DNA from: Candidatus Micrarchaeota archaeon
GTDB taxonomy: Archaea > Micrarchaeota > Micrarchaeia > Burarchaeales > JBFMAP01
DNA length: 61,713 nucleotides
NCBI GenBank assembly: GCA_964632135.1
Contig: CAZWEI010000002.1
Coordinates: 1-61,713, forward strand
Direction of reading: 5' to 3'
The translations under genes and the position numbers were made by a program. Below are positions 1 through 61,713 of this stretch, in pieces. How positions within the stretch are numbered: the stretch's first letter is position 1; each line of letters starts with the position of its first letter. The notes beneath the pieces are model-generated. The model was given only the letters and a program-made list of their open reading frames with translations, was not told the origin of the DNA and did not search any database.

Positions 1-343
1 AAAAGCGGACAAATGTCCGGCTAACAAAGGCGGACAGATGTTAGGCTACTGTACATGTAACACTTATCTCGAAGGCAGATTTGTACTCGGATCCTGTTCG
101 AGTTGATGAGACGATTAAACGCGCGCTTGAGGAATCAAAAAACGTGAAAAGGAAAAAGCCGAAGAGAAAAACAACTTTTGGGATAGGGCTTCCAAAACCT
201 GGCCGAAAATGCGGGGACGCCGAGTATTTCAAATTTCCAGCGAAGCGCGACGGCCTACACGTGGGGCTTCCTGTCCACGGGCGCGTTAAACAGGACCCGA
301 GAAAAACGTGGCGAATGCCCGTCTAGATGCAGGCGTGGTCTTT

Positions 344-880
344 ATGGTTAGGATATTGCTCATTGATGATGATAAAGAGGAGCGCGACGCAACGAGGAAA
401 ATATTAGAAGAAGCACTGAAAGGCATCGAACACGAGATAGTCGAGGCGGCAGATGGCCGCGCGGGACTCGTGGAATTCAAGAAGGGGAACTTCACTCTGG
501 TTATCACTGATTTCAAAATGGGTGAAATGGACGGGCTCGAGGTGGTGGCGGCAATCCGCGAAAAGGACAAAGTCACCCCGGTAGTTGTTTTTACTGGTAT
601 GATGGATCGCGAATTCGGTGAATTCAAGGACAAAGCGAAGAAAGTTGGCGCAACCGAAGTGTTCAACAAAGCACCGCTGATTCCGTTTATCATTGACAAG
701 AAGGCGAAGGAAGAATTTCAAAACTGCATCTGCAATTTGGCGGAAAGTGGATTCAGCGCGCTGGGCGGACCGAAACATGATGACCAAAATGTACGCGGCT
801 ATATGAAGCGTGAGAGGGACAGGACGCACTATCACCTCCCTCCGCGACAAAAGCGAACTGGGCAGTCTTGTTTTGCGTGA
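344..880 (+). CDS. Stand-alone response-regulator receiver protein (CheY-like)
   Basis: ORF 308..880 with the start moved to ATG 344 (MVRILLIDDD). The canonical receiver residues are visible: acidic IDDD, phospho-acceptor VITDF, VVVFTG, and FNKAP (Lys-Pro). Confidence 0.8.
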   Translation: MVRILLIDDDKEERDATRKILEEALKGIEHEIVEAADGRAGLVEFKKGNFTLVITDFKMGEMDGLEVVAAIREKDKVTPVVVFTGMMDREFGEFKDKAKKVGATEVFNKAPLIPFIIDKKAKEEFQNCICNLAESGFSALGGPKHDDQNVRGYMKRERDRTHYHLPPRQKRTGQSCFA

Positions 881-884
881 TTTT

Positions 885-1415
885 GTGGTCAACGAATATT
901 TCATGTTCGCGGTGAGGGTTTCCCGCGACACGAGCCTGCTGGAGCAGGCCACGGAAGTTACCGTGCAGGCGATGCGCGAGATGGACGGCAAGGCGAGCGT
1001 GAACATCAGGGAGGTGCACGTTTTGGATGCCGCGCGTGAGCTGTCCAAGGCAAAACGCGCAGGTATAAATCTGGACCTCGTCATTGTTGCGGTTTCGCAG
1101 TTTTTGACCTCGGACGTGCAGAAGATGATTGTCAACATTCGGGGCGCTGACCCGCTTTTGCCTATCTTCGCGATAACCGAAGGGATGGAAAAGAAGTTTT
1201 TGGAGGAAATGGGCGTCGTAGTTTTTGATAAAACATATCTGACGGCATTCGGAGGCAACGAGATTAAAAAAAAGATCAAGGAGAAGGTAGGTTATGCCAG
1301 AAAACAGAGAGTAAACTTGGCGAACGAGAGCGGTTCGGGAATCGCAAAAAATCTTGGCTATCCGAGCGGTGGCGGCTCGGGGCCGTCTCAAGGAAAGCAT
1401 AAATTACGCTTCTGA
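885..1415 (+). CDS. Receiver-like (pseudo-receiver) protein
   Basis: ORF 810..1415. Start placed at GTG 885, 5 nt after the upstream stop, in the same ttttGTG-GTn-AAy context as the gene at 23225. IFAITEG and VVFDK are retained, but the phospho-acceptor position is LVIVAVSQF (no Asp). Confidence 0.45.
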   Translation: MVNEYFMFAVRVSRDTSLLEQATEVTVQAMREMDGKASVNIREVHVLDAARELSKAKRAGINLDLVIVAVSQFLTSDVQKMIVNIRGADPLLPIFAITEGMEKKFLEEMGVVVFDKTYLTAFGGNEIKKKIKEKVGYARKQRVNLANESGSGIAKNLGYPSGGGSGPSQGKHKLRF

Positions 1416-1730
1416 GTTCTCCTCCACCCACCTAAGATATTTTTCATACCCGCGCGCAACCGGAATAACAAAAATCGCCGGCAGTTTGTATGGGTGAAGT
1501 TTGCGCACGCGCGCCTCGATTTTTTTGTAATTTTTCTCGCTGGTCTTCACGAGCGCCACGCATTCGTTTGTTTTTTCGATTTTGTTTTTCCATCGGTAAA
1601 TCGAGCGGATTGGAAAAATGTTCGCGCACGCTGCAAGTTTTTCGCGGACGAGCGTCTCGCAGATGCGTGTGGCGGATTTCTTGTTTGGGAACGTTATGTA
1701 AACGAGAATCAACGAATCACCCGCTCGCAT
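1404..1730 (-). CDS. cutA: Divalent-cation tolerance protein CutA
   Basis: 108-aa ORF. LILVYITFPNKKSA...LVREKLAACANI...YRWKNKIE...E..LVKT is a typical CutA1 signature in both length and pattern. Confidence 0.85.
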   Translation of the reverse strand: MRAGDSLILVYITFPNKKSATRICETLVREKLAACANIFPIRSIYRWKNKIEKTNECVALVKTSEKNYKKIEARVRKLHPYKLPAIFVIPVARGYEKYLRWVEENSEA

Positions 1731-1743
1731 CGCGTTTATTTTT

Positions 1744-2274
1744 TTATTTTTTCCTGCTGCGCGCGTCGTCCACTGCCGCGAGCCACGAATCCCCGATCTT
1801 CATCAGGTAATTCCCGAACGTCTTGCTGAGCGAGATTGTCATCGGCCTGTACTTGCGCCTGCTCTCCTCTGCGATAATTGTTTCGCGCTCAACCTTCAGC
1901 ATCCCAACCCTCTTCAGCCTCGGGAGCACGCGGTTGTAGAACGTCGCCTTTGAAACATTGTTCTGGATTACAAACGCGTTTATCTCGTGCCCGCGCATCG
2001 AGATTTTCTCTGCGAGAAGTGTCATGAACACGAGCGCGGTCTCGTTGTATTTCCTCTGGTACCGCTTCGGGAAGACGAAATTCATTACCTCCTCGAGGCT
2101 CCACAAATTCCGAGTAAGCGTCTCCTCCTTGTCCTGGAACGCGCGCAACTCCTCGCTGTAATGCGCAGGCAGGTAAAGGGAATCACCAGATGGGATTCCG
2201 CGCGACGCGATCTCTTTCTTCTTCTGCTCGCCCGCTGGCTGCACGCTAGCCTGCGCTTCTTCTGGCTCGCCCAT
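1744..2274 (-). CDS. Winged-helix DNA-binding protein (hypothetical)
   Basis: 176-aa ORF. The segment VSKATFYNRVLPRLKRVGMLKVERE looks like a wHTH recognition helix plus wing. It is divergent from the 826-aa gene. Confidence 0.5.
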   Translation of the reverse strand: MGEPEEAQASVQPAGEQKKKEIASRGIPSGDSLYLPAHYSEELRAFQDKEETLTRNLWSLEEVMNFVFPKRYQRKYNETALVFMTLLAEKISMRGHEINAFVIQNNVSKATFYNRVLPRLKRVGMLKVERETIIAEESRRKYRPMTISLSKTFGNYLMKIGDSWLAAVDDARSRKK

Positions 2275-2407
2275 GAGTTATTATCACAGTAAACCTCTTA
2301 TAAACCTATCGATTCGCGCGAATTTCGTATGCGCGCGGGTGCAAATTTATGTGCATTTTCGACGTAAAGCGAGGGGTTTATATATCTGAAATGCATATAT
2401 TATTGGC

Positions 2408-4888
2408 ATGTCCTTTCAGTCTTTACATTATCAGCCTGGAGCTGAAGCAGTGCAAACTCAAGGGGTAGCTGCGCGTCTAGCCTTTGAGAGGCACAAGAAA
2501 GTAGCGGACAAACTCCGAGGCGTGCGGATGGGTGTGGCCGGCGATGTAGGAGAGGAACTTACAAATCTGACGCAAATCGCACGCGCACTAGCTCAACATA
2601 TAACGAAAGACAGGACGTTTGAAAACGGACAGTTTAACATCGAGCTTGTTGGGGATTTGGGGAAACCTCCGAAGGAACTTGTAACTGATACTGTCAGACT
2701 TCTTGTGCTTGGTGGGGAGAAGTATTATCCGGTGGGGTATGGTGTAAAATCAATACCCTCGACTGCATGGGAGGGTTTGGCAAAACTTGGCAGCGTGTCC
2801 CGTACTGAATCGTATAGGCTAGGGCTCAGTCGAGAGAAGTTGCTGGAGAGGTTGGGTGAAATTGAAACGGAAATCGACGAATTGAAAAAGAAAAAAACCA
2901 AAACGGATAAAACTAGTGGCGAGTTCCTTGAAAATACGGTTGGGCTTGTCAGGGCTCTGCGTGAGCGCGCCGAGGTTGTGGAGGAGATACGACGTATAGC
3001 CACAAACATGCGTGTTAAAGGTGCGGACATAGACGCGCATCTGAGTGAGATAAACAGAATCGCTAGAGAGTTGTCCATAAAGATGGATGGCAGTGTAAAC
3101 CCGAGTATAGAAAACCATAAAGAAAAAATGAGGAAAGTGGTGGAACATTCGTGGCCTATTGATTTGAGAGATATCAAACCGCTTTTATACGCCGTCAACA
3201 ACATCGGAAAAGAAGAAGAAAAGCTCGAGAAACTGAAGAAACTGGAAACATTCACAAACGCGTATTTGGACATAGAGGAGAGGAACCTTGGCCGGGATCA
3301 TCTGACGGGAATGAGCAGGCGTGTCGCCAATTTGATAGACGCGTTTGAGATAGAGTGCGAATGCTACCAGAATTGCATTCAGAACCTGCACCAGCAGTGC
3401 ATACAGGATAGACTGCTGGTATTCGTGGGGGATAAACTGGACACCCTTGGAAAGCAGGTTGGGGGGATTAGGAAAAAAATAAACGCCTTGGAGGAGTTGG
3501 CAGCAGAAACAAGTTTGGAGGAGAGATTTGAGCTCCTCTACGAAATAGCAAAGCTTCGGTCTGCATTGTTGAAGAGCGTTTATGATTTGTATAATGAAAC
3601 GTGGAAATTGAGCAAGGATAAACGCCGAGAAAAGAAGTATGGGTATATTCTAGACGAACTGAGTAGAATTTTCTTGGGGTTCGCGTCCGTCACTCCGGAC
3701 AAGGAAATGAAGTTGTGGGAGGGCGTTCTCGGTGATTTTGGTAGAGAATTAAAGAAAACGAGAAAGTTGCGTTATTTGAAAAAGAAGATAAAGGCATATA
3801 ACGCTCACCTAAAAAGCGCAGGGCCTCTTGAGACGGAAATAAAGAGAGAGTATGTGGGCTCTAGGGGCGTGTGGAAGGGAGAAATAAAGACGCTCAAGAC
3901 GGAGCTGGAGACCGCGATAAATAACTTAAAGGAAGACGCACCGATTTTGGGTTATTGCCTGACGACGGCAAACCGCGAGTTACAGCTACACAGCCAACAC
4001 AAGCTAAGGAGACGCCTACACGAAGATGCTAGAGTATATATCACACCTGAGAAGATGGCAGAGGCGCTGTATTTGGCCGTAAATGTGAGTGAAAAAAGCG
4101 AAATAACGCATTTGCAGGATAGGCTGGTCTCGTGCAATGAAAAGATAGGGGTCCTTTTTGAAAAAATAGGGGTTGATTTCTGGAATTGGGCCCGTAACTA
4201 CGAGCACATATACGGGGAACAGACGCTGTTTGACACGGTATGGTCTGATATTATGCATAAAAAAACGGAGAAAACAATACGTGTCAGATATGAACCTAGA
4301 GTCATGGATGGCGTGCGTGGCGTTATGCTCTCCTCTGAGGTTATACCCGAGCTTTTTGTTCCATTCACTGGCCGTCCAAGCACAGAAGTTATCAATAGTG
4401 CCAACATCCTTCATGGGGTTAAGGATCAGGCGATAGGGGATAAAGTTCCCCTCGAATGGTTGGATGCAAGTCTAGAGGCCTATGGAAAAGGCAGATACGC
4501 GCGGTTTGTGGATTTCGTGTCTAACAACTTAGAAGAGCACAGCAAGACGCACGAAAAACTTGTTAAAAACGAAAATGATCTTTTGATTCTAGTTTCCCTA
4601 GCAAGCAGAAGGTTGCTCAATGGATTTACAACCGCGGATTTTGGAGAGAGCCCGCCGATGATTTTGGGTGGGGAGAACACCTTCGAACAAATAATGCGAA
4701 CGCGGGTGTTGAAAGACAAATACAAGTACGATCTTCTCTCGCTAGAAGCCGAGAAGTTCTGCATGGTAGGACTTGTTTCGTGCGTTCTGGATGAAGTACA
4801 CAGGCGCATAAATAGCAGTATTGCTGATGGCCTTAATACGATTTCGAAGAGGCTTGATAGGATGCGTGAGGATGTTGCAGATGCCTAG
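2408..4888 (+). CDS. Large (826 aa) predominantly helical/coiled-coil protein, function unknown
   Basis: Uninterrupted ORF with long K/E/L-rich heptad-like stretches. No P-loop or other catalytic motif was recognised by eye. A TATA-like tttatatatc lies 23-32 nt upstream of the ATG. Confidence 0.7.
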   Translation: MSFQSLHYQPGAEAVQTQGVAARLAFERHKKVADKLRGVRMGVAGDVGEELTNLTQIARALAQHITKDRTFENGQFNIELVGDLGKPPKELVTDTVRLLVLGGEKYYPVGYGVKSIPSTAWEGLAKLGSVSRTESYRLGLSREKLLERLGEIETEIDELKKKKTKTDKTSGEFLENTVGLVRALRERAEVVEEIRRIATNMRVKGADIDAHLSEINRIARELSIKMDGSVNPSIENHKEKMRKVVEHSWPIDLRDIKPLLYAVNNIGKEEEKLEKLKKLETFTNAYLDIEERNLGRDHLTGMSRRVANLIDAFEIECECYQNCIQNLHQQCIQDRLLVFVGDKLDTLGKQVGGIRKKINALEELAAETSLEERFELLYEIAKLRSALLKSVYDLYNETWKLSKDKRREKKYGYILDELSRIFLGFASVTPDKEMKLWEGVLGDFGRELKKTRKLRYLKKKIKAYNAHLKSAGPLETEIKREYVGSRGVWKGEIKTLKTELETAINNLKEDAPILGYCLTTANRELQLHSQHKLRRRLHEDARVYITPEKMAEALYLAVNVSEKSEITHLQDRLVSCNEKIGVLFEKIGVDFWNWARNYEHIYGEQTLFDTVWSDIMHKKTEKTIRVRYEPRVMDGVRGVMLSSEVIPELFVPFTGRPSTEVINSANILHGVKDQAIGDKVPLEWLDASLEAYGKGRYARFVDFVSNNLEEHSKTHEKLVKNENDLLILVSLASRRLLNGFTTADFGESPPMILGGENTFEQIMRTRVLKDKYKYDLLSLEAEKFCMVGLVSCVLDEVHRRINSSIADGLNTISKRLDRMREDVADA

Positions 4889-5303
4889 CAAAACCGCCTG
4901 GAAAAAGATTCAGCACTTTCCTACTGCGGGGATAGTGAGAACGGGGGAGGTTGAGAAGAGACCAGATGCATTTGAACAGGAGAAAATCCGCCGAATCTTG
5001 GAGGAGATACGGACTGGCGAACGCGAGAAAAAAGCGCAGGGCGTTTCTGTTGAATATCTCGCGCAGAAATTGGGGTACGTTTCACGCGGTTATCGTAGAT
5101 TTAACGTAGTGACGAGAAGGAAAGTGCTGCAGGGGGCGTGGGATAAGATGCTGTCGCATATAACGGATGCGGTTTATGTTGGATTTATAAAAGTTAAAAC
5201 TAGTCCAGGGGGGAGAAACATCGTACTAATGCTTACGCCGAAGGGCGAGCGTTTTCTCGCGTCGCATGATGTAGATGTGCAAAAATCCATTAAAAAGCAA
5301 TAG
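4881..5303 (+). CDS. Winged-helix (MarR-like) protein, translationally coupled to the 826-aa gene
   Basis: ORF 4821..5303. ATG 4881 overlaps the upstream stop (ATGCCTAG). VEYLAQKLGYVSRGYRRFN...IKVKTSPGGRNIVLMLTPKGERF is a wHTH-like helix plus beta-wing. Confidence 0.6.
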   Translation: MPSKTAWKKIQHFPTAGIVRTGEVEKRPDAFEQEKIRRILEEIRTGEREKKAQGVSVEYLAQKLGYVSRGYRRFNVVTRRKVLQGAWDKMLSHITDAVYVGFIKVKTSPGGRNIVLMLTPKGERFLASHDVDVQKSIKKQ

Positions 5304-5364
5304 TTTAAAAACCCGCGCGCAAAAACTACTTTTCACAGGCGACAAAAGGCGAGAGGTAATCTAT

Positions 5365-5529
5365 ATGGACCACGGAATCTTCATGAGATGCGAAATTTGC
5401 AAGAGGGACATTCCCTCTCGCGCGGAAAAAATAAGCAAACTAGATTTGGAGGGGTATTCCCACACATTCTGCAAAATATGCTACGCAAATGCGGATGCTG
5501 TGAACGCGGCACTTAATGGAAAGAAATGA
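5365..5529 (+). CDS. Small zinc-ribbon-like protein
   Basis: ORF 5275..5529 trimmed to ATG 5365. It carries CEIC...CKIC cysteine pairs and encodes 54 aa. Confidence 0.4.
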   Translation: MDHGIFMRCEICKRDIPSRAEKISKLDLEGYSHTFCKICYANADAVNAALNGKK

Positions 5530-5548
5530 GGCGATGGCACGCGTGACT

Positions 5549-5599
5549 GATTTGCGCATGCGCGCAAATGGTCCATTTTTCGCGGAGGCGAAAAATTGG
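5549..5599. repeat. Double-hairpin palindromic element, copy a
   Basis: gATTTGCGC-atg-cGCGCAAATGG t CCATTTTTCGC-ggag-GCGAAAAATTGG. Same architecture as the copies at 5800, 22692, 40140, 50996 and 51444. Confidence 0.75.
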
Positions 5600-5625
5600 A
5601 AGGAAAACGACGCGGATTTTATTTG

Positions 5626-5862
5626 ATGGTGTTCGGCGTGCTCCTCGTTATTTTCGGCTTGAGGATGTACATGGACCCGCGCATTTTTGTCATTCTTCTC
5701 GGCGTGGTGTTTTATCTGATTGGTGTAGATAACTACCTTCTAGCGAATTTCAAGGAAAGCATAATTGAAGAGGTCAGGGGCGAGCTCGGGAAGAAAAAGG
5801 CGCAATTTTTGCTACGCAAAAATGCGCATTTGCGCGGAGCGCAAATTGCGCGCGAAAGATAG
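5626..5862 (+). CDS. Small two-TM membrane protein, with its C-terminal tail encoded by a palindromic element
   Basis: ORF 5596..5862. The TTG at 5596 lies inside repeat copy a, so ATG 5626 (MVFGVLLVIFGL) is preferred. There are two hydrophobic spans. The last ~19 aa (AQFLLRKNAHLRGAQIARER) are read from repeat copy b. Confidence 0.4.
   Translation: MVFGVLLVIFGLRMYMDPRIFVILLGVVFYLIGVDNYLLANFKESIIEEVRGELGKKKAQFLLRKNAHLRGAQIARER
5800..5854. repeat. Double-hairpin palindromic element, copy b
   Basis: GCGCAATTTTTGC-tac-GCAAAAATGCGC followed by ATTTGCGC-gga-GCGCAAAT. The 39-nt stretch 5815-5853 matches 22762-22800 apart from 2 compensatory differences. Confidence 0.8.
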
Positions 5863-5875
5863 GATACATAAACTT

Positions 5876-5902
5876 TTTTAGAAATGCTAAGATTATGTTG
5901 GT
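5876..5902 (+). repeat. 27-nt dispersed repeat, copy 1
   Basis: ttttagaaatgctaagattatgttggt. It matches the reverse complement of 9221-9247 at 25 of 27 positions. Confidence 0.6.
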
Positions 5903-6068
5903 TTATTTGGAAACCGCCTAACAAAAAGGGCGTGGTTTAAATACGCGCGCAGTGCAGGCAATGGAAAATGTCAGAAGGCGGATGCGTGAAATAAACTTCT
6001 TTTGGCGCGCTCGCGGACAGTTAAGTATATATAATTTCGAGGGAGTTAAAGAGGTGAAGATGATCTGA

Positions 6069-6734
6069 TTGAGAGGTCTAGTTTTGATTGCATTGATTGT
6101 TCTGATGCCTGCCGTAGTAGCAGGCTTGATAGAGGTACGTTACGTTATTTCTCAACCTCCGGCGCCCGTGGTTTGTGATGTTTTGGAGATTGGTTATTCA
6201 CTTAGTGGCAACGGAACGTATTTTGCTGGAGATAAAATTTTTATAAAAAACATGAGCGTAAGAAATTTACAAGAATTTGACGCAGTAAAGAATATTGAAG
6301 TTAGTGTGGATGTTGTCCAATACCCAGCACGGAATCGGTTTCATCTTAAATCGTTCAATATAACGGCGTTAGGGGGTAAGGAAACGTATATTGTTCCTTA
6401 TGAAAATTATGCTGAAGAACGAGATGGAATTGTGGGTAATTCGTTTAAGATAGAGGAAGGGGGCCGGTACTATCTCGACTTTTTGGTAAGCGGTAATGAA
6501 GAACCGTGCAGATCAGAGTTGTTTAATATATCCACTAGTTATACCAACGAATCTGAAAAAGAAGATTTGTGGCGACAGTTAACAAAACCAGAGACTATTG
6601 CACAGGGCATTATCGGTGTTGTTGTTGCTGGCATCGCCATCATTCTTGAGGTTGTTTTTAAAATTTTTAGTAGAGGGTTGTCGTGGATAATTTCGCGCGC
6701 CAAAAAAATGTTAAGTAGAACCGCGCGTAAGTAA
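6069..6734 (+). CDS. Secreted/membrane-anchored protein with many N-glycosylation sequons
   Basis: 221-aa ORF with a TTG start 11 nt after GAGGTGA. It has an N-terminal hydrophobic signal (LVLIALIVLMPAVVAG), a C-terminal TM (IIGVVVAGIAIILEVVF) and several NxS/T sites. A TATA-like aagtatatataa lies upstream. Confidence 0.6.
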   Translation: MRGLVLIALIVLMPAVVAGLIEVRYVISQPPAPVVCDVLEIGYSLSGNGTYFAGDKIFIKNMSVRNLQEFDAVKNIEVSVDVVQYPARNRFHLKSFNITALGGKETYIVPYENYAEERDGIVGNSFKIEEGGRYYLDFLVSGNEEPCRSELFNISTSYTNESEKEDLWRQLTKPETIAQGIIGVVVAGIAIILEVVFKIFSRGLSWIISRAKKMLSRTARK

Positions 6735-6978
6735 ACCTTCTTTTTAATTTTTATTCTATCAGTAAACCCAACGCGCGCAAAAATGGGGTTTTTCACATCT
6801 TTCGTGGTTTATGGTCGCGCAGGCATTCCTCCACCATCAAAATAATCCAATCAATATCGTGACGATGAACCGCGGGGCGGGGTTCGCTTTTGTGGAGCGC
6901 GCTCGGGTTTATTGAAATTGTAATTTTGGTGCGCGTGCGGTGTATTGGAATGATGTTTTTTGTGGAGGCGTGGTTCGT

Positions 6979-7908
6979 TTAAATTTGGAACCGTTTTACT
7001 GCGTACAGATCTCGTGTGTCAAATATTATAACCCACGGCGAGTCTGGTTTTGGATCGTTTCCAACTGCAACGCACGTGCTCGCGTCTATGTTTATTTTGA
7101 ACACTCCAGAGTATTCAACAGTCCAGTGCATATGGCCGCTGAGCGTGAGGAGTGGCTGGAGATGAAGAATGAAATCGTAAATCGCCTGGCTGCCTGCGTG
7201 ATTTTTATCATCCGCAAAATCAATTGCCTCATCGCCTTTGCCCAACGGCGGCGCGTGGAAAACATAAATTGTGTTCTTGGGGTCTTTTGTGTAAAGCTCC
7301 TGCTCGAGATGTTTGCCTATGCTCAAACTATCGTGAAGGTGGAACTGCATCCTAACCAAATCGCTTCCTTCGCTTTTGTATCCCTCGACAGGAACGCCAT
7401 CGAGATAAAGTTTTGTGGAATAGGCGCCTAAATCGTGCGGCGGGTCTGGTTTTTCCCAATCCTTGAAACGAATGGCGTCTGGATGAGAGATGGGCACATA
7501 GGAACAGCCGACGATGCGCCGATTGTTGATGTGCGCATCCTTGTCATGCAAAAGATGGAAGACCTTGCCGTCGACTTCCTTGTCCTTGAGCAGTTCGAGA
7601 TGCGATTTCGCATCGTCGTTCCCAAGCATCAGCAGTATTTTGCGGTCCTTGTTTTTCTCGTGGAAGCGTATTAGAAGCGGGAGAAGTTCGTTTTCCAAGA
7701 ACGCACGCTGTCTAGTTATCAGTTTGCTGTTTTCCACGCGTGCCGGCTTCCCCACAAGCTGGCCGCTTCCTATGTTCTTCGGGAGGAGGTCGCCGCCAAA
7801 AATGAAGGCCGCGAGGTCGTTTTTCCGCATGTAGTCAAGCGAGCGCAGGAATTGCTCTAGGTTGCCGTGGTTGTCAGAAGTAAAACCTACCCGCATGCGT
7901 TGTCTCAT
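6979..7908 (-). CDS. Calcineurin-like metallophosphoesterase
   Basis: 309-aa ORF with the motifs FTSDNHG, GGDLLPKN, LGNDD and SGHMH in the canonical order. Confidence 0.85.
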   Translation of the reverse strand: MRQRMRVGFTSDNHGNLEQFLRSLDYMRKNDLAAFIFGGDLLPKNIGSGQLVGKPARVENSKLITRQRAFLENELLPLLIRFHEKNKDRKILLMLGNDDAKSHLELLKDKEVDGKVFHLLHDKDAHINNRRIVGCSYVPISHPDAIRFKDWEKPDPPHDLGAYSTKLYLDGVPVEGYKSEGSDLVRMQFHLHDSLSIGKHLEQELYTKDPKNTIYVFHAPPLGKGDEAIDFADDKNHAGSQAIYDFILHLQPLLTLSGHMHWTVEYSGVFKINIDASTCVAVGNDPKPDSPWVIIFDTRDLYAVKRFQI

Positions 7909-7968
7909 AAGATATATGTATTTGCAGGCGCGCGTATTTAATGGTTGGTTATAAATGCTAAGTATATT

Positions 7969-7995
7969 TTAGCGTTTCTAAGAAAGTGTTGGAAG
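7969..7995 (+). repeat. 27-nt dispersed repeat, degenerate copy
   Basis: ttttagcgtttctaagaaagtgttgga, about 19 of 27 identical to copy 1. It forms a hairpin with the preceding aaatgctaa. Confidence 0.35.
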
Positions 7996-8016
7996 AATGT
8001 TAATATACCTGTGCGC

Positions 8017-8049
8017 GCATAACAATTAATCTTATTCTGGAGTGGTTTT
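8017..8049 (+). promoter_or_regulatory. Shared promoter/5'UTR module (GCATAA..TAaTCTTATTCT.GaGtGG)
   Basis: gcataacaattaatcttattctggagtggtttt directly precedes GTG 8050. Related modules precede six other genes. Confidence 0.45.
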
Positions 8050-9219
8050 GTGTCCGAGGAGAGGGATGTTGAGTATCTCATAGGGCTCGTGAGAAGCAGG
8101 GATAAGTGGAAACAGTTGGACGCCATTGTTGGAGCCGAGGAACTAAACAAGAGGTACGGGCGAGGCGCAATGAGCGTGGTTGGCGAGGCGATTGCAAATT
8201 ATGCAGGCGGGGAAGTTTTGAAAAACGCGATGTACGCGGGCATTGAAATCGGGGGCTCGGAAGCTGCCGAGATATTTGCGAGCTTACTACGGAACCCGGA
8301 CATAAACGTCGCGATGGTTGGCGAGATGGGCCTTATGGGGCTTGCGGCAAAGGCTGCGGAGCAGGGCGATCTCGAAACGATGAAGACGATTTTGACTGTG
8401 ATTGGCAGGACATTTTTCGATGAAAGGCGGAAGGACATGCTCGCAATTTATAATTCTTTTGAGATTGGTGGGGTCCTTGAGGAGTTAAAAACGAAGCCGA
8501 GCAGCGAAAAGACAATGGAGGCGGTTTCTGAGTTCGTTCGGAAGGTTAAGGAAAAACTAGCTGGCGGGAACGAGAAGGAGCACCTCAAGGAGATAGGAGA
8601 AGCCAAAAACGTTGATGATTTGATCGAAGTGGTCCTCATAATCTTGAAAAAGCCTGCTGGCGCGAGCGTTTTGGACGCGATCGTCGAGGCGGTTGCTGAA
8701 AAGGCCGACGGGAAGACAAAGGAAATTTTTGAAAAAATGAGTACGGAGCAAGACCCTCGGGTTGCAGCAATGGCTTGCCTGTGCCTTGCTGGAATCGCCG
8801 CACGAGACGGGAGCGGTCTGTTTGTGGACAAATATTTGAAAGCCGCTGGAGAGAAGATGAAGAACTTGAACGATGAGTTCGGCAGCGTAAAGGAGATGGG
8901 CGAAAGGATTCTGTTCAGATATTTGCTGAATTGCGGTGAAGAGGATTTAACGGCCGTAAAGGACAAGGAAACTGCTAAAACGTTTGTGAGTGTGTTCAAC
9001 GTTTTGGGGATGGCGAACCCGAGGAGTGGCGGAAGCAGTAAGGATAAAGAACGCTATTCGGAGCTGAAGAGAATCGCCGATGATTTGAGATTTGCAGTAT
9101 TGGGCGGGGCGAGCGCCGGCGAGATAGTCGAAAAAATAGAGAAGTTTGTAAAGGCACGCGGGCTACGAGAAGAAAAGAAGGGCAGTTCGCGGGCTGGACT
9201 TATGAAAGGGGCGGGCTGA
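8050..9219 (+). CDS. HEAT/ARM-like helical repeat protein (hypothetical)
   Basis: 389-aa ORF with a GTG start after GGAGTGGTTTT. It contains alpha-helical repeats. The C-terminal half (DPRVAAMACLCLAGIAARDG...ILFRYLL...SKDKERYSELKRIADDLRFAVLGG) is paralogous to the gene at 11697..12401. Confidence 0.65.
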   Translation: MSEERDVEYLIGLVRSRDKWKQLDAIVGAEELNKRYGRGAMSVVGEAIANYAGGEVLKNAMYAGIEIGGSEAAEIFASLLRNPDINVAMVGEMGLMGLAAKAAEQGDLETMKTILTVIGRTFFDERRKDMLAIYNSFEIGGVLEELKTKPSSEKTMEAVSEFVRKVKEKLAGGNEKEHLKEIGEAKNVDDLIEVVLIILKKPAGASVLDAIVEAVAEKADGKTKEIFEKMSTEQDPRVAAMACLCLAGIAARDGSGLFVDKYLKAAGEKMKNLNDEFGSVKEMGERILFRYLLNCGEEDLTAVKDKETAKTFVSVFNVLGMANPRSGGSSKDKERYSELKRIADDLRFAVLGGASAGEIVEKIEKFVKARGLREEKKGSSRAGLMKGAG

Positions 9220-9220
9220 T

Positions 9221-9247
9221 ACCAACATAATTTTAGCATTACTAAAA
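9221..9247 (-). repeat. 27-nt dispersed repeat, copy 2 (inverted)
   Basis: The reverse complement reads ttttagtaatgctaaaattatgttggt. It fills the gap between two convergent stop codons and contains the hairpin TTTTAG-cattA-CTAAAA. Confidence 0.6.
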
Positions 9248-9751
9248 TAGTTCTGGCGCTAGTTCCTTTTTGAGCGCTTCTTCATGCTTTTTGATGGACG
9301 CGCGAAGCGCGGTTATTATGAGTGTTAGCTCCGTTGGGTTCTTGCGCTTTTTCTCCGCTTCCGCGCGAAGTTTGGGGACATCCTCGAGCAGAACAATATC
9401 AATATTTTCTTTGAGCGCGCCTAAACGAAGACGTTTTAACTGCTCCTGAATCTCGACGAGCTCGTTTGTCTTATTTCCAACTTCGTTCAGCACTGTCCTT
9501 GCAATCTCATCTCGCGTGTATTTCTTTCCCATTATATTCTGGGTTGCGAAAAAAAACAGTCGCTCATTAACATAATCCATAAAAATTCGCGAGAGAGAAA
9601 GCAGTCCGGCCTCGGTTACCCTTATTGTTGCCCGCCAGTGTATCTCCTGCTTTCCCTCGGCGCGTGGTCCGAGGTGAAGGAAGAAGTCCAATTGTTCGTT
9701 TGGTTTTGGGGGCGGGGGTGTTGCTTTTTTTTCAAGCGTTAGCGAGGCCAT
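9242..9751 (-). CDS. Hypothetical protein
   Basis: 169-aa ORF with coding-like composition. No motif was recognised. Confidence 0.55.
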   Translation of the reverse strand: MASLTLEKKATPPPPKPNEQLDFFLHLGPRAEGKQEIHWRATIRVTEAGLLSLSRIFMDYVNERLFFFATQNIMGKKYTRDEIARTVLNEVGNKTNELVEIQEQLKRLRLGALKENIDIVLLEDVPKLRAEAEKKRKNPTELTLIITALRASIKKHEEALKKELAPELF

Positions 9752-9838
9752 ACCATCCAGTATTATTTATCTTTTCTTTTTTATAATCCTATTGTTTGGC
9801 GCGCAGGGGCGCGCGAAGGAGAGAAAGGTGAGTCTGGG

Positions 9839-10552
9839 ATGAACTTGAGAGCGGTTAACCGTTGCCTTCAGCTCGCTGCCAGCGGCATCGAGACCGAACA
9901 GCTCAGCGCCATCAGAGAAGCTAGGGGGTTTACTGGCGAGCATCCCTTCGCTGTTTTTGCAACTGTTACGAAGCAACCCGCAAATGAGAAGGTTTTGGAG
10001 GAAGTTGTGAAGGCGGCCGTGGGGGTTGGCGGCTTTCACGCGACCAACATGTTTGAGGTATTAGGCAACGACGAAAAGTGGAGGGGCGCGTGTGTTGCGG
10101 GGTTGTTTCTACTTGCTGAAAGATACGCACGGGAATTGGGGCGCAGGAGCATTGACACTAATTTTGATGCACTTGAGAGAATATTGGGCTACAATGCGTT
10201 GTATCGGACCAAAGAGTATAGAGACCTAGTTGACCGGGTGGACCATATATTTTATCTCTACAACGCACAAAGAATTTTAGGTGAGTTGGAGCGTGGTTTG
10301 TCTGCGCAATCCCCTGTGTTCGACTTTGACCACTATTTTACGGCTTTTTTATTGGCTGTACATCGAGCTAAAGAGGAGGGCACGCCGGCGTTGGATAGGG
10401 CAGATGAAACGGTCCGCGCGGAGGTTTACGCTAAAACTGAAGAATTTGAGTTGGTTTATCGTGGAAAGAAGAGAATTGAGGAAGTTTTCAAAACCGTGCC
10501 AAGAGGACTGAACGCGAGGCGGGCTAGGAAGCGAGAGGGTATAACGACGTAG
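9839..10552 (+). CDS. Hypothetical protein
   Basis: 237-aa ORF. An SD-like ggagagaaaggtga lies upstream of the ATG. No motif was recognised. Confidence 0.55.
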   Translation: MNLRAVNRCLQLAASGIETEQLSAIREARGFTGEHPFAVFATVTKQPANEKVLEEVVKAAVGVGGFHATNMFEVLGNDEKWRGACVAGLFLLAERYARELGRRSIDTNFDALERILGYNALYRTKEYRDLVDRVDHIFYLYNAQRILGELERGLSAQSPVFDFDHYFTAFLLAVHRAKEEGTPALDRADETVRAEVYAKTEEFELVYRGKKRIEEVFKTVPRGLNARRARKREGITT

Positions 10553-10570
10553 TTTAGTGGGGAGTTGAAC

Positions 10571-11683
10571 ATGGGCATAGGCGACAAGATAAGGGAAATC
10601 GAGGACGAGATGAAGAGGACGCAGTACCACAAGGGCACTGAGCACCATTTCGGGATGCTGAAGGCGAAACTCGCGAAACTGAAGAAGGAGATGACAAAGC
10701 CTAGCGGCAAGGGGAAGGGCGGCGGGTTCGACATAAGGAGGAGTGGGGACGCGAGCGTTGTTATCATTGGGTTTCCGTCTGTGGGGAAATCCACTTTGCT
10801 GAACGCGCTCACGAGCGCGGAATCGAAGGTGGCTGCGTATGAATTCACGACGCTGAGCGTCGTGCCAGGCGTGATGATGCACAAGGGCGCGCGCATACAA
10901 ATCTTGGATTTGCCAGGAATCCTTGAGGGCGCGAGCGAGGGGCGCGGAAGGGGGAAGGAAGTGTTATCTGTTGCGAGGGGCGCGGATTTGATATTGATTC
11001 TACTGGACGCGTTCGGCGTGAAGAAGTTTGATGTGATAAAAAAGGAACTTCATGAGATGGGAATAAGGATAAACGCGCATCCTCCGCATGTCGTGATAAC
11101 GCCGACGAAAAAGGACGGGGTGAACGTGAGCAGCACCGTGAAGATGACGAAACTGGACGAAAAAATGATACAGGATGTTCTGGGCGTTTACAGCATTTAC
11201 AACGCGAACGTGGTCCTGCGCGAGGACGTTGATGTTGACGGGTTTATCGATGTCGTGGTTGGAAACAGGAGGTACGTACCGGCGCTCGTAGTGGTTGCGA
11301 AAATCGATTTGGTCGACGAGAAAACGCGCGAGGCCATTCGGAGGGAACTCGTGGCAAAGGGAGAGGGCGCGGTTCTCGTATCCGCCGAGAAAAAAATCGG
11401 GATCAAGGAGTTGCGGGATAAGATTTATGATAAGTTGGATTTGATGCGCGTCTACACGCGGCCCTGGAAGGGCGAGGCTGATTTGGACGAGCCGATGATA
11501 ATAAGGAGGGGGGCTGATGTCGAGGAGGTGTGCGGTAAGCTTCACAGGGGTTTGAAGGAGGAGTTCAAGCACGCGTTCATCTGGGGCAAATCAGTTAGAT
11601 TCGGAGGGCAGAAGGTTGGCTTGAAGCACGTGCTGCAGGATGGGGACGTTGTGATGGTAATAAAAAGAAGGGGAGGGGAGTGA
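10571..11683 (+). CDS. DRG/OBG-family GTPase with C-terminal TGS domain
   Basis: G1 GFPSVGKST, G3 DLPG, plus the typical DRG N-terminus (IEDEMKRTQYHKGTEHHFGMLKAKLAKL) and a TGS-like C-terminus. ATG 10571 is preferred over TTG 10565. Confidence 0.9.
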   Translation: MGIGDKIREIEDEMKRTQYHKGTEHHFGMLKAKLAKLKKEMTKPSGKGKGGGFDIRRSGDASVVIIGFPSVGKSTLLNALTSAESKVAAYEFTTLSVVPGVMMHKGARIQILDLPGILEGASEGRGRGKEVLSVARGADLILILLDAFGVKKFDVIKKELHEMGIRINAHPPHVVITPTKKDGVNVSSTVKMTKLDEKMIQDVLGVYSIYNANVVLREDVDVDGFIDVVVGNRRYVPALVVVAKIDLVDEKTREAIRRELVAKGEGAVLVSAEKKIGIKELRDKIYDKLDLMRVYTRPWKGEADLDEPMIIRRGADVEEVCGKLHRGLKEEFKHAFIWGKSVRFGGQKVGLKHVLQDGDVVMVIKRRGGE

Positions 11684-11696
11684 GCGCATCTCTGTT

Positions 11697-12401
11697 CTAA
11701 TGAGGTTGAAAGTTTTTTTTCTTCTCTAGTTTGTTTTGTCCTAGCGCTTTTTTGACTGTGTCTCTTAGGTCTGCTTTGCCGTGTAATACGAGCTTCAAAT
11801 CTTCTGCAGCCGCTTGTAGTTTGTTATACCGTTCCTTGTCTTTCTCGCTCGCTTTTTCTGGAAGCCCCATTTTACTTAATTTTTCAACTTTTTCTAAAAA
11901 TTTATTGACATCTGACGCGTATATGGGAAAAAGGGTATCATTCATTTCTTTTAGGATGCCGTATGCCACCGTCAACTCATACCTAAATTGAATTTTATCA
12001 CGCTCTTCGTTTATGCGCTTTTCTGCGTCCCCTATGTTTTTTATTTTTTCCTCAGCAATTTCCAAATACTCGCGCATTAAGCTATTGTTGCCTTCTCGTG
12101 CACTTAATCCTGCGAGACCAAAGAATGCCATTGCAGCAATCTTTGGATTTTCGTGCTCCCTTGCCCTGAGGAATATGCCCGCTGCTTCTTCGTGGTCTAG
12201 CTGGTCAATCGCCTTTACAGCCATATCCAAAATATTGCCGTCGGCGGGATTTCTTAAAACAAGGTCTAGAATTGAAATTGCGGTTTGCGGGTCTGATGCA
12301 GCGCGTTTCACCGCGTCCTGAACTGCTATACTTTGAGCTTCTGGAACTGGGCTCCCGGCGCGTAAGATGAGTATACTTTTTTCCATATCGACTTTTGACA
12401 C
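11697..12401 (-). CDS. HEAT/ARM-like helical protein, paralog of 8050..9219
   Basis: ORF 11697..12410. Start moved to the second GTG (12401) by analogy with GGTGGTTTTGTG at 8050. It shares NPKIAAMAFFGLAGLSAREG, IQFRYEL and EKDKERYNKLQAAAEDLKLVLHG with the other paralog. Confidence 0.6.
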   Translation of the reverse strand: MSKVDMEKSILILRAGSPVPEAQSIAVQDAVKRAASDPQTAISILDLVLRNPADGNILDMAVKAIDQLDHEEAAGIFLRAREHENPKIAAMAFFGLAGLSAREGNNSLMREYLEIAEEKIKNIGDAEKRINEERDKIQFRYELTVAYGILKEMNDTLFPIYASDVNKFLEKVEKLSKMGLPEKASEKDKERYNKLQAAAEDLKLVLHGKADLRDTVKKALGQNKLEKKKNFQPH

Positions 12402-12436
12402 AAAAACCACCTTGTAGAATAAGTAATAGTTTATGC
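12402..12436 (-). promoter_or_regulatory. Shared promoter/5'UTR module
   Basis: The minus strand reads gcataaactattacttattctacaaggtggttttt, followed by the GTG. Confidence 0.45.
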
Positions 12437-12465
12437 ATGAACGGATTTATATTACTTGCGCGCGA

Positions 12466-14727
12466 CTAAACCGAGCGCAACTCTGCTTCGACGAAGTCCT
12501 TGAATTTTTGCATCCAAATTGGCTCCACGTCTTTGTAATCGATCGAGCCGTTCTCCTGCTCCTTTTCAGCGAGGAGGAGGTTCGCCTCCGAGTTGCATTT
12601 GAGCACGAAATCTATTTCCGTGAGTTGCGGCGCGTTGAGCGCGTTCGAAGCCTTCGCTATGTCCGAGTAAATCTTGCCCTTGAAAAATGCCTGGAGTATG
12701 TTTTGAAGCGGGGTGAGGCCTGCCTCCTCGCTGCGGCGCTGGAGGACCGGGGGTATGTAGTTCACGTTCAGGTTTTCCTCGAGACTCGCGATGCTCGTGT
12801 TGCTCAGCGACCACGCGGACGCCTCGGGGTTCGCGATGAAGTTGCATTGAAGAGAGGAGGTTTCTGGCGAAGTGCCGCGCTTGTACGTGAAAAGTTCTAT
12901 GAACTGGCGGCGCTCTGCGTCGGTTTCGAGGAGTTGCGCGAGAACGCGGTGGACTGGTCCTCTTCGCTTGAATTTTATTTTTTTCAGGAATGAGAAGCGC
13001 TCTGTTGTGAAAAGCGAGGCAGCAGGAACGCCGAAAACAGTCTCGAGGCGGTCCTGAACGTCCTTTATGCTCTGGCCGTGGAGGTTGTAAAGACAGAAAA
13101 CGCCGGTTTGCGTGTTGAGCAGATTGATGAGCCCCTGTATCGCGAGGCGAGAGCGGAGCTCGTTCACGATGAGGCAGGAGTCGCCCATTCTCAGCGAGGC
13201 GTTCGCCATTGTGAGAAGAGACAGTTCTTTCGAGGATTCTGCTTCCTGATCAGAACTTTGAACGTGCATCGCGCCTATGTGGAACCCGCGCTTCCGGTAC
13301 GCGCGCACAGGAATCTCCTCTATGTCCTGAATCGGGAGTATGCGTTTCTTCGTGCCGATGGAGATTATTTTCGCTGCCGTAAACGCGGTTTTTCCAACTC
13401 CTTTCAAGCCGAGAACTGCTTCGGAGCAGCCGAGGCCGACCATCAAATCGTCGTAGCCAGCGTAGAACGGCGTGAGGCTGCAGAGCTGGATGTACTGTGG
13501 GTACGTGAATGGCGTTTCCTTGTTGACGCGGATTGCGAGTTGGAGTTCGCCGAAAGTCGCGGGCGGGCCCTGTATGTGGCAGCGCAGCCCGAGGCGGTTG
13601 AACATCGTGTCGAGAATCGGGTTCTTGAAATCGAACCTGCGCGATTCTTTCATCGTTGCCGCGATGTTGTGGACCGCGCGCTCCAGAAGTTCCTTGTTGT
13701 ATCTCCAGAGCGTGTGGCACAAACCGAACTTCGCGTGTTCGATGTAGATTGGCGAGTTCTCGCTGTCGAGATAGATGTCGGTTATGTTGTTCCTGTCGAG
13801 CGCCATGTTTTCAATCGGGCTTCCGAGACCGACGACCCAGTTCGCCGCCTCCCTGCCCATCGCCATCGCCTCCTGGAGGGAAAGCGGAACGCCCTGCGTG
13901 GCGGCCATGTCGATGAATTGCTGGCGGTACGCGCGCACCTTAGCATCATACGCAGCCGCGGGGTCTATAACCTCCTCGCGAGAGGACATCCCCACGTCTA
14001 TCGCCTGTTTGAGCATTTTCTGCAGTTGCGGTGAGAGGCTCTGGATGAGGCTGTTCTCGTGTGTGTAGAGGTTCGCCTCGGATTTTTCGAGCGAGTAGAG
14101 TTTTGCGGTTATTCCAAACCCCAAATCATAAACCGCGCCAGGCTCTGTCAATGGTTTTGCATCGGGCGGGAGTTCGAACATCAGCGAGTCGATGAACTGG
14201 AAACTCTTCAGCCCCGCAAGCGAGGCGAACGCCGCGCGCACGTCCTTGTATTTTGAAACGAGTTTGTAGAACTCCGTCGAGGAAATTTTTTCGGAGACGT
14301 TTGCGAGATATGTGGAGAATTTGTGATAGCCGTCCATGAAAATGCCTTTCGTCGGCTCTGGCTCGTGGTAGTCTTTTATCATCTGGAGCGTGAGGACTGG
14401 GCTCATGAAAAGCGCTTCGAACATTTTTTCCAGGAATTTCTTCCGTATGGGGTGGTAGTCGTCTTCCTTGCGGCCGTATGATGCTGGATCGGACATGACG
14501 CGCTCGACTTCGCGGATCAGGTTTGCGTATTCCATTATTACGCGCGTCTTTTCCTCGTTGAACTCGATTATTGTTTCCTCCTCGTATCGCATCGTCTTGA
14601 TGTCGACGTCGGTGAGCATGCTGAGGTCGTGGAGCTGGCTGTTAATGCATTTCGCGCTGAACATCTCGAAAGGGCAGGAGGCGCAGTCCATTACCGCGCG
14701 CGTCCCCTGTACCGAGAGCTTGCACAT
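12466..14727 (-). CDS. Type II/IV secretion (PilB/VirB11/ArlI-family) ATPase, long form
   Basis: 753-aa ORF with Walker A GLKGVGKT, the RMGDSCLIVNELRS (Asp/Walker B box region) and TGVFCLYNLHG (His box). It has a long N-terminal extension with a Cys cluster (CASCPFEMFSAKC). Confidence 0.85.
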   Translation of the reverse strand: MCKLSVQGTRAVMDCASCPFEMFSAKCINSQLHDLSMLTDVDIKTMRYEEETIIEFNEEKTRVIMEYANLIREVERVMSDPASYGRKEDDYHPIRKKFLEKMFEALFMSPVLTLQMIKDYHEPEPTKGIFMDGYHKFSTYLANVSEKISSTEFYKLVSKYKDVRAAFASLAGLKSFQFIDSLMFELPPDAKPLTEPGAVYDLGFGITAKLYSLEKSEANLYTHENSLIQSLSPQLQKMLKQAIDVGMSSREEVIDPAAAYDAKVRAYRQQFIDMAATQGVPLSLQEAMAMGREAANWVVGLGSPIENMALDRNNITDIYLDSENSPIYIEHAKFGLCHTLWRYNKELLERAVHNIAATMKESRRFDFKNPILDTMFNRLGLRCHIQGPPATFGELQLAIRVNKETPFTYPQYIQLCSLTPFYAGYDDLMVGLGCSEAVLGLKGVGKTAFTAAKIISIGTKKRILPIQDIEEIPVRAYRKRGFHIGAMHVQSSDQEAESSKELSLLTMANASLRMGDSCLIVNELRSRLAIQGLINLLNTQTGVFCLYNLHGQSIKDVQDRLETVFGVPAASLFTTERFSFLKKIKFKRRGPVHRVLAQLLETDAERRQFIELFTYKRGTSPETSSLQCNFIANPEASAWSLSNTSIASLEENLNVNYIPPVLQRRSEEAGLTPLQNILQAFFKGKIYSDIAKASNALNAPQLTEIDFVLKCNSEANLLLAEKEQENGSIDYKDVEPIWMQKFKDFVEAELRSV

Positions 14728-14780
14728 ATCTGAAGTTAAAAAGGAGGAGGTTTTTATTCGTTGTTATTCGCGCGCAGGTT

Positions 14781-15674
14781 TCACATTGCTTGCAGCCTCT
14801 TTATTCTTTCCTCTATTGGCGGGTGCGTGGCGAGCAGGCCGCCGATGTTGAGGCCGCGTTTGAATGGGTTCACGATGAAGAGCGTGGCCGTCGCGTCGTT
14901 CGCCGTGTGAAGTTTGTTCGCGTCCTTTGATATTTTCTCGAGCGCGCTCGCAAGCCCTTCTGGGTGGCGCGTGAGGAGCGCGCCGTCAGCGTCCGCGAGG
15001 TATTCCCTCTGCCTCGAGAGCGCGAGCCGCAGCAGTTGGGTGAGAAAAGGCGCGAGAACTGCGAAGAAAATTCCGATCACGAACAGGACGACGAGCGCGC
15101 CGCCTCCCCGCCTGCCCCCGCTCCCACCTCTCCCGCGCCAGTAAAAACCGCGCAGGATGAAGTTGCTTAGAATCGAGGCGACTCCGACGAGCACGACCGC
15201 AAGCGTCGCGAGCCGTATATCGTAATTTTTGATGTGCGACATCTCGTGCCCGAGCACGCCCTCGAGCTCGTACCGGTCGAGTTTCTGCAGGAGCCCTGTC
15301 GTGACCGCGATCGCGCTGTGGTCCGGGTCGCGGCCGGTCGCAAACGCATTGGGCGCTGGGTCGTCTATCACGTACGCGCGCGGCGGCGTTCTGAAGCCCG
15401 CAGCAATCGAAAGACCCTCAATCGTGTTTATGAGGTGGGGGAATTCCTCCTTTGGCGCAGGGCGCGCGTTGCTTATTTTCAGCACTATGGAATCGCTGTA
15501 GTAATAACCCCCGAACGCCGAAACCGAGGCGAGAACGAGGGCGAGCAGAAGCCCGAAATAGCCGAGCGCGAACAACTCGCCGAAAACATAGCCGAGCGCC
15601 AAGATTACGAGAACGAAAACGATGATTAAAAGCAGTGACTTTCTCCTATTGCTTTCTATTTGTTGGTAGAGCAT
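14781..15674 (-). CDS. htpX: HtpX-family M48 zinc metalloprotease
   Basis: ORF 14781..15779 trimmed to ATG 15674 (MLYQQIESNRRKS). It has the HEMSHIKN zinc motif, NAFATG, several TM spans and a THPPIEERI C-terminus. Confidence 0.9.
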   Translation of the reverse strand: MLYQQIESNRRKSLLLIIVFVLVILALGYVFGELFALGYFGLLLALVLASVSAFGGYYYSDSIVLKISNARPAPKEEFPHLINTIEGLSIAAGFRTPPRAYVIDDPAPNAFATGRDPDHSAIAVTTGLLQKLDRYELEGVLGHEMSHIKNYDIRLATLAVVLVGVASILSNFILRGFYWRGRGGSGGRRGGGALVVLFVIGIFFAVLAPFLTQLLRLALSRQREYLADADGALLTRHPEGLASALEKISKDANKLHTANDATATLFIVNPFKRGLNIGGLLATHPPIEERIKRLQAM

Positions 15675-15702
15675 TGGACCGCCGTGTGCCGCAGTTCGCC
15701 GG

Positions 15703-16257
15703 CTAGAAGGAAACCGTGACTGCTTTCCTCTCCTTGCCCTCGATTTCGAAATACTCGCGCTGGCCGAAACTAAACGCACCCGCGATTAGATTCGAGGGGA
15801 AGGATTGGATTTTGATGTTGTACTCCATCACGCTGTCGTTGTAGAACTGGCGCGAGTAGGCGATTTTGCTTTCAGTGCCGGCGAGCTCCTCCTGAAGCAT
15901 CTTGAAGTTTTCGTTCGCGCGCAGTTGAGGGTAGGCCTCGGCAACCGCGAAAAGGGATTTTAGCGCGTTCGTGAGAAGATCGTTCGCCGCCGCGCGCTCC
16001 TTCATCGTCGTCGCGCCCATCATTTGCGAGCGCGCCTTCGTGACCATCTCGAAAGTGGACTTCTCGTGCTTCGCGTAGCCCTTCACCGTCTCCACGAGGT
16101 TTGGGATGAGGTCGTACCTCCTCTTTAACTGGACGTCTATCTGATGCCAGGCGTTGTCTATGCGGTTGCGCAGCGTCACGAGGGAGTTGTATACCAGCAC
16201 GACCGCGAGAACGACGAGCGCCACCAGAACGATTAAACCCAAGAACAACGGATCCAT
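15703..16257 (-). CDS. lemA: LemA family protein
   Basis: 184-aa ORF with an N-terminal TM followed by [43 protein letters not shown], the hallmark LemA sequence. Confidence 0.9.
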
Positions 16258-16329
16258 AAGACCACCGATAGAATTAAGTAGATGAGTTTAAAATAATTTT
16301 GGGTAAAGAAGTTATGCGTTGGTGGGAAA

Positions 16330-16743
16330 ATGGGTTTGTTGGATATGTTTGGTAAGAAGGACATCGGCGACGAGCTAACCAAGAAGATACCTTACGATTT
16401 GAAACTGCACTTCAACCCGTACCGGCTGATCGCACGCAAAAGCGAGTCCGTGGAATTGCGAATAGCGCTCAAAAACCTCAGGGAGGAGCGCGTCCTGACG
16501 TCCGTCGTAGTCGAAGCGCCGAGGAGCCTTGGGTTCGACCAAACCGGTCTCGCGAAGGTGAGGGAGGTCCGTCTCGGGTATATGGGCCCGTTCGAGGAGA
16601 AGGAGGTCGTTGTCGACGTCTGGGGCAACCAGCTCACCGCGCCGGGGGAGCACCCGATTTCGGTGACCGCGTTCTGCCATTATAGGGATTACGCCCATAT
16701 TTTAAACTCGGAAAGAAAACGGCTCGCGTTGCGCGCGGTGTGA
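16330..16743 (+). CDS. Hypothetical protein (beta-rich)
   Basis: 137-aa ORF. No motif was recognised. Confidence 0.55.
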   Translation: MGLLDMFGKKDIGDELTKKIPYDLKLHFNPYRLIARKSESVELRIALKNLREERVLTSVVVEAPRSLGFDQTGLAKVREVRLGYMGPFEEKEVVVDVWGNQLTAPGEHPISVTAFCHYRDYAHILNSERKRLALRAV

Positions 16744-17103
16744 TTACTTTTTCTCTTCCTTTGCTTCTTTCGTTTCCTTTTGCTCTTTTTCCTTGACTTC
16801 CTTCATATCTTTTTCTTTTTGCGCCAGCACCGCCGGCGCGGGGGGGGTTAGCTTCACCATGAGCTCGTCGAGGAGGCTCGTGATTGTTAATCCTTTTTCG
16901 GTTAATTTCACGTGTTTTGCCCTGCCCTTGCGCTCGAACGACACCAGACCGTCCTTCTCGAATTTGCGGAGTGTTTTTGTCGTGTGGACGTAGGAGAGGC
17001 CCGCGCGGCGCGCGGCGCCGGAGAGGTTCCAGGTCGTGGCGGTATCTTTTAGCATGGAGAGCAGCGCGGCGGGTTTTGTGTGCAGGAGGGTTTCTTTGGG
17101 CAT
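16744..17103 (-). CDS. Winged-helix transcriptional regulator with K/E-rich tail
   Basis: NLSGAARRAGLSYVHTTKTLRKFEKDGLVSFERKGRAKHVKLTEKG is a classic HTH plus wing. It encodes 119 aa. Confidence 0.7.
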   Translation of the reverse strand: MPKETLLHTKPAALLSMLKDTATTWNLSGAARRAGLSYVHTTKTLRKFEKDGLVSFERKGRAKHVKLTEKGLTITSLLDELMVKLTPPAPAVLAQKEKDMKEVKEKEQKETKEAKEEKK

Positions 17104-17169
17104 GCGAATACCGGAAGTAGTAAGGTTTTTAAATATATAAAATAAAAGGTTGGTGTTGAAGGTGGTTGG

Positions 17170-17490
17170 ATGAGCATGAAATTGTCTAGATTGTACGGCA
17201 TGGATATTTACACCGACGGCGGAAAGTTTTTGGGTATTGTGCAGGACCTTATTCTTGATTTGGAGAAAGGTGAGGTTGTCCGGATGACGATGGAGCCGCT
17301 CCAGAGCATTTCCAGGGACGAGGCGAAGAGGATACTGAAGGAGAGGAGCGTCCTGTACAAAAACGTACGCTCGGTTGAGGATGTTGTCGTCGTGTCAAAA
17401 CAGAGCTCGGCACCCCAGCAGATGGTTGAAGAGTTCGCTGAGAAAAGCGAAGGCCGGAGCGGGCTGGGTTTCGGCGGGTTTAGGAGATAG
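17170..17490 (+). CDS. PRC-barrel domain protein
   Basis: LYGMDIYTDGGKFLGIVQDLILDLEKGEVV...VEDVVVV has the typical archaeal PRC-barrel pattern. Confidence 0.65.
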   Translation: MSMKLSRLYGMDIYTDGGKFLGIVQDLILDLEKGEVVRMTMEPLQSISRDEAKRILKERSVLYKNVRSVEDVVVVSKQSSAPQQMVEEFAEKSEGRSGLGFGGFRR

Positions 17491-17556
17491 CCCCCCGCGC
17501 TTCCGCTATTGCTCCTTTTGTTTAATTGGTTCCTTTTATTTAGAGGGGGTTGGTTG

Positions 17557-17793
17557 TTAGAACACACGGGTTATTTTTTGTGTTTTTATTTTGTATAGCC
17601 GTATGGCTCCCTTCCATTTTTTAAAAAAAACATCGGCATTTTTTTCAAGTTTAGACGGAACCGCAAGAACGGACTTCGTCTTCCAGTTTGAGCTGGGAAG
17701 AATTGAATTTTTTAATTGGTAGTAGAAGCGACGCTTTGTAGTGTTGTATCTTTGTGGATTTTTTGCTTTAAGGTCAAAAAAATAAATAATCAT
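17557..17793 (-). CDS. Small basic protein with a Cas2-like/ferredoxin-fold sequence pattern (speculative)
   Basis: 78-aa ORF in a stretch that looks AT-rich by eye, next to a tRNA. The IIYFFDL...KRRFYYQLKN...KSVLAVP...IRLYKI spacing resembles Cas2/PaaX-C-like proteins. No CRISPR array is nearby. Confidence 0.3.
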   Translation of the reverse strand: MIIYFFDLKAKNPQRYNTTKRRFYYQLKNSILPSSNWKTKSVLAVPSKLEKNADVFFKKWKGAIRLYKIKTQKITRVF

Positions 17794-17794
17794 A

Positions 17795-17810
17795 TGTAAC
17801 TATAGTTACA
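17795..17810. repeat. Perfect 16-nt palindrome TGTAACTATAGTTACA
   Basis: Read directly. It lies 2 nt upstream of the start codon of 17557..17793. Confidence 0.7.
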
Positions 17811-17902
17811 ACAACAATTTAAACCTTTGTTTTTTGTTATTTTACATCAAGATAGTTTAGTGGAAGCGGGGGGCCCGCCCCGCGCGCAAAATTATAAAAA
17901 AG

Positions 17903-17998
17903 TAGCGGGGGCTGGATTTGAACCAACGATCTCTGGGTTATGAGCCCAGCGGGCACTCCATGCTACCCCTAGGGTGCTGTAAACAGCAATACCCCGCT
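17903..17998 (-). tRNA. Initiator tRNA-Met (CAT) with a ~20-nt insertion (putative intron) between the acceptor stem and D-arm
   Basis: The minus strand reads AGCGGGG TA [TTGCTGTTTACAGCACCCTA] GGGGTAGCATGGAGTGCCCG CTGGG-CTCATAA-CCCAG AGATC GTTGG-TTCAAAT-CCAGC CCCCGCT A. It has the A1:U72 pair and GGG/CCC anticodon stem typical of archaeal initiators. The gene is 96 nt, and an oligo-T run follows the 3' end. Confidence 0.8.
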
Positions 17999-18060
17999 GC
18001 CTCCGCTTAAAACAAGTAATTCTATACCCTTAGGTTTATATTCCTTCACACAATGCGCGC

Positions 18061-18636
18061 CTAAGGCGCGCGCGCGCGCTTCAACTCTGCTTCCAACTCG
18101 CGGATATCTTTTCTGTTGTCCCAGTAAGACAACGCGCCGCCGCAGGAAGGGCACTTGAAACTCCATTCGACCGCGATTTCAAAAGGAATCTTCTCGCCCT
18201 TCTTCTTGCAAGACAGACAACCAAAAAAATTATACGAGCGCGCAAACATGAGTCTCTCCTCGATTTCCTTCGCCGCGTTTTCCCTTCTCTCAGCAAGCAG
18301 CCGCACGGCGGCTTCGGGGCGCAGTTTCCACGTGTACGAGTACCACCCGCTTTCTTTATCCCTCGTTCTCTCGTAATCAACAACCCCGTAATTATGCAAT
18401 TTGTTAAGCACCGCGCGCACATCGCTCACCTTCAACCTGCAATTCTCCGCGAGGCGCTCGTCGCTCATCGGCTGCGCAATCTCGCGGACGACGGAGAGCG
18501 CGTTCTCACCCGCAACCTGGAGCAAAAATTCTCGTGCGTGTTTATTCAGAAGCAGTTCGTTGCCTGGTTTTATGGGCTTTTCTGTTTTTCCCGCCTTCGC
18601 CGTCTTCTTTTTTGTCGCCTTTTTCTTCCTAATCAT
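18061..18636 (-). CDS. tfe: Transcription factor E, alpha subunit
   Basis: ORF trimmed to ATG 18636. It has a wHTH (VSDVRAVLNKLHNYGVVDYER..DKESGWYSYTW) followed by a zinc ribbon (CLSC...CPSCGG). A TATA-like aatatataaaag lies upstream. Confidence 0.85.
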   Translation of the reverse strand: MIRKKKATKKKTAKAGKTEKPIKPGNELLLNKHAREFLLQVAGENALSVVREIAQPMSDERLAENCRLKVSDVRAVLNKLHNYGVVDYERTRDKESGWYSYTWKLRPEAAVRLLAERRENAAKEIEERLMFARSYNFFGCLSCKKKGEKIPFEIAVEWSFKCPSCGGALSYWDNRKDIRELEAELKRARAP

Positions 18637-18743
18637 ATGTGGAATTATACCACATCTTTTATATATTCTTTTTGTTTGCCTGCCAAACGCAAAACGCGTC
18701 AAACAGAACAACTTTAATATTCCTACCGCCATAACCTAAGCGC

Positions 18744-18854
18744 GGGCCCGTAGCTCAGCTTGGTAGAGCGTCTGGCTCTTAACCAGTAGGCCAGGGGTTC
18801 GAAGGAGGAACAAGAAAACAACTTTCTTTCTCTCACAAACTCCCCTCGGGCCCG
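18744..18854 (+). tRNA. tRNA-Lys (CTT) with a ~37-nt intron in the T-loop
   Basis: GGGCCCG TA GCTC-AGCTTGGTA-GAGC G TCTGG-CTCTTAA-CCAGT AGGCC AGGGG-TTCGAA[18804-18840]T-CCCCT CGGGCCC G. The acceptor, D and T stems all pair. A TTTAATAT box lies ~25-32 nt upstream. Confidence 0.85.
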
Positions 18855-18866
18855 TGGTGCTTTAAT

Positions 18867-20408
18867 ATGGAACAACCCCCGCGGCATTGGATTGAGCCAC
18901 TCTCGGAGCAAATCATCGAGAGAAAAAAACAACCAATCGTAATAACTTCGGGAATGACTACGAGCGGGCCGTGCCACCTCGGTACGCTGTGCGAGTTCCT
19001 GTACCCCGCGGTCATACAAAAATTTTTAAAAACAAAGGGATGCACAAGCGAGTTCCATTTCATCGCCGACATTTTCGACGCGTTCGACGCGGTTCCTGTT
19101 TCGATGGCGGAATTCGAGCGCGCGCTCGTCCCCCACCTCGGGAAGCCGCTTGCCGTTGTGCCGGACCCCTACGGGTGCTGCGGGTCCTTCGGGGACCACT
19201 TCCTTAACGAGGCAAAGGGGATAATGGAAACGTTCAGCATCCGTCCAAAAATCCACAAGGCGAACGAGCTCTACGCGCAGGGAAACTTCGACGAGTACGC
19301 GCGCCGTTTCCTCAAAAATTACGAGCAGGCAAGGGAGGTCGTCTCGCGGACCTCGCTGAAGGACGCGCCCGCGGACTGGAGCCCCCTGATGCCCGTCTGT
19401 TCCAATTGCGGCAAAATCGCCACCACGAGCGTCACGGCGTTCGATGAAAACCATTTTTCGTATTCGTGCGTCCGCGATGTCGATTACACTAAAGGATGCG
19501 GTTTTTCAGGCGAGTCGAAAATAAGCGAGCACAAATACAAACTCACTTGGCGCCTCCACTGGCCGGCGTGGATGGACGTTTTCAATACGGGCGTCGAGGG
19601 CGCGGGCATGGACCACCACACGCGCGGCGGCTCGTGGGACACGGCGCGCGCAGTCTTCGAGGAGGTTTTCCATAAGGAGCCGCCAATCACGTACAAATTC
19701 GGATTCATCCTGTTCAAAGGGAAAAAATACTCGAAATCAAAAGGGGCGGGGCTCGGGGTGTGCGACGTTCTCTCCCTCGTGCCGCCCGAACTCCTCTCGT
19801 ACCAACTCCTCAAACACGACATACAGGAGAACAAGGACTTTGACCCGACGGGGAACCGGCTGATGCAGCTTTACGATGATTTCGCCGAGGCGGCGCGCCT
19901 CGCCGAAGGAGACGGGGCAGCGCTTTCCCGCGCGGAAAGAAAACGCGCGGTCGCGTTCTCCCTTTCAACGGAAAAAATAAATTGGCGCGCGCAGTTTGCC
20001 GACCTCCTCCTCTACTACCAAATTTACGGAGATTGGAAAACGGTCGGGGAACTCGTCGGAGATCCCGCAGGGGCGGAGTACCTGAAACCGTTCATACAGC
20101 ACTGGCTCAACGAGGGCTACGCACCCGACGAATATGTTTTCAAATTCGAGCCGAGAAAGCCGACGGAAAACAACGGCGCGGTTCGGGCGTTTGCGCTCGC
20201 GCTCAAAGAGGACATGGACGCGCTTGCGGTGCACAATCTGGTTTTTGAAGTCGCGAAACAGCACGGCCTCCAGCCAAACGAGCTTTTTAAAACGTTGTAT
20301 CAAACACTACTTGGAAAGGACAGGGGTCCGCGCTTCGGCAAGCTCGTGTATGCGCTTGGGGCGGGCAAAATAAAAAACACATTGTCGAATCTCGTCGACT
20401 TAGGTTGA
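18867..20408 (+). CDS. lysK: Class I lysyl-tRNA synthetase
   Basis: 513 aa, with SGPCHLGTLCEF (HIGH-like) and KYSKSKG (KMSKS). The overall layout fits archaeal class I LysRS. Confidence 0.9.
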   Translation: MEQPPRHWIEPLSEQIIERKKQPIVITSGMTTSGPCHLGTLCEFLYPAVIQKFLKTKGCTSEFHFIADIFDAFDAVPVSMAEFERALVPHLGKPLAVVPDPYGCCGSFGDHFLNEAKGIMETFSIRPKIHKANELYAQGNFDEYARRFLKNYEQAREVVSRTSLKDAPADWSPLMPVCSNCGKIATTSVTAFDENHFSYSCVRDVDYTKGCGFSGESKISEHKYKLTWRLHWPAWMDVFNTGVEGAGMDHHTRGGSWDTARAVFEEVFHKEPPITYKFGFILFKGKKYSKSKGAGLGVCDVLSLVPPELLSYQLLKHDIQENKDFDPTGNRLMQLYDDFAEAARLAEGDGAALSRAERKRAVAFSLSTEKINWRAQFADLLLYYQIYGDWKTVGELVGDPAGAEYLKPFIQHWLNEGYAPDEYVFKFEPRKPTENNGAVRAFALALKEDMDALAVHNLVFEVAKQHGLQPNELFKTLYQTLLGKDRGPRFGKLVYALGAGKIKNTLSNLVDLG

Positions 20409-21439
20409 TGTCGGACTGGCGTGATAATTTGGCGAACCGCACGGACGGGGAAATGCCGCAAACGCTTTCGCACTATTCCAAACTAGTGGACGCCGAACTC
20501 GAGCACATCATCCCGAAGAACAAAAAACCGACCGCGGTTTACGCGCCCGTTTGGGACCTGTTGGGCAGAGGTGGGAAGCGCTTCAGGCCTGCGCTTTGCC
20601 TGCTCTCGTGCGAGGCGGTTGGCGGGAAGAAGAAGACCGCGCTCCCGATCGCAGCCGCAATCGAGATGTTCCATACCTTCACGCTAATCCACGATGATAT
20701 CGAGGACGATTCAGAACTGCGGAGGGGCAAGCCCTGCCTGCACAAAACATACGGCACCCCCATCGCAATTAACGCGGGCGACGGCCTTTTCATGCTCGTG
20801 TGGCAGGCCGTTCTCGACGCAAAAATCCCGCACGAGAAAATAATACGCGCCCAGAGGATGCTCGAGGCGGCGTTCAGCAGGGTTCTCGAGGGTCAGGGGG
20901 TCGAACTCGACTGGCACGCGCGGAAGGAATGGAACCTGGTCGAAAAGGATTATTTTGAAATGGTCGGCGGAAAGACCGGCGCGCTCATAAGCGTCGCGTG
21001 CGAGGTCGGCGCGTTCGTTGGAGGCGGCGCGGGCGAGCAGGTGCGCGCGCTGAAAGATTTTGGAATGGCGGTCGGAATCGGTTTCCAAATTCAGGACGAT
21101 ATTTTGAATTTGATAGGCGAGGAGGAAAAATACAAGAAGGAGATAGGCGGCGACATAACCGAGGGCAAGCGCACCCTAATGGTGCTCCACACATTACAAC
21201 TCTCCAGCGCGGACGAGAAAAAACAACTGATAGGCCTTCTCGATTCCGGAACGCGCGACAAGCAGAAAATCGCAGAGGCCGTGCAACTAATCAAAAAACA
21301 CGGCGCGATAAAATACGCCTGGGACAAGGCGAAGGCGATGGTCGAGCGCGCGAAGGCAGGACTTCAAATTCTTCCGAAAAACAACGCAACCCGCGACCTG
21401 CTCCAAATCTCTGATTTTCTCATAAACCGTGATTTTTAA
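20408..21439 (+). CDS. idsA: Geranylgeranyl diphosphate (polyprenyl) synthase
   Basis: FARM LIHDDIEDDSELRRGKP and SARM GFQIQDDILN are both present. ATG 20408 overlaps the lysK stop (TGATG). Confidence 0.9.
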   Translation: MSDWRDNLANRTDGEMPQTLSHYSKLVDAELEHIIPKNKKPTAVYAPVWDLLGRGGKRFRPALCLLSCEAVGGKKKTALPIAAAIEMFHTFTLIHDDIEDDSELRRGKPCLHKTYGTPIAINAGDGLFMLVWQAVLDAKIPHEKIIRAQRMLEAAFSRVLEGQGVELDWHARKEWNLVEKDYFEMVGGKTGALISVACEVGAFVGGGAGEQVRALKDFGMAVGIGFQIQDDILNLIGEEEKYKKEIGGDITEGKRTLMVLHTLQLSSADEKKQLIGLLDSGTRDKQKIAEAVQLIKKHGAIKYAWDKAKAMVERAKAGLQILPKNNATRDLLQISDFLINRDF

Positions 21440-21450
21440 GGAGGATTGTC

Positions 21451-22824
21451 ATGACCCAGATGGAACTTGCAAAAAGAGGCGTCGCCACCCCCGAGGCCAA
21501 GGCGATAGCAAAAAAAGAAAAGATAAATTTAGACAAACTCGCGCGTTCCATCGCGCGTGGCCGAGCGGTCGTTCTTTCTAGTGGCGTTTTTGTTTGTGGC
21601 GTTGGCGAAAGACTTGCAACGAAGATTAACGCGAACATCGGCGCGTCCCCGGATTACGTCAACGTAAAGGAAGAAATTAAAAAATTAAAAACCGCGGTTG
21701 CCGCTGGCGCAGACACCGTGATGGACCTCAGCATCGCCGGCCCGCTCGACGACATTTTGTGCGCGGTGATAAAAAATGCAAAAATTCCTGTGGGAACTGT
21801 CCCCATCTACCGGGCGGCGCTCGCAGCCACGCAACGCGGTGGAAAAATTTATGATATGAGCGAGGACGAGATGCTCGCCGCGATACAAAAACACATCAAA
21901 CTCGGCACCTCGTTTCTCACGCTCCACGCGGCGATAACGCGGGATGGCATCCGCCTCGCGAGAAAAAGGGATTTGGGGATTGTAAGCAGGGGCGGGTGCT
22001 TTCTCGCGACTTGGATGCTCCACAACAAAAAGGAAAACCCGCTCTATAAAAATTTCGACTACATTCTCGAAACGGCGCACGAAAACGACGTGGTTATAAG
22101 CATAGGCGATGCGCTCAGGCCAGGCGCGCTCAGCGACGCGAACGACGCCGCTCAAATTCACGAATTAAAAATTCAGGGCGAGCTCGCGAGGCGCGCGCAC
22201 GCGGAAAACGTCTCCGTAATCTGCGAGGGCCCGGGCCACATGCCGCTTAGCACGATCGCGCAAAACGTCGCGCTCCAGAAGCGCATCTGCAGGGGCGCGC
22301 CCTATTACGTCCTCGGCCCTCTCGTCACCGACATCGCGGTCGGCTACGACCACATAAACGCCGCGATAGGCGGCGCGCTCGCTGCAGCGGCAGGCGCGGA
22401 TTTCCTGTGCGTGGTCACCCCGAGCGAGCACGTCGCGCTTCCAACCGAAAATGACGTGCGCGAGGGCGTGATCGCCGCGAAACTCGCCGCGCACGCAGCC
22501 GACATCGTGAAACTCAAACGCTCGAAAATTGATTTTGAGATGGGGAAGGCGCGCGCGCAACTCAACTGGGCGAAACAATTCTCGCTCGCGCTCGACCCAG
22601 TGCGTGCGCGCGAGTACAAAAAAAGACGAGGCACAAAGAGCCCCGCGTGCAGCATGTGCGGGGATTTCTGCGCCATCAAACTGATGAGGAACGCGCAATT
22701 TTTGCTTCCAATTTTTCGCTTCGCGAAAAATGGACATCTTCGCGCGACGCGCGAAGCTTGTCGCAAAAATGCGCATTTGCCCGGAGGGCAAATTGCGCGC
22801 CAAACGAAACAGCAATCTTTTTAA
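21451..22824 (+). CDS. thiC: Phosphomethylpyrimidine synthase ThiC, with a repeat-encoded C-terminal extension
   Basis: Typical ThiC blocks are present (DTVMDLS, IGTVPIY, GDALRPG, EGPGHMP, YVLGPLVTDIA.GYDHI, CSMCGDFCA). The last ~40 codons are read through palindromic element copy c. Confidence 0.9.
   Translation: MTQMELAKRGVATPEAKAIAKKEKINLDKLARSIARGRAVVLSSGVFVCGVGERLATKINANIGASPDYVNVKEEIKKLKTAVAAGADTVMDLSIAGPLDDILCAVIKNAKIPVGTVPIYRAALAATQRGGKIYDMSEDEMLAAIQKHIKLGTSFLTLHAAITRDGIRLARKRDLGIVSRGGCFLATWMLHNKKENPLYKNFDYILETAHENDVVISIGDALRPGALSDANDAAQIHELKIQGELARRAHAENVSVICEGPGHMPLSTIAQNVALQKRICRGAPYYVLGPLVTDIAVGYDHINAAIGGALAAAAGADFLCVVTPSEHVALPTENDVREGVIAAKLAAHAADIVKLKRSKIDFEMGKARAQLNWAKQFSLALDPVRAREYKKRRGTKSPACSMCGDFCAIKLMRNAQFLLPIFRFAKNGHLRATREACRKNAHLPGGQIARQTKQQSF
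22692..22800. repeat. Palindromic element, copy c (nested/composite, 109 nt)
   Basis: The outer arms GCGCAATTTTTGC ... GCAAAAATGCGC enclose two extra hairpins (CCAATTTTTCGC-ttc-GCGAAAAATGG and CTTCGCGC-gac-GCGCGAAG). These are followed by ATTTGCCC-gga-GGGCAAAT. Confidence 0.8.
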
Positions 22825-22862
22825 GTTCCATGATGTAAATTATATCGACCAGTGGTGCTCAA

Positions 22863-23159
22863 ATGAACCCGATACTAGTCGAGGTACTAACCTCGCCGGA
22901 CTGCCCGCATTCGCCGCGCGCGCTCAAGATAGCGAAGCACACGGTCGCGGGTCTGCGCGCGCCGGCAATTGTGCGGGAGGTCAGCATCGCGACCGACGAG
23001 GGAAAAATGCGCGCGCAGGAGTGCGAGATAGAGGCGACGCCGACAATAACGATAAACGGGAGAATCGCGTACGTGGGCGTGCCAACTTCGAAGAAGATGC
23101 TCGCGCTCCTGGACTACGCGATAGAAAGGGAAAAGGAGAGCACGTCGTATTTCTTCTGA
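22863..23159 (+). CDS. Thioredoxin-fold (glutaredoxin-like) small protein
   Basis: 98 aa. VEVLTSPDCPHSPRA has CPHS in place of CxxC. ATPTITINGR is a typical cis-Pro/beta strand of the Trx fold. Confidence 0.7.
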   Translation: MNPILVEVLTSPDCPHSPRALKIAKHTVAGLRAPAIVREVSIATDEGKMRAQECEIEATPTITINGRIAYVGVPTSKKMLALLDYAIEREKESTSYFF

Positions 23160-23191
23160 ACGAACATAAAAAGAGATATAAATTTGTTCGT

Positions 23192-23224
23192 GTAAAAAAG
23201 ATTACTTGTTCTAGAGGTGGTTTT
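23192..23224 (+). promoter_or_regulatory. Shared promoter/5'UTR module
   Basis: gtaaaaaagattacttgttctagaggtggtttt precedes GTG 23225. Confidence 0.4.
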
Positions 23225-23737
23225 GTGGTAAATGTAAACGTTTTGATAGTTATCGGGTCGGTCGATGTGCGCGAGGAGATTAAAAAAGCCGTATCGGACA
23301 CCGCCAAACACTCGTGGTTCGCACGTTTTAAATTTGAAATAATAGACGCCAAGTCCGGTTCCGACTGGTTTTCCGAACGCGACAAGACGCGCCCCAACAT
23401 CATAATCGCCGATCATGAAAATTACGCGCCATTACTAGGATATAGAAAAATGGCTTGCAAAGTAATCGAAGAAAAGCCACACGTGGTTATTTTTGATTTT
23501 GACCACGTGCCCACAGGCGGCCTTGACATTTTAGATGAAATTAAACAACAATATACAAAAAATATAGAAACGCGGTTTAAACTGCAAAAAAAAGAAGAAA
23601 AACTAGCCGAACCTAGTGGGCCGGGTGACGGGATACTTTCAAAGAGGCCGCACCATCTAACGTTCCCCAATACGCTTGCCGAATTTAAAGGGAGAACGAA
23701 GCCGCTCTTTAAGCAACGACCGGTTCAAATAATTTAG
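23225..23737 (+). CDS. Receiver-like protein
   Basis: This is the 3' part of ORF 22730..23737. GTG 23225 sits 5 nt after GAGGTGG. VNVLIVIGSVDVREEIKK...NIIIADHENY...VVIFDFDH has the beta-alpha periodicity of a receiver fold. Confidence 0.5.
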   Translation: MVNVNVLIVIGSVDVREEIKKAVSDTAKHSWFARFKFEIIDAKSGSDWFSERDKTRPNIIIADHENYAPLLGYRKMACKVIEEKPHVVIFDFDHVPTGGLDILDEIKQQYTKNIETRFKLQKKEEKLAEPSGPGDGILSKRPHHLTFPNTLAEFKGRTKPLFKQRPVQII

Positions 23738-23742
23738 TGGCG

Positions 23743-24432
23743 CTAGCGCCTTCTTCTTTTCCTTACTGGCGCGCGCACCTGTCTCGGTCTTTCAGCGCGC
23801 TCAACTCTCGTCTCCTCGACCATTTCAACTTGCTCCTCGTCAGGCAGCACACTGTATCTTATGTAATGCAGAATCATCCAGGTCGCGCCGTAGCCGAGGA
23901 ACGCGTGCAGCGACGTCCAGCCGCCCGAATAAATAAGCAGTTCATTCCGCCCGAGCAGATATTCGCCAAGCGAGCCGAAGAGCGCGAACGTGAGTATATC
24001 AAGAACGCTGTGCGCGAGGTTGAACTTGCGCGGGAGATAGAGCGCCCAGGCCGCGCCGCCCATCACGCAGATGAGCATAACTTCAACAGGAACCGCGAGG
24101 AAGAAATGGGAGCTCTGGTGGCTAGTCCAATAACCCAGCGTCTTCCCGCTGTTCTCCACTGCAAAATCGAAGAGCATCAGGAACAAACCAATATAGACGG
24201 CTTTCTTAATCCGCTCCGGGTCGTTCCAATTGATTTTAAGTTCGACAACGAACCACGCGAGCGCGGCCATCACCAAATACATCCATATTCCGCGCCCCAC
24301 GGGAAGCGAGAACCAGAGCGCGAAATACGCGAAAATGAACAGAATGATGAGATACATCACTTTCGGATCACGAACGGCATTCCTAACTCCTCTTGACTTT
24401 TCACACAACCAGCACATCACAAACCACCCCAC
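23743..24432 (-). CDS. Polytopic membrane protein (hypothetical)
   Basis: 229-aa ORF with about 6 hydrophobic spans and an Arg-rich C-terminal tail. Confidence 0.6.
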   Translation of the reverse strand: MGWFVMCWLCEKSRGVRNAVRDPKVMYLIILFIFAYFALWFSLPVGRGIWMYLVMAALAWFVVELKINWNDPERIKKAVYIGLFLMLFDFAVENSGKTLGYWTSHQSSHFFLAVPVEVMLICVMGGAAWALYLPRKFNLAHSVLDILTFALFGSLGEYLLGRNELLIYSGGWTSLHAFLGYGATWMILHYIRYSVLPDEEQVEMVEETRVERAERPRQVRAPVRKRRRR

Positions 24433-24440
24433 GAATTAAT

Positions 24441-25397
24441 TCACAAAAATCTTTTTTCTTTGCTCTCCTCATCACGGCATAAAAGCGCCACGCGGCTTAT
24501 CTCGTTCTCGTCGGCGTAAACATACCCCGTTTCACGCGCAACCTCTTTCGCGAACTCCCTTACCTCCTCGAAGCTCGGCATGTTCTCCGCGCCCAATCTA
24601 TGAATAGAATAACCAACACGCATGTACGATTTGCACTCGACGAACATAGGGCGCGCGAGTTTCACGAGTTCGGCGTATTTTTCAGGCTCGTGCATGTTGC
24701 GGTCGCGCACGAGCGTCATTCGGATGACTGTTCGCGACGGATGTCTCGCGAGCAGCAAAAGGCTTTTGTTCAGCCTTTCCCAGCCGTTTGATAGCAATGG
24801 CGCGTTCACCTTTTTATATGTTTTCTCATCAGGCGCGCACAGCGAAACGTACAGTTGCGTTGGCCTTATCCTCTCAATCACGTCGGGTTGCGTGCCGTTC
24901 GAAACAACGAACGTGCTCATGTTCTGCGCGTGGAATTCGTTGATGAGCGCACCAAGTTTCGGATAGAGAGTAGGCTCGCCGCTCAGCGATATCGCGACGT
25001 TCTTCGGCTCCTGCGCCTCTTTATATTTCTCTTCGTCAATCTGAACTCCACCAAAGCCGGATATCATCTCGCGTTGTGCAAGGAGCGCGCGCGCCGCGAT
25101 GTCGCACGGTTCGTCCGCGTCCTCCGCGCGCATTTCCGTCTCGGTGAAATCAACCGCGCGCCAGCAGAAGACGCACTTGTGCGTGCAGTGCGCGACGCAA
25201 GGGGTAATTTGCAGGCACCTGTGCGAAGGAACACCGTAAAACTGCTGCTTGTAGCATGCGCCCTTCCCGAGTATCGCCCTCTTCGTCCACAGGCAAAGTT
25301 TCGCAGCCGCGTTTTTCCCGATTATTTTGTATTTCTGCCGCCTCAGCAGTTTCTCAAGCTCTTGCGAGACCATATTATTATTTAAATACCGAATCAC
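24441..25397 (-). CDS. taw1: tRNA 4-demethylwyosine synthase (Taw1/TYW1, radical SAM)
   Basis: LCLWTKRAILGKGACYKQQFYGV.SHRC plus the radical-SAM cluster CTHKCVFCWR and SLSGEPTLYP. Confidence 0.9.
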   Translation of the reverse strand: MIRYLNNNMVSQELEKLLRRQKYKIIGKNAAAKLCLWTKRAILGKGACYKQQFYGVPSHRCLQITPCVAHCTHKCVFCWRAVDFTETEMRAEDADEPCDIAARALLAQREMISGFGGVQIDEEKYKEAQEPKNVAISLSGEPTLYPKLGALINEFHAQNMSTFVVSNGTQPDVIERIRPTQLYVSLCAPDEKTYKKVNAPLLSNGWERLNKSLLLLARHPSRTVIRMTLVRDRNMHEPEKYAELVKLARPMFVECKSYMRVGYSIHRLGAENMPSFEEVREFAKEVARETGYVYADENEISRVALLCRDEESKEKRFL

Positions 25398-25512
25398 ATA
25401 AACTACTTACGCATTTGGGCGTTTGCAATTTTTGCACGCAACGCAGCGCGCGCGATTTTGTTTCCTGCGCGCCGCGGCAAACCGATCAGCAGTTTTGTTT
25501 GAAGGTGGTCGC

Positions 25513-26676
25513 ATGGGAGTTCAGTTGGAGTACATACCCGAGGAAAAAAAGGTCATAGTTTCACAACCAGAGTCAGTAAGTTCTCTGGAGAAGGGCTGCT
25601 ACGGCACGATGCATAAGGGCGTGATAACTCTTTTTCCAGAGGAAGCCCTTTACTTGATAGACATACGAAACGGCAGATGCTACGACACGCACGGGAACGA
25701 ACTGAAATTCAACGACCTCGCTGAAAAATTTCCCATTCCAAAACTTATGGCGCGCTATTTCACCTATAAAGATTGGCGCGACAGGGGGCTCGTTCTCAGG
25801 CCGATTTCAGAGGCAGAGGGAAAATACGGCAGAAGTCCGGCGAAAAAATATCCCTCGGGAAAATTCAACGCGCCCAGATACAGCATTCTCGGACTGTTCT
25901 TCCCAGAGGATTTGGTGACTGTCATTGATGACGACGTAGTGGGAAAAGAAATTTACGAGACCTATTGGCTTGGACAGTTCGGTAGTTACAAGGCAGAGCA
26001 GCGCGGGAGGCTCAGCAAGCTCGACGTGTATGAAACGCTTTTCATGATGAAGCACTGCGGGCTCGCGCTCAAGAATGCGAACGAGAGCGAGGTAATAAAG
26101 CTCGCGACAAAGCGCAGGCCGGATTTCAGGAGCATGTACAGCGTTTATGAAGATTGGAGGCTCCGCGGCTTCATTCTGAAAACCGGTTTCAAGTTCGGCA
26201 CCCACTTCCGCCTCTATTTCCCGAAGGCATCGCCGACGCGCGACGTCGATAAATGGATTCATTCAAAACACGTGATACACGTTTTCCCAAGGAGGAGCAA
26301 ACTCCTCATCTCCGAATGGGCGCGCGCAATCCGCGTAGCGCACAGCGTGAAGAAGACGTTCATACTCGCGATTCCGGGCACGACCAGCAAGAAGAAACCA
26401 GTAGAACTAGATTTTCTCCTCTACCACCGCAAGCCCGGGGGCATCGAAACCCCTAAAGAGGGAAAGCCGCGATTCCTGATGTTCTCGCTCAGCGAGGAGG
26501 AATACATCGGGGGCGCAGAACTCGCGGACGCGATAGAGGAGACGAAGAAAATTGGGCTCGAGTTGATGCTTGCGATCAGCGATAGGGAGACGAGCGTCAC
26601 ATACTACCGCGTGCGCAGGTTGGAACTCCCGGGAAGCAAGTACGAATATTACGAGATTGAGTGGGAGCAGCCATAG
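25513..26676 (+). CDS. endA: tRNA-splicing endonuclease, long single-chain multi-unit form
   Basis: ORF trimmed to ATG 25513 (387 aa). The catalytic unit is YEDWRLRGFILKTGFKFGTHFRLY...HSKHVIHVF...RVAHSVKKTFILA. It is preceded by a degenerate unit (YFTYKDWRDRGLVLRP) and followed by ~95 extra residues. Confidence 0.85.
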   Translation: MGVQLEYIPEEKKVIVSQPESVSSLEKGCYGTMHKGVITLFPEEALYLIDIRNGRCYDTHGNELKFNDLAEKFPIPKLMARYFTYKDWRDRGLVLRPISEAEGKYGRSPAKKYPSGKFNAPRYSILGLFFPEDLVTVIDDDVVGKEIYETYWLGQFGSYKAEQRGRLSKLDVYETLFMMKHCGLALKNANESEVIKLATKRRPDFRSMYSVYEDWRLRGFILKTGFKFGTHFRLYFPKASPTRDVDKWIHSKHVIHVFPRRSKLLISEWARAIRVAHSVKKTFILAIPGTTSKKKPVELDFLLYHRKPGGIETPKEGKPRFLMFSLSEEEYIGGAELADAIEETKKIGLELMLAISDRETSVTYYRVRRLELPGSKYEYYEIEWEQP

Positions 26677-26711
26677 CGCGCGGCGCGCGAAACGTATATA
26701 AACCAGAATAC

Positions 26712-26744
26712 GCATAACGTAATACTAATTCTAGAGGTGTTTCC
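26712..26744 (+). promoter_or_regulatory. Shared promoter/5'UTR module
   Basis: gcataacgtaatactaattctagaggtgtttcc precedes ATG 26745. Confidence 0.45.
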
Positions 26745-27797
26745 ATGGATAATGAAATGGACCAAATCCTTCTCGTGTCCCCAGACCAGCGCCGGTTCAA
26801 GCCACTTAACGAGGCACTGCAAACGGCGAAACACACCACCCCCGACATCGGCTATACGAACATACTCACGGCGACTTCTGCGTCTGCGGCGCTGGAACTA
26901 CTCAAAGACAACAAAGATATTGGCGTTGTCGTCGCAGCCGCCCTCACCGTTTCAGAGGCAGCATTCCTGTTTTCCAAAATCAAGGAGCAAAGTCCGCAGA
27001 CACAGATAATGATGGCGATTCCAGAATCAGGAGAAGACACAAAATCATTAGGGCCCTTCAGACCAGATTTTTTTAGCTATAAAGACCTTCACAAAGAGCC
27101 AGCGGCAGTTGTATACCGGATAGAAACCGCGCTTCTAATTGCAAACATAGGCGGAAAATCCAGCGTCCTGTTTATATTCGACCCATGCAGCGCGTTTGTT
27201 TTTTATACCCGGCATAGAGACGACAGCAGAACCCTATGCGAAAAGATAGGAATGAAACACGAGATTGACCCAATCCTAGACAACGTATCCCTACATGCTG
27301 CGGGAAGCACCCAAGACCGCCTTATATCAAGCGCCCAAGCCTGTAGCGACAAGTCCCTTCGCGCCGCTGTTGTTGACCTTTGGTCGCCTGACGATGTTTT
27401 TACTGTGGTTACCGCCATCCGCGACATTGACCCAAGGCTTCCAATAGCCGTGGTATTCCCTGAAAACCCAGACAAATCCGTGAAGGAGGGGTTTTCAATA
27501 CTAAAGGAATATGCCGCGCAATACGGTCTAACTATCGTTCGTAACGGCGACCACCTGTTTGCGAATCTTAACGACTTTTTAAATGGACGACCGGTGAAAG
27601 AAGATGCAGAAACTACTACACCAAATAAACTTAAAACTGACACTGAGGACGTGTTGTCAATACCTCTCCATTTAGCCCAGAAGAAAAAGCTAAACCCCAA
27701 CGACTTCCAAAAAGAAATCGCCAACAGAAAACCCGTGTACCTACTACTACGAGACCTTATCCCCGAAAAATTACGCAACAGAGTGTGGAAAACCTAG
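26745..27797 (+). CDS. Protein with two tandem receiver-like domains
   Basis: 350 aa. Domain 1 is QILLVSPDQ...GVVVAAALTVSEA (no Asp). Domain 2 is SVLFIFDP...AAVVDLWSPDD...IAVVFPEN. Confidence 0.55.
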   Translation: MDNEMDQILLVSPDQRRFKPLNEALQTAKHTTPDIGYTNILTATSASAALELLKDNKDIGVVVAAALTVSEAAFLFSKIKEQSPQTQIMMAIPESGEDTKSLGPFRPDFFSYKDLHKEPAAVVYRIETALLIANIGGKSSVLFIFDPCSAFVFYTRHRDDSRTLCEKIGMKHEIDPILDNVSLHAAGSTQDRLISSAQACSDKSLRAAVVDLWSPDDVFTVVTAIRDIDPRLPIAVVFPENPDKSVKEGFSILKEYAAQYGLTIVRNGDHLFANLNDFLNGRPVKEDAETTTPNKLKTDTEDVLSIPLHLAQKKKLNPNDFQKEIANRKPVYLLLRDLIPEKLRNRVWKT

Positions 27798-27821
27798 CAC
27801 CTCGCGGCGGCAAGTGATTTT

Positions 27822-28382
27822 ATGAGCGGTAAAATACTCGTGGTTGGCGGAGAAGGAAGCGAAATCCGCCCTGCTGTTGCTGAGCAGTTGCGAAAGAACG
27901 GACATGGCGTGCACGAGGCAATGTCGGCAGGCGACGGGTTCAATATATTTTTTATTGAAATGAACAACAAAGAACCGTTTAGCCTAGTAATAATATCAAA
28001 TCTAGATTTCTGGAACCTAGCTTTCGAAATCGTGAAAGCACGCAAAGTACCGAACGTCAAAATACTGGCGATAACCGAGCGCGGGATAATAAACGGCGAA
28101 CTGGAGCGTAAATTGGAATCCTACGCAAGGAAGAACGGCGTAACCGCATTTTTTCCAAAAATCAATTTATACAAGGATGGAAAATTAGAAGCGGTTGTAA
28201 CCAATTTGTTGAACAACCAACACACACAGAAAAAAAAGAAAAAGAACAAAAGAGGATATGTGTTACCTCTTTCTTCCGCTCCACCTCTATCAGACACGAT
28301 GTCACCTCGAGGATATTGGGCGCGGTATGAACTTCCTAAATGCTTATACCACAACAAACCGCAAACGCGCTTGCCCGCCTAA
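27822..28382 (+). CDS. Pseudo-receiver protein (GG-type)
   Basis: KILVVGGEGSE replaces the acidic pocket and LVIISNLDF replaces the phospho-acceptor. ILAITERG (Thr) and FFPKINL (Lys) are retained. Confidence 0.55.
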   Translation: MSGKILVVGGEGSEIRPAVAEQLRKNGHGVHEAMSAGDGFNIFFIEMNNKEPFSLVIISNLDFWNLAFEIVKARKVPNVKILAITERGIINGELERKLESYARKNGVTAFFPKINLYKDGKLEAVVTNLLNNQHTQKKKKKNKRGYVLPLSSAPPLSDTMSPRGYWARYELPKCLYHNKPQTRLPA

Positions 28383-28504
28383 ATAAACTTTAGAAGCGCC
28401 GCAACCGACTCAACAACCATTTTCGGCTCTTCCTTTCCGCGCGCCTTTTCCGCGTCTTCTTTTTTCGTTACTCCTGTGAGAACGAGGACGCCGCGTGTGC
28501 GGAA
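28379..28504 (-). pseudogene. Relic 3' fragment of a HAD-IIA phosphatase gene (duplicate of the 3' end of 29168..29998)
   Basis: The minus-strand translation FRTRGVLVLTGVTKKEDAEKARGKEEPKMVVESVAALLKFI* aligns with FGALSVLVLTGVAKKEDVKKLRGKEKPKLVVDSVASLLKLV of the intact gene. DNA identity is ~75% by eye. There is no start codon and no N-terminal part. Confidence 0.7.
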
Positions 28505-28523
28505 TTAATATAAGCCCGCGTAT

Positions 28524-28556
28524 GCATAATATTCTACTTATTCTAGGGTGTGATTT
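28524..28556 (+). promoter_or_regulatory. Shared promoter/5'UTR module
   Basis: gcataatattctacttattctagggtgtgattt precedes ATG 28557. Confidence 0.45.
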
Positions 28557-29171
28557 ATGGATTTAGAGAAGCGCCAGAAATATAGCGTGCTTGTTTTTGG
28601 CGGGTCAAACGAAGACCAGGACTATCTAGTAAAACCAATACGAGACGCAATAGAGAAAATGGGCGGGTCGATACTGAAATTAAGCATCCCCAGCGTGCCT
28701 CACTTCTGTGAAGCACTCTTTCACGTTAACGATACAAAAGACGAAGGGAACCTTATTCTCGCTATCGCGATTATGCCGCGGGAAGCCACCAAACTCTCTT
28801 CCGCGATGGAATATCTTCTCGCGATTTTAAATTCAGACCCAACTCTTCCTATGTTGATGTTGAGTTATGAGGGTAGTATGCACCGGGCGGGCTTAGATAC
28901 ATTGGAGAGAATTGGCGTCAAATTTCTTGATAGAACGTCTATATCTTCAGGATCCGGAAGAGTCAAGATTAAAGAAGCAATTGAAGAATTATTGACCAAG
29001 GCGCCAGAAACACGAACTCGCGCGTCTGGACTCGACACCGACGAATCTCTACCCGGGCATTCTTTTTGGCACCCTGGGCAAAAGTTCTCCATGTTTCTTC
29101 CTTTCTCCGTTGAACGCGCAATGCAACGCGCGCAACGCAACAAACGCGGCAACCCCCTGTGGCGCGTCTAG
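28557..29171 (+). CDS. Pseudo-receiver protein (GG-type)
   Basis: SVLVFGGSNEDQD, LILAIAIMPRE (no Asp) and LMLSYEG. Its architecture parallels 27822..28382. Confidence 0.5.
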   Translation: MDLEKRQKYSVLVFGGSNEDQDYLVKPIRDAIEKMGGSILKLSIPSVPHFCEALFHVNDTKDEGNLILAIAIMPREATKLSSAMEYLLAILNSDPTLPMLMLSYEGSMHRAGLDTLERIGVKFLDRTSISSGSGRVKIKEAIEELLTKAPETRTRASGLDTDESLPGHSFWHPGQKFSMFLPFSVERAMQRAQRNKRGNPLWRV

Positions 29172-29998
29172 CAACGTCGAATGGCCGTGCCGTCAACAAG
29201 TTTCAACAGAGAAGCGACAGAATCCACAACCAACTTCGGCTTCTCCTTCCCGCGCAGTTTTTTCACGTCTTCCTTTTTCGCGACTCCCGTGAGCACGAGA
29301 ACGCTGAGCGCGCCGAATTTGTTCGCGGCAACGATGTCGCTTTCTGCTCTATCACCAACGCAAACAATCTCCTTTGGTTTCACGCGTGCCTCCCTTGCAA
29401 TCCTCTCTAGCAAAAACGTGTTCGGCTTTCCGATAACTATTTCAGGCGATTTCTTCGCGCAGGCTTTCAGCGCGCCCACCATCGCGCCCGCGCCGGGGTA
29501 GAACCCCTCCTCGAGAGGAATGGTCGCGTCCTCATTCGTTGCGATGAAGCGCGCGCCGTTCTGGAGCGCGGCCAGCGCGATGCGCAACTTCTCGTAATCG
29601 AACTCGCGGTCAAGGCCGACGACGACAAAATCAACGCGCTCGCCCTCCCTGCCGCCCATAATCTCAAACCCCGCCATCCCCAACTCGTTCTTCAGCCCTT
29701 CCTCCCCAATAATGAACACCCGCCCCTTCCCGTACCGCTCCTTCAAATAAACCGCCGCGCCGTACGCCGACGTAAATACCTCTTCTGCGCGCGCCTCAAT
29801 CCCGAGAGAGTTGAGTTTTTCCGCGTATTGCTGGCGCGTGCGCGTGGCGTTGTTCGTGAGGAAGTAGACTTTCTTGTTTTTAGCGCGGAGGATGCGTACG
29901 AGTTCGCCGGTGCCCGGAATTGTGCGCGAGCCGACGTACAGCACGCCATCAAGGTCGAAAACGAAAACCCTGTATTTTGAGAGTGCGCGCGCTTTCAT
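29168..29998 (-). CDS. HAD-superfamily subfamily IIA phosphatase (NagD-like)
   Basis: ORF trimmed to ATG 29998. It has motif I FVFDLDGVLY, motif II FLTNN, and motif III/IV KP...VGDRAESDI. Confidence 0.85.
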   Translation of the reverse strand: MKARALSKYRVFVFDLDGVLYVGSRTIPGTGELVRILRAKNKKVYFLTNNATRTRQQYAEKLNSLGIEARAEEVFTSAYGAAVYLKERYGKGRVFIIGEEGLKNELGMAGFEIMGGREGERVDFVVVGLDREFDYEKLRIALAALQNGARFIATNEDATIPLEEGFYPGAGAMVGALKACAKKSPEIVIGKPNTFLLERIAREARVKPKEIVCVGDRAESDIVAANKFGALSVLVLTGVAKKEDVKKLRGKEKPKLVVDSVASLLKLVDGTAIRRC

Positions 29999-30081
29999 GT
30001 GTAATTCGAGCGTGCGAAAACTATTTAAATATCCCCGAACCAATCCCTATCGCGCGTAGCGCTAATTGGAGGGTGATACTT

Positions 30082-30339
30082 GTGGGCAAATTCGTCATTG
30101 CGAAACAACTGGCAGGCAAGAAACTGATTACGAACGACGGAGAGGAGATTGGAAAACTCGTTGACTTGACAATAAACGAGGTCACGGGCAAGATTGACAC
30201 GCTCGTCATAGAACCGAATATGGACAACCCGACAGCGAGAAGGCTGAAGAAGGAGGACGGGAACATAATGATTCCATACAACTCCGTGCTTGCCGTGTCC
30301 GACCACGTGATCGTGGACAAGAAGGGCCTCGGGGCCTAA
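30082..30339 (+). CDS. PRC-barrel domain protein
   Basis: GTG 30082 follows GGAGGGTGA. GKKLITNDGEEIGKLVDLTINEVTGKIDTLVIEP...SVLAVSDHVIV is PRC-barrel-like. Confidence 0.65.
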   Translation: MGKFVIAKQLAGKKLITNDGEEIGKLVDLTINEVTGKIDTLVIEPNMDNPTARRLKKEDGNIMIPYNSVLAVSDHVIVDKKGLGA

Positions 30340-30378
30340 TAACTTTATTTTTCTTTCCTTCTATTTCTACACGATATT

Positions 30379-31023
30379 ATGATTATAGCAGGCGCAGATG
30401 AGGCCGGGCGGGGCTGCGTGCTCGGCCCGCTCGTGATTTGCCTCGCGTGCATCGAAGAGGACAATGAGACGGAGTTAAGGAAAATCGGCGCAAAGGACTC
30501 GAAACTCCTCGCACCGAAACAGCGCGAACGAATTGCGAAATCAATCAGAAAACTCTGCAGCCTGCAGACAATCCACATCACTGCGCGCGAACTCAACGAG
30601 GAGATGAAAACGCTCAGTTTGAACGAGATTGAGGCGATGAGGATAGGACGCGCGCTCAATAACGCGGGCGAGGTCGCGGCGGTTTATGTCGATTCTCCTG
30701 ACACCGCAGCGGATAGATTCGACAAGCGCATAAGAAAATACTACGCAGGAGGCGCGCGCATCATCAGCGAGCACAAAGCGGATTACAAATACGCGATCGT
30801 CTCAGCCGCTTCGATAATCGCGAAAGTGGAGAGGGACGCCGAAATCGAGCGGATAAAAAAGGAACTCGACCACGACTTCAACAGCGGCTACACATCGGAT
30901 GAAGCAACCATAGAATTTCTCAAAAACAATCTTTACAGAAAAGACGTTCAGAAATATCTGCGCGTGGAATGGGCGACGGTCGCGCGCCTCGCGCAGAAAA
31001 AGATAACTGATTTTGAATTCTAA
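30379..31023 (+). CDS. rnhB: Ribonuclease HII
   Basis: IIAGADEAGRGCVLGPLVI, DSKLL, VDSPD, KAD..YAIVSAASIIAKV.RD and GYTSD. Confidence 0.9.
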   Translation: MIIAGADEAGRGCVLGPLVICLACIEEDNETELRKIGAKDSKLLAPKQRERIAKSIRKLCSLQTIHITARELNEEMKTLSLNEIEAMRIGRALNNAGEVAAVYVDSPDTAADRFDKRIRKYYAGGARIISEHKADYKYAIVSAASIIAKVERDAEIERIKKELDHDFNSGYTSDEATIEFLKNNLYRKDVQKYLRVEWATVARLAQKKITDFEF

Positions 31024-32357
31024 CCCCCCACGAGTTCGCTCGCGCGCCTTAGGAATTCGTCGAGTTTATCTTTTTTTATCGTTGCGCCTGCCGCTATCGC
31101 GTGCCCTCCGCCCTCGCCGATTCCTGCGGTCGCCTCGCGCAGGAGCGCGCCCAAATTCAACCCCTCCTTCACGAGTCTTTTTGTTGCGCGCGTGGAAATC
31201 TTTATCTGCCCATTTTCGTCAAGCGCGGCAGCAAAGACAGGTTTGTCCATCCTGATATTCCCATACAGCATGCCCGCGACAACGCCGATTATCCCGTCGT
31301 CAATAACCCCCCTTCCATCTAGAAAATAGAACTTCCCGAAATCCTCCACGTTCGCGAGCGCGAACTTTATCCCCTCGCGGAGCGCGCTCCTGTGCAGTTG
31401 AAGCAGTTTCTTCGCCTCCTCAAAAGCCCCGTCGTCGCCCATGCAAACGCCGATTCCAACCTCTGGTTTGTCGTGCCTTCCGCACGCGTTCAGGAGAGTC
31501 GCGAACTCGCTCGCGTCGCTCAACTCAGTTCTTTCAGGCTGCTTTAGCAGAAGATAGACTTCGCCCACAAGTTCGCGCGCAGCCATGCCCGCGCCGCGCG
31601 AATAGAGGTAATCAACAAGCCCGTTCACGAACCTTTTCTTTTCCTCTTTGCTCAAATCATAGTACGCACGCCACCTTTCGTTTTCCTTCAGTTCGATTTT
31701 CAACTCTCCCAAAAACGCGGCGCACGCCTCCTCATTCCCCGTGAGGCCTGGAAGAAAAGGTTCGGTGGCAAACGTCAAAAACTGGACGAGCGGGCGCGTT
31801 ATTCTCCCGAATAATTTTATATCCACCGCGCTTTTCACGCGTCCCGCCTTCTCGCCGTCATACAATATCTCGCGGTTCGCGCCTTGCAGCGGAGCCTGCA
31901 TGTCCCCGACCGCGCCCACGACCGCCAAATCAACACTTCCTTCATCCAACTCGCGAAAGACGAAATACGCCGTCCCGGACGCGCTCAACTCAGTTCCCCC
32001 GTCGATTCCGAAAATGTGCGGGTTCGCCTGAAGAACCGCGCCCTCGCGCGCCCCCTCTCTCGTTTGGTGATGGTCGATTATCACGCAATCGGCGCCGAGT
32101 TTTTCAATCTCTTCCGCGCGCGCGGCTCCAAAATCGACGAAAATAACCTCCCTCTCGTTCGCGAGCGATTCAATCTCGCGCTCCGAGAGTTTGCGCAGCG
32201 TTGTTATCGCGTATTTTTTGTCCATTTTCCTGAGGGCGCGCGCAACAACCGAAGTGCTCGCGAGCCCGTCGCAGTCGTAATGCCCGACTATGCGGGGCGC
32301 GCGCATCCTCTCAACACGCGCCCTCACCTCCTCACACCTCTTCAGGAACTTTTTCAT
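31020..32357 (-). CDS. DHH-family phosphoesterase, archaeal RecJ/GAN-like
   Basis: HYDCDGLAS, VFVDFG, IIDHHQ, GVVGDMQ, and a DHHA1-type GGGHAIAAGA near the C-terminus. Confidence 0.85.
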   Translation of the reverse strand: MKKFLKRCEEVRARVERMRAPRIVGHYDCDGLASTSVVARALRKMDKKYAITTLRKLSEREIESLANEREVIFVDFGAARAEEIEKLGADCVIIDHHQTREGAREGAVLQANPHIFGIDGGTELSASGTAYFVFRELDEGSVDLAVVGAVGDMQAPLQGANREILYDGEKAGRVKSAVDIKLFGRITRPLVQFLTFATEPFLPGLTGNEEACAAFLGELKIELKENERWRAYYDLSKEEKKRFVNGLVDYLYSRGAGMAARELVGEVYLLLKQPERTELSDASEFATLLNACGRHDKPEVGIGVCMGDDGAFEEAKKLLQLHRSALREGIKFALANVEDFGKFYFLDGRGVIDDGIIGVVAGMLYGNIRMDKPVFAAALDENGQIKISTRATKRLVKEGLNLGALLREATAGIGEGGGHAIAAGATIKKDKLDEFLRRASELVGG

Positions 32358-32420
32358 GATTTAATTTCGGGAGGTTAGTTTTTTAATTGCGCGAGCCTAA
32401 TCGAATACGAGGTGGGGGTT

Positions 32421-32726
32421 ATGAGCGTCGTGAAGGAGTTCATGGACTTCCTGAAGAAATACCAGGTAATCGGACTGGCAGTTGCCTTCATCATAGGCGC
32501 GGCTTCAACGAAACTAGTTACTGCGCTCGTTAACGACATCGTTATGCCGCTCGTGGGTGTGCTTGTCCCGGGAGGGGACTGGCGCGCGTCAATTCTGGAA
32601 ATAGGTCCGGTAAAATTCATGATCGGCGACTTCGTCGGCGCGCTCATCGACTTCATCATAATCGCGTTCTTGGTCTTCGTCATAGTTAAACTGTTGATGA
32701 AGGAGGACGCGACGCAGAAACGTTAA
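32421..32726 (+). CDS. mscL: Large-conductance mechanosensitive channel
   Basis: EFMDFLKKYQVIGLAVAFIIGAA..KLVTALVNDIVMPLVG...FVGALIDFIIIAFLVF. The ATG follows GAGGTGGGGG. Confidence 0.9.
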   Translation: MSVVKEFMDFLKKYQVIGLAVAFIIGAASTKLVTALVNDIVMPLVGVLVPGGDWRASILEIGPVKFMIGDFVGALIDFIIIAFLVFVIVKLLMKEDATQKR

Positions 32727-32743
32727 TGCGCGCGCAGCCGAGT

Positions 32744-33142
32744 TCAGAGGAGCCGCTTCTCGCCCTCAATTTCCTTTATTTTCGTTATGTCCTGCGAGAC
32801 CTCGAGGCAGCCCAAATATTCCCCTTTTTCGTCCCTGACCGCGAAATACCTGATGTAAATCTTCCTTCCCTTATTGTCTATCCAGAATTCCGCGGCGTCC
32901 CTCTTGTTGCTTTTGAACTCGCCTAAAATCTGCTCAACTTTCGCAAGGCTTTTTGGGGGATGGCAGTTCTGCACCTTCCTTCCGATGACCGCGGCAGGCC
33001 GTGGGAATATCTCCCTCTTCTCGCCTTTGTTGAAATAGGCGACAGTGTTGCTCGCGTCAATGAAACTTATCTCCACCGGAAGAGTATCGAGTAACGGACC
33101 TAAAACGCCCTTTCCAATCCCGCCAGGCATCCGGATCACCAT
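32744..33142 (-). CDS. Stand-alone PAS domain protein (DUF438-associated type)
   Basis: LDTLPVEISFIDASNTVAYFNKGEKREIFPR..AVIGRKVQNCHPPKS...ILGEFKSNKRD..EFWI. The CHPPKS block is characteristic of this PAS subfamily. Confidence 0.7.
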   Translation of the reverse strand: MVIRMPGGIGKGVLGPLLDTLPVEISFIDASNTVAYFNKGEKREIFPRPAAVIGRKVQNCHPPKSLAKVEQILGEFKSNKRDAAEFWIDNKGRKIYIRYFAVRDEKGEYLGCLEVSQDITKIKEIEGEKRLL

Positions 33143-33201
33143 GGTTAATTTGACACCGCAAACTATTTAAACCGCGAGACGTCAATAACCTCGGTGATGC
33201 C

Positions 33202-33417
33202 ATGAGAAACCCAGCAGGGTTAATTATAGAAGTCATCTCTGTGCTGTTGTTGGTTAGCGCGGTCGCGAGCCTCGGGCCAACACTGGCAGGTCTGATAAAG
33301 ACCACGGACCAGAATGTAGTGACGCTGTTCCGCCTGATATTCCTCGGCGGCGCTGCGATTGTCGGTCTTGCGCTAGGCCTTGTTCTGCCCAAGCTCGAGG
33401 CGATGGTCGGGGAGTGA
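33202..33417 (+). CDS. Small two-TM membrane protein
   Basis: 71-aa ORF with two hydrophobic helices. Confidence 0.45.
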   Translation: MRNPAGLIIEVISVLLLVSAVASLGPTLAGLIKTTDQNVVTLFRLIFLGGAAIVGLALGLVLPKLEAMVGE

Positions 33418-33426
33418 GGTGGCCGC

Positions 33427-33606
33427 ATGAAAATAACAAAATACGTCTTGGCCTTGTGCGCAATGAGCGCGCTTTCGTTCGCCCAAGTGGCACAGCAGGC
33501 GGCACCCGCAGAGTTCACCGACGTCATGCCTTGGCTCGGTGTCGTCCAGACGATAACCATCATTCTCGCGCTCTGGATGATAGTCTATAAGATGTACCAG
33601 AAATAG
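33427..33606 (+). CDS. Small signal-peptide/C-terminal-TM protein (below the ORF-track cut-off)
   Basis: Hand translation gives MKITKYVLALCAMSALSFAQVAQQAAPAEFTDVMPWLGVVQTITIILALWMIVYKMYQK*. The ATG lies 9 nt after the upstream stop and is preceded by GGAGTGAGGTGG. Confidence 0.4.
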   Translation: MKITKYVLALCAMSALSFAQVAQQAAPAEFTDVMPWLGVVQTITIILALWMIVYKMYQK

Positions 33607-33632
33607 GCGCGCGCGTTCGTTTTCTTTTTTCT

Positions 33633-34253
33633 TTATTCAGAAAAGTAGCTTGGCGAATGCGCGCGCGGCGTGTTGTCGTACTGGTGCCGAGGAGGGAAAT
33701 CATCAAAACCAAATGCGTTTTTCGGTGGCTTCCAGCGACCATAAATCTCATTCAAATCGCGCGAGCCTCCTCCCCCAACCTCCGCGCTTTTAGGCACAAC
33801 GCTGTTGAGAATTTTTACGGCACCCGGTTTCTTTTCACAAATACCTTTGTTGTAGATAAACGTGATATTGGTTGGCGTCGATCCGTCTTTGTTTTTAAAT
33901 GCTTTTTTATCTGCGTCATTCTCTACCAACACAAATATAGGGAGACCTCGCCCCTCTTTATATTTGAGTGCTTTACGAACAAAATTCGCGGGGTAGCCCA
34001 TCACATTAGCCGAAACAATCATAAGATTAATCGCTCCCAGCTCGGTCGATGTCAATCCAAAACCAAACGGCATATCTTCCATGCAACTTCTTACAAAGTA
34101 GGGTTCCAGTTTTCTACCCGTCAATTTCTTAATTTTTCTATATGTTCCTTTGCTACATACGAAAAAAGTTTTGATAGTACCGTCCACAACACCACCCCCA
34201 AGAACAAGTAATATCTTTTGCAGGTGCAAATTTATATTCGTTGCGCGTTTCAA
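33633..34253 (-). CDS. Pseudo-receiver protein (GG-type)
   Basis: KILLVLGGGVVDG, NLMIVSANVMGY (Ser in place of Asp), IFVLVEND and FIYNKG. The stretch looks AT-rich by eye. The start is TTG. Confidence 0.5.
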   Translation of the reverse strand: MKRATNINLHLQKILLVLGGGVVDGTIKTFFVCSKGTYRKIKKLTGRKLEPYFVRSCMEDMPFGFGLTSTELGAINLMIVSANVMGYPANFVRKALKYKEGRGLPIFVLVENDADKKAFKNKDGSTPTNITFIYNKGICEKKPGAVKILNSVVPKSAEVGGGGSRDLNEIYGRWKPPKNAFGFDDFPPRHQYDNTPRAHSPSYFSE

Positions 34254-35551
34254 ACAGTGTAACTCTCCATGTTCTTCGGTATCACCACATCATAACCCAA
34301 ATCCTGCAGTGCGCCCCCCAGCTCCGCGGACTTCTGCGGCTCGCCGTGAACGATGAAGATTTTCTGCAGCCCCTTCACCCCGCGCGCGAGTTCAATCAAC
34401 CCCTTGTGGTCCGAGTGCGCGCTGAACTGCGTCTGCTCCACCTGCATCCTCACATCCACGCTCTCGCCGTCTATGGTGATGCTGCGCGCGCCGTCGAGCA
34501 GTTTTCTCCCGAGCGTTCCTTCAGCCTGATAGCCCACCAGCATCAACTTGTTGCGCGCGTCGCCTGCGAGATGCTTGAGATATTCAAGCACAGGACCGCC
34601 GGTGAGCATTCCGGAAGTGGTGACTATTATCGCGCCCCCTGCCTCGAGGACGTCGCGCTTGTCCTTTGTGCGCGGGGTCTTGAACAGCGGGCTCTTGAAC
34701 GGGTCCTCCTCGCTCATAAGAATTCTTTTCTGAATCTCGTCGCGCGCGTAAATCACATTCTGCCGGTATATCCTGTTCGCCTTTATTATCATCCCGTCAA
34801 CGAAAATTGGAACCTTCTTAATCCCGCCCGAGCGCATGTAACTCTCCAGCACGAGGAGAATCTCCTGCCCGCGCCCCACGGCAAACGAGGGAATCAGCAC
34901 CTTCCCGCCCTTCTTCATCGTCTCGTTTATGCTGTCCGCGAGCGTCTTGGACGCGCTCTTCAGCGAGGGAAGGGTGTCGCTTACCGCGCCGTACGTGCTT
35001 TCAAGTATGAGCACTTCCGCTCCGATGTCCTTCTCCGCAGGGTCCAGAACCCTGCTCTCGCGGAAGTTCGTGTCCGCGCTGTAAAGGAGTTTCTTTGAGC
35101 CTCGCACGAGAATCATCGCGCTCCCCAATATATGCCCCGCGTTGTGAAAAGTAAATTTCATTTTGCCGCCCACTGGCTCGTGGTACTCGATGATTTTGCA
35201 CCTCGCCAGCGCGTGCGCGATGTCGCTGCTGTTGAACTTAGCGCGCCCCTTCTTTATCCTCAAATAATCCGAGAGAAGAAGCTGCATCATGTCGCGCGTG
35301 GGCTTCGTGGCGTAGATGTCCGCGTGGCACCCGCGCCTCATCATGAAAGGGAGATAACCCATGTGGTCAAGGTGCGTGTGGCTGATGAAAATATGCTTTA
35401 CCTTCTTCACGTCCGCGTCGTCGATGAGCGGGTATTCCTCGACCTCGCCGAGTTTTATCCCGCAGTCGAGAAGCGCGTGCTCGCCGTGCTCCTCCACGCC
35501 GATGCAGTTCCTCCCGACCTCGCCTGCGCCCCCAAAAAACATCAATCTCAT
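34250..35551 (-). CDS. Beta-CASP metallo-beta-lactamase-fold ribonuclease (aCPSF2-like, no KH domains)
   Basis: MFFGGAGEVGRNC, the HxHxDH motif FISHTHLDHMGYLP, beta-CASP blocks (ESTYG, FAVGRGQE) and HGEP at the C-terminus. Start set at ATG 35551. Confidence 0.85.
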   Translation of the reverse strand: MRLMFFGGAGEVGRNCIGVEEHGEHALLDCGIKLGEVEEYPLIDDADVKKVKHIFISHTHLDHMGYLPFMMRRGCHADIYATKPTRDMMQLLLSDYLRIKKGRAKFNSSDIAHALARCKIIEYHEPVGGKMKFTFHNAGHILGSAMILVRGSKKLLYSADTNFRESRVLDPAEKDIGAEVLILESTYGAVSDTLPSLKSASKTLADSINETMKKGGKVLIPSFAVGRGQEILLVLESYMRSGGIKKVPIFVDGMIIKANRIYRQNVIYARDEIQKRILMSEEDPFKSPLFKTPRTKDKRDVLEAGGAIIVTTSGMLTGGPVLEYLKHLAGDARNKLMLVGYQAEGTLGRKLLDGARSITIDGESVDVRMQVEQTQFSAHSDHKGLIELARGVKGLQKIFIVHGEPQKSAELGGALQDLGYDVVIPKNMESYTV

Positions 35552-35602
35552 CAAAACAACACCATCACCATTATAAACCACAACGCGCAATATCTTTTCA
35601 AT

Positions 35603-36316
35603 ATGGATACAAGCGGAATAACGAACGCAGTTTATTCGCTCAGCTTTATATTTCTACTCATAGACATCCCGTTCCTTAAAAAGAAAACCAGCGAAAGCGA
35701 GGGCGGAGGGGCGGCAGGCGCGCGCGCAGGGGAAAAGGAGATGCCGGAGCCGTGCGCCGACCACGAGCTCAGCATCGCCGTGTACAAAAAAATACTCGCG
35801 AGGTACCACGAGCAGATTGAGAAGAACGAGTACAAGACCATCTCCGAACTGCGCGCGCTCGTGAATCCGAACAACCCAGCAATTCAGAAAATAAGCGCGG
35901 AAATACGGGAGGAATTTCATCCATACATTTACGATAATAATTTTCTCGAGGCGGCGGGAAAGGCTTACGACTTCATAAAAAACGACATCAAAAACGTAGA
36001 GCTCCCGATTGATTTCTGGCTCGCGCCGGAGGAAATTCTCGAACTGCGCGCCGCCGATGAGACGGACAAGGCGATATTCCTGTGCTCGCTGCTCGTCGCG
36101 CTCGACAATGCGGATGCGCGCGTGGTGGTGGAAACGAACGGCGAGCGCCACGTGTTCGCGATATTCGAATTCAAGGAGGGGTTCTATCTGATGGACCCCG
36201 TTCATGACGTGCGGCTCGAGGGCGCGAAGGAGGAGGTCCTGAAAACATATTTCGCAGACCGGGCTGGCAACCGCCTCGTGTACGAGTTCAACGACCGCGT
36301 TTACGAGGAAAAGTGA
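35603..36316 (+). CDS. Transglutaminase-like (Cys-His-Asp) protein
   Basis: This is the 3' part of ORF 35132..36316 from ATG 35603. DKAIFLCSLLVAL...RHVFAIFEF..GFYLMDPVHD gives the Cys, His and Asp in the expected order. Confidence 0.55.
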   Translation: MDTSGITNAVYSLSFIFLLIDIPFLKKKTSESEGGGAAGARAGEKEMPEPCADHELSIAVYKKILARYHEQIEKNEYKTISELRALVNPNNPAIQKISAEIREEFHPYIYDNNFLEAAGKAYDFIKNDIKNVELPIDFWLAPEEILELRAADETDKAIFLCSLLVALDNADARVVVETNGERHVFAIFEFKEGFYLMDPVHDVRLEGAKEEVLKTYFADRAGNRLVYEFNDRVYEEK

Positions 36317-36396
36317 GGGGCGGGCGGGGATAAGCGTTTTAAATCTCATCTACCAATATACTACGCTCCATAGCGGCTACAAGAATGTGATTGAAT

Positions 36397-36561
36397 ATGA
36401 AAATAGACACTAGCAAATGCCTTTACTGCGGCGCGTGCGTGGGCGTTTGCCCCCAGCTCGCGCTCCGCCTGCGCGAGGTCGTCGTCGAGAAAAACGACAG
36501 GTGCAACGAGTGCGGGGTGTGCGCGCGCGCGTGCCCGAACAAGGCGATAACCGTTCCATAA
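36397..36561 (+). CDS. 2x[4Fe-4S] ferredoxin (54 aa, below the ORF-track cut-off)
   Basis: Hand translation gives MKIDTSKCLYCGACVGVCPQLALRLREVVVEKNDRCNECGVCARACPNKAITVP*, which has two CxxCxxCxxxCP motifs. Confidence 0.8.
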   Translation: MKIDTSKCLYCGACVGVCPQLALRLREVVVEKNDRCNECGVCARACPNKAITVP

Positions 36562-36573
36562 ACAGGGGATTTT

Positions 36574-37752
36574 ATGAAGGAAAATTACGACGTCGTGGTT
36601 GTGGGCGCGGGCCCTGCCGGAAGCAGCGCCGCGAAAACCGCGGCGAAGAATGGGATGAGCGTCGCGCTCCTCGAGAGGAGGAAGGAGATAGGCGCGCCCG
36701 TCCGGTGCGGCGAGGGCGTGGGGCTCCACTGGATTCAGCAGTTTGGAATGAACGTCAGCGACAAGGCGATATCCGCGCGAATAAACGGCGCAATCTTGTA
36801 CGCGCCTGACTTGAAGCACAGCGCGACCATACGCAACGAGCAGACGAAGGGCGTCGTCGTTGACAGAAAAGTTTTCGACAAGGAGCTGGCGATTGACGCG
36901 GGGCGCGCGGGCGCGGAAGTTTATGTCAAGACCGACGTCGTCGACGTGCTGAAGAACGATGGGAAAATTTCGGGCGTGAGGGCGCGAACAGACGGCGAGA
37001 ATATTGATGTTTTTGGAAAGGTCGTGATTGCAGCGGACGGCGGCGAATCCATCATTTCACGACTCGCGGGCCTGAACACGCTCGCGACTCTTTATGATAC
37101 TGATTTTGGAATCGAGTACGAGATGGCGAACGTCGACTGCACTGATTTGATTGAAATTTATTTCGGGAGGGAGTGGGCTGCCAGGGGGTATGCGTGGATT
37201 TTTCCAAAGGGAAAAGACGTCGCGAACGTGGGCGTTGGAATCGGGGGGATGGAGAAAGGGAATGCCGTCGAATACCTGAACAAATTCCTGAAACTGCCGA
37301 GGTTCGCGCGCGCCCAGCCGGTTGCAGTCAAGGCCGGGTTGATTCCAGTAGGCTCTGCGGTCAAGAAAATGGTCTTGGACAATTTCATGGTCGTCGGGAC
37401 CGCGGCGCACCAGGTTGACCCGATTCACGGTGGAGGAATCTGCCTCGCGATGGAGGCAGGCGTGCTCGCTGGCGAGGTCGCCGCTGACGCGGTGAGGAAA
37501 GGCGACACTGGCGAGAAAAGCCTTTCCGCCTACGAGAAAAGGTGGCGCGAGAAGGAGGAGAGGAAACTCGCGAAAAGGCTCCTCCTCCGCAAGGCGCTCG
37601 AGAAACTGAACGACGACGACTTGAACGCGATATTCGAATCTCTTGATGACAAGGACATAGAAAACCTGCTCGGGGGGAAATTCGCGCCGGTCGTGAAGAA
37701 AGTCCTTTCGCGCAGGCCGCAGTTGCTGAAGGTGGTGAGCGCGCTCGTTTAG
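36574..37752 (+). CDS. Geranylgeranyl reductase (digeranylgeranylglycerophospholipid reductase family)
   Basis: YDVVVVGAGPAGSSAAKTAAKNG (FAD dinucleotide fold), RCGEG, YAWIFPKG, and GTAAHQVDPIHGGGI. Confidence 0.9.
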   Translation: MKENYDVVVVGAGPAGSSAAKTAAKNGMSVALLERRKEIGAPVRCGEGVGLHWIQQFGMNVSDKAISARINGAILYAPDLKHSATIRNEQTKGVVVDRKVFDKELAIDAGRAGAEVYVKTDVVDVLKNDGKISGVRARTDGENIDVFGKVVIAADGGESIISRLAGLNTLATLYDTDFGIEYEMANVDCTDLIEIYFGREWAARGYAWIFPKGKDVANVGVGIGGMEKGNAVEYLNKFLKLPRFARAQPVAVKAGLIPVGSAVKKMVLDNFMVVGTAAHQVDPIHGGGICLAMEAGVLAGEVAADAVRKGDTGEKSLSAYEKRWREKEERKLAKRLLLRKALEKLNDDDLNAIFESLDDKDIENLLGGKFAPVVKKVLSRRPQLLKVVSALV

Positions 37753-37782
37753 GCGCGCACGGCGGTGCAGCGGGGTAGCGAT

Positions 37783-38535
37783 ATGACTGTTGAACAGCAT
37801 CTTAACAGGCGGGTAATGCTTGTCTGGGCGTTTCCGGTGATCTCAATCGTAGCGGCGCTCATATTCGTCGGCTCGCTGTACTATTTCCTGACGCCGGAGG
37901 AGACGGTCTTCTTCGGGTTCCCGGGAAGGCTCGTGGTGATGGCGACGGTCCTCGTACTCTCGCTGCTTCTCGTGATAATTTTCGGTTTGTGGGTGCTGGT
38001 TTCATACAGGCTTTTCACGTTCACCCTCAGCGACAACGAGATAATACTCCGCTACGGCGTGCTCACGCGGCATCGCGCCGTAATCCCGTACGAGCGTATT
38101 CAGAACATAAACACCATACGAAACCCGGTTGAGCGGCTGCTCGGGCTCGTCTCGCTGAAATTCGAGACCGCGGGCGCGGAACTCAGCGTGACAGAGGGCG
38201 TCCTCCCGGGCATCGCGTACAGGCGCGCGATTGACGTGATAGAAGCGATAATGGCAAGGAAGGCAGGAATAACCGCGGGCGCGCGCAAGCCCGAGCAGCA
38301 GAAGACAGAACTGCCGACTGCGACGCTCGGGGCGATTTTCGAGGAACTGCGCGCGATACGAGGACTCCTCGAGAGGGGGCAGGGCAGGACTGGCGGAGGC
38401 GGGTTCGGCGAGCGCTCCTCGCAGATGCAGGCTCCCCCGCGCGAAAGTTTCGCCGAGCCGTCCCACGACCAGATACAGCGCGAGGTCGAGAGGCAGATCG
38501 AGGAATTGAGAACGAGGAAGAAAAGAGGAAAATGA
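37783..38535 (+). CDS. Membrane protein with bacterial-PH (YdbS/YdbT-like, DUF304) domain
   Basis: Two TM spans are followed by YRLFTFTLSDNEIILRYGVLTRHRAVIPYERIQNINTIRNPVERLLGLVSLKFETAG. Confidence 0.7.
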   Translation: MTVEQHLNRRVMLVWAFPVISIVAALIFVGSLYYFLTPEETVFFGFPGRLVVMATVLVLSLLLVIIFGLWVLVSYRLFTFTLSDNEIILRYGVLTRHRAVIPYERIQNINTIRNPVERLLGLVSLKFETAGAELSVTEGVLPGIAYRRAIDVIEAIMARKAGITAGARKPEQQKTELPTATLGAIFEELRAIRGLLERGQGRTGGGGFGERSSQMQAPPRESFAEPSHDQIQREVERQIEELRTRKKRGK

Positions 38536-38550
38536 TATCGAGGTGCATTT

Positions 38551-38733
38551 ATGACAAACACAACCGATCTTAACAAATACGAGAAGGCGAGGGTTCTTGG
38601 CGCAAGGGCGCTCCAGCTCGCAAGCGGCGCGCCGCCGCTCGTCGAAATAAAGGGCGGGGTGCTGAACCCGATAAAAATATCCTTCGAGGAGTTCCAGCGC
38701 GGCATCATCCCGCTCGTCGTCATGCGGGAATGA
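38551..38733 (+). CDS. rpoK: DNA-directed RNA polymerase subunit K (Rpo6)
   Basis: LNKYEKARVLGARALQLASGAPPLV...NPIKISFEEFQRGIIPL. It encodes 60 aa. Confidence 0.85.
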   Translation: MTNTTDLNKYEKARVLGARALQLASGAPPLVEIKGGVLNPIKISFEEFQRGIIPLVVMRE

Positions 38734-38748
38734 GGGATAAACGAGGGA

Positions 38749-39504
38749 CTAAACTTTTTTCGTGACGTTGAACGGCGCGCTAACGAGTTCCACCTCCGCG
38801 CCTTCTGCCGAAGCATAGAGAAGGACCCTCTTATCAACGTCGATCCATTCGATGGCTTCAGCGCTCGCCCGCTCCGTGCCCTCCTCAACCACGCGCGACA
38901 CAATCCTAACCTTGAACGCGCGCCTTCCTTTCATCTCCTCAATTTTTTCAACAGAATAATCCGAGACTAGCGTGCGTCTGAGGTTCATAATGAGCGCGCT
39001 CGTGGTCGTGGTTATGTTCTGCTGCCAGGTCCATCCCTCCCCGAGTGCGAGCATCCATGGCTGGAAAAAGACCACGCCCATACTGGTCAACTGCGTCTGC
39101 TCGGTAAGCGCGAGGCTCTCGTTCCCGATTCTCACGCTCGCGTCCTTCGCCTCGCCAGTGCGCGCGTCCAGGCATAACTCATAGAAATTCCCAGACGCAT
39201 CGGCGCTCGCGTTCAGGCTGCGCGCGTGCATGCCCACGCAATTCTCGCCTTGAAAAACCGAGTACTCGTCCTCGCGATAGAGACTGTCCAGCCTCGTCCC
39301 GTAAACATACCTCTCTCCAGGCAGCAGCCTCACCTCGCTGTTTTTTTCAAGCGGCGCAGAGCTGATCTCGTTGCGCACGCTGACTCCTGAGAAAAAGAAT
39401 AGCGCTGCAACGACGAAAAACGCCACGAGGCACGCGAGCAGGATTATCTGCCAGTCCCCGAGCGCCACCTGCCTCCCGAAAATTTTGAAGACCCTAACCG
39501 TCAT
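38749..39504 (-). CDS. Membrane-anchored extracytoplasmic protein (hypothetical)
   Basis: ATG 39504 lies 5 nt after AGGTGG. It has an N-terminal TM (IILLACLVAFFVVAALFFF) and overlaps the upstream gene end by 11 nt. Confidence 0.6.
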   Translation of the reverse strand: MTVRVFKIFGRQVALGDWQIILLACLVAFFVVAALFFFSGVSVRNEISSAPLEKNSEVRLLPGERYVYGTRLDSLYREDEYSVFQGENCVGMHARSLNASADASGNFYELCLDARTGEAKDASVRIGNESLALTEQTQLTSMGVVFFQPWMLALGEGWTWQQNITTTTSALIMNLRRTLVSDYSVEKIEEMKGRRAFKVRIVSRVVEEGTERASAEAIEWIDVDKRVLLYASAEGAEVELVSAPFNVTKKV

Positions 39505-40039
39505 CCCTTCCACCTGTTAAACGTCCAACCGGAACCGTGGTTGCCTCGCCGGCATGGCGCACGAAACTCACCAGCCGCGGGCATATCAAAAACACGAACG
39601 TGCAGTTCCCTGCCAAATGCAGCATGGTGAACGGGATCTGCCCAAGGACCGCAGCCCATAGCGGCATGCCGAACTGCAGCGAAAACCCAAGCATCGTCAG
39701 CAGGTCGTAAACTATCGTGAGCATTGCCGCGATGAGCGTCATCTCCGTCCTGCTATACTTTTTCCCACGCATCCCCAAAACGCCGGCGAGGAGGCCCACG
39801 ACCCCATACGACGGCGCGGTATAAAGGCTCCAGGGACCGACGAAGGCCATATAAACATCATACGCAAACCGCGCCAGACAGCCAACGAAAAAGCCGGAAA
39901 CCGGCCCGAAAACAAGCCCTGCGCAGAGCACAAACGGCATGAGCAGCTCTATGTTCGGCGGCGCGCCGAGCGCCTTCACAAAGACCCCGCTTGAAACCGC
40001 GACAGCCAAAAGGCCGAACGCCACGATATGCCTGTTCAT
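39494..40039 (-). CDS. Polytopic membrane protein (ECF-transporter S-component-like by composition; uncertain)
   Basis: About 181 aa with 5-6 hydrophobic spans. Start set at ATG 40039. Confidence 0.5.
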   Translation of the reverse strand: MNRHIVAFGLLAVAVSSGVFVKALGAPPNIELLMPFVLCAGLVFGPVSGFFVGCLARFAYDVYMAFVGPWSLYTAPSYGVVGLLAGVLGMRGKKYSRTEMTLIAAMLTIVYDLLTMLGFSLQFGMPLWAAVLGQIPFTMLHLAGNCTFVFLICPRLVSFVRHAGEATTVPVGRLTGGRDDG

Positions 40040-40110
40040 TGCCACCACCCATCAGTATTCTGCTATCAATTTAAAAACCATGCGCTGAACTGCTCTGTAG
40101 AAAACCTTGC

Positions 40111-40268
40111 GAGCGCAGCCACGCCGCGGCAACTGCGCTCCAATTTTTGCCTCGAGGCAAAAATGGACCATTTGCGGTGAAGCCGCAAATTGGTCGAGCG
40201 CAGTTGGTCCGCCTCGAAGCGGACCTGCCCGTTCGAACGGGCAGCCGCGTGTTGGCGGCGGCTGCGCT
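40111..40268. repeat. Nested multi-hairpin block containing palindromic element copy d
   Basis: Outer stem GAGCGCAGCC/GGCTGCGCT. Inner perfect 10-bp stem AACTGCGCTC/GAGCGCAGTT encloses CCAATTTTTGCC-tcga-GGCAAAAATGG and CCATTTGCGG-tgaa-CCGCAAATTGG (40140-40193). Three more hairpins follow: GGTCCGC-ctcgaa-GCGGACC, TGCCCG-ttcgaa-CGGGCA and GCCGC-gtgttg-GCGGC. Confidence 0.8.
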
Positions 40269-40320
40269 ATTGGGCATTTCTACCGAGCACGCTGAACGAT
40301 AACTATAAATACAAGAGAGT

Positions 40321-40361
40321 GAATAAAATAATACTTATTCTACAAACGACAGAGGGAGAAT
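40321..40361 (+). promoter_or_regulatory. Shared promoter/5'UTR module (variant)
   Basis: gaataaaataatacttattctacaaacgacagagggagaat precedes ATG 40362. Confidence 0.4.
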
Positions 40362-41708
40362 ATGGGGGGACATCCTGCGGTCGTGGCCGCGCTCCTGATA
40401 CTTGTCTGCGTCTTCGTAAACAGCGCGAGCGCCATCTCCCTGTATGCGAGTTCCGGCCCGTACCCGGCGGACTGTCCGATAATAATCAAGGGCGAGCCAG
40501 GCAGCACGATCAGCATATACTCGATGAAGGACGAGTACATCGGGAACTGCATCATCCCGTTCTACTCCGATTACTGTGTGTTCAGCCTGAACGAAAAATA
40601 CGGCGACGGCGCATATAGGATAACCGACGGAAGCTCGCATCTGTTCATCTCATTCTCAAAAAGCGCTCCTTGCCTGAACTGTTTCATCGACGATAAGCCC
40701 TACCCGCGGGGCATGGAAAGCCCGTCGAATCCAAACGAGTTCTGCGATGTTTCCTCGCCCTGGGCCTGGAGCACAAGGCCGCTTGCCGGCGTCGTCGTTT
40801 CGCCAGCCTCGATAACAGTCGGCCAGAACCAGATGTACATTTTCAGGGCCTATGGCTTCGACGTCAACAACAACACGGTTCAAATAGCGCCGGAGTGGAA
40901 AAGCGGCAATCCGCAGGTAGGCGAAATAAATTCGCACGGCGCATTCACCGCAAAAACCAGCGGCACAGCCATCATAACCGCGACGTACAACGGCCTTTCC
41001 GCGAATTCCAGCGTCGAAGTCGTCGTGATAGCGCGGCCAGACTATGAAAAAATCCTGTCCCTGAGCGCCCCGGGCGCTGCCCGATTCGGCGACACACTGC
41101 TGGTGCGCGTATCGAGACTCGACGGCGCGCCGTTTGCCAACAAGACCGTGACGATACTCACCCCGAACCAGGATATCACCCTGAACGCACTAACCGACGA
41201 AGATGGGCGGTTCGTTTTCAAGGTTCCAGAGCCCGGCGTCTACACGTACGAGGTTCAGGGTTATTCATTTGAAAAAACCGTTTCGACATTTGTGGAGGAG
41301 CAGCCTCCTACCGCGTGCCAGGTCTGCGCGAACGCGACATGCCCGAACCAGACAAACGCGTGCCAGGCGCAGCAACTCCAGCAACAGCCGCAGCAGCCGA
41401 TAACCTCGCGGATTACCGCTTATTTCGGAAGGATGAGCGGCTATGCGCCGGTCGCCATGGCGGTCATCATCCTGCTCGCGTTCGTTTTCGGCTATCTGCT
41501 TTTCGTAAGATACCGCGGCAGCAAGGCAGAAGCGGAATCCTCGCAATTTGAAGGGCTCTCCCCCGAAAAAGGCGAGGAAACAAAGATATGGACGGTTGAT
41601 GACTTTGAAACGCCGCCGCTCTACGCGCCTCCGAAAACGCTGGCCGCGCCGCATTCTGCAAAAACGAAAAAGGCCAAGCGCGCAACAAAAGGCAAGCCTA
41701 GGCGTTGA
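40362..41708 (+). CDS. Surface protein with Big_2 (Ig-like) and carboxypeptidase-regulatory-like domains, a C-terminal TM and a Lys-rich tail
   Basis: Signal peptide; a Big_2 pattern (VVVSPASITVGQNQ...AFTAKTSGTAIITATYNGLSANSSVEVV); NKTVTILTPNQ...TDEDGRFVFKVPEPGVYTYEV; a Q-rich linker; and the TM AMAVIILLAFVFGYLLFV. Confidence 0.7.
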   Translation: MGGHPAVVAALLILVCVFVNSASAISLYASSGPYPADCPIIIKGEPGSTISIYSMKDEYIGNCIIPFYSDYCVFSLNEKYGDGAYRITDGSSHLFISFSKSAPCLNCFIDDKPYPRGMESPSNPNEFCDVSSPWAWSTRPLAGVVVSPASITVGQNQMYIFRAYGFDVNNNTVQIAPEWKSGNPQVGEINSHGAFTAKTSGTAIITATYNGLSANSSVEVVVIARPDYEKILSLSAPGAARFGDTLLVRVSRLDGAPFANKTVTILTPNQDITLNALTDEDGRFVFKVPEPGVYTYEVQGYSFEKTVSTFVEEQPPTACQVCANATCPNQTNACQAQQLQQQPQQPITSRITAYFGRMSGYAPVAMAVIILLAFVFGYLLFVRYRGSKAEAESSQFEGLSPEKGEETKIWTVDDFETPPLYAPPKTLAAPHSAKTKKAKRATKGKPRR

Positions 41709-41713
41709 ACGCA

Positions 41714-42643
41714 TTACTGTTGCGCGCCCCTGATCCAGAACCCGACCCAAAGCGGCGCTGTCGCCTCCTCGTCCGTTTTCTCTCTTTCCGCAACTGGCGA
41801 CCATCCAAATGCCGTGTTGCCGCGCCCCGTCACTTCCTCACTGCTTTTTCCGTCCGGCGCGCCCTCGTCCTTGCATTCGGAAACATAGAATGTCCTGCTC
41901 CACGGCACGTAATCGCTTTTTTCAACCTCGATCTCGTACTTTCCAGGTGCTCGCGGAACGAACTGCGCGTCTCCCTCGCCATCCGTGTAAACCACATCTT
42001 CCACGACCCACCACAAATCCTGGTGCAAAACGCCAATTCTTGCGCCGAGTATCACACGCAAATCGCGCGTTATGCTCGGCGCCCAGACGCGCTCTCCGGT
42101 ATCCTGGGTCACCGAAACGTTTACGGTTTTGTTCGTGCAGTTCCCGCTGACGTTAGCGCTGAAATGTTTTATCCTGCCCCTGCCCTCCTGCGCAGTGGTT
42201 TGGGACTGGCAGATGCTGCCAAACGAGTAGAGCGGGGGCTGCGGTGGGGGACTCAAATTCCAGTCTATATACTTGAACCCAATCACGTCCCCGTCCCTGA
42301 CTTCATACGCGCCAACGCCGACCGGCGCGTGCGCCCACGCCCCGCCTTCGACATATGAAAACCCCCAGTAATACGGGCTGTTGCAGCCAAAGCAGTTGTC
42401 AGTCCCGCACCCGACGGCGCCTATCTTGCAAAGTGCCTTGCCCCACATGGGATCGTCCAGCATGACCGCGCCAAAACCAGAATTCTGGATTATGTCAGCA
42501 GCGCTCGCGCTGCCGGAATAATCGACGCATTTCGTCACCACGTTCGCGTCGTCAAAAGACACCACCAGGGCGGCCCTGCCGCCGCCGACCAGCGCCGCGG
42601 CGGACACAACGCAGAGCAGCGCAGCCAGCATCCATTTTTTCAA
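41714..42643 (-). CDS. Secreted DUF4430-like protein with a C-terminal beta-sandwich domain
   Basis: Signal peptide. YWGFSYVEGGAWAHAPVGVGAYEVRDGDVIGFKY matches the DUF4430 (transcobalamin-like) hallmark. DGEGDAQFVPRAPGKYEIEVEKSDY is PEGA/CarbopepD_reg-like. Confidence 0.6.
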   Translation of the reverse strand: MKKWMLAALLCVVSAAALVGGGRAALVVSFDDANVVTKCVDYSGSASAADIIQNSGFGAVMLDDPMWGKALCKIGAVGCGTDNCFGCNSPYYWGFSYVEGGAWAHAPVGVGAYEVRDGDVIGFKYIDWNLSPPPQPPLYSFGSICQSQTTAQEGRGRIKHFSANVSGNCTNKTVNVSVTQDTGERVWAPSITRDLRVILGARIGVLHQDLWWVVEDVVYTDGEGDAQFVPRAPGKYEIEVEKSDYVPWSRTFYVSECKDEGAPDGKSSEEVTGRGNTAFGWSPVAEREKTDEEATAPLWVGFWIRGAQQ

Positions 42644-42711
42644 ATAAACGCACCCTTGCCTTGTGGATGCGCTGACAACTTTATAAACCTGCCGCGGTTC
42701 ATAAATAAAAC

Positions 42712-43116
42712 ATGCAAAACATGCGCACCGAATCCGCGCCCGACGTCAAGGAGCGAATCGAAAGGATACTGCGCGCGCTGGAATTCGACCACATCAACCA
42801 ATACAGAATCATATGCATGCGAAGCAGGGGCAGCAAGGCCCGCGCGTATGCGCGCGTGTGGAACCTGCCCTCAATCTGGCAGAAGGCGCTTGACGTGCGC
42901 GCCTATTACATCATCGAGGTTCTCTCCGAGCATTTCGACAAACTCGGCGAGGAGCAGAAGGAGAAGGTGCTCATCCACGAACTTCTCCACATCCCGAAAA
43001 CGTTCAGCGGCGCGCTCGTGCCGCACCTGTGCTTCGGGAAGAGGATAGACAACGCGCGCGTGGAGTCTCTTTACAGAAAATATAAGGAAAACTGCAACGA
43101 AAAAGAACAATTCTAG
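42712..43116 (+). CDS. Putative small zinc metallopeptidase (HExxH)
   Basis: 134 aa with LIHELLHIP (HExxH). A TATA-like ctttataaacc lies ~25-33 nt upstream. Confidence 0.55.
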   Translation: MQNMRTESAPDVKERIERILRALEFDHINQYRIICMRSRGSKARAYARVWNLPSIWQKALDVRAYYIIEVLSEHFDKLGEEQKEKVLIHELLHIPKTFSGALVPHLCFGKRIDNARVESLYRKYKENCNEKEQF

Positions 43117-43892
43117 AAGAAGCGCCTGAAAAGTCTCCTGAACCATCTAACAATGTCCCACGGCGGAGGGCGGGCGCGCATCGGTATGTTGTAGAGTTCG
43201 GACGCAAGCTCCTTCAGGCTTTCGCTCGCAGCCGAATTTGGGCTGCATTGCGCGACAGGCGCCTTCAACGCTATGCTCGCGGGCACGCTCTCGTCCTCTG
43301 GGATCATGCACAGAATCCGCATGTCGCACATCGACTCAATCTCCTTTCTGTGGAGTTCGTATTTCTTGTCGTGCACCCTGTTCACCACGATGCCCGCGAT
43401 TTTCGCGCCGTTCTCCTGGCACATCGTTATCATCTTCACTGCGCTCGTGACGCTCGGCACGTCCGGGGTGGTTATTATGGCGACATCAGTGCAGGCCTTC
43501 ACAATCCCCTCGACGTCGCTCGATAGCCCGGGCGGCGAATCAATCAGAATCACGTCGTACGCGTCAACGCCTTTGAACGCGTCCTTCAAGTTGCGCATAT
43601 TCACGTTGCGGTCGTATTTGAGGGCGGACGGAAGAACCCTGACCCCGCTTCCAGGATGGACGACAACAGCCTCGGAAACACTCGCCTTGTTAAGAAGGAC
43701 ATCCTGCAGTCCGAGCGTGTGGTGCCATATCCCGAGATGGAGCGCCACGCTGGGATTGAAAATATCCCCGTCAACGAGCAGATTCTCTATTTTGTTTTCG
43801 GTATAAAGATACGCCAGGTTTATGGCTACCGTGCTCTTTCCAACCCCGCCCTTCCCTGAAACGATGCCCAGAGTTTTTCTTTCGCCTTTCAT
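43113..43892 (-). CDS. minD: MinD/ParA-family P-loop ATPase
   Basis: Deviant Walker A GIVSGKGGVGKST and ILIDSPPG. It has a 4-nt start/stop overlap with the upstream gene. Confidence 0.85.
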   Translation of the reverse strand: MKGERKTLGIVSGKGGVGKSTVAINLAYLYTENKIENLLVDGDIFNPSVALHLGIWHHTLGLQDVLLNKASVSEAVVVHPGSGVRVLPSALKYDRNVNMRNLKDAFKGVDAYDVILIDSPPGLSSDVEGIVKACTDVAIITTPDVPSVTSAVKMITMCQENGAKIAGIVVNRVHDKKYELHRKEIESMCDMRILCMIPEDESVPASIALKAPVAQCSPNSAASESLKELASELYNIPMRARPPPWDIVRWFRRLFRRFF

Positions 43893-45586
43893 TCGCCCAC
43901 CACGGTCCTCTTTATATTTCTAAGATATTTAAGCCTTTCAACCTCAAAACGCGGACCACCCCTGCGCCTTCTCAGCCGCGCGAGAACACCGAACACTATC
44001 ACGAAAACAACTACGAAAAGGAGCGCGTGCTCCGCCTTTATTCCAGGGAGGGTTAAAAATGGCTGCGGGGCCTCTTCGCGCGCCTTTTCAATAATGAGCG
44101 TGCCGGTGTCCGATACTTGAAACGTGTCCCCAAAAACGACCAATCGCACAAGGCGCGTTCCAGCGCCCTCGGTCTCCGGAACCTTGATCCTGAATTTCAC
44201 GTTGATCTTTCCTCGCGGTATGAGGTCCGTGCTTATTGTTGCAGGGTCAACCTCAAACCCGCTTGGCACTTCCAGCACGATGTTCGCATTCAACCTGTCG
44301 GTGCCAAGATAAGTGATTGAGGCTTTCACATCCCCCTCGTTCCCGGCAACCATCTTCTGCGTGGTCAGGTCGCTTATCTGCACCAAATCCGCGAGGTTTA
44401 CCCTCTCGGAGACCGCGATCTGGCGCACGTGCCAGCCCGCGTATTCAGCGTAATCGTTCAGCACGCCAGAAACAGAATACGAGATGTGGACCTCCTCGCC
44501 GGGCGCCACATCGCTGAAATCCCAGCTCACAACGCGCGCGCCGTCAACTTCCGTCATCACGCCCCTTTTATCCTTGAACGAAACTTCCGCGTTTCTGCCG
44601 AAGTCGTCAAGTATGGTCTCTTTTACAGTGAGCACCTTTATCCTGTTCTGGGACGGGTTTTTGACGTCGAGCGAGACAAGCGTCTCGCCAGTCGTTTCGT
44701 CAATACTAACGGACTTGAGGACCACTGGCTTCGCGTGCCCCTCCTCGTAACTCTTCACCCTGAGCACCATGTAGTCGCTTGCGCCGTAGCACTCCGAGCA
44801 ACCCGCGCCTATCTTAATTATGTAATTCCCGGCAAGGGCCTCTTTCGGCGGAGAGATGATTAGGTTCACCACGCGCGTTTCCTCTGGAAGAATTACCGTG
44901 TGGTTTGGCTCGGCGGAAATCCACTGCGAGGGGACGCCGCCAAGGCCGAGGTCAACGGTCAGGTTTTCGTTCCAGGTGTTCTTCAGGTATATGCTCCCAA
45001 TCCCGCCCTCGCCTGCGAGGAATTCCTTCAAAACAGTGGATTTGAGGAATTTTATCTTGCCAAGCAGGGGCACGACCGGAATTATAGACGGCGGCAGTAC
45101 CTCGGGCGTGGGCAGCCCGCCGCTGACAACGCCGCTCGGGCCACCGGAGGGGCCAGGCGGCATCGGTATCACTATCATAAAACTCGCGTTCATGGTGTTC
45201 GTGGTTTTTCCGTCGTAAGTCGCGTTTGCGCGCGCGGTGTACACCCCGGCCGAAAGCGAGTCGCTGTCCCACGTTTTCTCAAGCGTCACAGTCTGGCTTG
45301 GCGCGATGTTAATCTCGTCATACGCTATCGTGTTAACAAGCGTGTCTGTCACGTCAAATATCCCCACCTGCGCGGTCACGCTGGTGGAAGCGGTTCCTAT
45401 GTTCTGCATTGTCACAGAAACGTCTGCGGTGCCGCCCTGGTTTATAGAACTCGGAGAAACGCTGACGCTCGTCATCTCCACGTCTATACCCTCAACTATA
45501 AACGAGACGGCCACTTCGCTGGTTTGGCAAGCGCATATTCCTACGAATAGAAGAAACACAAACAAACATTGTGCTCGCCAACGCAT
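43889..45586 (-). CDS. Large surface protein with a CARDB-like and repeated beta-sandwich domains and a C-terminal TM anchor
   Basis: 565 aa with a signal peptide. SVSPSSINQGGTADVSVTMQNIGTASTS...TVTLEKTW is CARDB-like. The C-terminal TM is LLFVVVFVIVFGVLA followed by RLRRRRG. Confidence 0.7.
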   Translation of the reverse strand: MRWRAQCLFVFLLFVGICACQTSEVAVSFIVEGIDVEMTSVSVSPSSINQGGTADVSVTMQNIGTASTSVTAQVGIFDVTDTLVNTIAYDEINIAPSQTVTLEKTWDSDSLSAGVYTARANATYDGKTTNTMNASFMIVIPMPPGPSGGPSGVVSGGLPTPEVLPPSIIPVVPLLGKIKFLKSTVLKEFLAGEGGIGSIYLKNTWNENLTVDLGLGGVPSQWISAEPNHTVILPEETRVVNLIISPPKEALAGNYIIKIGAGCSECYGASDYMVLRVKSYEEGHAKPVVLKSVSIDETTGETLVSLDVKNPSQNRIKVLTVKETILDDFGRNAEVSFKDKRGVMTEVDGARVVSWDFSDVAPGEEVHISYSVSGVLNDYAEYAGWHVRQIAVSERVNLADLVQISDLTTQKMVAGNEGDVKASITYLGTDRLNANIVLEVPSGFEVDPATISTDLIPRGKINVKFRIKVPETEGAGTRLVRLVVFGDTFQVSDTGTLIIEKAREEAPQPFLTLPGIKAEHALLFVVVFVIVFGVLARLRRRRGGPRFEVERLKYLRNIKRTVVGE

Positions 45587-45623
45587 TCCATCACATCACT
45601 CGCCGACCGCAAACGTCCTTTCG

Positions 45624-46487
45624 TCATCCAGCAGGCACGGTAACGAAAACCCTGAACATCGGTCTGCCGACGCCAAAAGATGTCCCCGAGCCGATGTAAT
45701 ACGCCAGATGCTCTTTTATCCATGCGTTCTCAACGTCTGCGGGGGGTTTTCCGACATCCAGCGCCACCGTATAGGTGCCTGGCGGGGTTCCTGGTTTTAC
45801 CTTGATTTTCATATAAAGTTTTTTGGTCCAGTTCTTGCTGAATATCGGGAACGTCGGCTCCATCAGCGTATATTTTGGAGTTATTGTAACCTCAAAATAC
45901 TTCTCAGCTTCGCTTGAGTTCTGCAGATTCAAGACGGTCGCGTTCGCCTCTTCGCTTGCGTACGAGGCAGCGGGATAATCGGCGCCGAATGCAAGCCCCT
46001 GGTACGTCTCAATGCCCCAGGAGGTATGGAAGAAGGTGCAAATCGTAAGAGTATCTCCGGGCAGGATTGTGGCGTACACATCCGAGGGAAAAGCGCCGTA
46101 ACCCACAACGCCCCATCTGCCTGTTGGCGGGTTCTTGAACCAGTTCAATCCCACGCCGATGCTGCCCTTTTCAGTAGGATGCTGCTCAAAATTCGGATAG
46201 AACTCAGGCTGCATCCAATACTCTTCGCCCATACCGCACAGGTCCGTAATCAAGCCCCTGTCCATGGCCGCTTTCATGGACCCAAAATCATCAGTATACT
46301 GCGGTATATTTTTGAATATCTCCATGGAAATCCCGTATCTGCTCCTGTCTATTGTGCCGAATTTTACTCCTGCTGAAACTGGCGGCACTGTTTCATTCGG
46401 AGTTACTACGGATTGCGTTGGGGGAGTAGTGGTTCCTACATTTCTCTGCGCACATCCGGCAAATAAGAAAAGAAAAACAGTAAACAA
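45624..46487 (-). CDS. Putative lipoprotein (hypothetical)
   Basis: The N-terminus has the lipobox-like LFAGC followed by a T/P-rich linker. The start is TTG and is uncertain. Confidence 0.55.
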   Translation of the reverse strand: MFTVFLFLFAGCAQRNVGTTTPPTQSVVTPNETVPPVSAGVKFGTIDRSRYGISMEIFKNIPQYTDDFGSMKAAMDRGLITDLCGMGEEYWMQPEFYPNFEQHPTEKGSIGVGLNWFKNPPTGRWGVVGYGAFPSDVYATILPGDTLTICTFFHTSWGIETYQGLAFGADYPAASYASEEANATVLNLQNSSEAEKYFEVTITPKYTLMEPTFPIFSKNWTKKLYMKIKVKPGTPPGTYTVALDVGKPPADVENAWIKEHLAYYIGSGTSFGVGRPMFRVFVTVPAG

Positions 46488-46530
46488 TACCGCGAACTGG
46501 TTTGTCGTATCCGTGTTAATCCCCTCCCCC

Positions 46531-47058
46531 CTACGAAGACGAAGCGTTTACAGTCAGCGTGCGATCCGTTGTTCCTGCGCTCGCGCTCACAAATTGTGCC
46601 CAGCACCAAGCGGTCTGGTTTAGCCCCACAGTTGTTCCGGTCGCGTTTATTCTGACGTTCGTCGTGGTTATGTTGCAGCATATTGCAGCAGTCCCACTTG
46701 TCGTTGAAGTCCCGGCCTGACAGTCGCATACTGACTGCCACGAGCTGTACAGCGGGCCGCACTTCATCGTTGCTCCAGTAACTGTGGCGTCAAGTTTCAT
46801 GTTGTAATACTCGGCCGTGTTCCCGGTGTTCGTGAAATTCATTATGGGCATCGTGTCTGTCTGGTTGCTCGCGTTGACCTCGCAGGTCGGTCCTGTGGCC
46901 GAGAAGAGTATGAACACAGTTGTGGCTGGATAACTGATTGTGAAAGAAAGGTCTCCGGGAATGAAGAATCTGACCGTCGTTGTCTGGTCGCCTGCGCCGT
47001 ATGCAAGCATCGCCGCGGCAAGCAAAACCCCTAATGTAACACCAAATTTCCAGTTCAT
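46531..47058 (-). CDS. Secreted Thr/Cys-rich protein with many NxS/T sequons (hypothetical)
   Basis: 175 aa with signal peptide MNWKFGVTLGVLLAAAMLAYG, at least 7 sequons and 8 Cys. It has its own TATA-like aaatttataaacc and a GGGGTGGTTTT-ATG start context. Confidence 0.6.
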   Translation of the reverse strand: MNWKFGVTLGVLLAAAMLAYGAGDQTTTVRFFIPGDLSFTISYPATTVFILFSATGPTCEVNASNQTDTMPIMNFTNTGNTAEYYNMKLDATVTGATMKCGPLYSSWQSVCDCQAGTSTTSGTAAICCNITTTNVRINATGTTVGLNQTAWCWAQFVSASAGTTDRTLTVNASSS

Positions 47059-47121
47059 AAAACCACCCCGGTCGCGATTGATAATTCTAACACTTCAATT
47101 TTAAATTCCTGGTTTATAAAT

Positions 47122-47883
47122 TTATCCCTCGTAGACCTGCTCGCTCGGATAGACGACTATGCCGTTCGGCCTGAACCGCATCGGGCATATCTTCTGCTCG
47201 AACGCGGTCCCGCGCAACTTTATCACCTCAAGCGCGCGTATCCTAGAGTTTCCTTTCCTTATGTTGTACAAATAAACCAGCCCATCCACAAGCGCCTCTA
47301 TCCCGAATCTGGTTCTGAGGCTGTCAGGCGTGCTTATCTCCGGCGCGCTCTCGGAAAGCAGAAGAGTCGTGCAGCTCCATTTCCTCAGTTTGCTTATTAT
47401 CCGCAGCAGCTCCTGCCGCCTCCTTCTCTCGGTGTCATAAAGAAGCGCGAGCGAGGTCATCGAATCCACGACCATTCGCTTCACCCCTTTTTCCTCCATC
47501 TCGTCGCGGATGAATGCCTCCTCGGTCGTGAACCTCTCGACCTCCTGCGGGGGGTATTCGAGAAACATCAGCTTTCCGTCCTTCTCAAGCGTTTTCAAAT
47601 CCCATCCGTATCCTTTCATGTACTCAAAAACCGCGTCCTTCTGCTCCTCGAAAGTCACGTAAAGGCCAGGCTCGTCGTACTGGCTCGCGCCCATATACAA
47701 AAACTGCAATCCGAACGTGGTCTTCCCGCAGCCGGAATCGCCAGTGACGGTGATTATGCTGCCCTTCCTGAACCCGCCCTGCACCAGCCCGTCCAGGCCG
47801 GATATTCCGGTCTTTATCCTGGTTGCGATATCAACGGGCGCGTCGGACCTTTCAATCATACTATCGATTTTTTGTGCGACCAT
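47122..47883 (-). CDS. Single-domain KaiC/RecA-superfamily ATPase
   Basis: ATG 47883. GISGLDGLVQGGFRKGSIITVTGDSGCGKTTFGLQFLY contains the Walker A motif, and VVDSMTSL is the Walker B. Confidence 0.85.
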   Translation of the reverse strand: MVAQKIDSMIERSDAPVDIATRIKTGISGLDGLVQGGFRKGSIITVTGDSGCGKTTFGLQFLYMGASQYDEPGLYVTFEEQKDAVFEYMKGYGWDLKTLEKDGKLMFLEYPPQEVERFTTEEAFIRDEMEEKGVKRMVVDSMTSLALLYDTERRRRQELLRIISKLRKWSCTTLLLSESAPEISTPDSLRTRFGIEALVDGLVYLYNIRKGNSRIRALEVIKLRGTAFEQKICPMRFRPNGIVVYPSEQVYEG

Positions 47884-47927
47884 TTCAACTCCCGACAACA
47901 ATTAAACGCGCGCGCATATAAACGTTA

Positions 47928-48440
47928 TCACGCGCTCCTTTCCATTTCCTCCAGCATGCGCGTTATTCTGTCCTTGCTCCGCTTGTCAACCCTTATCGCG
48001 ACGATTCCCTCGCGCGGCTGCCCGTACAGCACTAGCGCTCCAACAGGCGCCTGGATTACCGCGAGGAGGGTGGCGAGATCCTCCTCGCCCTCAACGAACA
48101 CGCTTCCCCTTCCCTGCTCCACCACTTTCTTAACCGCGTCTTCAAGCTCGTCGGTTATGCTCCCCGCTGGATTTTTAACGCTCAACCTGAAGTTCGCGCG
48201 TGCAAACTCCTCAATCCCGTTTTTCGTCTCCTCGTCTACCGGCTCGCGCATGCAGCGCAAATCGTATACCACGACATCAAGGTGCGCTTTTGCGTTTATC
48301 AGCGTGCGCGCGCACTCGTCGCCCACAGCGATGACCATCTTCTTGCTCGCGTTCGCTGCGGCGATTGCCTCGTCCTCGTTCATAAGAGCGCCCAGCGGCT
48401 TCTTGAACTCCATCCGCAGATGCTCGGTTAGTTTTTTCAT
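47928..48440 (-). CDS. GTP-dependent dephospho-CoA kinase (DUF359 family)
   Basis: VIAVGDECARTL...LDVVVYDLRCMREP...NPAGSIT...VFVEGEEDLATL matches the DUF359/archaeal DPCK pattern. Confidence 0.75.
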   Translation of the reverse strand: MKKLTEHLRMEFKKPLGALMNEDEAIAAANASKKMVIAVGDECARTLINAKAHLDVVVYDLRCMREPVDEETKNGIEEFARANFRLSVKNPAGSITDELEDAVKKVVEQGRGSVFVEGEEDLATLLAVIQAPVGALVLYGQPREGIVAIRVDKRSKDRITRMLEEMERSA

Positions 48441-49109
48441 CTAAATCACTCGCGCCCCATCCTCGCTTCCAACGATTACTTTCCAAACCTTCCCAGTGAA
48501 AATACCACTCTCGACAACACCAGGCATGCGCTTTATTTTCCTCTCAAGCGCGCGCGGGTTTTTTATTGTTTGAAAGCGCGCGTCGATTATGTTGTTTCCA
48601 TTGTCCGTAACAAAAACGCCGTCGTCCGCCTTTTTCCTAACAGAAACTTCCGCGCCCATCCTCGCGAGTTTCCTCTCAACGAACGCGCGCGCAAAAGGAA
48701 TCGCCTCAACCGGAACGATGCCGTTCAACTCCTCGACCATCTTACCCTCGTCAGCCACCACAACAAACTTTCTCGCGGCGTAATCCACGACCTTCTCGCG
48801 TGTGAGCGCGCCGCCCATCCCCTTCAGCAAGTTTTTGTTTTTATCGACCTGGTCAGCGCCGTCAACCGCGAGGTCGATTTTCCCGACGTTTTCCAATCCA
48901 ACAACGCCCAGTCCCAACTCCTCCGCGAGTTTGTGCGATGCAATTGATGTGGCGACGCACGTGATTTCCAGATTCTCGTTTTTGTTTTTTTCAGCAAGCG
49001 CGCGTATGAAATGCGCCGCAGTGCTTCCAGTACCCAGCCCGATAACCATTTTCCTTCTCACGAACTTCAGCGCCTCTAGGGCTGCGTTCATCTTCGCATT
49101 CTCGCTCAT
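48441..49109 (-). CDS. rpiA: Ribose-5-phosphate isomerase A
   Basis: IGLGTGSTAAHFI, DLAVDGADQVD, KGMGGALTREK and VVADEGK. Start set at ATG 49109. Confidence 0.9.
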   Translation of the reverse strand: MSENAKMNAALEALKFVRRKMVIGLGTGSTAAHFIRALAEKNKNENLEITCVATSIASHKLAEELGLGVVGLENVGKIDLAVDGADQVDKNKNLLKGMGGALTREKVVDYAARKFVVVADEGKMVEELNGIVPVEAIPFARAFVERKLARMGAEVSVRKKADDGVFVTDNGNNIIDARFQTIKNPRALERKIKRMPGVVESGIFTGKVWKVIVGSEDGARVI

Positions 49110-49142
49110 AACATCACTGCAACTAACCGCAAACAACTAAAA

Positions 49143-49718
49143 CTAAGCGCCGACAAATTTAAAAATTGCAATGCACGCGAGCGGCACGACAAAATTGTCG
49201 TCAAAATCAATCCTGAAACTTTCGATGAGCGCGCACAGCCCTGCCGCGAGCACGCCGACCGCGCCAACGAAGAAATACGCCGGCAGCCCGCCCACGAAAA
49301 ACGCGGCCGCGCCCTCGACCGTCTTCTCGCCGTTGTACGGAAGCCTCATCCTTCCAAACTGTCCGACGAGGGTGGAAAGCCCGTCCCCGAGCGCGAGTAT
49401 CACGAGGGACGCGTACATGAAATTATAGTCACGCAGGAACGAAAGTATGGCGAGCACTCCGAGAACATACCAGAATGCTCCGTGCGCAGGAAGGCTGTCA
49501 GGCCGTTCGAGGAGCGCGAGCGCCTCGTCAATGAACGGCAGGCGTTTTTCCTTCAGTTTCAAATCAAGCAAAATTACCCCGATCAAAAACAATCCCACGA
49601 GAAGCATCTCGAGCCTCTCGATGCCCGCGCTCCCGTACGCCGACAGGAACACGTGCAGAAGAAGCATCACGCCGAGCCCGAACGCCATGTGCACGAGTTG
49701 CCTTCTAAATTCAAACAT
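49143..49718 (-). CDS. CTP-dependent polyprenol (dolichol) kinase-like / cytidylyltransferase-family membrane protein
   Basis: Polytopic, with LALGDGLSTLVGQFGRMRLPYNGEKTVEGAAAFFV (the GD...G...KT.EG signature of the family). Start set at ATG 49718. Confidence 0.65.
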   Translation of the reverse strand: MFEFRRQLVHMAFGLGVMLLLHVFLSAYGSAGIERLEMLLVGLFLIGVILLDLKLKEKRLPFIDEALALLERPDSLPAHGAFWYVLGVLAILSFLRDYNFMYASLVILALGDGLSTLVGQFGRMRLPYNGEKTVEGAAAFFVGGLPAYFFVGAVGVLAAGLCALIESFRIDFDDNFVVPLACIAIFKFVGA

Positions 49719-49731
49719 TACAAAACCTCTT

Positions 49732-50217
49732 CTAGATGCCTCTCTTCCAACCGCGGTTGTAGAACACCTTGTCAACGAAATAATAGCACGTCATTCCAAT
49801 CACGATGCCGCCCGCAATCTGCGTGATGGTGTGCACTCCAAGGTAAAGCCGGCTGAGCGAGACGAGCGCGCCCAATATGAAATAAAACGCGAAGAGAGGG
49901 GTGCCCGTGCTCGCTGCTATGAAAAAGAACGATATGGCGGTGTGCCCGCTCGGGAAGCCGTAATCGCCAGGGCACTCAGCGCCGAACCTTACCACCCCGC
50001 AATCCCGCGCCTCCTGGTAGTACATTTTTATTGCGTACGTGGCTGCGAGCAAAATGACAAACGAAACGAGTATGCACCTCGCCCTGCACCGCGCGCCCCA
50101 CAAAACAACGAGCAGGAACAGCGCGACGACCGTGTACCAGATTAACGTGTTATTGAAAAGAAGAGCTAGCCACGTTAACGCCGGCACATCAAGGCCTAGA
50201 AGCGCGTGTGTTGGCAT
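49732..50217 (-). CDS. PAP2-family phosphatase (polyprenyl-diphosphate phosphatase-like)
   Basis: KxxxxxxRP-like region, PSGHTA, and SRLYLGVHTITQ (SRxxxxxH). It is a membrane protein. Confidence 0.8.
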   Translation of the reverse strand: MPTHALLGLDVPALTWLALLFNNTLIWYTVVALFLLVVLWGARCRARCILVSFVILLAATYAIKMYYQEARDCGVVRFGAECPGDYGFPSGHTAISFFFIAASTGTPLFAFYFILGALVSLSRLYLGVHTITQIAGGIVIGMTCYYFVDKVFYNRGWKRGI

Positions 50218-50232
50218 GGCATCCTTCGCTCC

Positions 50233-51654
50233 TCAACAACAGTAAAGGTTTTTTGGAATCTTCCCTTCCTCGATTTCGCCGAACGGGTTTCCGTACTTCC
50301 GCACGTTTTCCATCATCTCCTTGTTCGTCTCTAGTTCGAACCCGCCCTTCACCATGCGCGCGCGGAGTTTTTTAATGAGCGCTGGAATGTCGATTTCCGC
50401 AGGGCAGTCCTCCTTGCAGCCCGAGCACGCGAGGCACAGGTACGCGCGCAAGTTGTTTTTATCGCGCGGGCTTGCTATCACGTGCGAGATGAGCCCCTTC
50501 CCACCGGCGCGCTCGAACCCGAAGAACTCCGCGAGCTGGTGGTACGAGGGGCAGGCGTTATCACAAGCACCGCAGTTTATGCAGTACATCAGTTCGCCCA
50601 ACCCCTCTCTTATCATCTCGCTCCTTCCATTGTCAAGCAGAACTAGGTAAACCTCCTTCGCGCCCTGCGCGCCGAGCACTGCTTTGTTCTGGATGTCCGC
50701 GGTCTTGCTCGGTCCGTTTATTATGCTTATGTACACCGGAGCCTCGCGCCCGGTTCCCCAGATCGCGTCGCACTTTGCGACGAGAAGCGCGTCCTCGAGC
50801 GTGGGAACGAGCTTCTCAAATCCCGCGACCACGATGTGCTTGTCAGGATAGCGCGAAACGAGCGAGATGTTTCCCTCGTTCTCGAGCACAACAATATTTC
50901 CGTCGCTCGTGAGCGCGTTCGCACCCGTTATCCCTATCTTGCTTTTCGTTATCTTCTCGCGCAAATACCCGCGCGCAAATCCAACAATCTCTTCCGCAAT
51001 TTTGCCTTCGGCAAAATGCGGCGCATTTTCGCTCCGCGAAAATTGCGCCGGTTTCGCGCTCACCTTCGCGCCGAATTTCTCCCTGAGCGCGCTCGCCATC
51101 TCCTCTGGGGTAAGATGCATCGCCGGAATTACCGGGTGTATCCCCTCAACACCGCAGACCTGCGTCAGGAAGTCGCCGAGGTCGGTTTCAACAATTTCAA
51201 CCCCGCACTCCTCCAAAAACTTGTTAAGTTCGATTTCCTTGCACGCGTTCGATTTTGATTTCACGGCAAGTTTTTCTTTCCCGATGATTCCCAGAATTAT
51301 GTCGCGCGCATCCTCCGCATCCTTCGCCTCGAGCACGCGCACGCCGTTCCTTTTGAAGTTTTCAATCGCGGTTTTTTTCAACCTCTCGATATTCTCGATT
51401 GCGCCTTTCTTTATCGCGCGCAGTTTCTCGCGCAGCGCGTCCTCCAATTTGCGCTTTGCGCAAATGGACCATTTGTCCTGCGGGACAAATTGGTCGTCAA
51501 TTTTCGCGAGTATTGCGTCCCTGTTCTCGTTGGTTTCCCTGATGACCTTTAGCATCGCCTCCCGGAATTTCTTCTTCTCCGCGAGCTGCCTCTCCACTTC
51601 TTTTACTATTTCATCCATCGCATCGCCATCCAGCCCACGAACCCATATACTCAA
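50233..51654 (-). CDS. LutB-like iron-sulfur protein (LUD domain plus 2x[4Fe-4S]) carrying two intragenic palindromic elements
   Basis: KSKSNACKEIELNKFLEECGVEIVETDLGDF, IGITGANALTSDGNIVVLENEGN, CINCGACDNACP and CLACSGCKEDCP. Confidence 0.8.
   Translation of the reverse strand: MSIWVRGLDGDAMDEIVKEVERQLAEKKKFREAMLKVIRETNENRDAILAKIDDQFVPQDKWSICAKRKLEDALREKLRAIKKGAIENIERLKKTAIENFKRNGVRVLEAKDAEDARDIILGIIGKEKLAVKSKSNACKEIELNKFLEECGVEIVETDLGDFLTQVCGVEGIHPVIPAMHLTPEEMASALREKFGAKVSAKPAQFSRSENAPHFAEGKIAEEIVGFARGYLREKITKSKIGITGANALTSDGNIVVLENEGNISLVSRYPDKHIVVAGFEKLVPTLEDALLVAKCDAIWGTGREAPVYISIINGPSKTADIQNKAVLGAQGAKEVYLVLLDNGRSEMIREGLGELMYCINCGACDNACPSYHQLAEFFGFERAGGKGLISHVIASPRDKNNLRAYLCLACSGCKEDCPAEIDIPALIKKLRARMVKGGFELETNKEMMENVRKYGNPFGEIEEGKIPKNLYCC
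50996..51049. repeat. Double-hairpin palindromic element, copy e (intragenic, 54 nt = 18 codons)
   Basis: GCAATTTTGCC-ttc-GGCAAAATGC and GGCGCATTTTCGC-tcc-GCGAAAATTGCGCC. On the minus strand it is translated as ..AQFSRSENAPHFAEGKIA.. Confidence 0.75.
51444..51493. repeat. Double-hairpin palindromic element, copy f (intragenic)
   Basis: CCAATTTGCGC-tt-tGCGCAAATGG a CCATTTGTCC-tgcg-GGACAAATTGG. On the minus strand it is translated as ..DQFVPQDKWSICAKRKL.. Confidence 0.75.
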
Positions 51655-51692
51655 CTCATATATTTATATCCAACATATATTAGGTTGGTACC

Positions 51693-52013
51693 ATGGGGCT
51701 TCTCGACGCGATAAAGAACTTCTTCGGCAAGGGGAAAAAGGGAGAGGAGATGCTGTGCGTGAAGTGCAAGGTCCCCATTCCACCAGAGCGCACCACGTGC
51801 CCGAAATGCGGGCGAAAAGTTTCCGAAATGTACAAGGTCACGTGCCCGAAATGCGGCACGGAGATTCCCTGGAACGCTGAGAAGTGCTTCAAGTGCGAGA
51901 CGAGTTTCAAACCAGAAACGAAAACTTACAACGTCTACATCTGCCCGCGCTGCGGGTTCGAGGCGAAATACTACATGCTCGAATGCCCAAGTTGCGGGGT
52001 AAAATTAGTATAA
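51693..52013 (+). CDS. Multi-zinc-ribbon protein
   Basis: 106 aa with four CxxC...CxxC pairs (CVKC..CPKC, CPKC..CFKC, CPRC..CPSC). A TATA-like atatatttatat lies upstream. Confidence 0.7.
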   Translation: MGLLDAIKNFFGKGKKGEEMLCVKCKVPIPPERTTCPKCGRKVSEMYKVTCPKCGTEIPWNAEKCFKCETSFKPETKTYNVYICPRCGFEAKYYMLECPSCGVKLV

Positions 52014-52026
52014 CGTAGTCGCGCGA

Positions 52027-52610
52027 TTATTTTTTCTGCGCAATTTTTTCTTCATCGTTTTGGATTATACTCCTAAACATGTCTCCAAACTTTTCCTCAA
52101 CTGTCGTTTTGAACTTCACGTTCAACCCAACATCGAAAACTACCGAGTTTGGGATTAGTTCTCTCTTCTCGCCCTCTGTAAAGGCAGGACAATTTTTAAC
52201 ACGTTCCAGGTCTGCCACTAATGGATGTATTATAACCTCTGGGTGTGCTTTTCGAATCTCTTTTATCAACTCGCCCGCTTCAGGATCCTTTGGCCCGATG
52301 TAAGTGAATAGGATGGCCGGCCCCCCCCTTCCTCCAGAAAATTGCGCGCTTGGCTAAGGGACGGTCTCCAGTTGATATCAAGGCGCCCGTCGCTTATCGT
52401 TTTACGTATTGCTCTAAGGACGTCTATATTTGGGTGAACTATTATAACCCTAGTTCTTTCGCCACCACCGACAAGTTTCTTAACTGGGGTTTCTTCTTTT
52501 GCACGATGCCGTATAGACGAGGGCAATGGCTCATCCAAAGAAGAGCCAAAACCCGAATTTATCGTATGAATTACGGAGCGGTTTACCCCGCGTTTGTAGA
52601 GACCTTCCAT
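52027..52610 (-). pseudogene. Receiver-like gene split by a frameshift at a C8/G8 homopolymer
   Basis: ORFs 52266..52610 and 52027..52269 are adjacent in different frames. Reading through the G8 run (plus strand C8 at 52321-52328) with one extra G joins them: ..NFLEEGGGPAILFTYIGPKDPEAGELIKEIRKAHPEVIIHPLV.., a continuous receiver-like beta-alpha pattern. Confidence 0.55.
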
Positions 52611-52632
52611 GAAATAATTACGCGGTTTAAAT

Positions 52633-53679
52633 TTAAATAACTAATGTCGTCGTCTCGACTCGCGCGCCGTTATAATCAACTTCCGCCACAAACGCCCCGA
52701 ATCCTTCTTTTTTCAGCTCGCGCACAACCTCGCCAACCTTCCACGCGTCGACAATCGCAATGACCGCCCCCCCTTCCCCGCCGGCACCCGATAATTTCGA
52801 GCCATACGCACCATTTTTCAAACAAACTTTTCTCGCCTTCTCGATTCCCCTGCTGCTCATTCCCGCGCGCGCCAGCATCTCGTGGTTCTCGTTCAGCAGT
52901 CCCCCCAGCGCGCGTGCATCACCCCCAGCGCGCAGCTCGCTCGCAACCCGCCCAAACAATTTCTCGTACGCGCGCGTTATTCGCTTTCTTTCCGTTTTTC
53001 CAATCTCCTCTGGTTTGCCCCTCGCGCCACAAATCCGCGCGAACTTTTTCACCATCGCGCTCGTCGCGCTCTTTCTTCCACCAAAACAAGTATCAACGAC
53101 AACCACGCGCGCATTCCTCGGGAATGCGACTCGCGCATCCTTGAATTCAAACGAAACCTTTCTTTGGTTGAATTTTTTCCTGAAGAATTGGAACCCGCCC
53201 CTTATCACGGCGCGCGCGTCTATCCCGCTCGGAATCCCGCCGTGCATTATCCTCTCGGACGCCTGAACCGCCTCAAAAATCTCATCAAAGCTCGGCTGCT
53301 TCCTTCCAAAATACGAATAAAGCGCGAGCGCGAGCGCGGCGCCGAGCGATGCGGAATTTCCCATTCCCTTGGGCGCGTTCGAAAGAGCAAGATTCGCGCG
53401 CAAACCAGCGCGCGGTCTGAATTTGTTTTTCCTCAATATATGCAGAAACAACTCCCCGAAACCGCGCAGAACTTTCGCGCCAGAAAACTTTCCATCCGCG
53501 TTCATCATCGCGCAGCCGATTTTGCTTCTCATCTCCAGGCGCGGTTCTCCAGTAGTTTCTATTAGTTCCGCGCGGCTCCTGAGCGCCGTTGCGAACGCTA
53601 CTGCGCGCGCGCCGTAAACCACGTAATGCTCCCCGCAGAGTATCAGTTTCGTGGGCGCGGACGCGGCACTTTTTTTCAT
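52633..53679 (-). CDS. mvk: Mevalonate kinase
   Basis: ATG 53679. KLILCGEHYVVYG, PKGMGNSASLGAALALAL (GHMP motif II) and KLSGAGGEGGAVIA (motif III). Confidence 0.9.
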   Translation of the reverse strand: MKKSAASAPTKLILCGEHYVVYGARAVAFATALRSRAELIETTGEPRLEMRSKIGCAMMNADGKFSGAKVLRGFGELFLHILRKNKFRPRAGLRANLALSNAPKGMGNSASLGAALALALYSYFGRKQPSFDEIFEAVQASERIMHGGIPSGIDARAVIRGGFQFFRKKFNQRKVSFEFKDARVAFPRNARVVVVDTCFGGRKSATSAMVKKFARICGARGKPEEIGKTERKRITRAYEKLFGRVASELRAGGDARALGGLLNENHEMLARAGMSSRGIEKARKVCLKNGAYGSKLSGAGGEGGAVIAIVDAWKVGEVVRELKKEGFGAFVAEVDYNGARVETTTLVI

Positions 53680-53737
53680 ATACGGCAGATATCGCGCGCA
53701 ACCTTTTAAAGCCCTGCGCCGATAGTTAATCGATGTC

Positions 53738-54304
53738 ATGAAGATAGTGCTCGCGCTCACAGGCGCCTCTGGAGCGGTTTACGGAATAAGGTTAGCAGAG
53801 ACGCTTCACAGCGCAAAACACGAACTCCACATAATCGTCACGCGCACCGCCAAAAAAATAATAAAGCACGAGCTCGGGGAGGTTGAGGGGGTTCTGAAAA
53901 AACTCTCGCGTTTTGGAAAATTATACGAAGAAGACGAGATGGAGGCGCCGTTCGCATCAGGCTCGTTCCGCGCGGATGCAGTGGCAATCTGCCCGTGCTC
54001 CACAAAGACGCTCGCCGCGGTTGCGTGCGGATTCTCGCACAATTTGGTTTGCCGCGCGGCGGACGTCGCGCTCAAGGAAAACAAAAAACTAATTCTCGTG
54101 ATTCGCGAGACCCCGCTGAGCGCGATACACCTTGAAAATATGCTGAAATTATCGCGCCTTGGCGTCGTAATTCTTCCGGCGAGCCCCGCCTTCTACCCAT
54201 CGCCAAAAAAAATCGACGAGATTGTTGATTTCATTGTTGGAAAGATTTTGGACTCGCTCGGCGTCGAGAACAGACTTTACAGGAGGTGGAAGGATGTTCC
54301 GTGA
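53738..54304 (+). CDS. ubiX: Flavin prenyltransferase UbiX
   Basis: MKIVLALTGASGAVYGIRL, ICPCSTKTLAAVA and LILVIRETPLS. Confidence 0.9.
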   Translation: MKIVLALTGASGAVYGIRLAETLHSAKHELHIIVTRTAKKIIKHELGEVEGVLKKLSRFGKLYEEDEMEAPFASGSFRADAVAICPCSTKTLAAVACGFSHNLVCRAADVALKENKKLILVIRETPLSAIHLENMLKLSRLGVVILPASPAFYPSPKKIDEIVDFIVGKILDSLGVENRLYRRWKDVP

Positions 54305-55649
54305 TTTCATAAATAAACTGGAAAAAAACAAACAACTCGTCAGGATAAAAAAACCCGTCTCCACGCGCCTTGAGGCTTCCGGCATTTTGAAAGTGCTCGA
54401 CGGCACGCCTGTTCTTTTTGAAAACGTGAAGGACTACAAATACTCCGTCATCGGCAATCTCTTCTCGTCCCGCGCGCTCATCGCACAATACCTGAAAACT
54501 ACTCCCGAGAAACTGATTTTCAGGATGGCGCGCGCAATCGACAAACCGACAAAGCCGACGCTCGTTAAAAATGCGCCCTGCCACGAGGTTGTGGAGAGCG
54601 GCGTTGACCTCACGAAAATTCCAATCCTATCCCACTGCGCGCATGACGGCGGCCCTTACATTTCTTCGGGCGTGGTGGTCGCGCACGATTCCGAACACGG
54701 AAGAAACTGCAGTTTCCACAGGCTGATGCTCATCGGAAAAAACAAATTCACGCTTCGAATTCTGCCGCGCCACCTCGACGCGTTCATAAAACGAAACGGC
54801 GGCGAGCTCGACGTCGCTGTCGCAATCGGGAATCCGGTCAATTTCCTCCTCGCTGCCGCGACGTCTATCGAACTGGGCGCGGACGAGATGTGGATAGCGA
54901 ATTCGCTCGAGCGAATCCAGACCGCGCGCTGCAAAACCGTCGATGTTGAAGTGCCTGCGCACAGCGAGTTCGTGCTCGAGGGAAGAATTACGAAAGAAAC
55001 CGCGCCAGAGGGAAAATTCGTCGACCTCACGGAAACGTATGATATTGTGCGCGAGCAATCTGTCCTCGAGGTGAAGAAAATCACCCGCCGTAGGGACGCA
55101 ATTTACCAGGCGCTCCTTCCGGGCGCGATGGAGCACAAACTCCTGATGGGGATGCCGCGCGAGCCAACGATATTCCGCGAGGTAAGCAAGGTTTGCAAGT
55201 GCGAGAACGTCGTGCTCACGCTCGGGGGCTGCAGCTGGCTCCACGCCGTAGTGCGGATTGACAAGAAAAAAGAGGAGGACGGAAAGAACGCAATCGAGGC
55301 GGCGTTCCGCGGGCACCACTCCCTCAAGCACGTTGTGGTAGTGGACAAGGATATTGACATAAACAAGATGTCGAACGTGGAGTGGGCGATTGCGACACGC
55401 TTCCAGGCGAAAACAGGACTCGTCGTGAAGTTGAATGAGAAGGGCTCCTCGCTCGACCCGTCTGCGGACCCTCTCACGCGCGAGACGTCAAAAATGGGGA
55501 TTGACGCGACCGCGCCGCTCCAAGCATTCGCGACAAAGTCGCGAAATTTTGGAAGCGAAGCTTCCAAATATAAGGGAAAAGACTTCAAGAAGGCGGAATT
55601 TCCAAATGTGAAGCCCGGAAAATACGGAGTTGGAAAGGTATGCGCCTAG
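54294..55649 (+). CDS. UbiD-family decarboxylase, by context anhydromevalonate-phosphate decarboxylase
   Basis: ATG 54294 overlaps the ubiX stop. UbiD-like blocks are present (FRDFINKLEKNKQLVRIKKPVS, GGPYISSGVVVA.D, RLM). It sits between ubiX and the aconitase-X genes. Confidence 0.8.
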   Translation: MFRDFINKLEKNKQLVRIKKPVSTRLEASGILKVLDGTPVLFENVKDYKYSVIGNLFSSRALIAQYLKTTPEKLIFRMARAIDKPTKPTLVKNAPCHEVVESGVDLTKIPILSHCAHDGGPYISSGVVVAHDSEHGRNCSFHRLMLIGKNKFTLRILPRHLDAFIKRNGGELDVAVAIGNPVNFLLAAATSIELGADEMWIANSLERIQTARCKTVDVEVPAHSEFVLEGRITKETAPEGKFVDLTETYDIVREQSVLEVKKITRRRDAIYQALLPGAMEHKLLMGMPREPTIFREVSKVCKCENVVLTLGGCSWLHAVVRIDKKKEEDGKNAIEAAFRGHHSLKHVVVVDKDIDINKMSNVEWAIATRFQAKTGLVVKLNEKGSSLDPSADPLTRETSKMGIDATAPLQAFATKSRNFGSEASKYKGKDFKKAEFPNVKPGKYGVGKVCA

Positions 55650-56818
55650 AGAAAAAAGACGAAGACGCGCTTGCGGGAAAACTGGGCCGCGCTTACCAAA
55701 AATCAATGGAAATCCTTCTCGCGCTCGGCGACATTTACGGCGCGGACAAATTAATTCCCGTTGCTTCTGTTCAGGTTGCAGGCGTTTCGTATCACAACTT
55801 GGGCGACGCCGGTTTGGAATTTCTCGAGGAGATGGCGCGCGATGGGAAAGTCGTTGTTCAGACCACTCTAAATCCAGCGGGGATGGATTTGCGCGACTGG
55901 AAGAAACTGGGAATAAGCGACGAGTTTGCAAACAAGCAACTGCGCATAATCCACGCGTACGCGAAAATGGGAATACAAACGACGTGCACGTGCACCCCCT
56001 ATCTCATCGGAAACAAACCGAAATTCGGGAAGCACATCGCGTGGAGCGAGTCCTCTGCAGTATGCTACGCGAACTCAGTTTTAGGCGCGCGCACGAACCG
56101 CGAAGGAGGCCCCTCCGCGCTCGCGGCCGCGCTCATCGGAAAAACCCCTAATTACGGATTACATTTGGAAAAAAACAGACAAGCGCAAGTCCTCGTGGAA
56201 GTTCAAACCCCGCTCGAAAATGTTCCTGATTTCGGCGCGCTTGGGTATTCGATTGGAAAGAAAATAAAGAACAAAATCCCGCTTATCCGCGGCGTGAAAA
56301 AGGCCAGCCTCGAGCAACTAAAAAGTCTGTGCGCTTCCATCGCGACTTTTGGGGGGACAGCACTCTTCCACATAGAAAAAATCACTCCAAACAAAACAGC
56401 AATTCCAAAAGAAAAAATCGAAATCACGAAGCGCGACATTGAGGACGCGTACGCCGCGCTGAATGATAACGAGAAGCCGGATTTCGTGAGCACAGGCTGC
56501 CCGCACTGCTCGCTCGGCGAGATAAAGCGCATCGCCGATTTGCTGCGCGGGAAAAAAATTCGCAAGGAATTCTGGATTTGCGTGGCGCGCGCAATAAAGG
56601 AAAAGGCAGACGCGCTCGGCTACTCAAAACCCATCGAGGCCTCGGGCGCGAAGTTCGCGTGCGACACGTGCATGGCGGTCGCGCCACTGAAGGGAAGATT
56701 CAGATGCATGGCAATCGATTCGGCTAAGGGCTGCTACTACGCGCGCGGGAACAATAATTTCAAGACGAATTTCAAAACGCTCGAGGAGTGCGTGCGCGAG
56801 GCGCTGGACGAGGGATAG
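55640..56818 (+). CDS. Aconitase-X catalytic subunit (DUF521), by context phosphomevalonate dehydratase large subunit
   Basis: IPVASVQVAGVSYHNLGDAGLEFLEEMA, AWSESSAVCYANSVLGARTNREGGPSALAAALIG and GCPHCS. The start overlaps the upstream stop. Confidence 0.85.
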   Translation: MRLEKKDEDALAGKLGRAYQKSMEILLALGDIYGADKLIPVASVQVAGVSYHNLGDAGLEFLEEMARDGKVVVQTTLNPAGMDLRDWKKLGISDEFANKQLRIIHAYAKMGIQTTCTCTPYLIGNKPKFGKHIAWSESSAVCYANSVLGARTNREGGPSALAAALIGKTPNYGLHLEKNRQAQVLVEVQTPLENVPDFGALGYSIGKKIKNKIPLIRGVKKASLEQLKSLCASIATFGGTALFHIEKITPNKTAIPKEKIEITKRDIEDAYAALNDNEKPDFVSTGCPHCSLGEIKRIADLLRGKKIRKEFWICVARAIKEKADALGYSKPIEASGAKFACDTCMAVAPLKGRFRCMAIDSAKGCYYARGNNNFKTNFKTLEECVREALDEG

Positions 56819-56819
56819 C

Positions 56820-57221
56820 ATGTTATTGAAGGGTAGGAGCATTTCGAAAGGGATTGCGGAAGGAGAGGTTCTCCTCACGCGCGCGCAGATTTCATTCTTC
56901 GGCGGTGTGGACCCGAACACGGGGGTCGTGATAGAAAAGGGGCACGGGCTCGAGGGACAATCAATTGCCGGAAAAGTGCTGGTTTTTCCAAGCGGGAAGG
57001 GCTCGACTGTCGGTTCTTACACTCTTTACCGCCTAAAAAAGAACGGCGTCGCGCCTGCCGCGATAATAAATGTTGAGTGCGAGCCGATCGTCGCGGTTGG
57101 CGCGATAATCTCGGATATTCCCGCGATAGACAAATTAAATAAGGACGTTTTTGCAATATTGAAAAACGGGATGCGCGTGAAGGTTGACGGGACGCGCGGC
57201 ACCCTAGAGGTGCGGGGTTGA
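56820..57221 (+). CDS. Aconitase-X swivel subunit (DUF126), phosphomevalonate dehydratase small subunit
   Basis: GRSISKGIAEGEVLL...ISFFGGVDP.TG...L.GQSIAGKVLVFPSGKGSTVGSY.LY.L...G.AP.AII. Confidence 0.85.
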   Translation: MLLKGRSISKGIAEGEVLLTRAQISFFGGVDPNTGVVIEKGHGLEGQSIAGKVLVFPSGKGSTVGSYTLYRLKKNGVAPAAIINVECEPIVAVGAIISDIPAIDKLNKDVFAILKNGMRVKVDGTRGTLEVRG

Positions 57222-57225
57222 TTTT

Positions 57226-58008
57226 ATGGAGATCATACTTGTTAAACTCGGCGGAAGCCTGATCACGAACAAATTCATTCCATTCACGGCGAACGAGCAC
57301 GTAATAGACAGATTATCGCATGAGATTCACGAGGCGCGGAAGAAGAAAAAAATCAAACTCGTCCTCGGGCACGGGGGCGGCTCGTTCCCGCACACACCGG
57401 CGCACAAATACCAAGTGCACAAGGGGTTCAAAAATGAGAGGAGCGCGCGCGGGTTCGCGGAGACGCAGGAGGCGGCCTCGCTTCTTAACCGCATCGTCGT
57501 CAAATCTCTTCTTGATGAGGGGGAGAGCGCGGTCTCGCTCCAGCCTTCCGCGGCCGCGGTCGCGGTGGACGGGCGCATAATCGAATGGGACACAAAGCCA
57601 ATCGAACTCATGCTGAAAATGAACGTTCTCCCGGTAGTTTACGGTGATGTTGCAGTCGACACGAAGAAGGGCTGCTCAATCATCTCGACAGAGGAAATCC
57701 TGTGCCATCTCGCGCGCAAACTCAGGGCAGAGCGCGTGATTGTTGTTGGAAAGACAGATGGCGTCTACACCGACAACCCGCTCCGCCCGCTCAAAAAAAT
57801 AACGCCAAAAAATTACGCGAAAATAAAAAAATACCTCGGCGGCTCCGACGCGACGGATGTCACGGGAGGGATGAGGCACAAAGTTGAGAGGCTCCTGGAG
57901 CTTGCGCGCGACGGAATCCCGAGCGAGGTCATAAGCGGGATGAAAAAGGAAAACCTCCTGAACGCGCTCCTGAACCGCCCGCGCGGCGGCACGAAAATAA
58001 CCAAGTGA
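57226..58008 (+). CDS. ipk: Isopentenyl phosphate kinase
   Basis: ILVKLGGSLITNK, LVLGHGGGSFPH, VVYGDV and TDVTGGM (amino-acid-kinase fold, IPK signature). Confidence 0.9.
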   Translation: MEIILVKLGGSLITNKFIPFTANEHVIDRLSHEIHEARKKKKIKLVLGHGGGSFPHTPAHKYQVHKGFKNERSARGFAETQEAASLLNRIVVKSLLDEGESAVSLQPSAAAVAVDGRIIEWDTKPIELMLKMNVLPVVYGDVAVDTKKGCSIISTEEILCHLARKLRAERVIVVGKTDGVYTDNPLRPLKKITPKNYAKIKKYLGGSDATDVTGGMRHKVERLLELARDGIPSEVISGMKKENLLNALLNRPRGGTKITK

Positions 58009-58020
58009 GGTTTTTGGGAG

Positions 58021-58968
58021 ATGGACATCCTCTCGCAATTCACAATCCTTTTCATTTTCCTATTCGTCCTCGCGCGCTCCTCGCAGTTCGTCGTTTCCTC
58101 GGCGGTAAAGCTCTCACGCTTCTTCAGAATCGGCGAGATGACGATCGGCTTCATCCTGCTCTCGATTTCCACCACTCTTCCAGAACTTTCAGTTTCAATA
58201 ATCTCCTCCTCGGCAAACGAGAGCGCGCTCGCGGTCGGAAACGCGATAGGCTCGAACATAGCGGACATATGCATGGTGCTCGGCATCTCCGCGTTCATAG
58301 GCACGATATACGTGAGGGGAAAGGAGATGCTCAAAATATCCCAAATCATCGTCGCGACCTCCCTGATAGTCATAGTCCTCATGATGACGACGAAACTCGA
58401 CCGCCTCGACGGGCTCATCCTGCTCGTGGTTTTCGTTCTCTACATCTACTTCCTCTGGAAGGAAAAAATCGCGATTGAGGAGCGCGGTGAGGTCAGCAGA
58501 AAGGAAGCGCTGAACTCATTTTTATTTTTCGGGATTGGGATAGCGGGCGTGATAATAAGTTCAGGCTTCGTCGTCGATTCAGCGATTAAAATTTCAGACG
58601 CGCTCAACCTCACGCGCTCGTTCATAGGCGCGACACTCGTTGCGATGGGCACCTCCCTTCCAGAACTCGCGATAAGCGCGACAGCTGTCGCGCGCAAACA
58701 CTTCTCGCTCGCAATTGGTGATGCGGTTGGCGCGTGCATGATAAATCTCACTCTCGTGCTCGGTGTTGCCGCGCTCATCAACCCCCCGAACATAAACATG
58801 AGCATGTTCAACGTGCTCGCTGGCTTCCTGCTCATCACGAACATGGTGTTCTGGTACATCCTCCAGACGAAGAAAAGGCTCACGCGCGAGCACGGCGCGC
58901 TCCTCCTGCTCGTTTACGCGTGCTTCCTGGGCGCGATGCTCTGGGTGCAGGGGGCGATACGCGCGTGA
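58021..58968 (+). CDS. Na+/Ca2+ exchanger (CaCA/YrbG) family membrane protein
   Basis: The two alpha-repeats are GFILLSISTTLPELSVSI..GNAIGSNIADI and GATLVAMGTSLPELAISA..GDAVGACMINL. Confidence 0.85.
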   Translation: MDILSQFTILFIFLFVLARSSQFVVSSAVKLSRFFRIGEMTIGFILLSISTTLPELSVSIISSSANESALAVGNAIGSNIADICMVLGISAFIGTIYVRGKEMLKISQIIVATSLIVIVLMMTTKLDRLDGLILLVVFVLYIYFLWKEKIAIEERGEVSRKEALNSFLFFGIGIAGVIISSGFVVDSAIKISDALNLTRSFIGATLVAMGTSLPELAISATAVARKHFSLAIGDAVGACMINLTLVLGVAALINPPNINMSMFNVLAGFLLITNMVFWYILQTKKRLTREHGALLLLVYACFLGAMLWVQGAIRA

Positions 58969-59016
58969 GAAAAAGTGTTATATAATCGATACGGCAAAAC
59001 ATCAAATGATGATTTT

Positions 59017-59196
59017 ATGAGGCTGCACGTTTTAGAAAGAGGAGTTGCATACAGGGGAAGCTCGCCGCAAGAGGAAAATCCAAACGAGTTCGAACTCCTC
59101 GGGCGCAAATTCAAAAAAGAGCCGCTAATAAACCCACCACGCCTCTCTGGCAAGCTGGAGAAAAAGCAAGCAAGGTCCGCAGGCGCGCGCAGGTAA
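59017..59196 (+). CDS. Small basic protein (hypothetical; weak call)
   Basis: ORF 58975..59196 trimmed to ATG 59017. A TATA-like gttatataatc lies ~30-40 nt upstream. No motif was recognised. Confidence 0.3.
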   Translation: MRLHVLERGVAYRGSSPQEENPNEFELLGRKFKKEPLINPPRLSGKLEKKQARSAGARR

Positions 59197-59216
59197 ACCT
59201 ATATATATTTGCTCCG

Positions 59217-59257
59217 GCATATAGTAATACTCGTTCTGGAAGACCGTTGGTGACTCC
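59217..59257 (+). promoter_or_regulatory. Shared promoter/5'UTR module (variant)
   Basis: gcatatagtaatactcgttctggaagaccgttggtgactcc precedes ATG 59258. Confidence 0.35.
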
Positions 59258-59989
59258 ATGGGTTGGCAGTACTCATCGCCCCATTCTAGTAGCGGCTCGT
59301 GTTCCCTAAAAAAAACCGAGAAGATAAAGAAATCCGCAGCCTGCCTAGCTGAAACAACATTCAAATTTACGAAACCAGACGAAAATGCCGTGGAGAGCCG
59401 CATCAACTCTTTCCGTAAGGCGAGCAATTACATAGAGCAGGTTGAGTACAACTGCACTTCTATTGCCGAGATACTCGAAAACCTGGCGCATCTCCTTTAC
59501 ACCGACTCCCTATCGCGCGTTTCAACAGAGCTCACGCAATTCAAATCGTCCACGAGTTCTCTCCGCTTTACCGATAACGAGCTTCGTGTCTATGAACAAA
59601 TCGAAAAGCAAATAGACAAGATAAATCAGACCATAGCGCCCATTCTAAAAAAATATGAGACCGGGGCGATGGGATTGGAAATCCCACTTAAGCGCGAATC
59701 CATACTCTCGAATGTTCTTGTACCCATCAATGACTCGCTGAACAATGTGCTCGCGGATATTAAGACGCTTTTCAAAGGTCCCGCGCGACAATCGAAGGGA
59801 CTTAACAGCGCCTCCACAGCGCTGCAGGCTACCATAAGCCACTTCAAAGAAAGGCCCGGTGAAGCCGATGCCGTGCTCGATGTGGTGAACGAACTGTACG
59901 CGTGTAAAAAAGTCGTGGGTAAGGCGCAAGAAAAAGAGGTAATATCCGCGTTCTACGCTGTAAGGGATGCCAGCATAGGTACAGATTGA
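59258..59989 (+). CDS. Helical protein, member 1 of a tandem triplicated family
   Basis: 243 aa. It shares the block IAEILENLAHLLYTDSLSRVSTEL and a helical C-terminal region with the next two genes. Confidence 0.6.
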   Translation: MGWQYSSPHSSSGSCSLKKTEKIKKSAACLAETTFKFTKPDENAVESRINSFRKASNYIEQVEYNCTSIAEILENLAHLLYTDSLSRVSTELTQFKSSTSSLRFTDNELRVYEQIEKQIDKINQTIAPILKKYETGAMGLEIPLKRESILSNVLVPINDSLNNVLADIKTLFKGPARQSKGLNSASTALQATISHFKERPGEADAVLDVVNELYACKKVVGKAQEKEVISAFYAVRDASIGTD

Positions 59990-60017
59990 GATTTTGGAGG
60001 TGGAACAGGTGGAACTA

Positions 60018-60686
60018 ATGATGACGTCTGGCGATACTAAAAAAAGAATCATGCTAGACCCTGGTGTTATTAAAAAATTTGGCACATTGCTCACAGAGAT
60101 ATATGAAAAGAGAGGAGAAAAACCATCACCGGATAGCCTCACGCAGGCGAAATCATTCGCGCTCGCGTTCGAGTATATACACGTTTCAATGTTAAAAACA
60201 ATGCGCGAGCCAACTATTGATAAAATAGTCAAGAATATGGCCGGTCATCTTTTTCTAGATTCGATTGCGCAGATAGATTCGCTCCAAAAAGTTCAGCTGA
60301 CCAACAGAGGAAGGATAATCTTGGAAGATATTAACGAAGGAATTGGACGCGTCCAGGCGATTAAAAATGCCCTAGAAAAACACATCTTGGAGCAAGATCT
60401 TTATTTGACCGCGGACTCTCAATTTACACACCTCATTTCAAAACTTAATGAGATAGCCCGCGAGCTTTATCACATAAATGAAAATTCAAAAATGCTTTTG
60501 AAGGACGACAGGTTTCATCCTATTCTTTCCAGTACTACAAACGCAATAAATTACCTACAAACTAACGCTGACGAGACAAAAGCCGTGCTTCACGTCATGA
60601 ATATTTTGAAAACATGGGAGCGCGCGGGCATGGAAAAAGACGTGATAAACATGCTTACCGAGATGATAAACATTACCCCGGGGTGA
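60018..60686 (+). CDS. Helical protein, member 2 of the tandem family
   Basis: ATG 60018 follows GGAGGTGG..CAGGTGGA. The shared block here is IVKNMAGHLFLDSIAQIDSL. Confidence 0.6.
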   Translation: MMTSGDTKKRIMLDPGVIKKFGTLLTEIYEKRGEKPSPDSLTQAKSFALAFEYIHVSMLKTMREPTIDKIVKNMAGHLFLDSIAQIDSLQKVQLTNRGRIILEDINEGIGRVQAIKNALEKHILEQDLYLTADSQFTHLISKLNEIARELYHINENSKMLLKDDRFHPILSSTTNAINYLQTNADETKAVLHVMNILKTWERAGMEKDVINMLTEMINITPG

Positions 60687-60690
60687 GATT

Positions 60691-61440
60691 ATGGACGTTA
60701 ATCGTTCTGCGCTTGCCAACCAAAAACGACTTTCCGAAGCAGACGCCTTAAAAGCACTAAGCAAACTCCGGGATATCCGAGGCGAATTAGAGCCGTTATA
60801 TAAAAAAGCAAAAACCACGCCCGGCTGGGGTGTTGTCGATGCTTTCCTGACCATACGCGAGCAAATAACGCCAGCGATGCGCACTTCGTTCCGCGAGAAA
60901 CTGACTTCCAAAATCATCATACACAATCTGGCTACAAACCTCTGGCTTGACGACCTTTCTTCTGTTTCAACTGCGCTTGACAATTTTATCACTTATCAAA
61001 AGCCGCCCAACCTGCTTAAGAGCCAAATAGAAGACTTAATCAAATACATTGAAAAAGTTACGGACAACGAAAAAGATGGAAGATATAATAATGAATCTCG
61101 TCTCAAAGAACTTAGGAAAATCGCGACATCGCTATACACCGCCCCTGGCAAGGAGATAAACGTGGATAGTCCCCCGTCCGGAATGTTAAACAAGATCGAC
61201 GCGCTTTACACAGAAAAATCCAAACAGCGCGATGATCTGGGGGATTCATACAAACATATTACTGACACAATAGAAAAATTCGAAAAAGAGAAAGATTTCG
61301 TGGATAGTTTGGATATCGCAATTCGAACATTGCGCGAGTGGAAAAAGTCCAGCTGGAAAGATGATGAGATAAAAACCACTCTCGAAAAAATTGTGAAAAT
61401 TACCGCCGAGCCGGTGGTACAAAAACCACCAGACATGTGA
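60691..61440 (+). CDS. Helical protein, member 3 of the tandem family
   Basis: The ATG follows GGGGTGAG. The shared block here is IIHNLATNLWLDDLSSVSTAL. Confidence 0.6.
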   Translation: MDVNRSALANQKRLSEADALKALSKLRDIRGELEPLYKKAKTTPGWGVVDAFLTIREQITPAMRTSFREKLTSKIIIHNLATNLWLDDLSSVSTALDNFITYQKPPNLLKSQIEDLIKYIEKVTDNEKDGRYNNESRLKELRKIATSLYTAPGKEINVDSPPSGMLNKIDALYTEKSKQRDDLGDSYKHITDTIEKFEKEKDFVDSLDIAIRTLREWKKSSWKDDEIKTTLEKIVKITAEPVVQKPPDM

Positions 61441-61444
61441 TGAA

Positions 61445-61711
61445 ATGGAACTCCCCCAAAAAACGCGCGCACTCCTGAAATCAGGAAAAGCGGACATAAA
61501 GGTGAAGCGCGCGGGCACTCTTCAGTTCCAGGAGTTCGTGGTGAAGAAGATACCCTCGCCTGTGGGCGCGTACGTCGTTCTCCACGTGGAGAATTTCATC
61601 GATTTGAGCGAACTGCTGCGCCTCGCTGAGGAGTACAAACTCCCTATTTCCGCGAAGAACGGGGTCGTTTTCCCGCAGGGGACGGCTTCGCGCGACTTCG
61701 TGAAACCCTAG
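61445..61711 (+). CDS. Hypothetical 88-aa protein
   Basis: Complete ORF 4 nt after the previous stop. No motif was recognised. Confidence 0.5.
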   Translation: MELPQKTRALLKSGKADIKVKRAGTLQFQEFVVKKIPSPVGAYVVLHVENFIDLSELLRLAEEYKLPISAKNGVVFPQGTASRDFVKP

Positions 61712-61713
61712 TG

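Follow-up and report, generated by a model that had tools for sequence, protein, structure and literature searches.

Analysis of a 61,713-nucleotide stretch of a micrarchaeal contig (the window) revealed one canonical receiver and a set of proteins, B, C, the two-domain D and E, that may be extremely diverged receiver (REC) domains in which the phosphorylation pocket is partly or wholly lost. That these are hyper-divergent, strain-variable, stand-alone pseudo-receivers is a reading that we judge about equally likely to hold or to fail; F, G and H may belong among them. The contig originates from Micrarchaeota (DPANN), with a neighboring EndA that is 59-77% identical to those of Micrarchaeota MAGs and 96% identical to that of the nearest relative, L037. 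All eight ORFs listed by the first-pass annotation exist, with two corrections, a revised start for G and a frameshift in H, which is not intact:

A, 344..880, + strand: canonical stand-alone CheY-like receiver (Pfam Response_reg, E 4.1e-17; NCBIfam response-regulator matches)
B, 885..1415, + strand: degenerate receiver-like protein (orthologue profile; no Pfam match)
C, 23225..23737, + strand: weak receiver-like ORFan (receiver HMM rank; shuffles)
D, 26745..27797, + strand: two receiver-like domains and a helical basic C-terminal region (receiver HMM, hhalign, AF2)
E, 27822..28382, + strand: receiver-like ORFan (hhalign, receiver HMM)
F, 28557..29171, + strand: alpha/beta-patterned ORFan whose beta1 is followed by a GG loop, no demonstrated receiver homology
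G, 33633..34187 (start revised), - strand: ORFan without detectable receiver signal (receiver tests negative)
H, 52027..52610, - strand: single ORF broken by a frameshift, alpha/beta pattern (receiver tests weak or negative)

For all candidates the annotated frame scored best of six in a codon-model test. D, E and F lie consecutively on the + strand in one common reading frame, and E starts 24 nt downstream of D, the two probably being co-transcribed. The AT-rich setting first ascribed to most of the set holds for C-H, with GC3 of 0.44-0.51 (0.46 for C) compared to 0.62-0.76 in core genes, but not clearly to A and B (0.56 and 0.65). Pfam scans agreed with the earlier statement that kinases and output domains are missing: among the 51 window ORFs scanned (41 besides the candidates) across 62 kb, neither HisKA, HATPase_c nor any output domain was found, and two large ORFs, 2408-4888 and 12466-14727, lacked any Pfam match.

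Comparison of active-site residues showed that the quintet (DD, D, T, K) is complete in A alone (DD in IDDD, D56, T84 and K108), as originally described. Loss of the acidic and acceptor residues was found in B and D1, where Ala occupies the Asp site, and in E, where GG replaces DD and an Asp lies three residues past the canonical site; D2 (VVDLWSPD) and C (IIIAD, at the end of beta3), by contrast, keep the Asp. Retention of Thr and Lys, proposed for several degenerate members, was seen by alignment in B (Thr98 and Lys116) and E (AITE and FFPK) but not in D1 (~aa 1-115), which keeps no quintet residue, D2 (~aa 136-282), which keeps no other than its Asp, or C, which also lacks DD.

Profile HMM scans identified A as Response_reg and gave no Pfam or NCBIfam match for B-H, Response_reg being absent even at E <= 1-10, and no single non-canonical member was significant against PDB sequences. 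The description of these genes as a family found no backing in pairwise comparisons of the seven non-canonical proteins: phmmer gave no cross-match at E <= 1, single-sequence hhalign nothing significant (<=12%), and the best pair, B and F (28% identity over 106 aa), reached E 6e-5 solely against a database of nine sequences, so that any family is invisible at the pairwise level. Such a lack of similarity would be expected if the candidates were unrelated orphans in accessory islands, either mobile-element remnants or young genes, that share a generic beta/alpha hydrophobic pattern and form no family, with a weak signal contributed by D1, E and B and the rest grouped by eye. This account has a real chance of being right, though we doubt it, since a profile of the seven candidate domains, built with A left out, matched a receiver profile with an hhalign probability of 86.3% (E 4.8e-6, 94 columns in register), whereas eleven control families, the Rossmannoid HAD family included, gave <=1.1% in the same comparison. 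The match was 82.9% once A was dropped from the receiver profile, itself small (seven sequences, centered on A), stayed at 75-93% when any one member was removed from the group profile, and improved on removal of F or G. Neither the group nor any member reached the >95% usually taken as proof; what these comparisons favor is a predicted receiver-like ancestry of the group.

Ranking of 8,112 ORFs with the receiver HMM also weighed against unrelated orphans by placing four candidates within the top 17 (D 4, B 8, E 9, C 17), with F at 112. None of 300 shuffles per candidate reached the score of B, C, D1, D2 or E; the actual score was reached by 8 of 300 shuffles of F, 31 of 300 of H and 168 of 300 of G. 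Single hhalign comparisons with the receiver profile gave 58% for D1, 39-58% for E, 12% for D2 and 5% for C, 46% for B as an orthologue profile, and 2-5% for F, at most 1% for H and 0.2% for G. Two of these results favor the orphan account. F, G and H failed every receiver test, and leave-one-out family HMMs, which ranked the true receiver A first of the 8,112 ORFs in five of six runs, recovered the left-out members poorly (ranks 3 to 226, or not found). F did align to the B orthologue profile at 13% (E 2e-3, 30% identity over 123 columns). Four of the five PDB matches to the family profile were receiver domains, in a search that was not significant and had a designed P-loop ATPase as its top sequence match. 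Of the four receiver-like domains attributed to three neighboring genes, receiver support is thus moderate for D1 and E and weak for D2, while F shows no receiver signal; among the further members it is weak for B and C and none could be demonstrated for G and H.

At the 5' end of the window, A and B have relatives with which they can be compared. The nearest relatives of A are 34-43% identical to it, two of which (P0007 and P0008) were looked up and both come from bacterial-type TCS/chemotaxis loci; A itself carries a ~50-aa basic/aromatic C-terminal tail. B has two orthologues (60% and 83% identity), among which its C-terminal tail is conserved, and the orthologue profile matched the receiver profile with E 2e-4, in register from alpha2 to beta5. 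In the sister strain, the same closest relative (locus L081), nucleotide identity is 81% from B onward, and the gene upstream of B, here called A', aligns colinearly with A at 28% protein identity (E 3e-4). By this alignment A', in which DD is changed to SK and the Asp is lost while the Lys is retained, is a degenerate receiver in the slot that A occupies in the window, a polymorphism of canonical and degenerate forms seen directly. A' reached 64% in hhalign against the receiver profile and gave no Response_reg match with Pfam or NCBIfam receiver models even at E <= 1-10, indicating that receivers can escape Pfam in this lineage, a further argument against unrelated orphans.

Structures were predicted for D and E. 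D matched the receiver HMM at E 0.008 with both domains in register (hhalign for the whole protein, 22%), and its AF2 model, of low confidence (pLDDT 47), has in D1 the secondary-structure order beta-alpha repeated five times, with CheY and Spo0F heading the Foldseek matches to single domains (TM 0.55-0.66 normalized by target, E at least 1e-3). For E, the match to the receiver profile (E 1e-4) spans 95 columns, beginning at beta1 and ending at the Lys. The AF2 model of E, also of low confidence (pLDDT 60), has irregular secondary structure and mixed alpha/beta matches, among them receivers, small GTPases and designed P-loop folds; this model does not distinguish between the receiver, P-loop and other alpha/beta sandwich folds, which suits the orphan account. 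Neither model gave a Foldseek match at E <= 1e-3, and single-sequence PDB searches with E and F returned nothing.

The lineage specificity claimed for these genes proved, if anything, stronger than proposed. D/E/F (26677-29195) and G (33636-34249) are missing at the syntenic sites of L037, with flanks of 83-88% nucleotide identity, and form small, sharply bounded, low-GC insertions between core genes; judged from this synteny, they are accessory genes. A tblastn search with A-H of 162 Micrarchaeota loci (1.9 Mb) found only the B orthologues, in L081 and L082, and none of C-H. D retrieved only itself in a word-indexed search of 5.8 billion clusters, and F retrieved itself and one repeat protein of 1,741 aa (P0006) in an exhaustive HMMER search of 1.84 billion representatives; P0006 was rejected as spurious because its score sums ten weak repeat matches. 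Searches of JGI metagenomes found no relatives of B and no strain nearer than L037. The absence of relatives of D and E among INPHARED phages and of D, E and F in IMG/VR, together with the lack of significant PADLOC or PHROGs matches, leaves no mobile-element pointers for the orphan account, to which the many other ORFans without a Pfam match on the same contig lend some weight. Weak matches in the slot downstream of EndA in other Micrarchaeota were isolated, and we rejected this slot as a usual receiver-like site; the isolated match in L006 may, we presume, be a HAD gene. A further feature lies between E and F:

28383..28505, unstranded: degenerate duplicate of a HAD hydrolase 3' end, equivalent to 29196-29318 and ~78% identical to L037

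An assembly chimera is an unlikely source of this duplicate, given that the extra copy shares no more than ~78% identity with the L037 HAD 3' end and that the two copies in the window do not match each other in blastn.

The sole clearly homologous parts among the members lie upstream of the coding regions. A promoter/leader module of ~65 nt is common to C, D, F and G, with a fifth copy elsewhere in the window:

23169..23229, + strand: module 5' of C, ATATAAA ... TTACTTGTTCTAGAGGTGGTTTT-GTG (nhmmer E 7.7e-12, alignment)
26684..26749, + strand: module 5' of D, TATA, TTCTAGAGGTG Shine-Dalgarno, ATG (nhmmer E 2.8e-14)
28497..28561, + strand: module 5' of F (nhmmer E 1.2e-13, alignment)
34183..34248, - strand: module of G, covering codons once read as the loop ILLVLGGGVVDG (nhmmer E 2.2e-15, alignment)
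12401..12463, - strand: module 5' of an unrelated ORFan, 11697-12401 (nhmmer E 7.4e-10)

The modules head the D/E/F and G insertions, and the upstream regions of C and G are 81% identical (blastn). As initially annotated, G opens with 22 codons that match the promoter/leader sequence upstream of C, D and F (TATA ... TTACTTGTTCTTGGGGGTGGTGTT-GTG), so G likely starts at the GTG at 34187 and its ILLVLGGGVVDG loop would be untranslated. Consequently, of the Gly-rich loops reported at first, those that begin E (KILVVGGEGSE) and F (VLVFGGSNED) stand, while that of G is most likely a 5' leader comprising a TATA box and Shine-Dalgarno sequence rather than protein. The ORFan at 11697-12401 has no Pfam match and looks all-alpha by eye; the module therefore does not define the protein family, a point that again favors unrelated orphans.

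The upstream modules also bear on an unlikely alternative, that these genes are duplicated receiver copies in decay, which have no function left and drift neutrally toward AT richness and disruption. Low GC3 and atypical codon-model scores, the loss of catalytic residues, the lack of conservation beyond this genome and the absence from the sister strain with no apparent consequence all fit decay, as does the frameshift in H. However, ORFs of 170-350 codons stay open in DNA of 44-48% GC, and the predicted geometry of promoter, Shine-Dalgarno sequence and start codon is preserved in four copies, with the close similarity of the C and G upstream regions pointing the same way. B, moreover, is under purifying selection (dN/dS 0.39 compared to 0.04-0.17 in core genes) and has a conserved tail. 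The frameshift in H falls in a G8 run (52321-52328, - strand) in which one added G restores a single ORF, and could therefore reflect an assembly error or phase variation.

An extension of the pseudo-receiver reading, improbable enough that we offer it as speculation, is that Micrarchaeota possess a single-gene cassette system in which the ~65-nt module is joined to a hyper-variable small ORF, often of receiver fold. These units would insert, be copied together with fragments of flanking core genes and replace one another at fixed slots between such genes, giving each strain its own repertoire of phosphorylation-dead receiver mimics.

Nucleotide-binding Rossmannoid folds typically have Gly-rich beta1-alpha1 loops, and it is conceivable, though very unlikely, that E and F belong to another superfamily of this kind (SLOG/LOG-like, TIR-like or P-loop-like) and sense ligands, perhaps as part of a conflict or defence island, instead of deriving from receivers. 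Such an assignment would suit the Gly-rich loop that both have, their pattern of a three-layer alpha/beta sandwich, their location in strain-variable islands, the P-loop designs and small GTPases among the top Foldseek matches of the E model, and the P-loop ATPase at the head of the PDB matches of the family profile. On the other side, the alignment of E with receivers (58%) begins at beta1 and takes in a receiver-type Thr and Lys, the second Gly motif and Walker motif are absent, sequence and profile comparisons gave no evidence for these families, PADLOC defence-system HMMs gave no match, and F lacks support for any assignment.

Among known systems, the pseudo-receivers proposed here most resemble pseudo-receiver (PsR) or aspartate-less receiver (ALR) domains, found in atypical response regulators and lacking at least one of the five active-site residues (PMC12632262, PMC4395418). 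They share with these a predicted receiver-like (beta-alpha)5 pattern, an incomplete quintet (no Asp in B, D1 and A', no DD in E) and a presumed phosphorylation-independent activity. B-E and A' fit the residue-loss half of the PsR definition (PMC12632262), with receiver recognizability only at a weak profile-profile level. Known PsRs differ in being computationally recognized by definition, whereas the window proteins lie under Pfam/NCBIfam detection; most characterized PsRs have output domains, whereas those here are stand-alone with disordered tails; and known PsRs are conserved regulators, whereas these genes are strain-specific ORFans in low-GC insertions. Stand-alone CheY-like REC proteins make up about 40% of archaeal response regulators, most of which have the complete Asp, DD, T and K set and presumably undergo phosphorylation; the sole complete Micrarchaeota genome in that census had one HK and one RR (PMC5847659). 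As single domains without an output domain, often without a conserved neighborhood, these archaeal proteins are a full match for A, but the quintet that most of them keep is kept here in A alone.

If B, C, D and E are indeed pseudo-receivers, the island products would be expressed cytoplasmic proteins that Asp phosphorylation would be unable to switch and that might bind partners independently of phosphorylation through the receiver surface and C-terminal basic/aromatic tails of ~40-70 aa. Selection on them would be relaxed or diversifying, and they would be gained and lost one gene at a time. The signalling or scaffold role suggested for them at the outset is purely conjectural, and should the receiver assignment fail, these genes would be ordinary MAG ORFans. 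If it is correct, receivers could diverge past standard HMMs yet remain expressed genes, and receiver-fold proteins would be undercounted in censuses of two-component systems, which list hardly any for DPANN archaea. With a canonical receiver in one strain and a degenerate one at the matching locus of the other, comparison of the two could help to address the role of unphosphorylated pseudo-receivers, and the bounded, promoter-headed, strain-specific insertions would give a clue to the way in which accessory genes come and go in tiny symbiont genomes. In an episymbiont, receiver mimics from cassettes of the kind outlined above, if these exist, might target signalling proteins of the host or of viruses.

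The best-supported reading of the eight genes proposed by the first-pass annotation, all of which are present as open reading frames (8/8), is that A is a canonical stand-alone receiver and that B, C, D (two domains, D1 and D2) and E are pseudo-receivers, likewise stand-alone but hyper-divergent. F, G and H resemble this set in their islands, size and tail architecture, F and G also in their promoter module, but their receiver homology is not demonstrable. In the following list, percentages are hhalign probabilities against a receiver profile, and residues of the DD/D/T/K active site are those found by alignment.

344-880 (+): A, complete DD/D/T/K set
885-1415 (+): B, 46% (orthologue profile); Ala at the Asp site, Thr98 and Lys116 kept
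23225-23737 (+): C, 5%; Asp only
26745-27797 (+): D, with D1 58%, none of five sites kept, and D2 12%, Asp only
27822-28382 (+): E, 39-58%; GG for DD, Thr and Lys kept, Asp three residues late
28557-29171 (+): F, 2-5%
33633-34187 (-): G (start revised), 0.2%
52027-52610 (-): H, at most 1%

Retention of Thr and Lys, claimed for several members, therefore holds by alignment only for B and E, failing for D1, D2 and C. The full catalytic set described for A was confirmed, and its match to the Pfam family Response_reg (E 4e-17) identifies a genuine receiver; its nearest relatives are 34-43% identical, and the two whose contigs were inspected are CheY-like genes with kinase/NtrC/MCP neighbours of bacterial type. 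A alone matched Response_reg; B to H matched no Pfam or NCBIfam family (7/7) and showed no significant mutual similarity by BLAST, phmmer or single-sequence hhalign, as would be expected under the rival explanation of unrelated ORFans whose alpha/beta pattern is generic.

The group profile speaks against this rival. When a MAFFT alignment of seven candidate domains, A excluded, was compared by hhalign with a profile built from A and six database receivers, the probability was 86.3% (E 4.8e-6), the two staying in register over 94 columns, beta1 through the Lys loop. The value was 82.9% after dropping A from the receiver side and 75-93% after dropping any single member, compared with at most 1.1% for alignments of eleven control families, the Rossmannoid HAD hydrolase among them. 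In five of six leave-one-out runs the family HMM ranked A first of 8,112 six-frame ORFs; conversely, a receiver HMM placed D 4th (E 0.008), B 8th, E 9th, C 17th and F 112th among 8,112 ORFs, with G and H nowhere in the ranking. None of 300 composition-matched shuffles reached the score of B, C, D1, D2 or E, compared with 8 for F, 31 for H and 168 for G. Searched against the PDB, the family profile gave five weak matches, four of them receiver domains. The degenerate receiver family proposed earlier is supported at the level of the group profile and does not extend demonstrably to F, G and H. The evidence is weak for individual members and fairly good collectively, and the key receiver assignment, which rests on this profile-level probability for one MAG contig, is plausible.

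Another rival holds that the GG-loop proteins E and F adopt a different Rossmannoid ligand-binding fold. The structure model of E (seven-sequence alignment, pLDDT 60) matched assorted alpha/beta sandwiches in Foldseek. The single-sequence model of D (pLDDT 47) showed five beta-alpha repeats in order for D1, for which the best single-domain matches were CheY/Spo0F-type receivers, none at E <= 1e-3.

Because the annotated frame was the best of six in every candidate in a codon-model test, the candidates look coding. Absolute scores were lower for the other candidates than for A, B and core genes, a point on which the remaining rival, decaying duplicates, could draw. The AT-rich setting noted by eye applies to C to H (GC3 0.44-0.51, compared with 0.62-0.76 in core genes); A (0.56) and B (0.65) do not stand out clearly. 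H is split by a frameshift at a G8 run (52321-52328, - strand), where adding one G yields an uninterrupted ORF of alpha/beta pattern; the cause may be an assembly error or phase variation, or H may be a pseudogene. C-terminal tails of 40-70 aa, rich in Gly, Pro, basic and aromatic residues, occur in A, B, C, E, F, G and A' (the gene in the A slot of a sister-strain contig); close to the C-terminal end, A, A' and G have a [FLP]PR[H]Q-like motif in common. The B tail is conserved among B orthologues.

The evolutionary context was the most informative line of evidence. Comparison with the closest relative found (JBFMAP010000014.1, GCA_040755655.1; EndA 96% identical) revealed that several genes lie in strain-specific insertions. 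Flanks of the D/E/F and G islands are 83-88% identical in nucleotide sequence on both sides; in the relative, the EndA stop joins the HAD hydrolase stop directly, the 2.5-kb D/E/F block (26677-29195) being absent, and 8 nt replace G (33636-34249). A stand-alone PAS_10 gene (32744-33142, -; E 4e-29), separated from the G island by one conserved gene, is also missing there, with a short hairpin-like sequence in its place. The D/E block starts within a few bases of the D promoter module, and the G insertion runs from its module to the G stop codon. F is flanked by two HAD 3'-end copies, because a degenerate duplicate of about 120 nt (28383-28505, equivalent to 29196-29318) lies between E and F. 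The last 8 codons of the intact HAD gene differ from those of the sister strain. Searches found no homologues of D in 5.8 billion clusters (word-indexed), of F among 1.84 billion representatives (exhaustive), or of C to H by tblastn in 1.9 Mb of Micrarchaeota loci; nor were there relatives in phage collections (D, E), IMG/VR (D, E, F), or defence-system and phage-family HMM libraries (B to G). The suggested lineage specificity is thereby upheld for D/E/F and G.

The insertions share a module of about 65 nt, aligned upstream of C, D, F and G as ATATAAA, N8, TGCATAA, N4, TTACTTNTTCTAGRGGTG, N5 and the start codon; the C and G upstream regions are 81% identical over 54 nt. Copies were located at:

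23169-23229 (+): upstream of C
26684-26749 (+): upstream of D
28497-28561 (+): upstream of F
34183-34248 (-): upstream of G
12401-12463 (-): upstream of ORFan 11697-12401, all-alpha in appearance
59195-59240 (+): weaker, preceding 59258-59989
8003-8051 (+): weaker, preceding 8050-9219

The module heads at least five ORFan genes on the contig (nhmmer E 7e-10 to 2e-15) and has no copy in 1.9 Mb of other Micrarchaeota loci. Since it also precedes the all-alpha-looking ORFan and, more weakly, 8050-9219 and 59258-59989, what it marks is a set of accessory or co-regulated genes and not the protein family; it may be the operator/promoter of a regulon or form the 5' end of a gene cassette. The Gly-rich "loop" KILLVLGGGVVDG attributed to G is probably a TATA-to-Shine-Dalgarno leader instead; because the module covers those codons, the true start is likely the GTG at 34187.

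B has orthologues in a sister MAG (60% identity) and an ENA contig (83%), and its dN/dS is 0.39, compared with 0.04-0.17 in core genes. In the sister-strain contig (JBFMAP010000138.1), 81% nucleotide identity begins at the A/B boundary, just upstream of the B start. The gene upstream of its B orthologue, A' (positions 80-562, 160 aa), matched no Pfam family, aligned colinearly to A at no more than 28% identity (E 3e-4) and reached 64% against the receiver profile by hhalign. It has SK for DD, lacks the phospho-acceptor loop and keeps the Lys. The slot that a canonical receiver fills in one strain is thus occupied in the other by a pseudo-receiver below detection, a finding that supports the occurrence of such divergence, or of paralogue replacement, in this lineage.

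The window is itself a whole contig of 61.7 kb. Pfam annotation of the submitted ORFs gave a typical small archaeal gene set (LysRS, ThiC, TYW1, RNase HII, beta-CASP nuclease, a mevalonate-pathway cluster), many ORFs without any family, and no HisKA or HATPase_c. About 160 Micrarchaeota loci from MAGs and metagenomes share 59-77% identity with the EndA tRNA-splicing endonuclease gene (25513-26676). The archaeal mevalonate-pathway-type cluster (52633-58008) comprises a putative mevalonate kinase (by eye), UbiX-like flavoprotein, UbiD-like decarboxylase, aconitase X and an amino-acid-kinase-family protein; 47122-47901 encodes a KaiC-like ATPase. Two large ORFs, 2408-4888 (+; 826 aa) and 12466-14727 (-; 753 aa), have no Pfam family, the latter with a single relative among fetched loci (53% identical). 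Three adjacent low-GC (0.41-0.48) ORFans of 230-249 aa at 59258-61440 (+), alpha-helical in appearance, are paralogous by eye, with the motif N[LM]A..L[FYW][LT]D[SD][LI][SA]; 59258-59989 had no significant match in PADLOC or PHROGs. GC-rich palindromic repeats (GCGCAATTTTTGC / GCAAAAATGCGC ... GCAAATTGCGCGC) at 5551-5607, 5815-5857 and 22700-22804 occur both in the ThiC 3' region and at 5.5-5.9 kb, and GCGCGC motifs are frequent upstream of TATA boxes contig-wide. For 35654-36349 (-), dN/dS against the closest relative was 2.1 at very low dS, which may mean that the ORF or its frame was wrongly chosen, or that the gene evolves fast.

Both pseudo-receivers and aspartate-less receivers are well known (PMC12632262, PMC4395418), and among archaeal response regulators about 40% are stand-alone receivers, with the active site mostly kept (PMC5847659). 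In contrast, the proteins described here have diverged below HMM detection, combine a stand-alone domain with a tail, are encoded in strain-specific insertions with a common promoter module, and come from a DPANN lineage in which two-component proteins are reported to be almost absent. We propose that these pseudo-receivers would act as phosphorylation-independent binding modules with basic/aromatic tails, which may evolve fast and be gained and lost as single promoter-headed units.

Follow-up and report, generated by a model that had tools for sequence, protein, structure and literature searches.

Rickettsia palindromic elements (RPEs) are bacterial elements of about 100-150 bp; some ten sequence families of them are distinguished, and a conserved peptide characterises each (Ogata et al. 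2000, via PMC10969869). The elements described here come from a 61,713-nt stretch of DNA of a Micrarchaeota archaeon, hereafter the window. They resemble RPEs in being short palindromic repeats dispersed in the small, gene-dense genome of a host-dependent microbe, in forming in-frame insertions in unrelated, intact housekeeping genes at positions tolerated by the fold, and in having no transposase assigned to them (PMC10969869). Unlike RPEs, they are archaeal, have a length of 46-54 nt (about 100 nt in composites) and consist of four feet and two covarying hairpins that are usually free of stop codons in six frames. By length and host they fall outside the RPE families and a relationship by sequence is not expected; the parallel with Rickettsia drawn in an earlier note on this DNA holds as an analogy and not as membership. 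The same note knew of no archaeal equivalent, and none was found in the searchable literature.

Double-hairpin and repetitive hairpin-forming elements in the mitochondria of fungi and sponges, as well as the GC clusters of yeast, are mostly intergenic and occasionally lie in nad2, nad5 and var1; they are reportedly kept in transcripts and avoid structurally important parts of genes (PMC2800124). Our elements share with them a small size, mobility, the presence of one or two hairpins and an occasional position inside protein genes. However, the mitochondrial elements are organellar, are usually AT-rich or GC clusters, have no motif in common with ours and enter protein genes only exceptionally, whereas coding sequence holds three to four of the six loci in the window.

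REP and BIME sequences form imperfect hairpins, 20-40 nt in length, in which one unpaired base and the short feet are conserved; they often stand in head-to-head pairs and are extragenic by definition. For REPs, the gene of a cognate HUH enzyme is known. Neither REPs nor the palindrome-associated elements (PATE) derived from IS200/IS605 have long terminal inverted repeats or make a target duplication, and members of the IS200/IS605 family enter DNA on the 3' side of a fixed, short motif. The short imperfect palindrome, the conserved foot and the unpaired base are all found in our elements, but their coding insertions are common and there is no RAYT (HUH Y1) gene within the 62 kb.

Classical prokaryotic MITEs, described among archaea in Sulfolobus, Haloquadratum and Altiarchaeum, reportedly reach very high densities in some DPANN genomes and occasionally form in-frame ORF fusions; they have terminal inverted repeats matching a parent IS, a target duplication of fixed length and usually 50-500 bp (PMC10969869, PMC11602168). 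Our elements are likewise non-autonomous, multicopy and structured. Their termini are short (6-8 nt), the overlaps at their junctions are, in contrast to those of MITEs, variable (2-4 nt), and no parent IS was found among the window ORFs.

Insertions e and f in the LutB-like gene

Features of the window that carry or form the double-hairpin elements
Feature	Position	Strand	Description
LutB/LldF-like gene	50233..51618	(-)	LUD domain and 4Fe-4S dicluster; 461 aa; hosts insertions e and f
Copy e	50994..51050	(-)	54-nt (18-codon) in-frame double-hairpin insertion; residues 191-208
Copy f	51443..51495	(-)	51-nt (17-codon) in-frame double-hairpin insertion; residues 42-58
Composite element, thiC	22693..22794	(+)	102-nt (34-codon) in-frame insertion; nested and adjacent hairpins
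Double-hairpin copy	5800..5851	(+)	Last ~20 codons (AQFLLRKNAHLRGAQIARER) of small membrane-protein ORF 5626..5862; candidate insertion or original tail
Double-hairpin copy	5545..5601	.	Intergenic; 5' foot mutated to TGATTT; 54 bits in the covariance model
Composite copy	40130..40225	.	Intergenic; 75 bits in the covariance model; fold z = -7.7

As judged from its domains and predicted fold, the host gene is a member of the LutB/LldF family, in which a LUD domain is followed by a 4Fe-4S dicluster domain. Pfam identified LUD_dom (1.9e-40) and Fer4_8, NCBIfam gave LutB/LldF and LdhH matches below the equivalog cut-off, and Foldseek matched the predicted structure, which is LutB-like, to LutB 9a6l_B with a TM of 0.78. 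The partner genes LutA and LutC are not adjacent, and lactate oxidation is a candidate role at most. The gene order DZR zinc ribbon, LutB, PAP2 is common to the window and to two related loci, L001 from the 89%-identical Micrarchaeota MAG141 and the 77%-identical L002. The ORF 50233..51654(-) is uninterrupted and contains both copies; comparison with orthologs places the start at the ATG at 51618, and the deposited record calls the product at the resulting 461 aa.

The earlier note had claimed that palindromic elements sit in frame inside this gene, and their sequence, their folds and the uninterrupted ORF are as claimed and above chance. Its coordinates, 50996-51049 for copy e and 51444-51493 for copy f, are right within 1-2 nt, as is the length of 54 nt for e, but f has 51 nt and not 50 nt; the translations that it quoted, PAQFSRSENAPHFAEGKIAEE and DDQFVPQDKWSICAKRKLE, are correct. 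On the coding strand, copy e reads GCG CAATTTTCGC-GGA-GCGAAAATG CGCCG CATTTTGCC-GAA-GGCAAAATTG CG and encodes AQFSRSENAPHFAEGKIA, and copy f reads GAC CAATTTGTCC-CGCA-GGACAAATG GTC CATTTGCGC-AAA-GCGCAAATTG and encodes DQFVPQDKWSICAKRKL. The longest T run in the two copies is T4. In DNA alignments with orthologs, the insertions measure 54 nt for e (50997-51050, with a junction ambiguity of 3 nt) and 51 nt for f (51445-51495, with an ambiguity of 2 nt). Folded as DNA, each forms two adjacent hairpins, at -23.8 kcal/mol for e and -18.6 kcal/mol for f (z = -4.1 and -5.8; none of 200 shuffles was as good), and their covariance-model scores are 47 and 64 bits, respectively.

We aligned 120 LutB homologs and compared 119 of them against the window protein. 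The 18 residues of copy e are missing in 118 of the 119, the only other carrier being P0001, and the 17 residues of copy f are missing in all of them (119/119); no unrelated lineage has these segments. At the DNA level, the window and MAG141 share copy e, and its site is empty in L002 (AAAC/CGGAGG, the slash marking the insertion point). Copy f is present in the window only, and both L001 and L002 have the empty site GGAC/GAGGAT. The gaps of 54 nt and 51 nt in the ortholog DNA are clean and their flanks are conserved. These sequence comparisons show that copies e and f are two separate insertion events, and the measured alignment together with the empty-site DNA bears out the earlier suggestion that e was inserted between the HP..PA.H region and the IGITG block.

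Both insertion sites are a loop or a helix cap in the predicted structures, in agreement with the earlier expectation of surface loops. In the insert-free ortholog, the site of copy e lies between residues 173/174, where helix 173-190 has its N-cap, and that of copy f is a 3-residue coil separating helices 3-38 and 42-58. In the model of the window protein (pLDDT 85.6, against 88.5 for the insert-free ortholog) the inserts are coil or low-confidence segments, copy e being coil with pLDDT <50. The predicted LutB peptides across the insert junctions are VSAKPAQFSR, GKIAEEIVGFAR, IDDQFVPQDK and KLEDALR.

Substitution patterns indicate that the gene is under strong purifying selection: dN/dS against the two closest orthologs is 0.058 and 0.097, third codon positions hold 138 of the 179 differences, and none of the 80 invariant columns in the alignment of the family has changed. 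Because dN/dS is 0.058, the invariant Cys and LUD residues are kept and a 461-aa product is on record, the gene is not a pseudogene, which the earlier note had named as a possible refutation. It is extremely improbable that the hairpins are assembly errors or that the gene is decaying. Copy f is known from a single assembly, assemblers can be misled by repeats that form hairpins, and copies lie next to the ends of several MAG141 contigs; however, copy e occurs in two independent assemblies and the family in several independent MAGs and metagenomes, and an intact ORF with the selection described above does not fit decay.

The element family and its compatibility with coding

The element is a double hairpin of 46-54 nt, with the layout CAATTT-stem-loop-stem-AAATG / CATTT-stem-loop-stem-AAATTG. 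Its four feet (CAATTT...AAATG and CATTT...AAATTG) are conserved and 2-5 nt separate the two hairpins, while the inner stems, of which there are 20 distinct sequences, vary among copies yet stay complementary. Between the arms CAATTT and AAATG, one A per hairpin stays unpaired. The termini, (C)CAATTT / AAATTG(G), are inverted over 6-8 nt only and are part of the two hairpins. Of the 14 hairpins that the hairpin scanner detected in the window, 12 belong to the family and are spread over six loci; 100 first-order Markov simulations of the window put the chance expectation at 0.61 hairpins (maximum 3). A regular expression, the hairpin scanner and the covariance model all returned the same six loci, and Rfam had no match to the element at the gathering threshold or at E up to 1.

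The third insertion with a known empty site is the composite near the 3' end of thiC (21451..22824), where the covariance-model matches span 22706-22798. The thiC ortholog of MAG141 (P0122, locus L035) has the empty site GAAAC/GCACGCC, with MRNA..QTKQ conserved either side. The earlier note had reported related peptides at 5800-5862 and at the ThiC end; the peptides are correct, but the ThiC element is an internal in-frame insertion rather than a replaced tail. As for the intergenic loci, the copy at 5545..5601 begins about 16 nt past the stop of ORF 5275..5529, and in the composite at 40130..40225 the outer stem AACTGCGCTC/GAGCGCAGTT surrounds a double-hairpin core at 40138-40195; a further hairpin, GGTCCGC..GCGGACC, comes after it as the third.

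Among 185,579 genomes scanned there were 32 pattern matches. Three Micrarchaeota MAGs hold 20 of these, each with complementary stems, whereas the 12 in bacterial genomes, as well as about 40 metagenome matches, lack stem complementarity and are chance matches. Among the genomes scanned, genuine copies are thus limited to these three MAGs. Across the copies, 97.4% of base-pair cells were paired (slid controls reached 48% at most), 10 pairs had changed on both sides and none of 500 shuffles matched, but only sequences with >=4 paired positions in each hairpin had been admitted, so that the paired share is inflated. Cleaner evidence for conserved stems than this count is, at the sequence level, the contrast of the Micrarchaeota matches with the other pattern matches, to which no filter was applied. 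Further copies are carried by metagenome contigs of the sample from which L002 came. MAG PPR_0038 has five nearly identical copies, which points to recent spread. In the YggS/PLPHP-like gene of MAG141, an internal copy forms an extra segment of about 18 residues compared to solved structures. For the intergenic copy of MAG141 (L001 18301-18353), the counterpart region of the window was too diverged to align and no empty site was derived. Viral contigs were scanned for the element with 0 matches, and a BLAST of the composite copy against plasmids gave none.

All six frames are free of stops in 20 of 28 copies; the same is true of 5.9% of 50-mers drawn at random from genomic DNA and of 0.08% of shuffles. 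The three measured intragenic insertions, of 54, 51 and 102 nt, all have a length divisible by three and no stop in the frame of the host gene. Because the copies are stop-free in most cases, survival of the protein needs only a length divisible by three and a tolerant position. All five in-CDS copies that were checked against the ORF share the phase CAA-TTT, which gives Gln-Phe. Hydropathy does not clearly account for this phase, since the mean GRAVY of the three phases is -0.33, -0.57 and +0.17 and the phase used is not the most hydrophilic. A rule by which intragenic copies would avoid a T5 that could terminate archaeal transcription was rejected, since T5 occurs in the coding strand of the YggS-like and ThiC copies.

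It is very unlikely that the inserts are intervening sequences cut from the mRNA, for example relaxed bulge-helix-bulge introns, and are never translated. Some archaea have introns in protein genes, and splicing endonucleases of the Micrarchaeota type are reported to have a broad substrate range. The window itself contains the gene (25513..26676) of a tRNA-intron endonuclease of 387 aa, with both the N-terminal and the catalytic domain, and the elements are strongly structured as RNA. However, DNA that is excised could be of any length and contain stops, yet the measured inserts are all multiples of three and open. When folded as RNA with 30-nt flanks, they form two plain hairpins, with no helix-bulge-helix over the insertion boundaries; the archaeal intron motif of two 3-nt bulges and a 4-bp helix at exon-intron boundaries is absent. 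We infer from frame and length alone that the inserts are translated rather than removed.

Probable mobility, constancy and significance

We consider it probable that the element is or was mobile in one Micrarchaeota clade, and that e and f are in-frame insertions of it that are translated and tolerated. Copy f entered the three-residue turn between the two long N-terminal helices of LutB, and copy e the loop ahead of the helix preceding the IGITG strand. Transcription and translation most likely run through both copies, which would add surface loops of 17 and 18 residues to the protein, and the enzyme presumably stays functional. Neither a transposase nor a RAYT or TnpB-like gene was found among the approximately 52 ORFs of the window by Pfam or synteny annotation, and the gene list of L001 contains no transposase domain. 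The three pairs of empty and filled sites show no target duplication of fixed length; the junction overlaps are GA (2 nt), CGG (3 nt) and GC or GCGC (2-4 nt). In left-justified gaps, AC stands just 5' of the insertion in all three cases (AAAC/, GGAC/, GAAC/), with the limit that there are only three sites and the junctions can be shifted. The copies may have been spread by a trans-acting enzyme recognising the hairpin-plus-foot structure, and later selection would have purged all copies except those in frame and in loops. Our guess, by analogy to REP elements and IS200/IS605 derivatives, is that this enzyme would be specific for hairpins in single-strand DNA, because the termini are short, a base is bulged, a fixed target duplication is lacking and AC lies 5' of the three insertions.

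The mobile origin does not by itself account for the constancy of copy e. Its 52-nt core is 100% identical in the window and MAG141, whereas elsewhere in the gene 13.9% of sites differ, with a dS of 0.73, and the two lineages differ at 46% of synonymous sites. Only one difference, at the ambiguous edge, was observed in copy e, compared to 7.7 expected under gene-average constraint and about 25 under neutrality. Every other stretch of 54 nt in the LutB gene has at least two differences (P about 4e-4 to 4e-3 under gene-average constraint). The identity of the core despite this dS suggests constraint at the nucleotide level. The label 'selfish' is used here with a reservation, because a neutral passenger should have diverged and the core of e is unchanged.

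The elements could instead be structured nucleic-acid modules that are kept by the host, with the intragenic copies under selection on their nucleotide sequence as protein-binding sites, pauses in transcription or translation, or signals for mRNA stability or termination. We regard this as quite unlikely. Besides the constancy of e, it would fit the Gln-Phe phase of the in-CDS copies, the retention of the feet CAATTT/AAATG/CATTT/AAATTG in a contig of 34% GC with AT-rich stems, and the position of copies directly at gene ends in that contig and at three window loci. Yet the argument from conservation is derived from a single orthologous pair, and the placement resembles scatter, with one gene hit twice, different genes hit in different genomes, and presence or absence between close relatives; nor do the elements match a known RNA family. 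Since a mobile origin is needed either way, host retention would be an addition to the main explanation, not a replacement. A combined history, which we find unlikely, is that the elements are substrates of a hairpin-recognising system in Micrarchaeota and were then held constant in genes by selection on structure. This would explain the constancy of e, the feet in the 34% GC genome and the single reading phase. If true, the elements would be a new class of archaeal element that is compatible with coding by its build, being stop-free in six frames, and that gives functional structure to mRNAs or DNA within genes.

On mobile insertion, the reading that we prefer, the elements are an archaeal counterpart, in a Micrarchaeota (DPANN) archaeon, of the 'selfish DNA inside genes' of Rickettsia. 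In-frame palindromic DNA in working genes has hitherto been seen as a peculiarity of Rickettsia with scattered organellar parallels. DPANN archaea, which are tiny, gene-dense and host-dependent, now add clean before-and-after sites for it. This suggests a general outcome of genome reduction and weak selection, in which an element that is short of intergenic space evolves to be harmless to proteins. In practice, such inserts inflate protein lengths, appear as lineage-specific loops and break MAG contigs. They provide dated insertion markers for Micrarchaeota lineages and a case in which the origin of new peptide loops from non-coding DNA can be tested, and the constancy of copy e offers a direct route to asking whether such elements gain function.

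Copies e and f in the LutB-like gene

The earlier note had flagged two in-frame palindromic segments, copies e and f, in the LutB-like gene. Both form two adjacent hairpins (DNA folding z of -4.1 and -5.8), none of 200 shuffles folded as well as either copy, and the translations proposed for them were correct. The note had also suspected that they were insertions, and this was confirmed by protein alignments and by empty sites, i.e. orthologous positions without an insertion, in the DNA of orthologs. In a search that covered 5.8 billion proteins, the nearest relatives found were P0001 from Micrarchaeota MAG141 (89% identity, 444 aa) and P0002 from a JGI sediment contig (77% identity, 426 aa), and the remaining homologs had identities of at most ~55% and a median length of 421 aa. 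In alignments of 17 and of 120 sequences, AQFSRSENAPHFAEGKIA (copy e) was confined to the window and P0001, and DQFVPQDKWSICAKRKL (copy f) to the window alone. In a three-way DNA alignment with the loci of these orthologs, L001 and L002, respectively, the site of copy f was a clean 51-nt gap in both (GGAC/GAGGAT) and that of copy e was a clean 54-nt gap in L002 alone (AAAC/CGGAGG). The alignment leaves an ambiguity at the junctions of 3 nt (CGG) for copy e and 2 nt (GA) for copy f. Because the gap at e is found only in L002 and that at f in both relatives, copy e is older than the divergence of the window genome from MAG141, and copy f younger.

The ORF (50233..51654, minus strand) is not interrupted. 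Its start, supported by the orthologs and the deposited product, is the ATG at 51618, which gives 461 aa. The product is of the LutB/LldF type, with LUD and 4Fe-4S domains (Pfam LUD_dom, 1.9e-40; NCBIfam LutB/LdhH), and Foldseek matched it to LutB 9a6l_B with a TM of 0.78. Compared with the MAG141 gene, dS was 0.73 and dN/dS was 0.058, with 138 of the 179 differences at third codon positions; dN/dS was 0.097 against L002. In the alignment, the protein keeps every family-invariant residue, including the cysteine motifs. The low dN/dS, the third-position bias and the retained residues show that the gene is functional. The order DZR zinc ribbon - LutB - PAP2 is kept at both ortholog loci; no lutA or lutC adjoins the gene, which stands alone. 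The protein (50233-51618; homologs P0003-P0120) shows ~50% identity between DPANN archaea (Micr-, Woese-, Pace- and Aenigmarchaeota) and CPR bacteria (Patescibacteria, Shapirobacteria, Minisyncoccales), which is unusually high for proteins from different domains of life.

The AlphaFold models were confident, with a pLDDT of 85.6 for that of the window protein and 88.5 for that of P0002, which lacks both inserts. In the window model, copy e (residues 191-208) is a coil with pLDDT <50, and copy f (residues 42-58) has two long helices on either side and a pLDDT of ~67. In P0002, helices 3-38 and 42-58 are joined by a three-residue turn that holds the f site (residues 41/42), and helix 173-190 has the e site (residues 173/174) at its N-cap, just past coil 166-172. 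Judging from these positions, both insertions are predicted to sit at junctions of secondary-structure elements.

The 52-nt core of copy e (window 50997-51048 vs L001 9688-9736) is identical in the window and MAG141, whereas 13.9% of sites differ over the whole gene, and the 60-nt flanks of the copy have 9 and 8 differences. Copy e is the most conserved DNA stretch of the gene; every other 54-nt stretch has at least 2 differences. One difference, at an ambiguous edge, was observed in copy e, against 7.7 under gene-average constraint and ~25 under neutrality. This constancy concerns a single locus, and we record it as an observation without drawing on it further. It might reflect selection on the element's nucleotide sequence or structure, correction of stem mutations via the hairpin template, or a recent and very short exchange confined to the element, all three being candidates.

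The double-hairpin family and its distribution

Every copy has four short feet and two hairpins in the layout CAATTT(T0-2)-stem-loop-stem-(A0-2)AAATG and CATTT-stem-loop-stem-AAATTG, separated by 2-5 nt (frequently GAC or GTC), with one unpaired A in every hairpin. The same six window loci were obtained with a regex, a hairpin scanner and a covariance model run with filters off, and the scanner found 12 family hairpins in the window against 0.6 expected by chance.

Double-hairpin loci of the window and of metagenome contig L057
Sequence	Locus	Coordinates	Remark
Window	Double hairpin	5545-5601	
Window	Double hairpin	5800-5851	Coding copy
Window	Composite	22693-22798	thiC insertion
Window	Composite	40138-40195	Reaching 40225
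Window	Copy e	50994-51048	LutB-like gene
Window	Copy f	51442-51495	LutB-like gene
L057	Double hairpin	1309-1359	Intergenic, at gene end
L057	Double hairpin	3491-3535	Intergenic, at gene end
L057	Double hairpin	6370-6417	Intergenic, at gene end

The inner stems comprise 20 distinct sequences. In 29 distinct copies, pre-filtered for paired stems, 97.4% of base-pair cells were paired and both-side changes occurred at 10 of 20 pairs; none of 500 shuffles matched these values and slid controls reached at most 48%. Because of the filter, the unfiltered contrast between Micrarchaeota and other hits is a cleaner test of stem pairing. The four feet (the short conserved ends) alone were used as a pattern on one genome per species (185,579 species), giving 32 matches, of which 20 were in three Micrarchaeota MAGs (MAG141 12, PPR_0038 7, WY4.bin88 1). 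Stems were complementary in all 20. The other 12 were singletons in unrelated bacteria, without stem complementarity.

Among metagenome contigs, the same pattern found genuine copies just in the source sample of L002 and on one other contig, L057 (Ga0315281_10000317, 66-kb, 34% GC), from a sister sediment sample. The L057 copies have the four feet of the family and AT-rich stems; the contig itself is AT-rich and looks unrelated. PPR_0038 holds five nearly identical copies within a larger repeat of ~200 nt, and their near-identity suggests recent spread or amplification. At its loci L014, L015, L018, L025, L032 and L033, the double hairpin is the core, with more hairpins on either side. In MAG141, one copy with identical flanks is present on two contigs, at or near the contig end (L004 37-92 and L029 6530-6585); this assembly was probably fragmented by the hairpin repeats.

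The window also carries intergenic AT-rich inverted repeat pairs that lie far apart (5871-5902 / 9221-9252; 23176-23217 / 34196-34237; 12412-12437 / 40320-40345). They are 26-42 nt long and 81-91% complementary, and their appearance suggests shared promoter or terminator motifs and not hairpin-family membership.

Coding copies

In window thiC (21451..22824), a 102-nt in-frame composite of family hairpin modules is found at 22693-22794, 9 codons before the stop. The MAG141 ortholog has an empty site (GAAAC/GCACGCC) and a protein ending in ...MRNAR-QTKQ*, while the window ThiC ends in ...MRNA[34 residues]RQTKQQSF*; the original stop TAA is now CAA, adding 3 residues. A fourth coding copy lies in a YggS/PLPHP-like gene of MAG141 (L005 1633-1683), whose product has ~18 residues extra compared with solved structures. 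Two further copies, L006 and L007, probably fall in the C-terminal portions of two genes, one of the DHH family and one of the HAD family.

The insertions measured against empty sites were 54, 51 and 102 nt (n=3). Core lengths vary from 46 to 54 nt across the family, and thus a multiple-of-three length is not a built-in property. Stops were absent from all six frames in 20 of 28 copies, compared with 5.9% of 50-mers picked at random from the same loci and with 0.08% of shuffles matched for composition. Despite most copies being open in six frames, all coding copies that could be checked (e, f, 5800-5851, 22693-22794 and L005 1633-1683) are read in the same phase, CAA-TTT, or Gln-Phe. Hydropathy was compared and gives no clear explanation of this phase.

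Removal of the inserts from RNA is unlikely, because their lengths and frames are constrained and RNA folds showed no bulge-helix-bulge motif across the insertion boundaries. Elsewhere in the window, 25513-26676 encodes a tRNA-intron endonuclease of 387 aa whose single chain has both the N-terminal and the catalytic domain, possibly the multi-unit form reported from ultrasmall archaea.

Insertion and related systems

No transposase-like domain was found in the window ORFs or the syntenic MAG141 contig, no constant target duplication in the three comparisons of empty and filled sites, no viral or plasmid copy in a viral contig scan and plasmid BLAST, and no matching Rfam family. About half of the ~40 window ORFs scanned are without a Pfam match (E up to 1e-4), including 2408-4888 (826 aa), 12466-14727 (753 aa) and ~18 others. 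HUH enzymes specific for single-strand hairpins (REP/RAYT, IS200/IS605 derivatives) have substrates with comparable features. The element would resemble these substrates in its conserved feet, invariant unpaired base, covarying stems, junction overlaps that vary from 2 to 4 nt among the three measured insertions, and the ..AC that precedes 3 of 3; we regard this comparison as a lead.

In organelles, mitochondrial double-hairpin elements and GC clusters have an analogous structure (PMC2800124). Archaeal MITEs, with high densities in some DPANN genomes, appear in reviews and surveys of prokaryotic MITEs, which contain no description of an in-frame palindromic archaeal family (PMC10969869, PMC11602168). 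The known system that comes closest is the Rickettsia palindromic element, which likewise has in-frame copies at tolerated positions of intact housekeeping genes in a small, host-dependent genome. Its domain of life, size and architecture are different, so the relation is one of analogy and not of membership. Our comparisons show that members of a structured repeat family inserted repeatedly and precisely in these genomes, and that in-frame copies in loops then survived.
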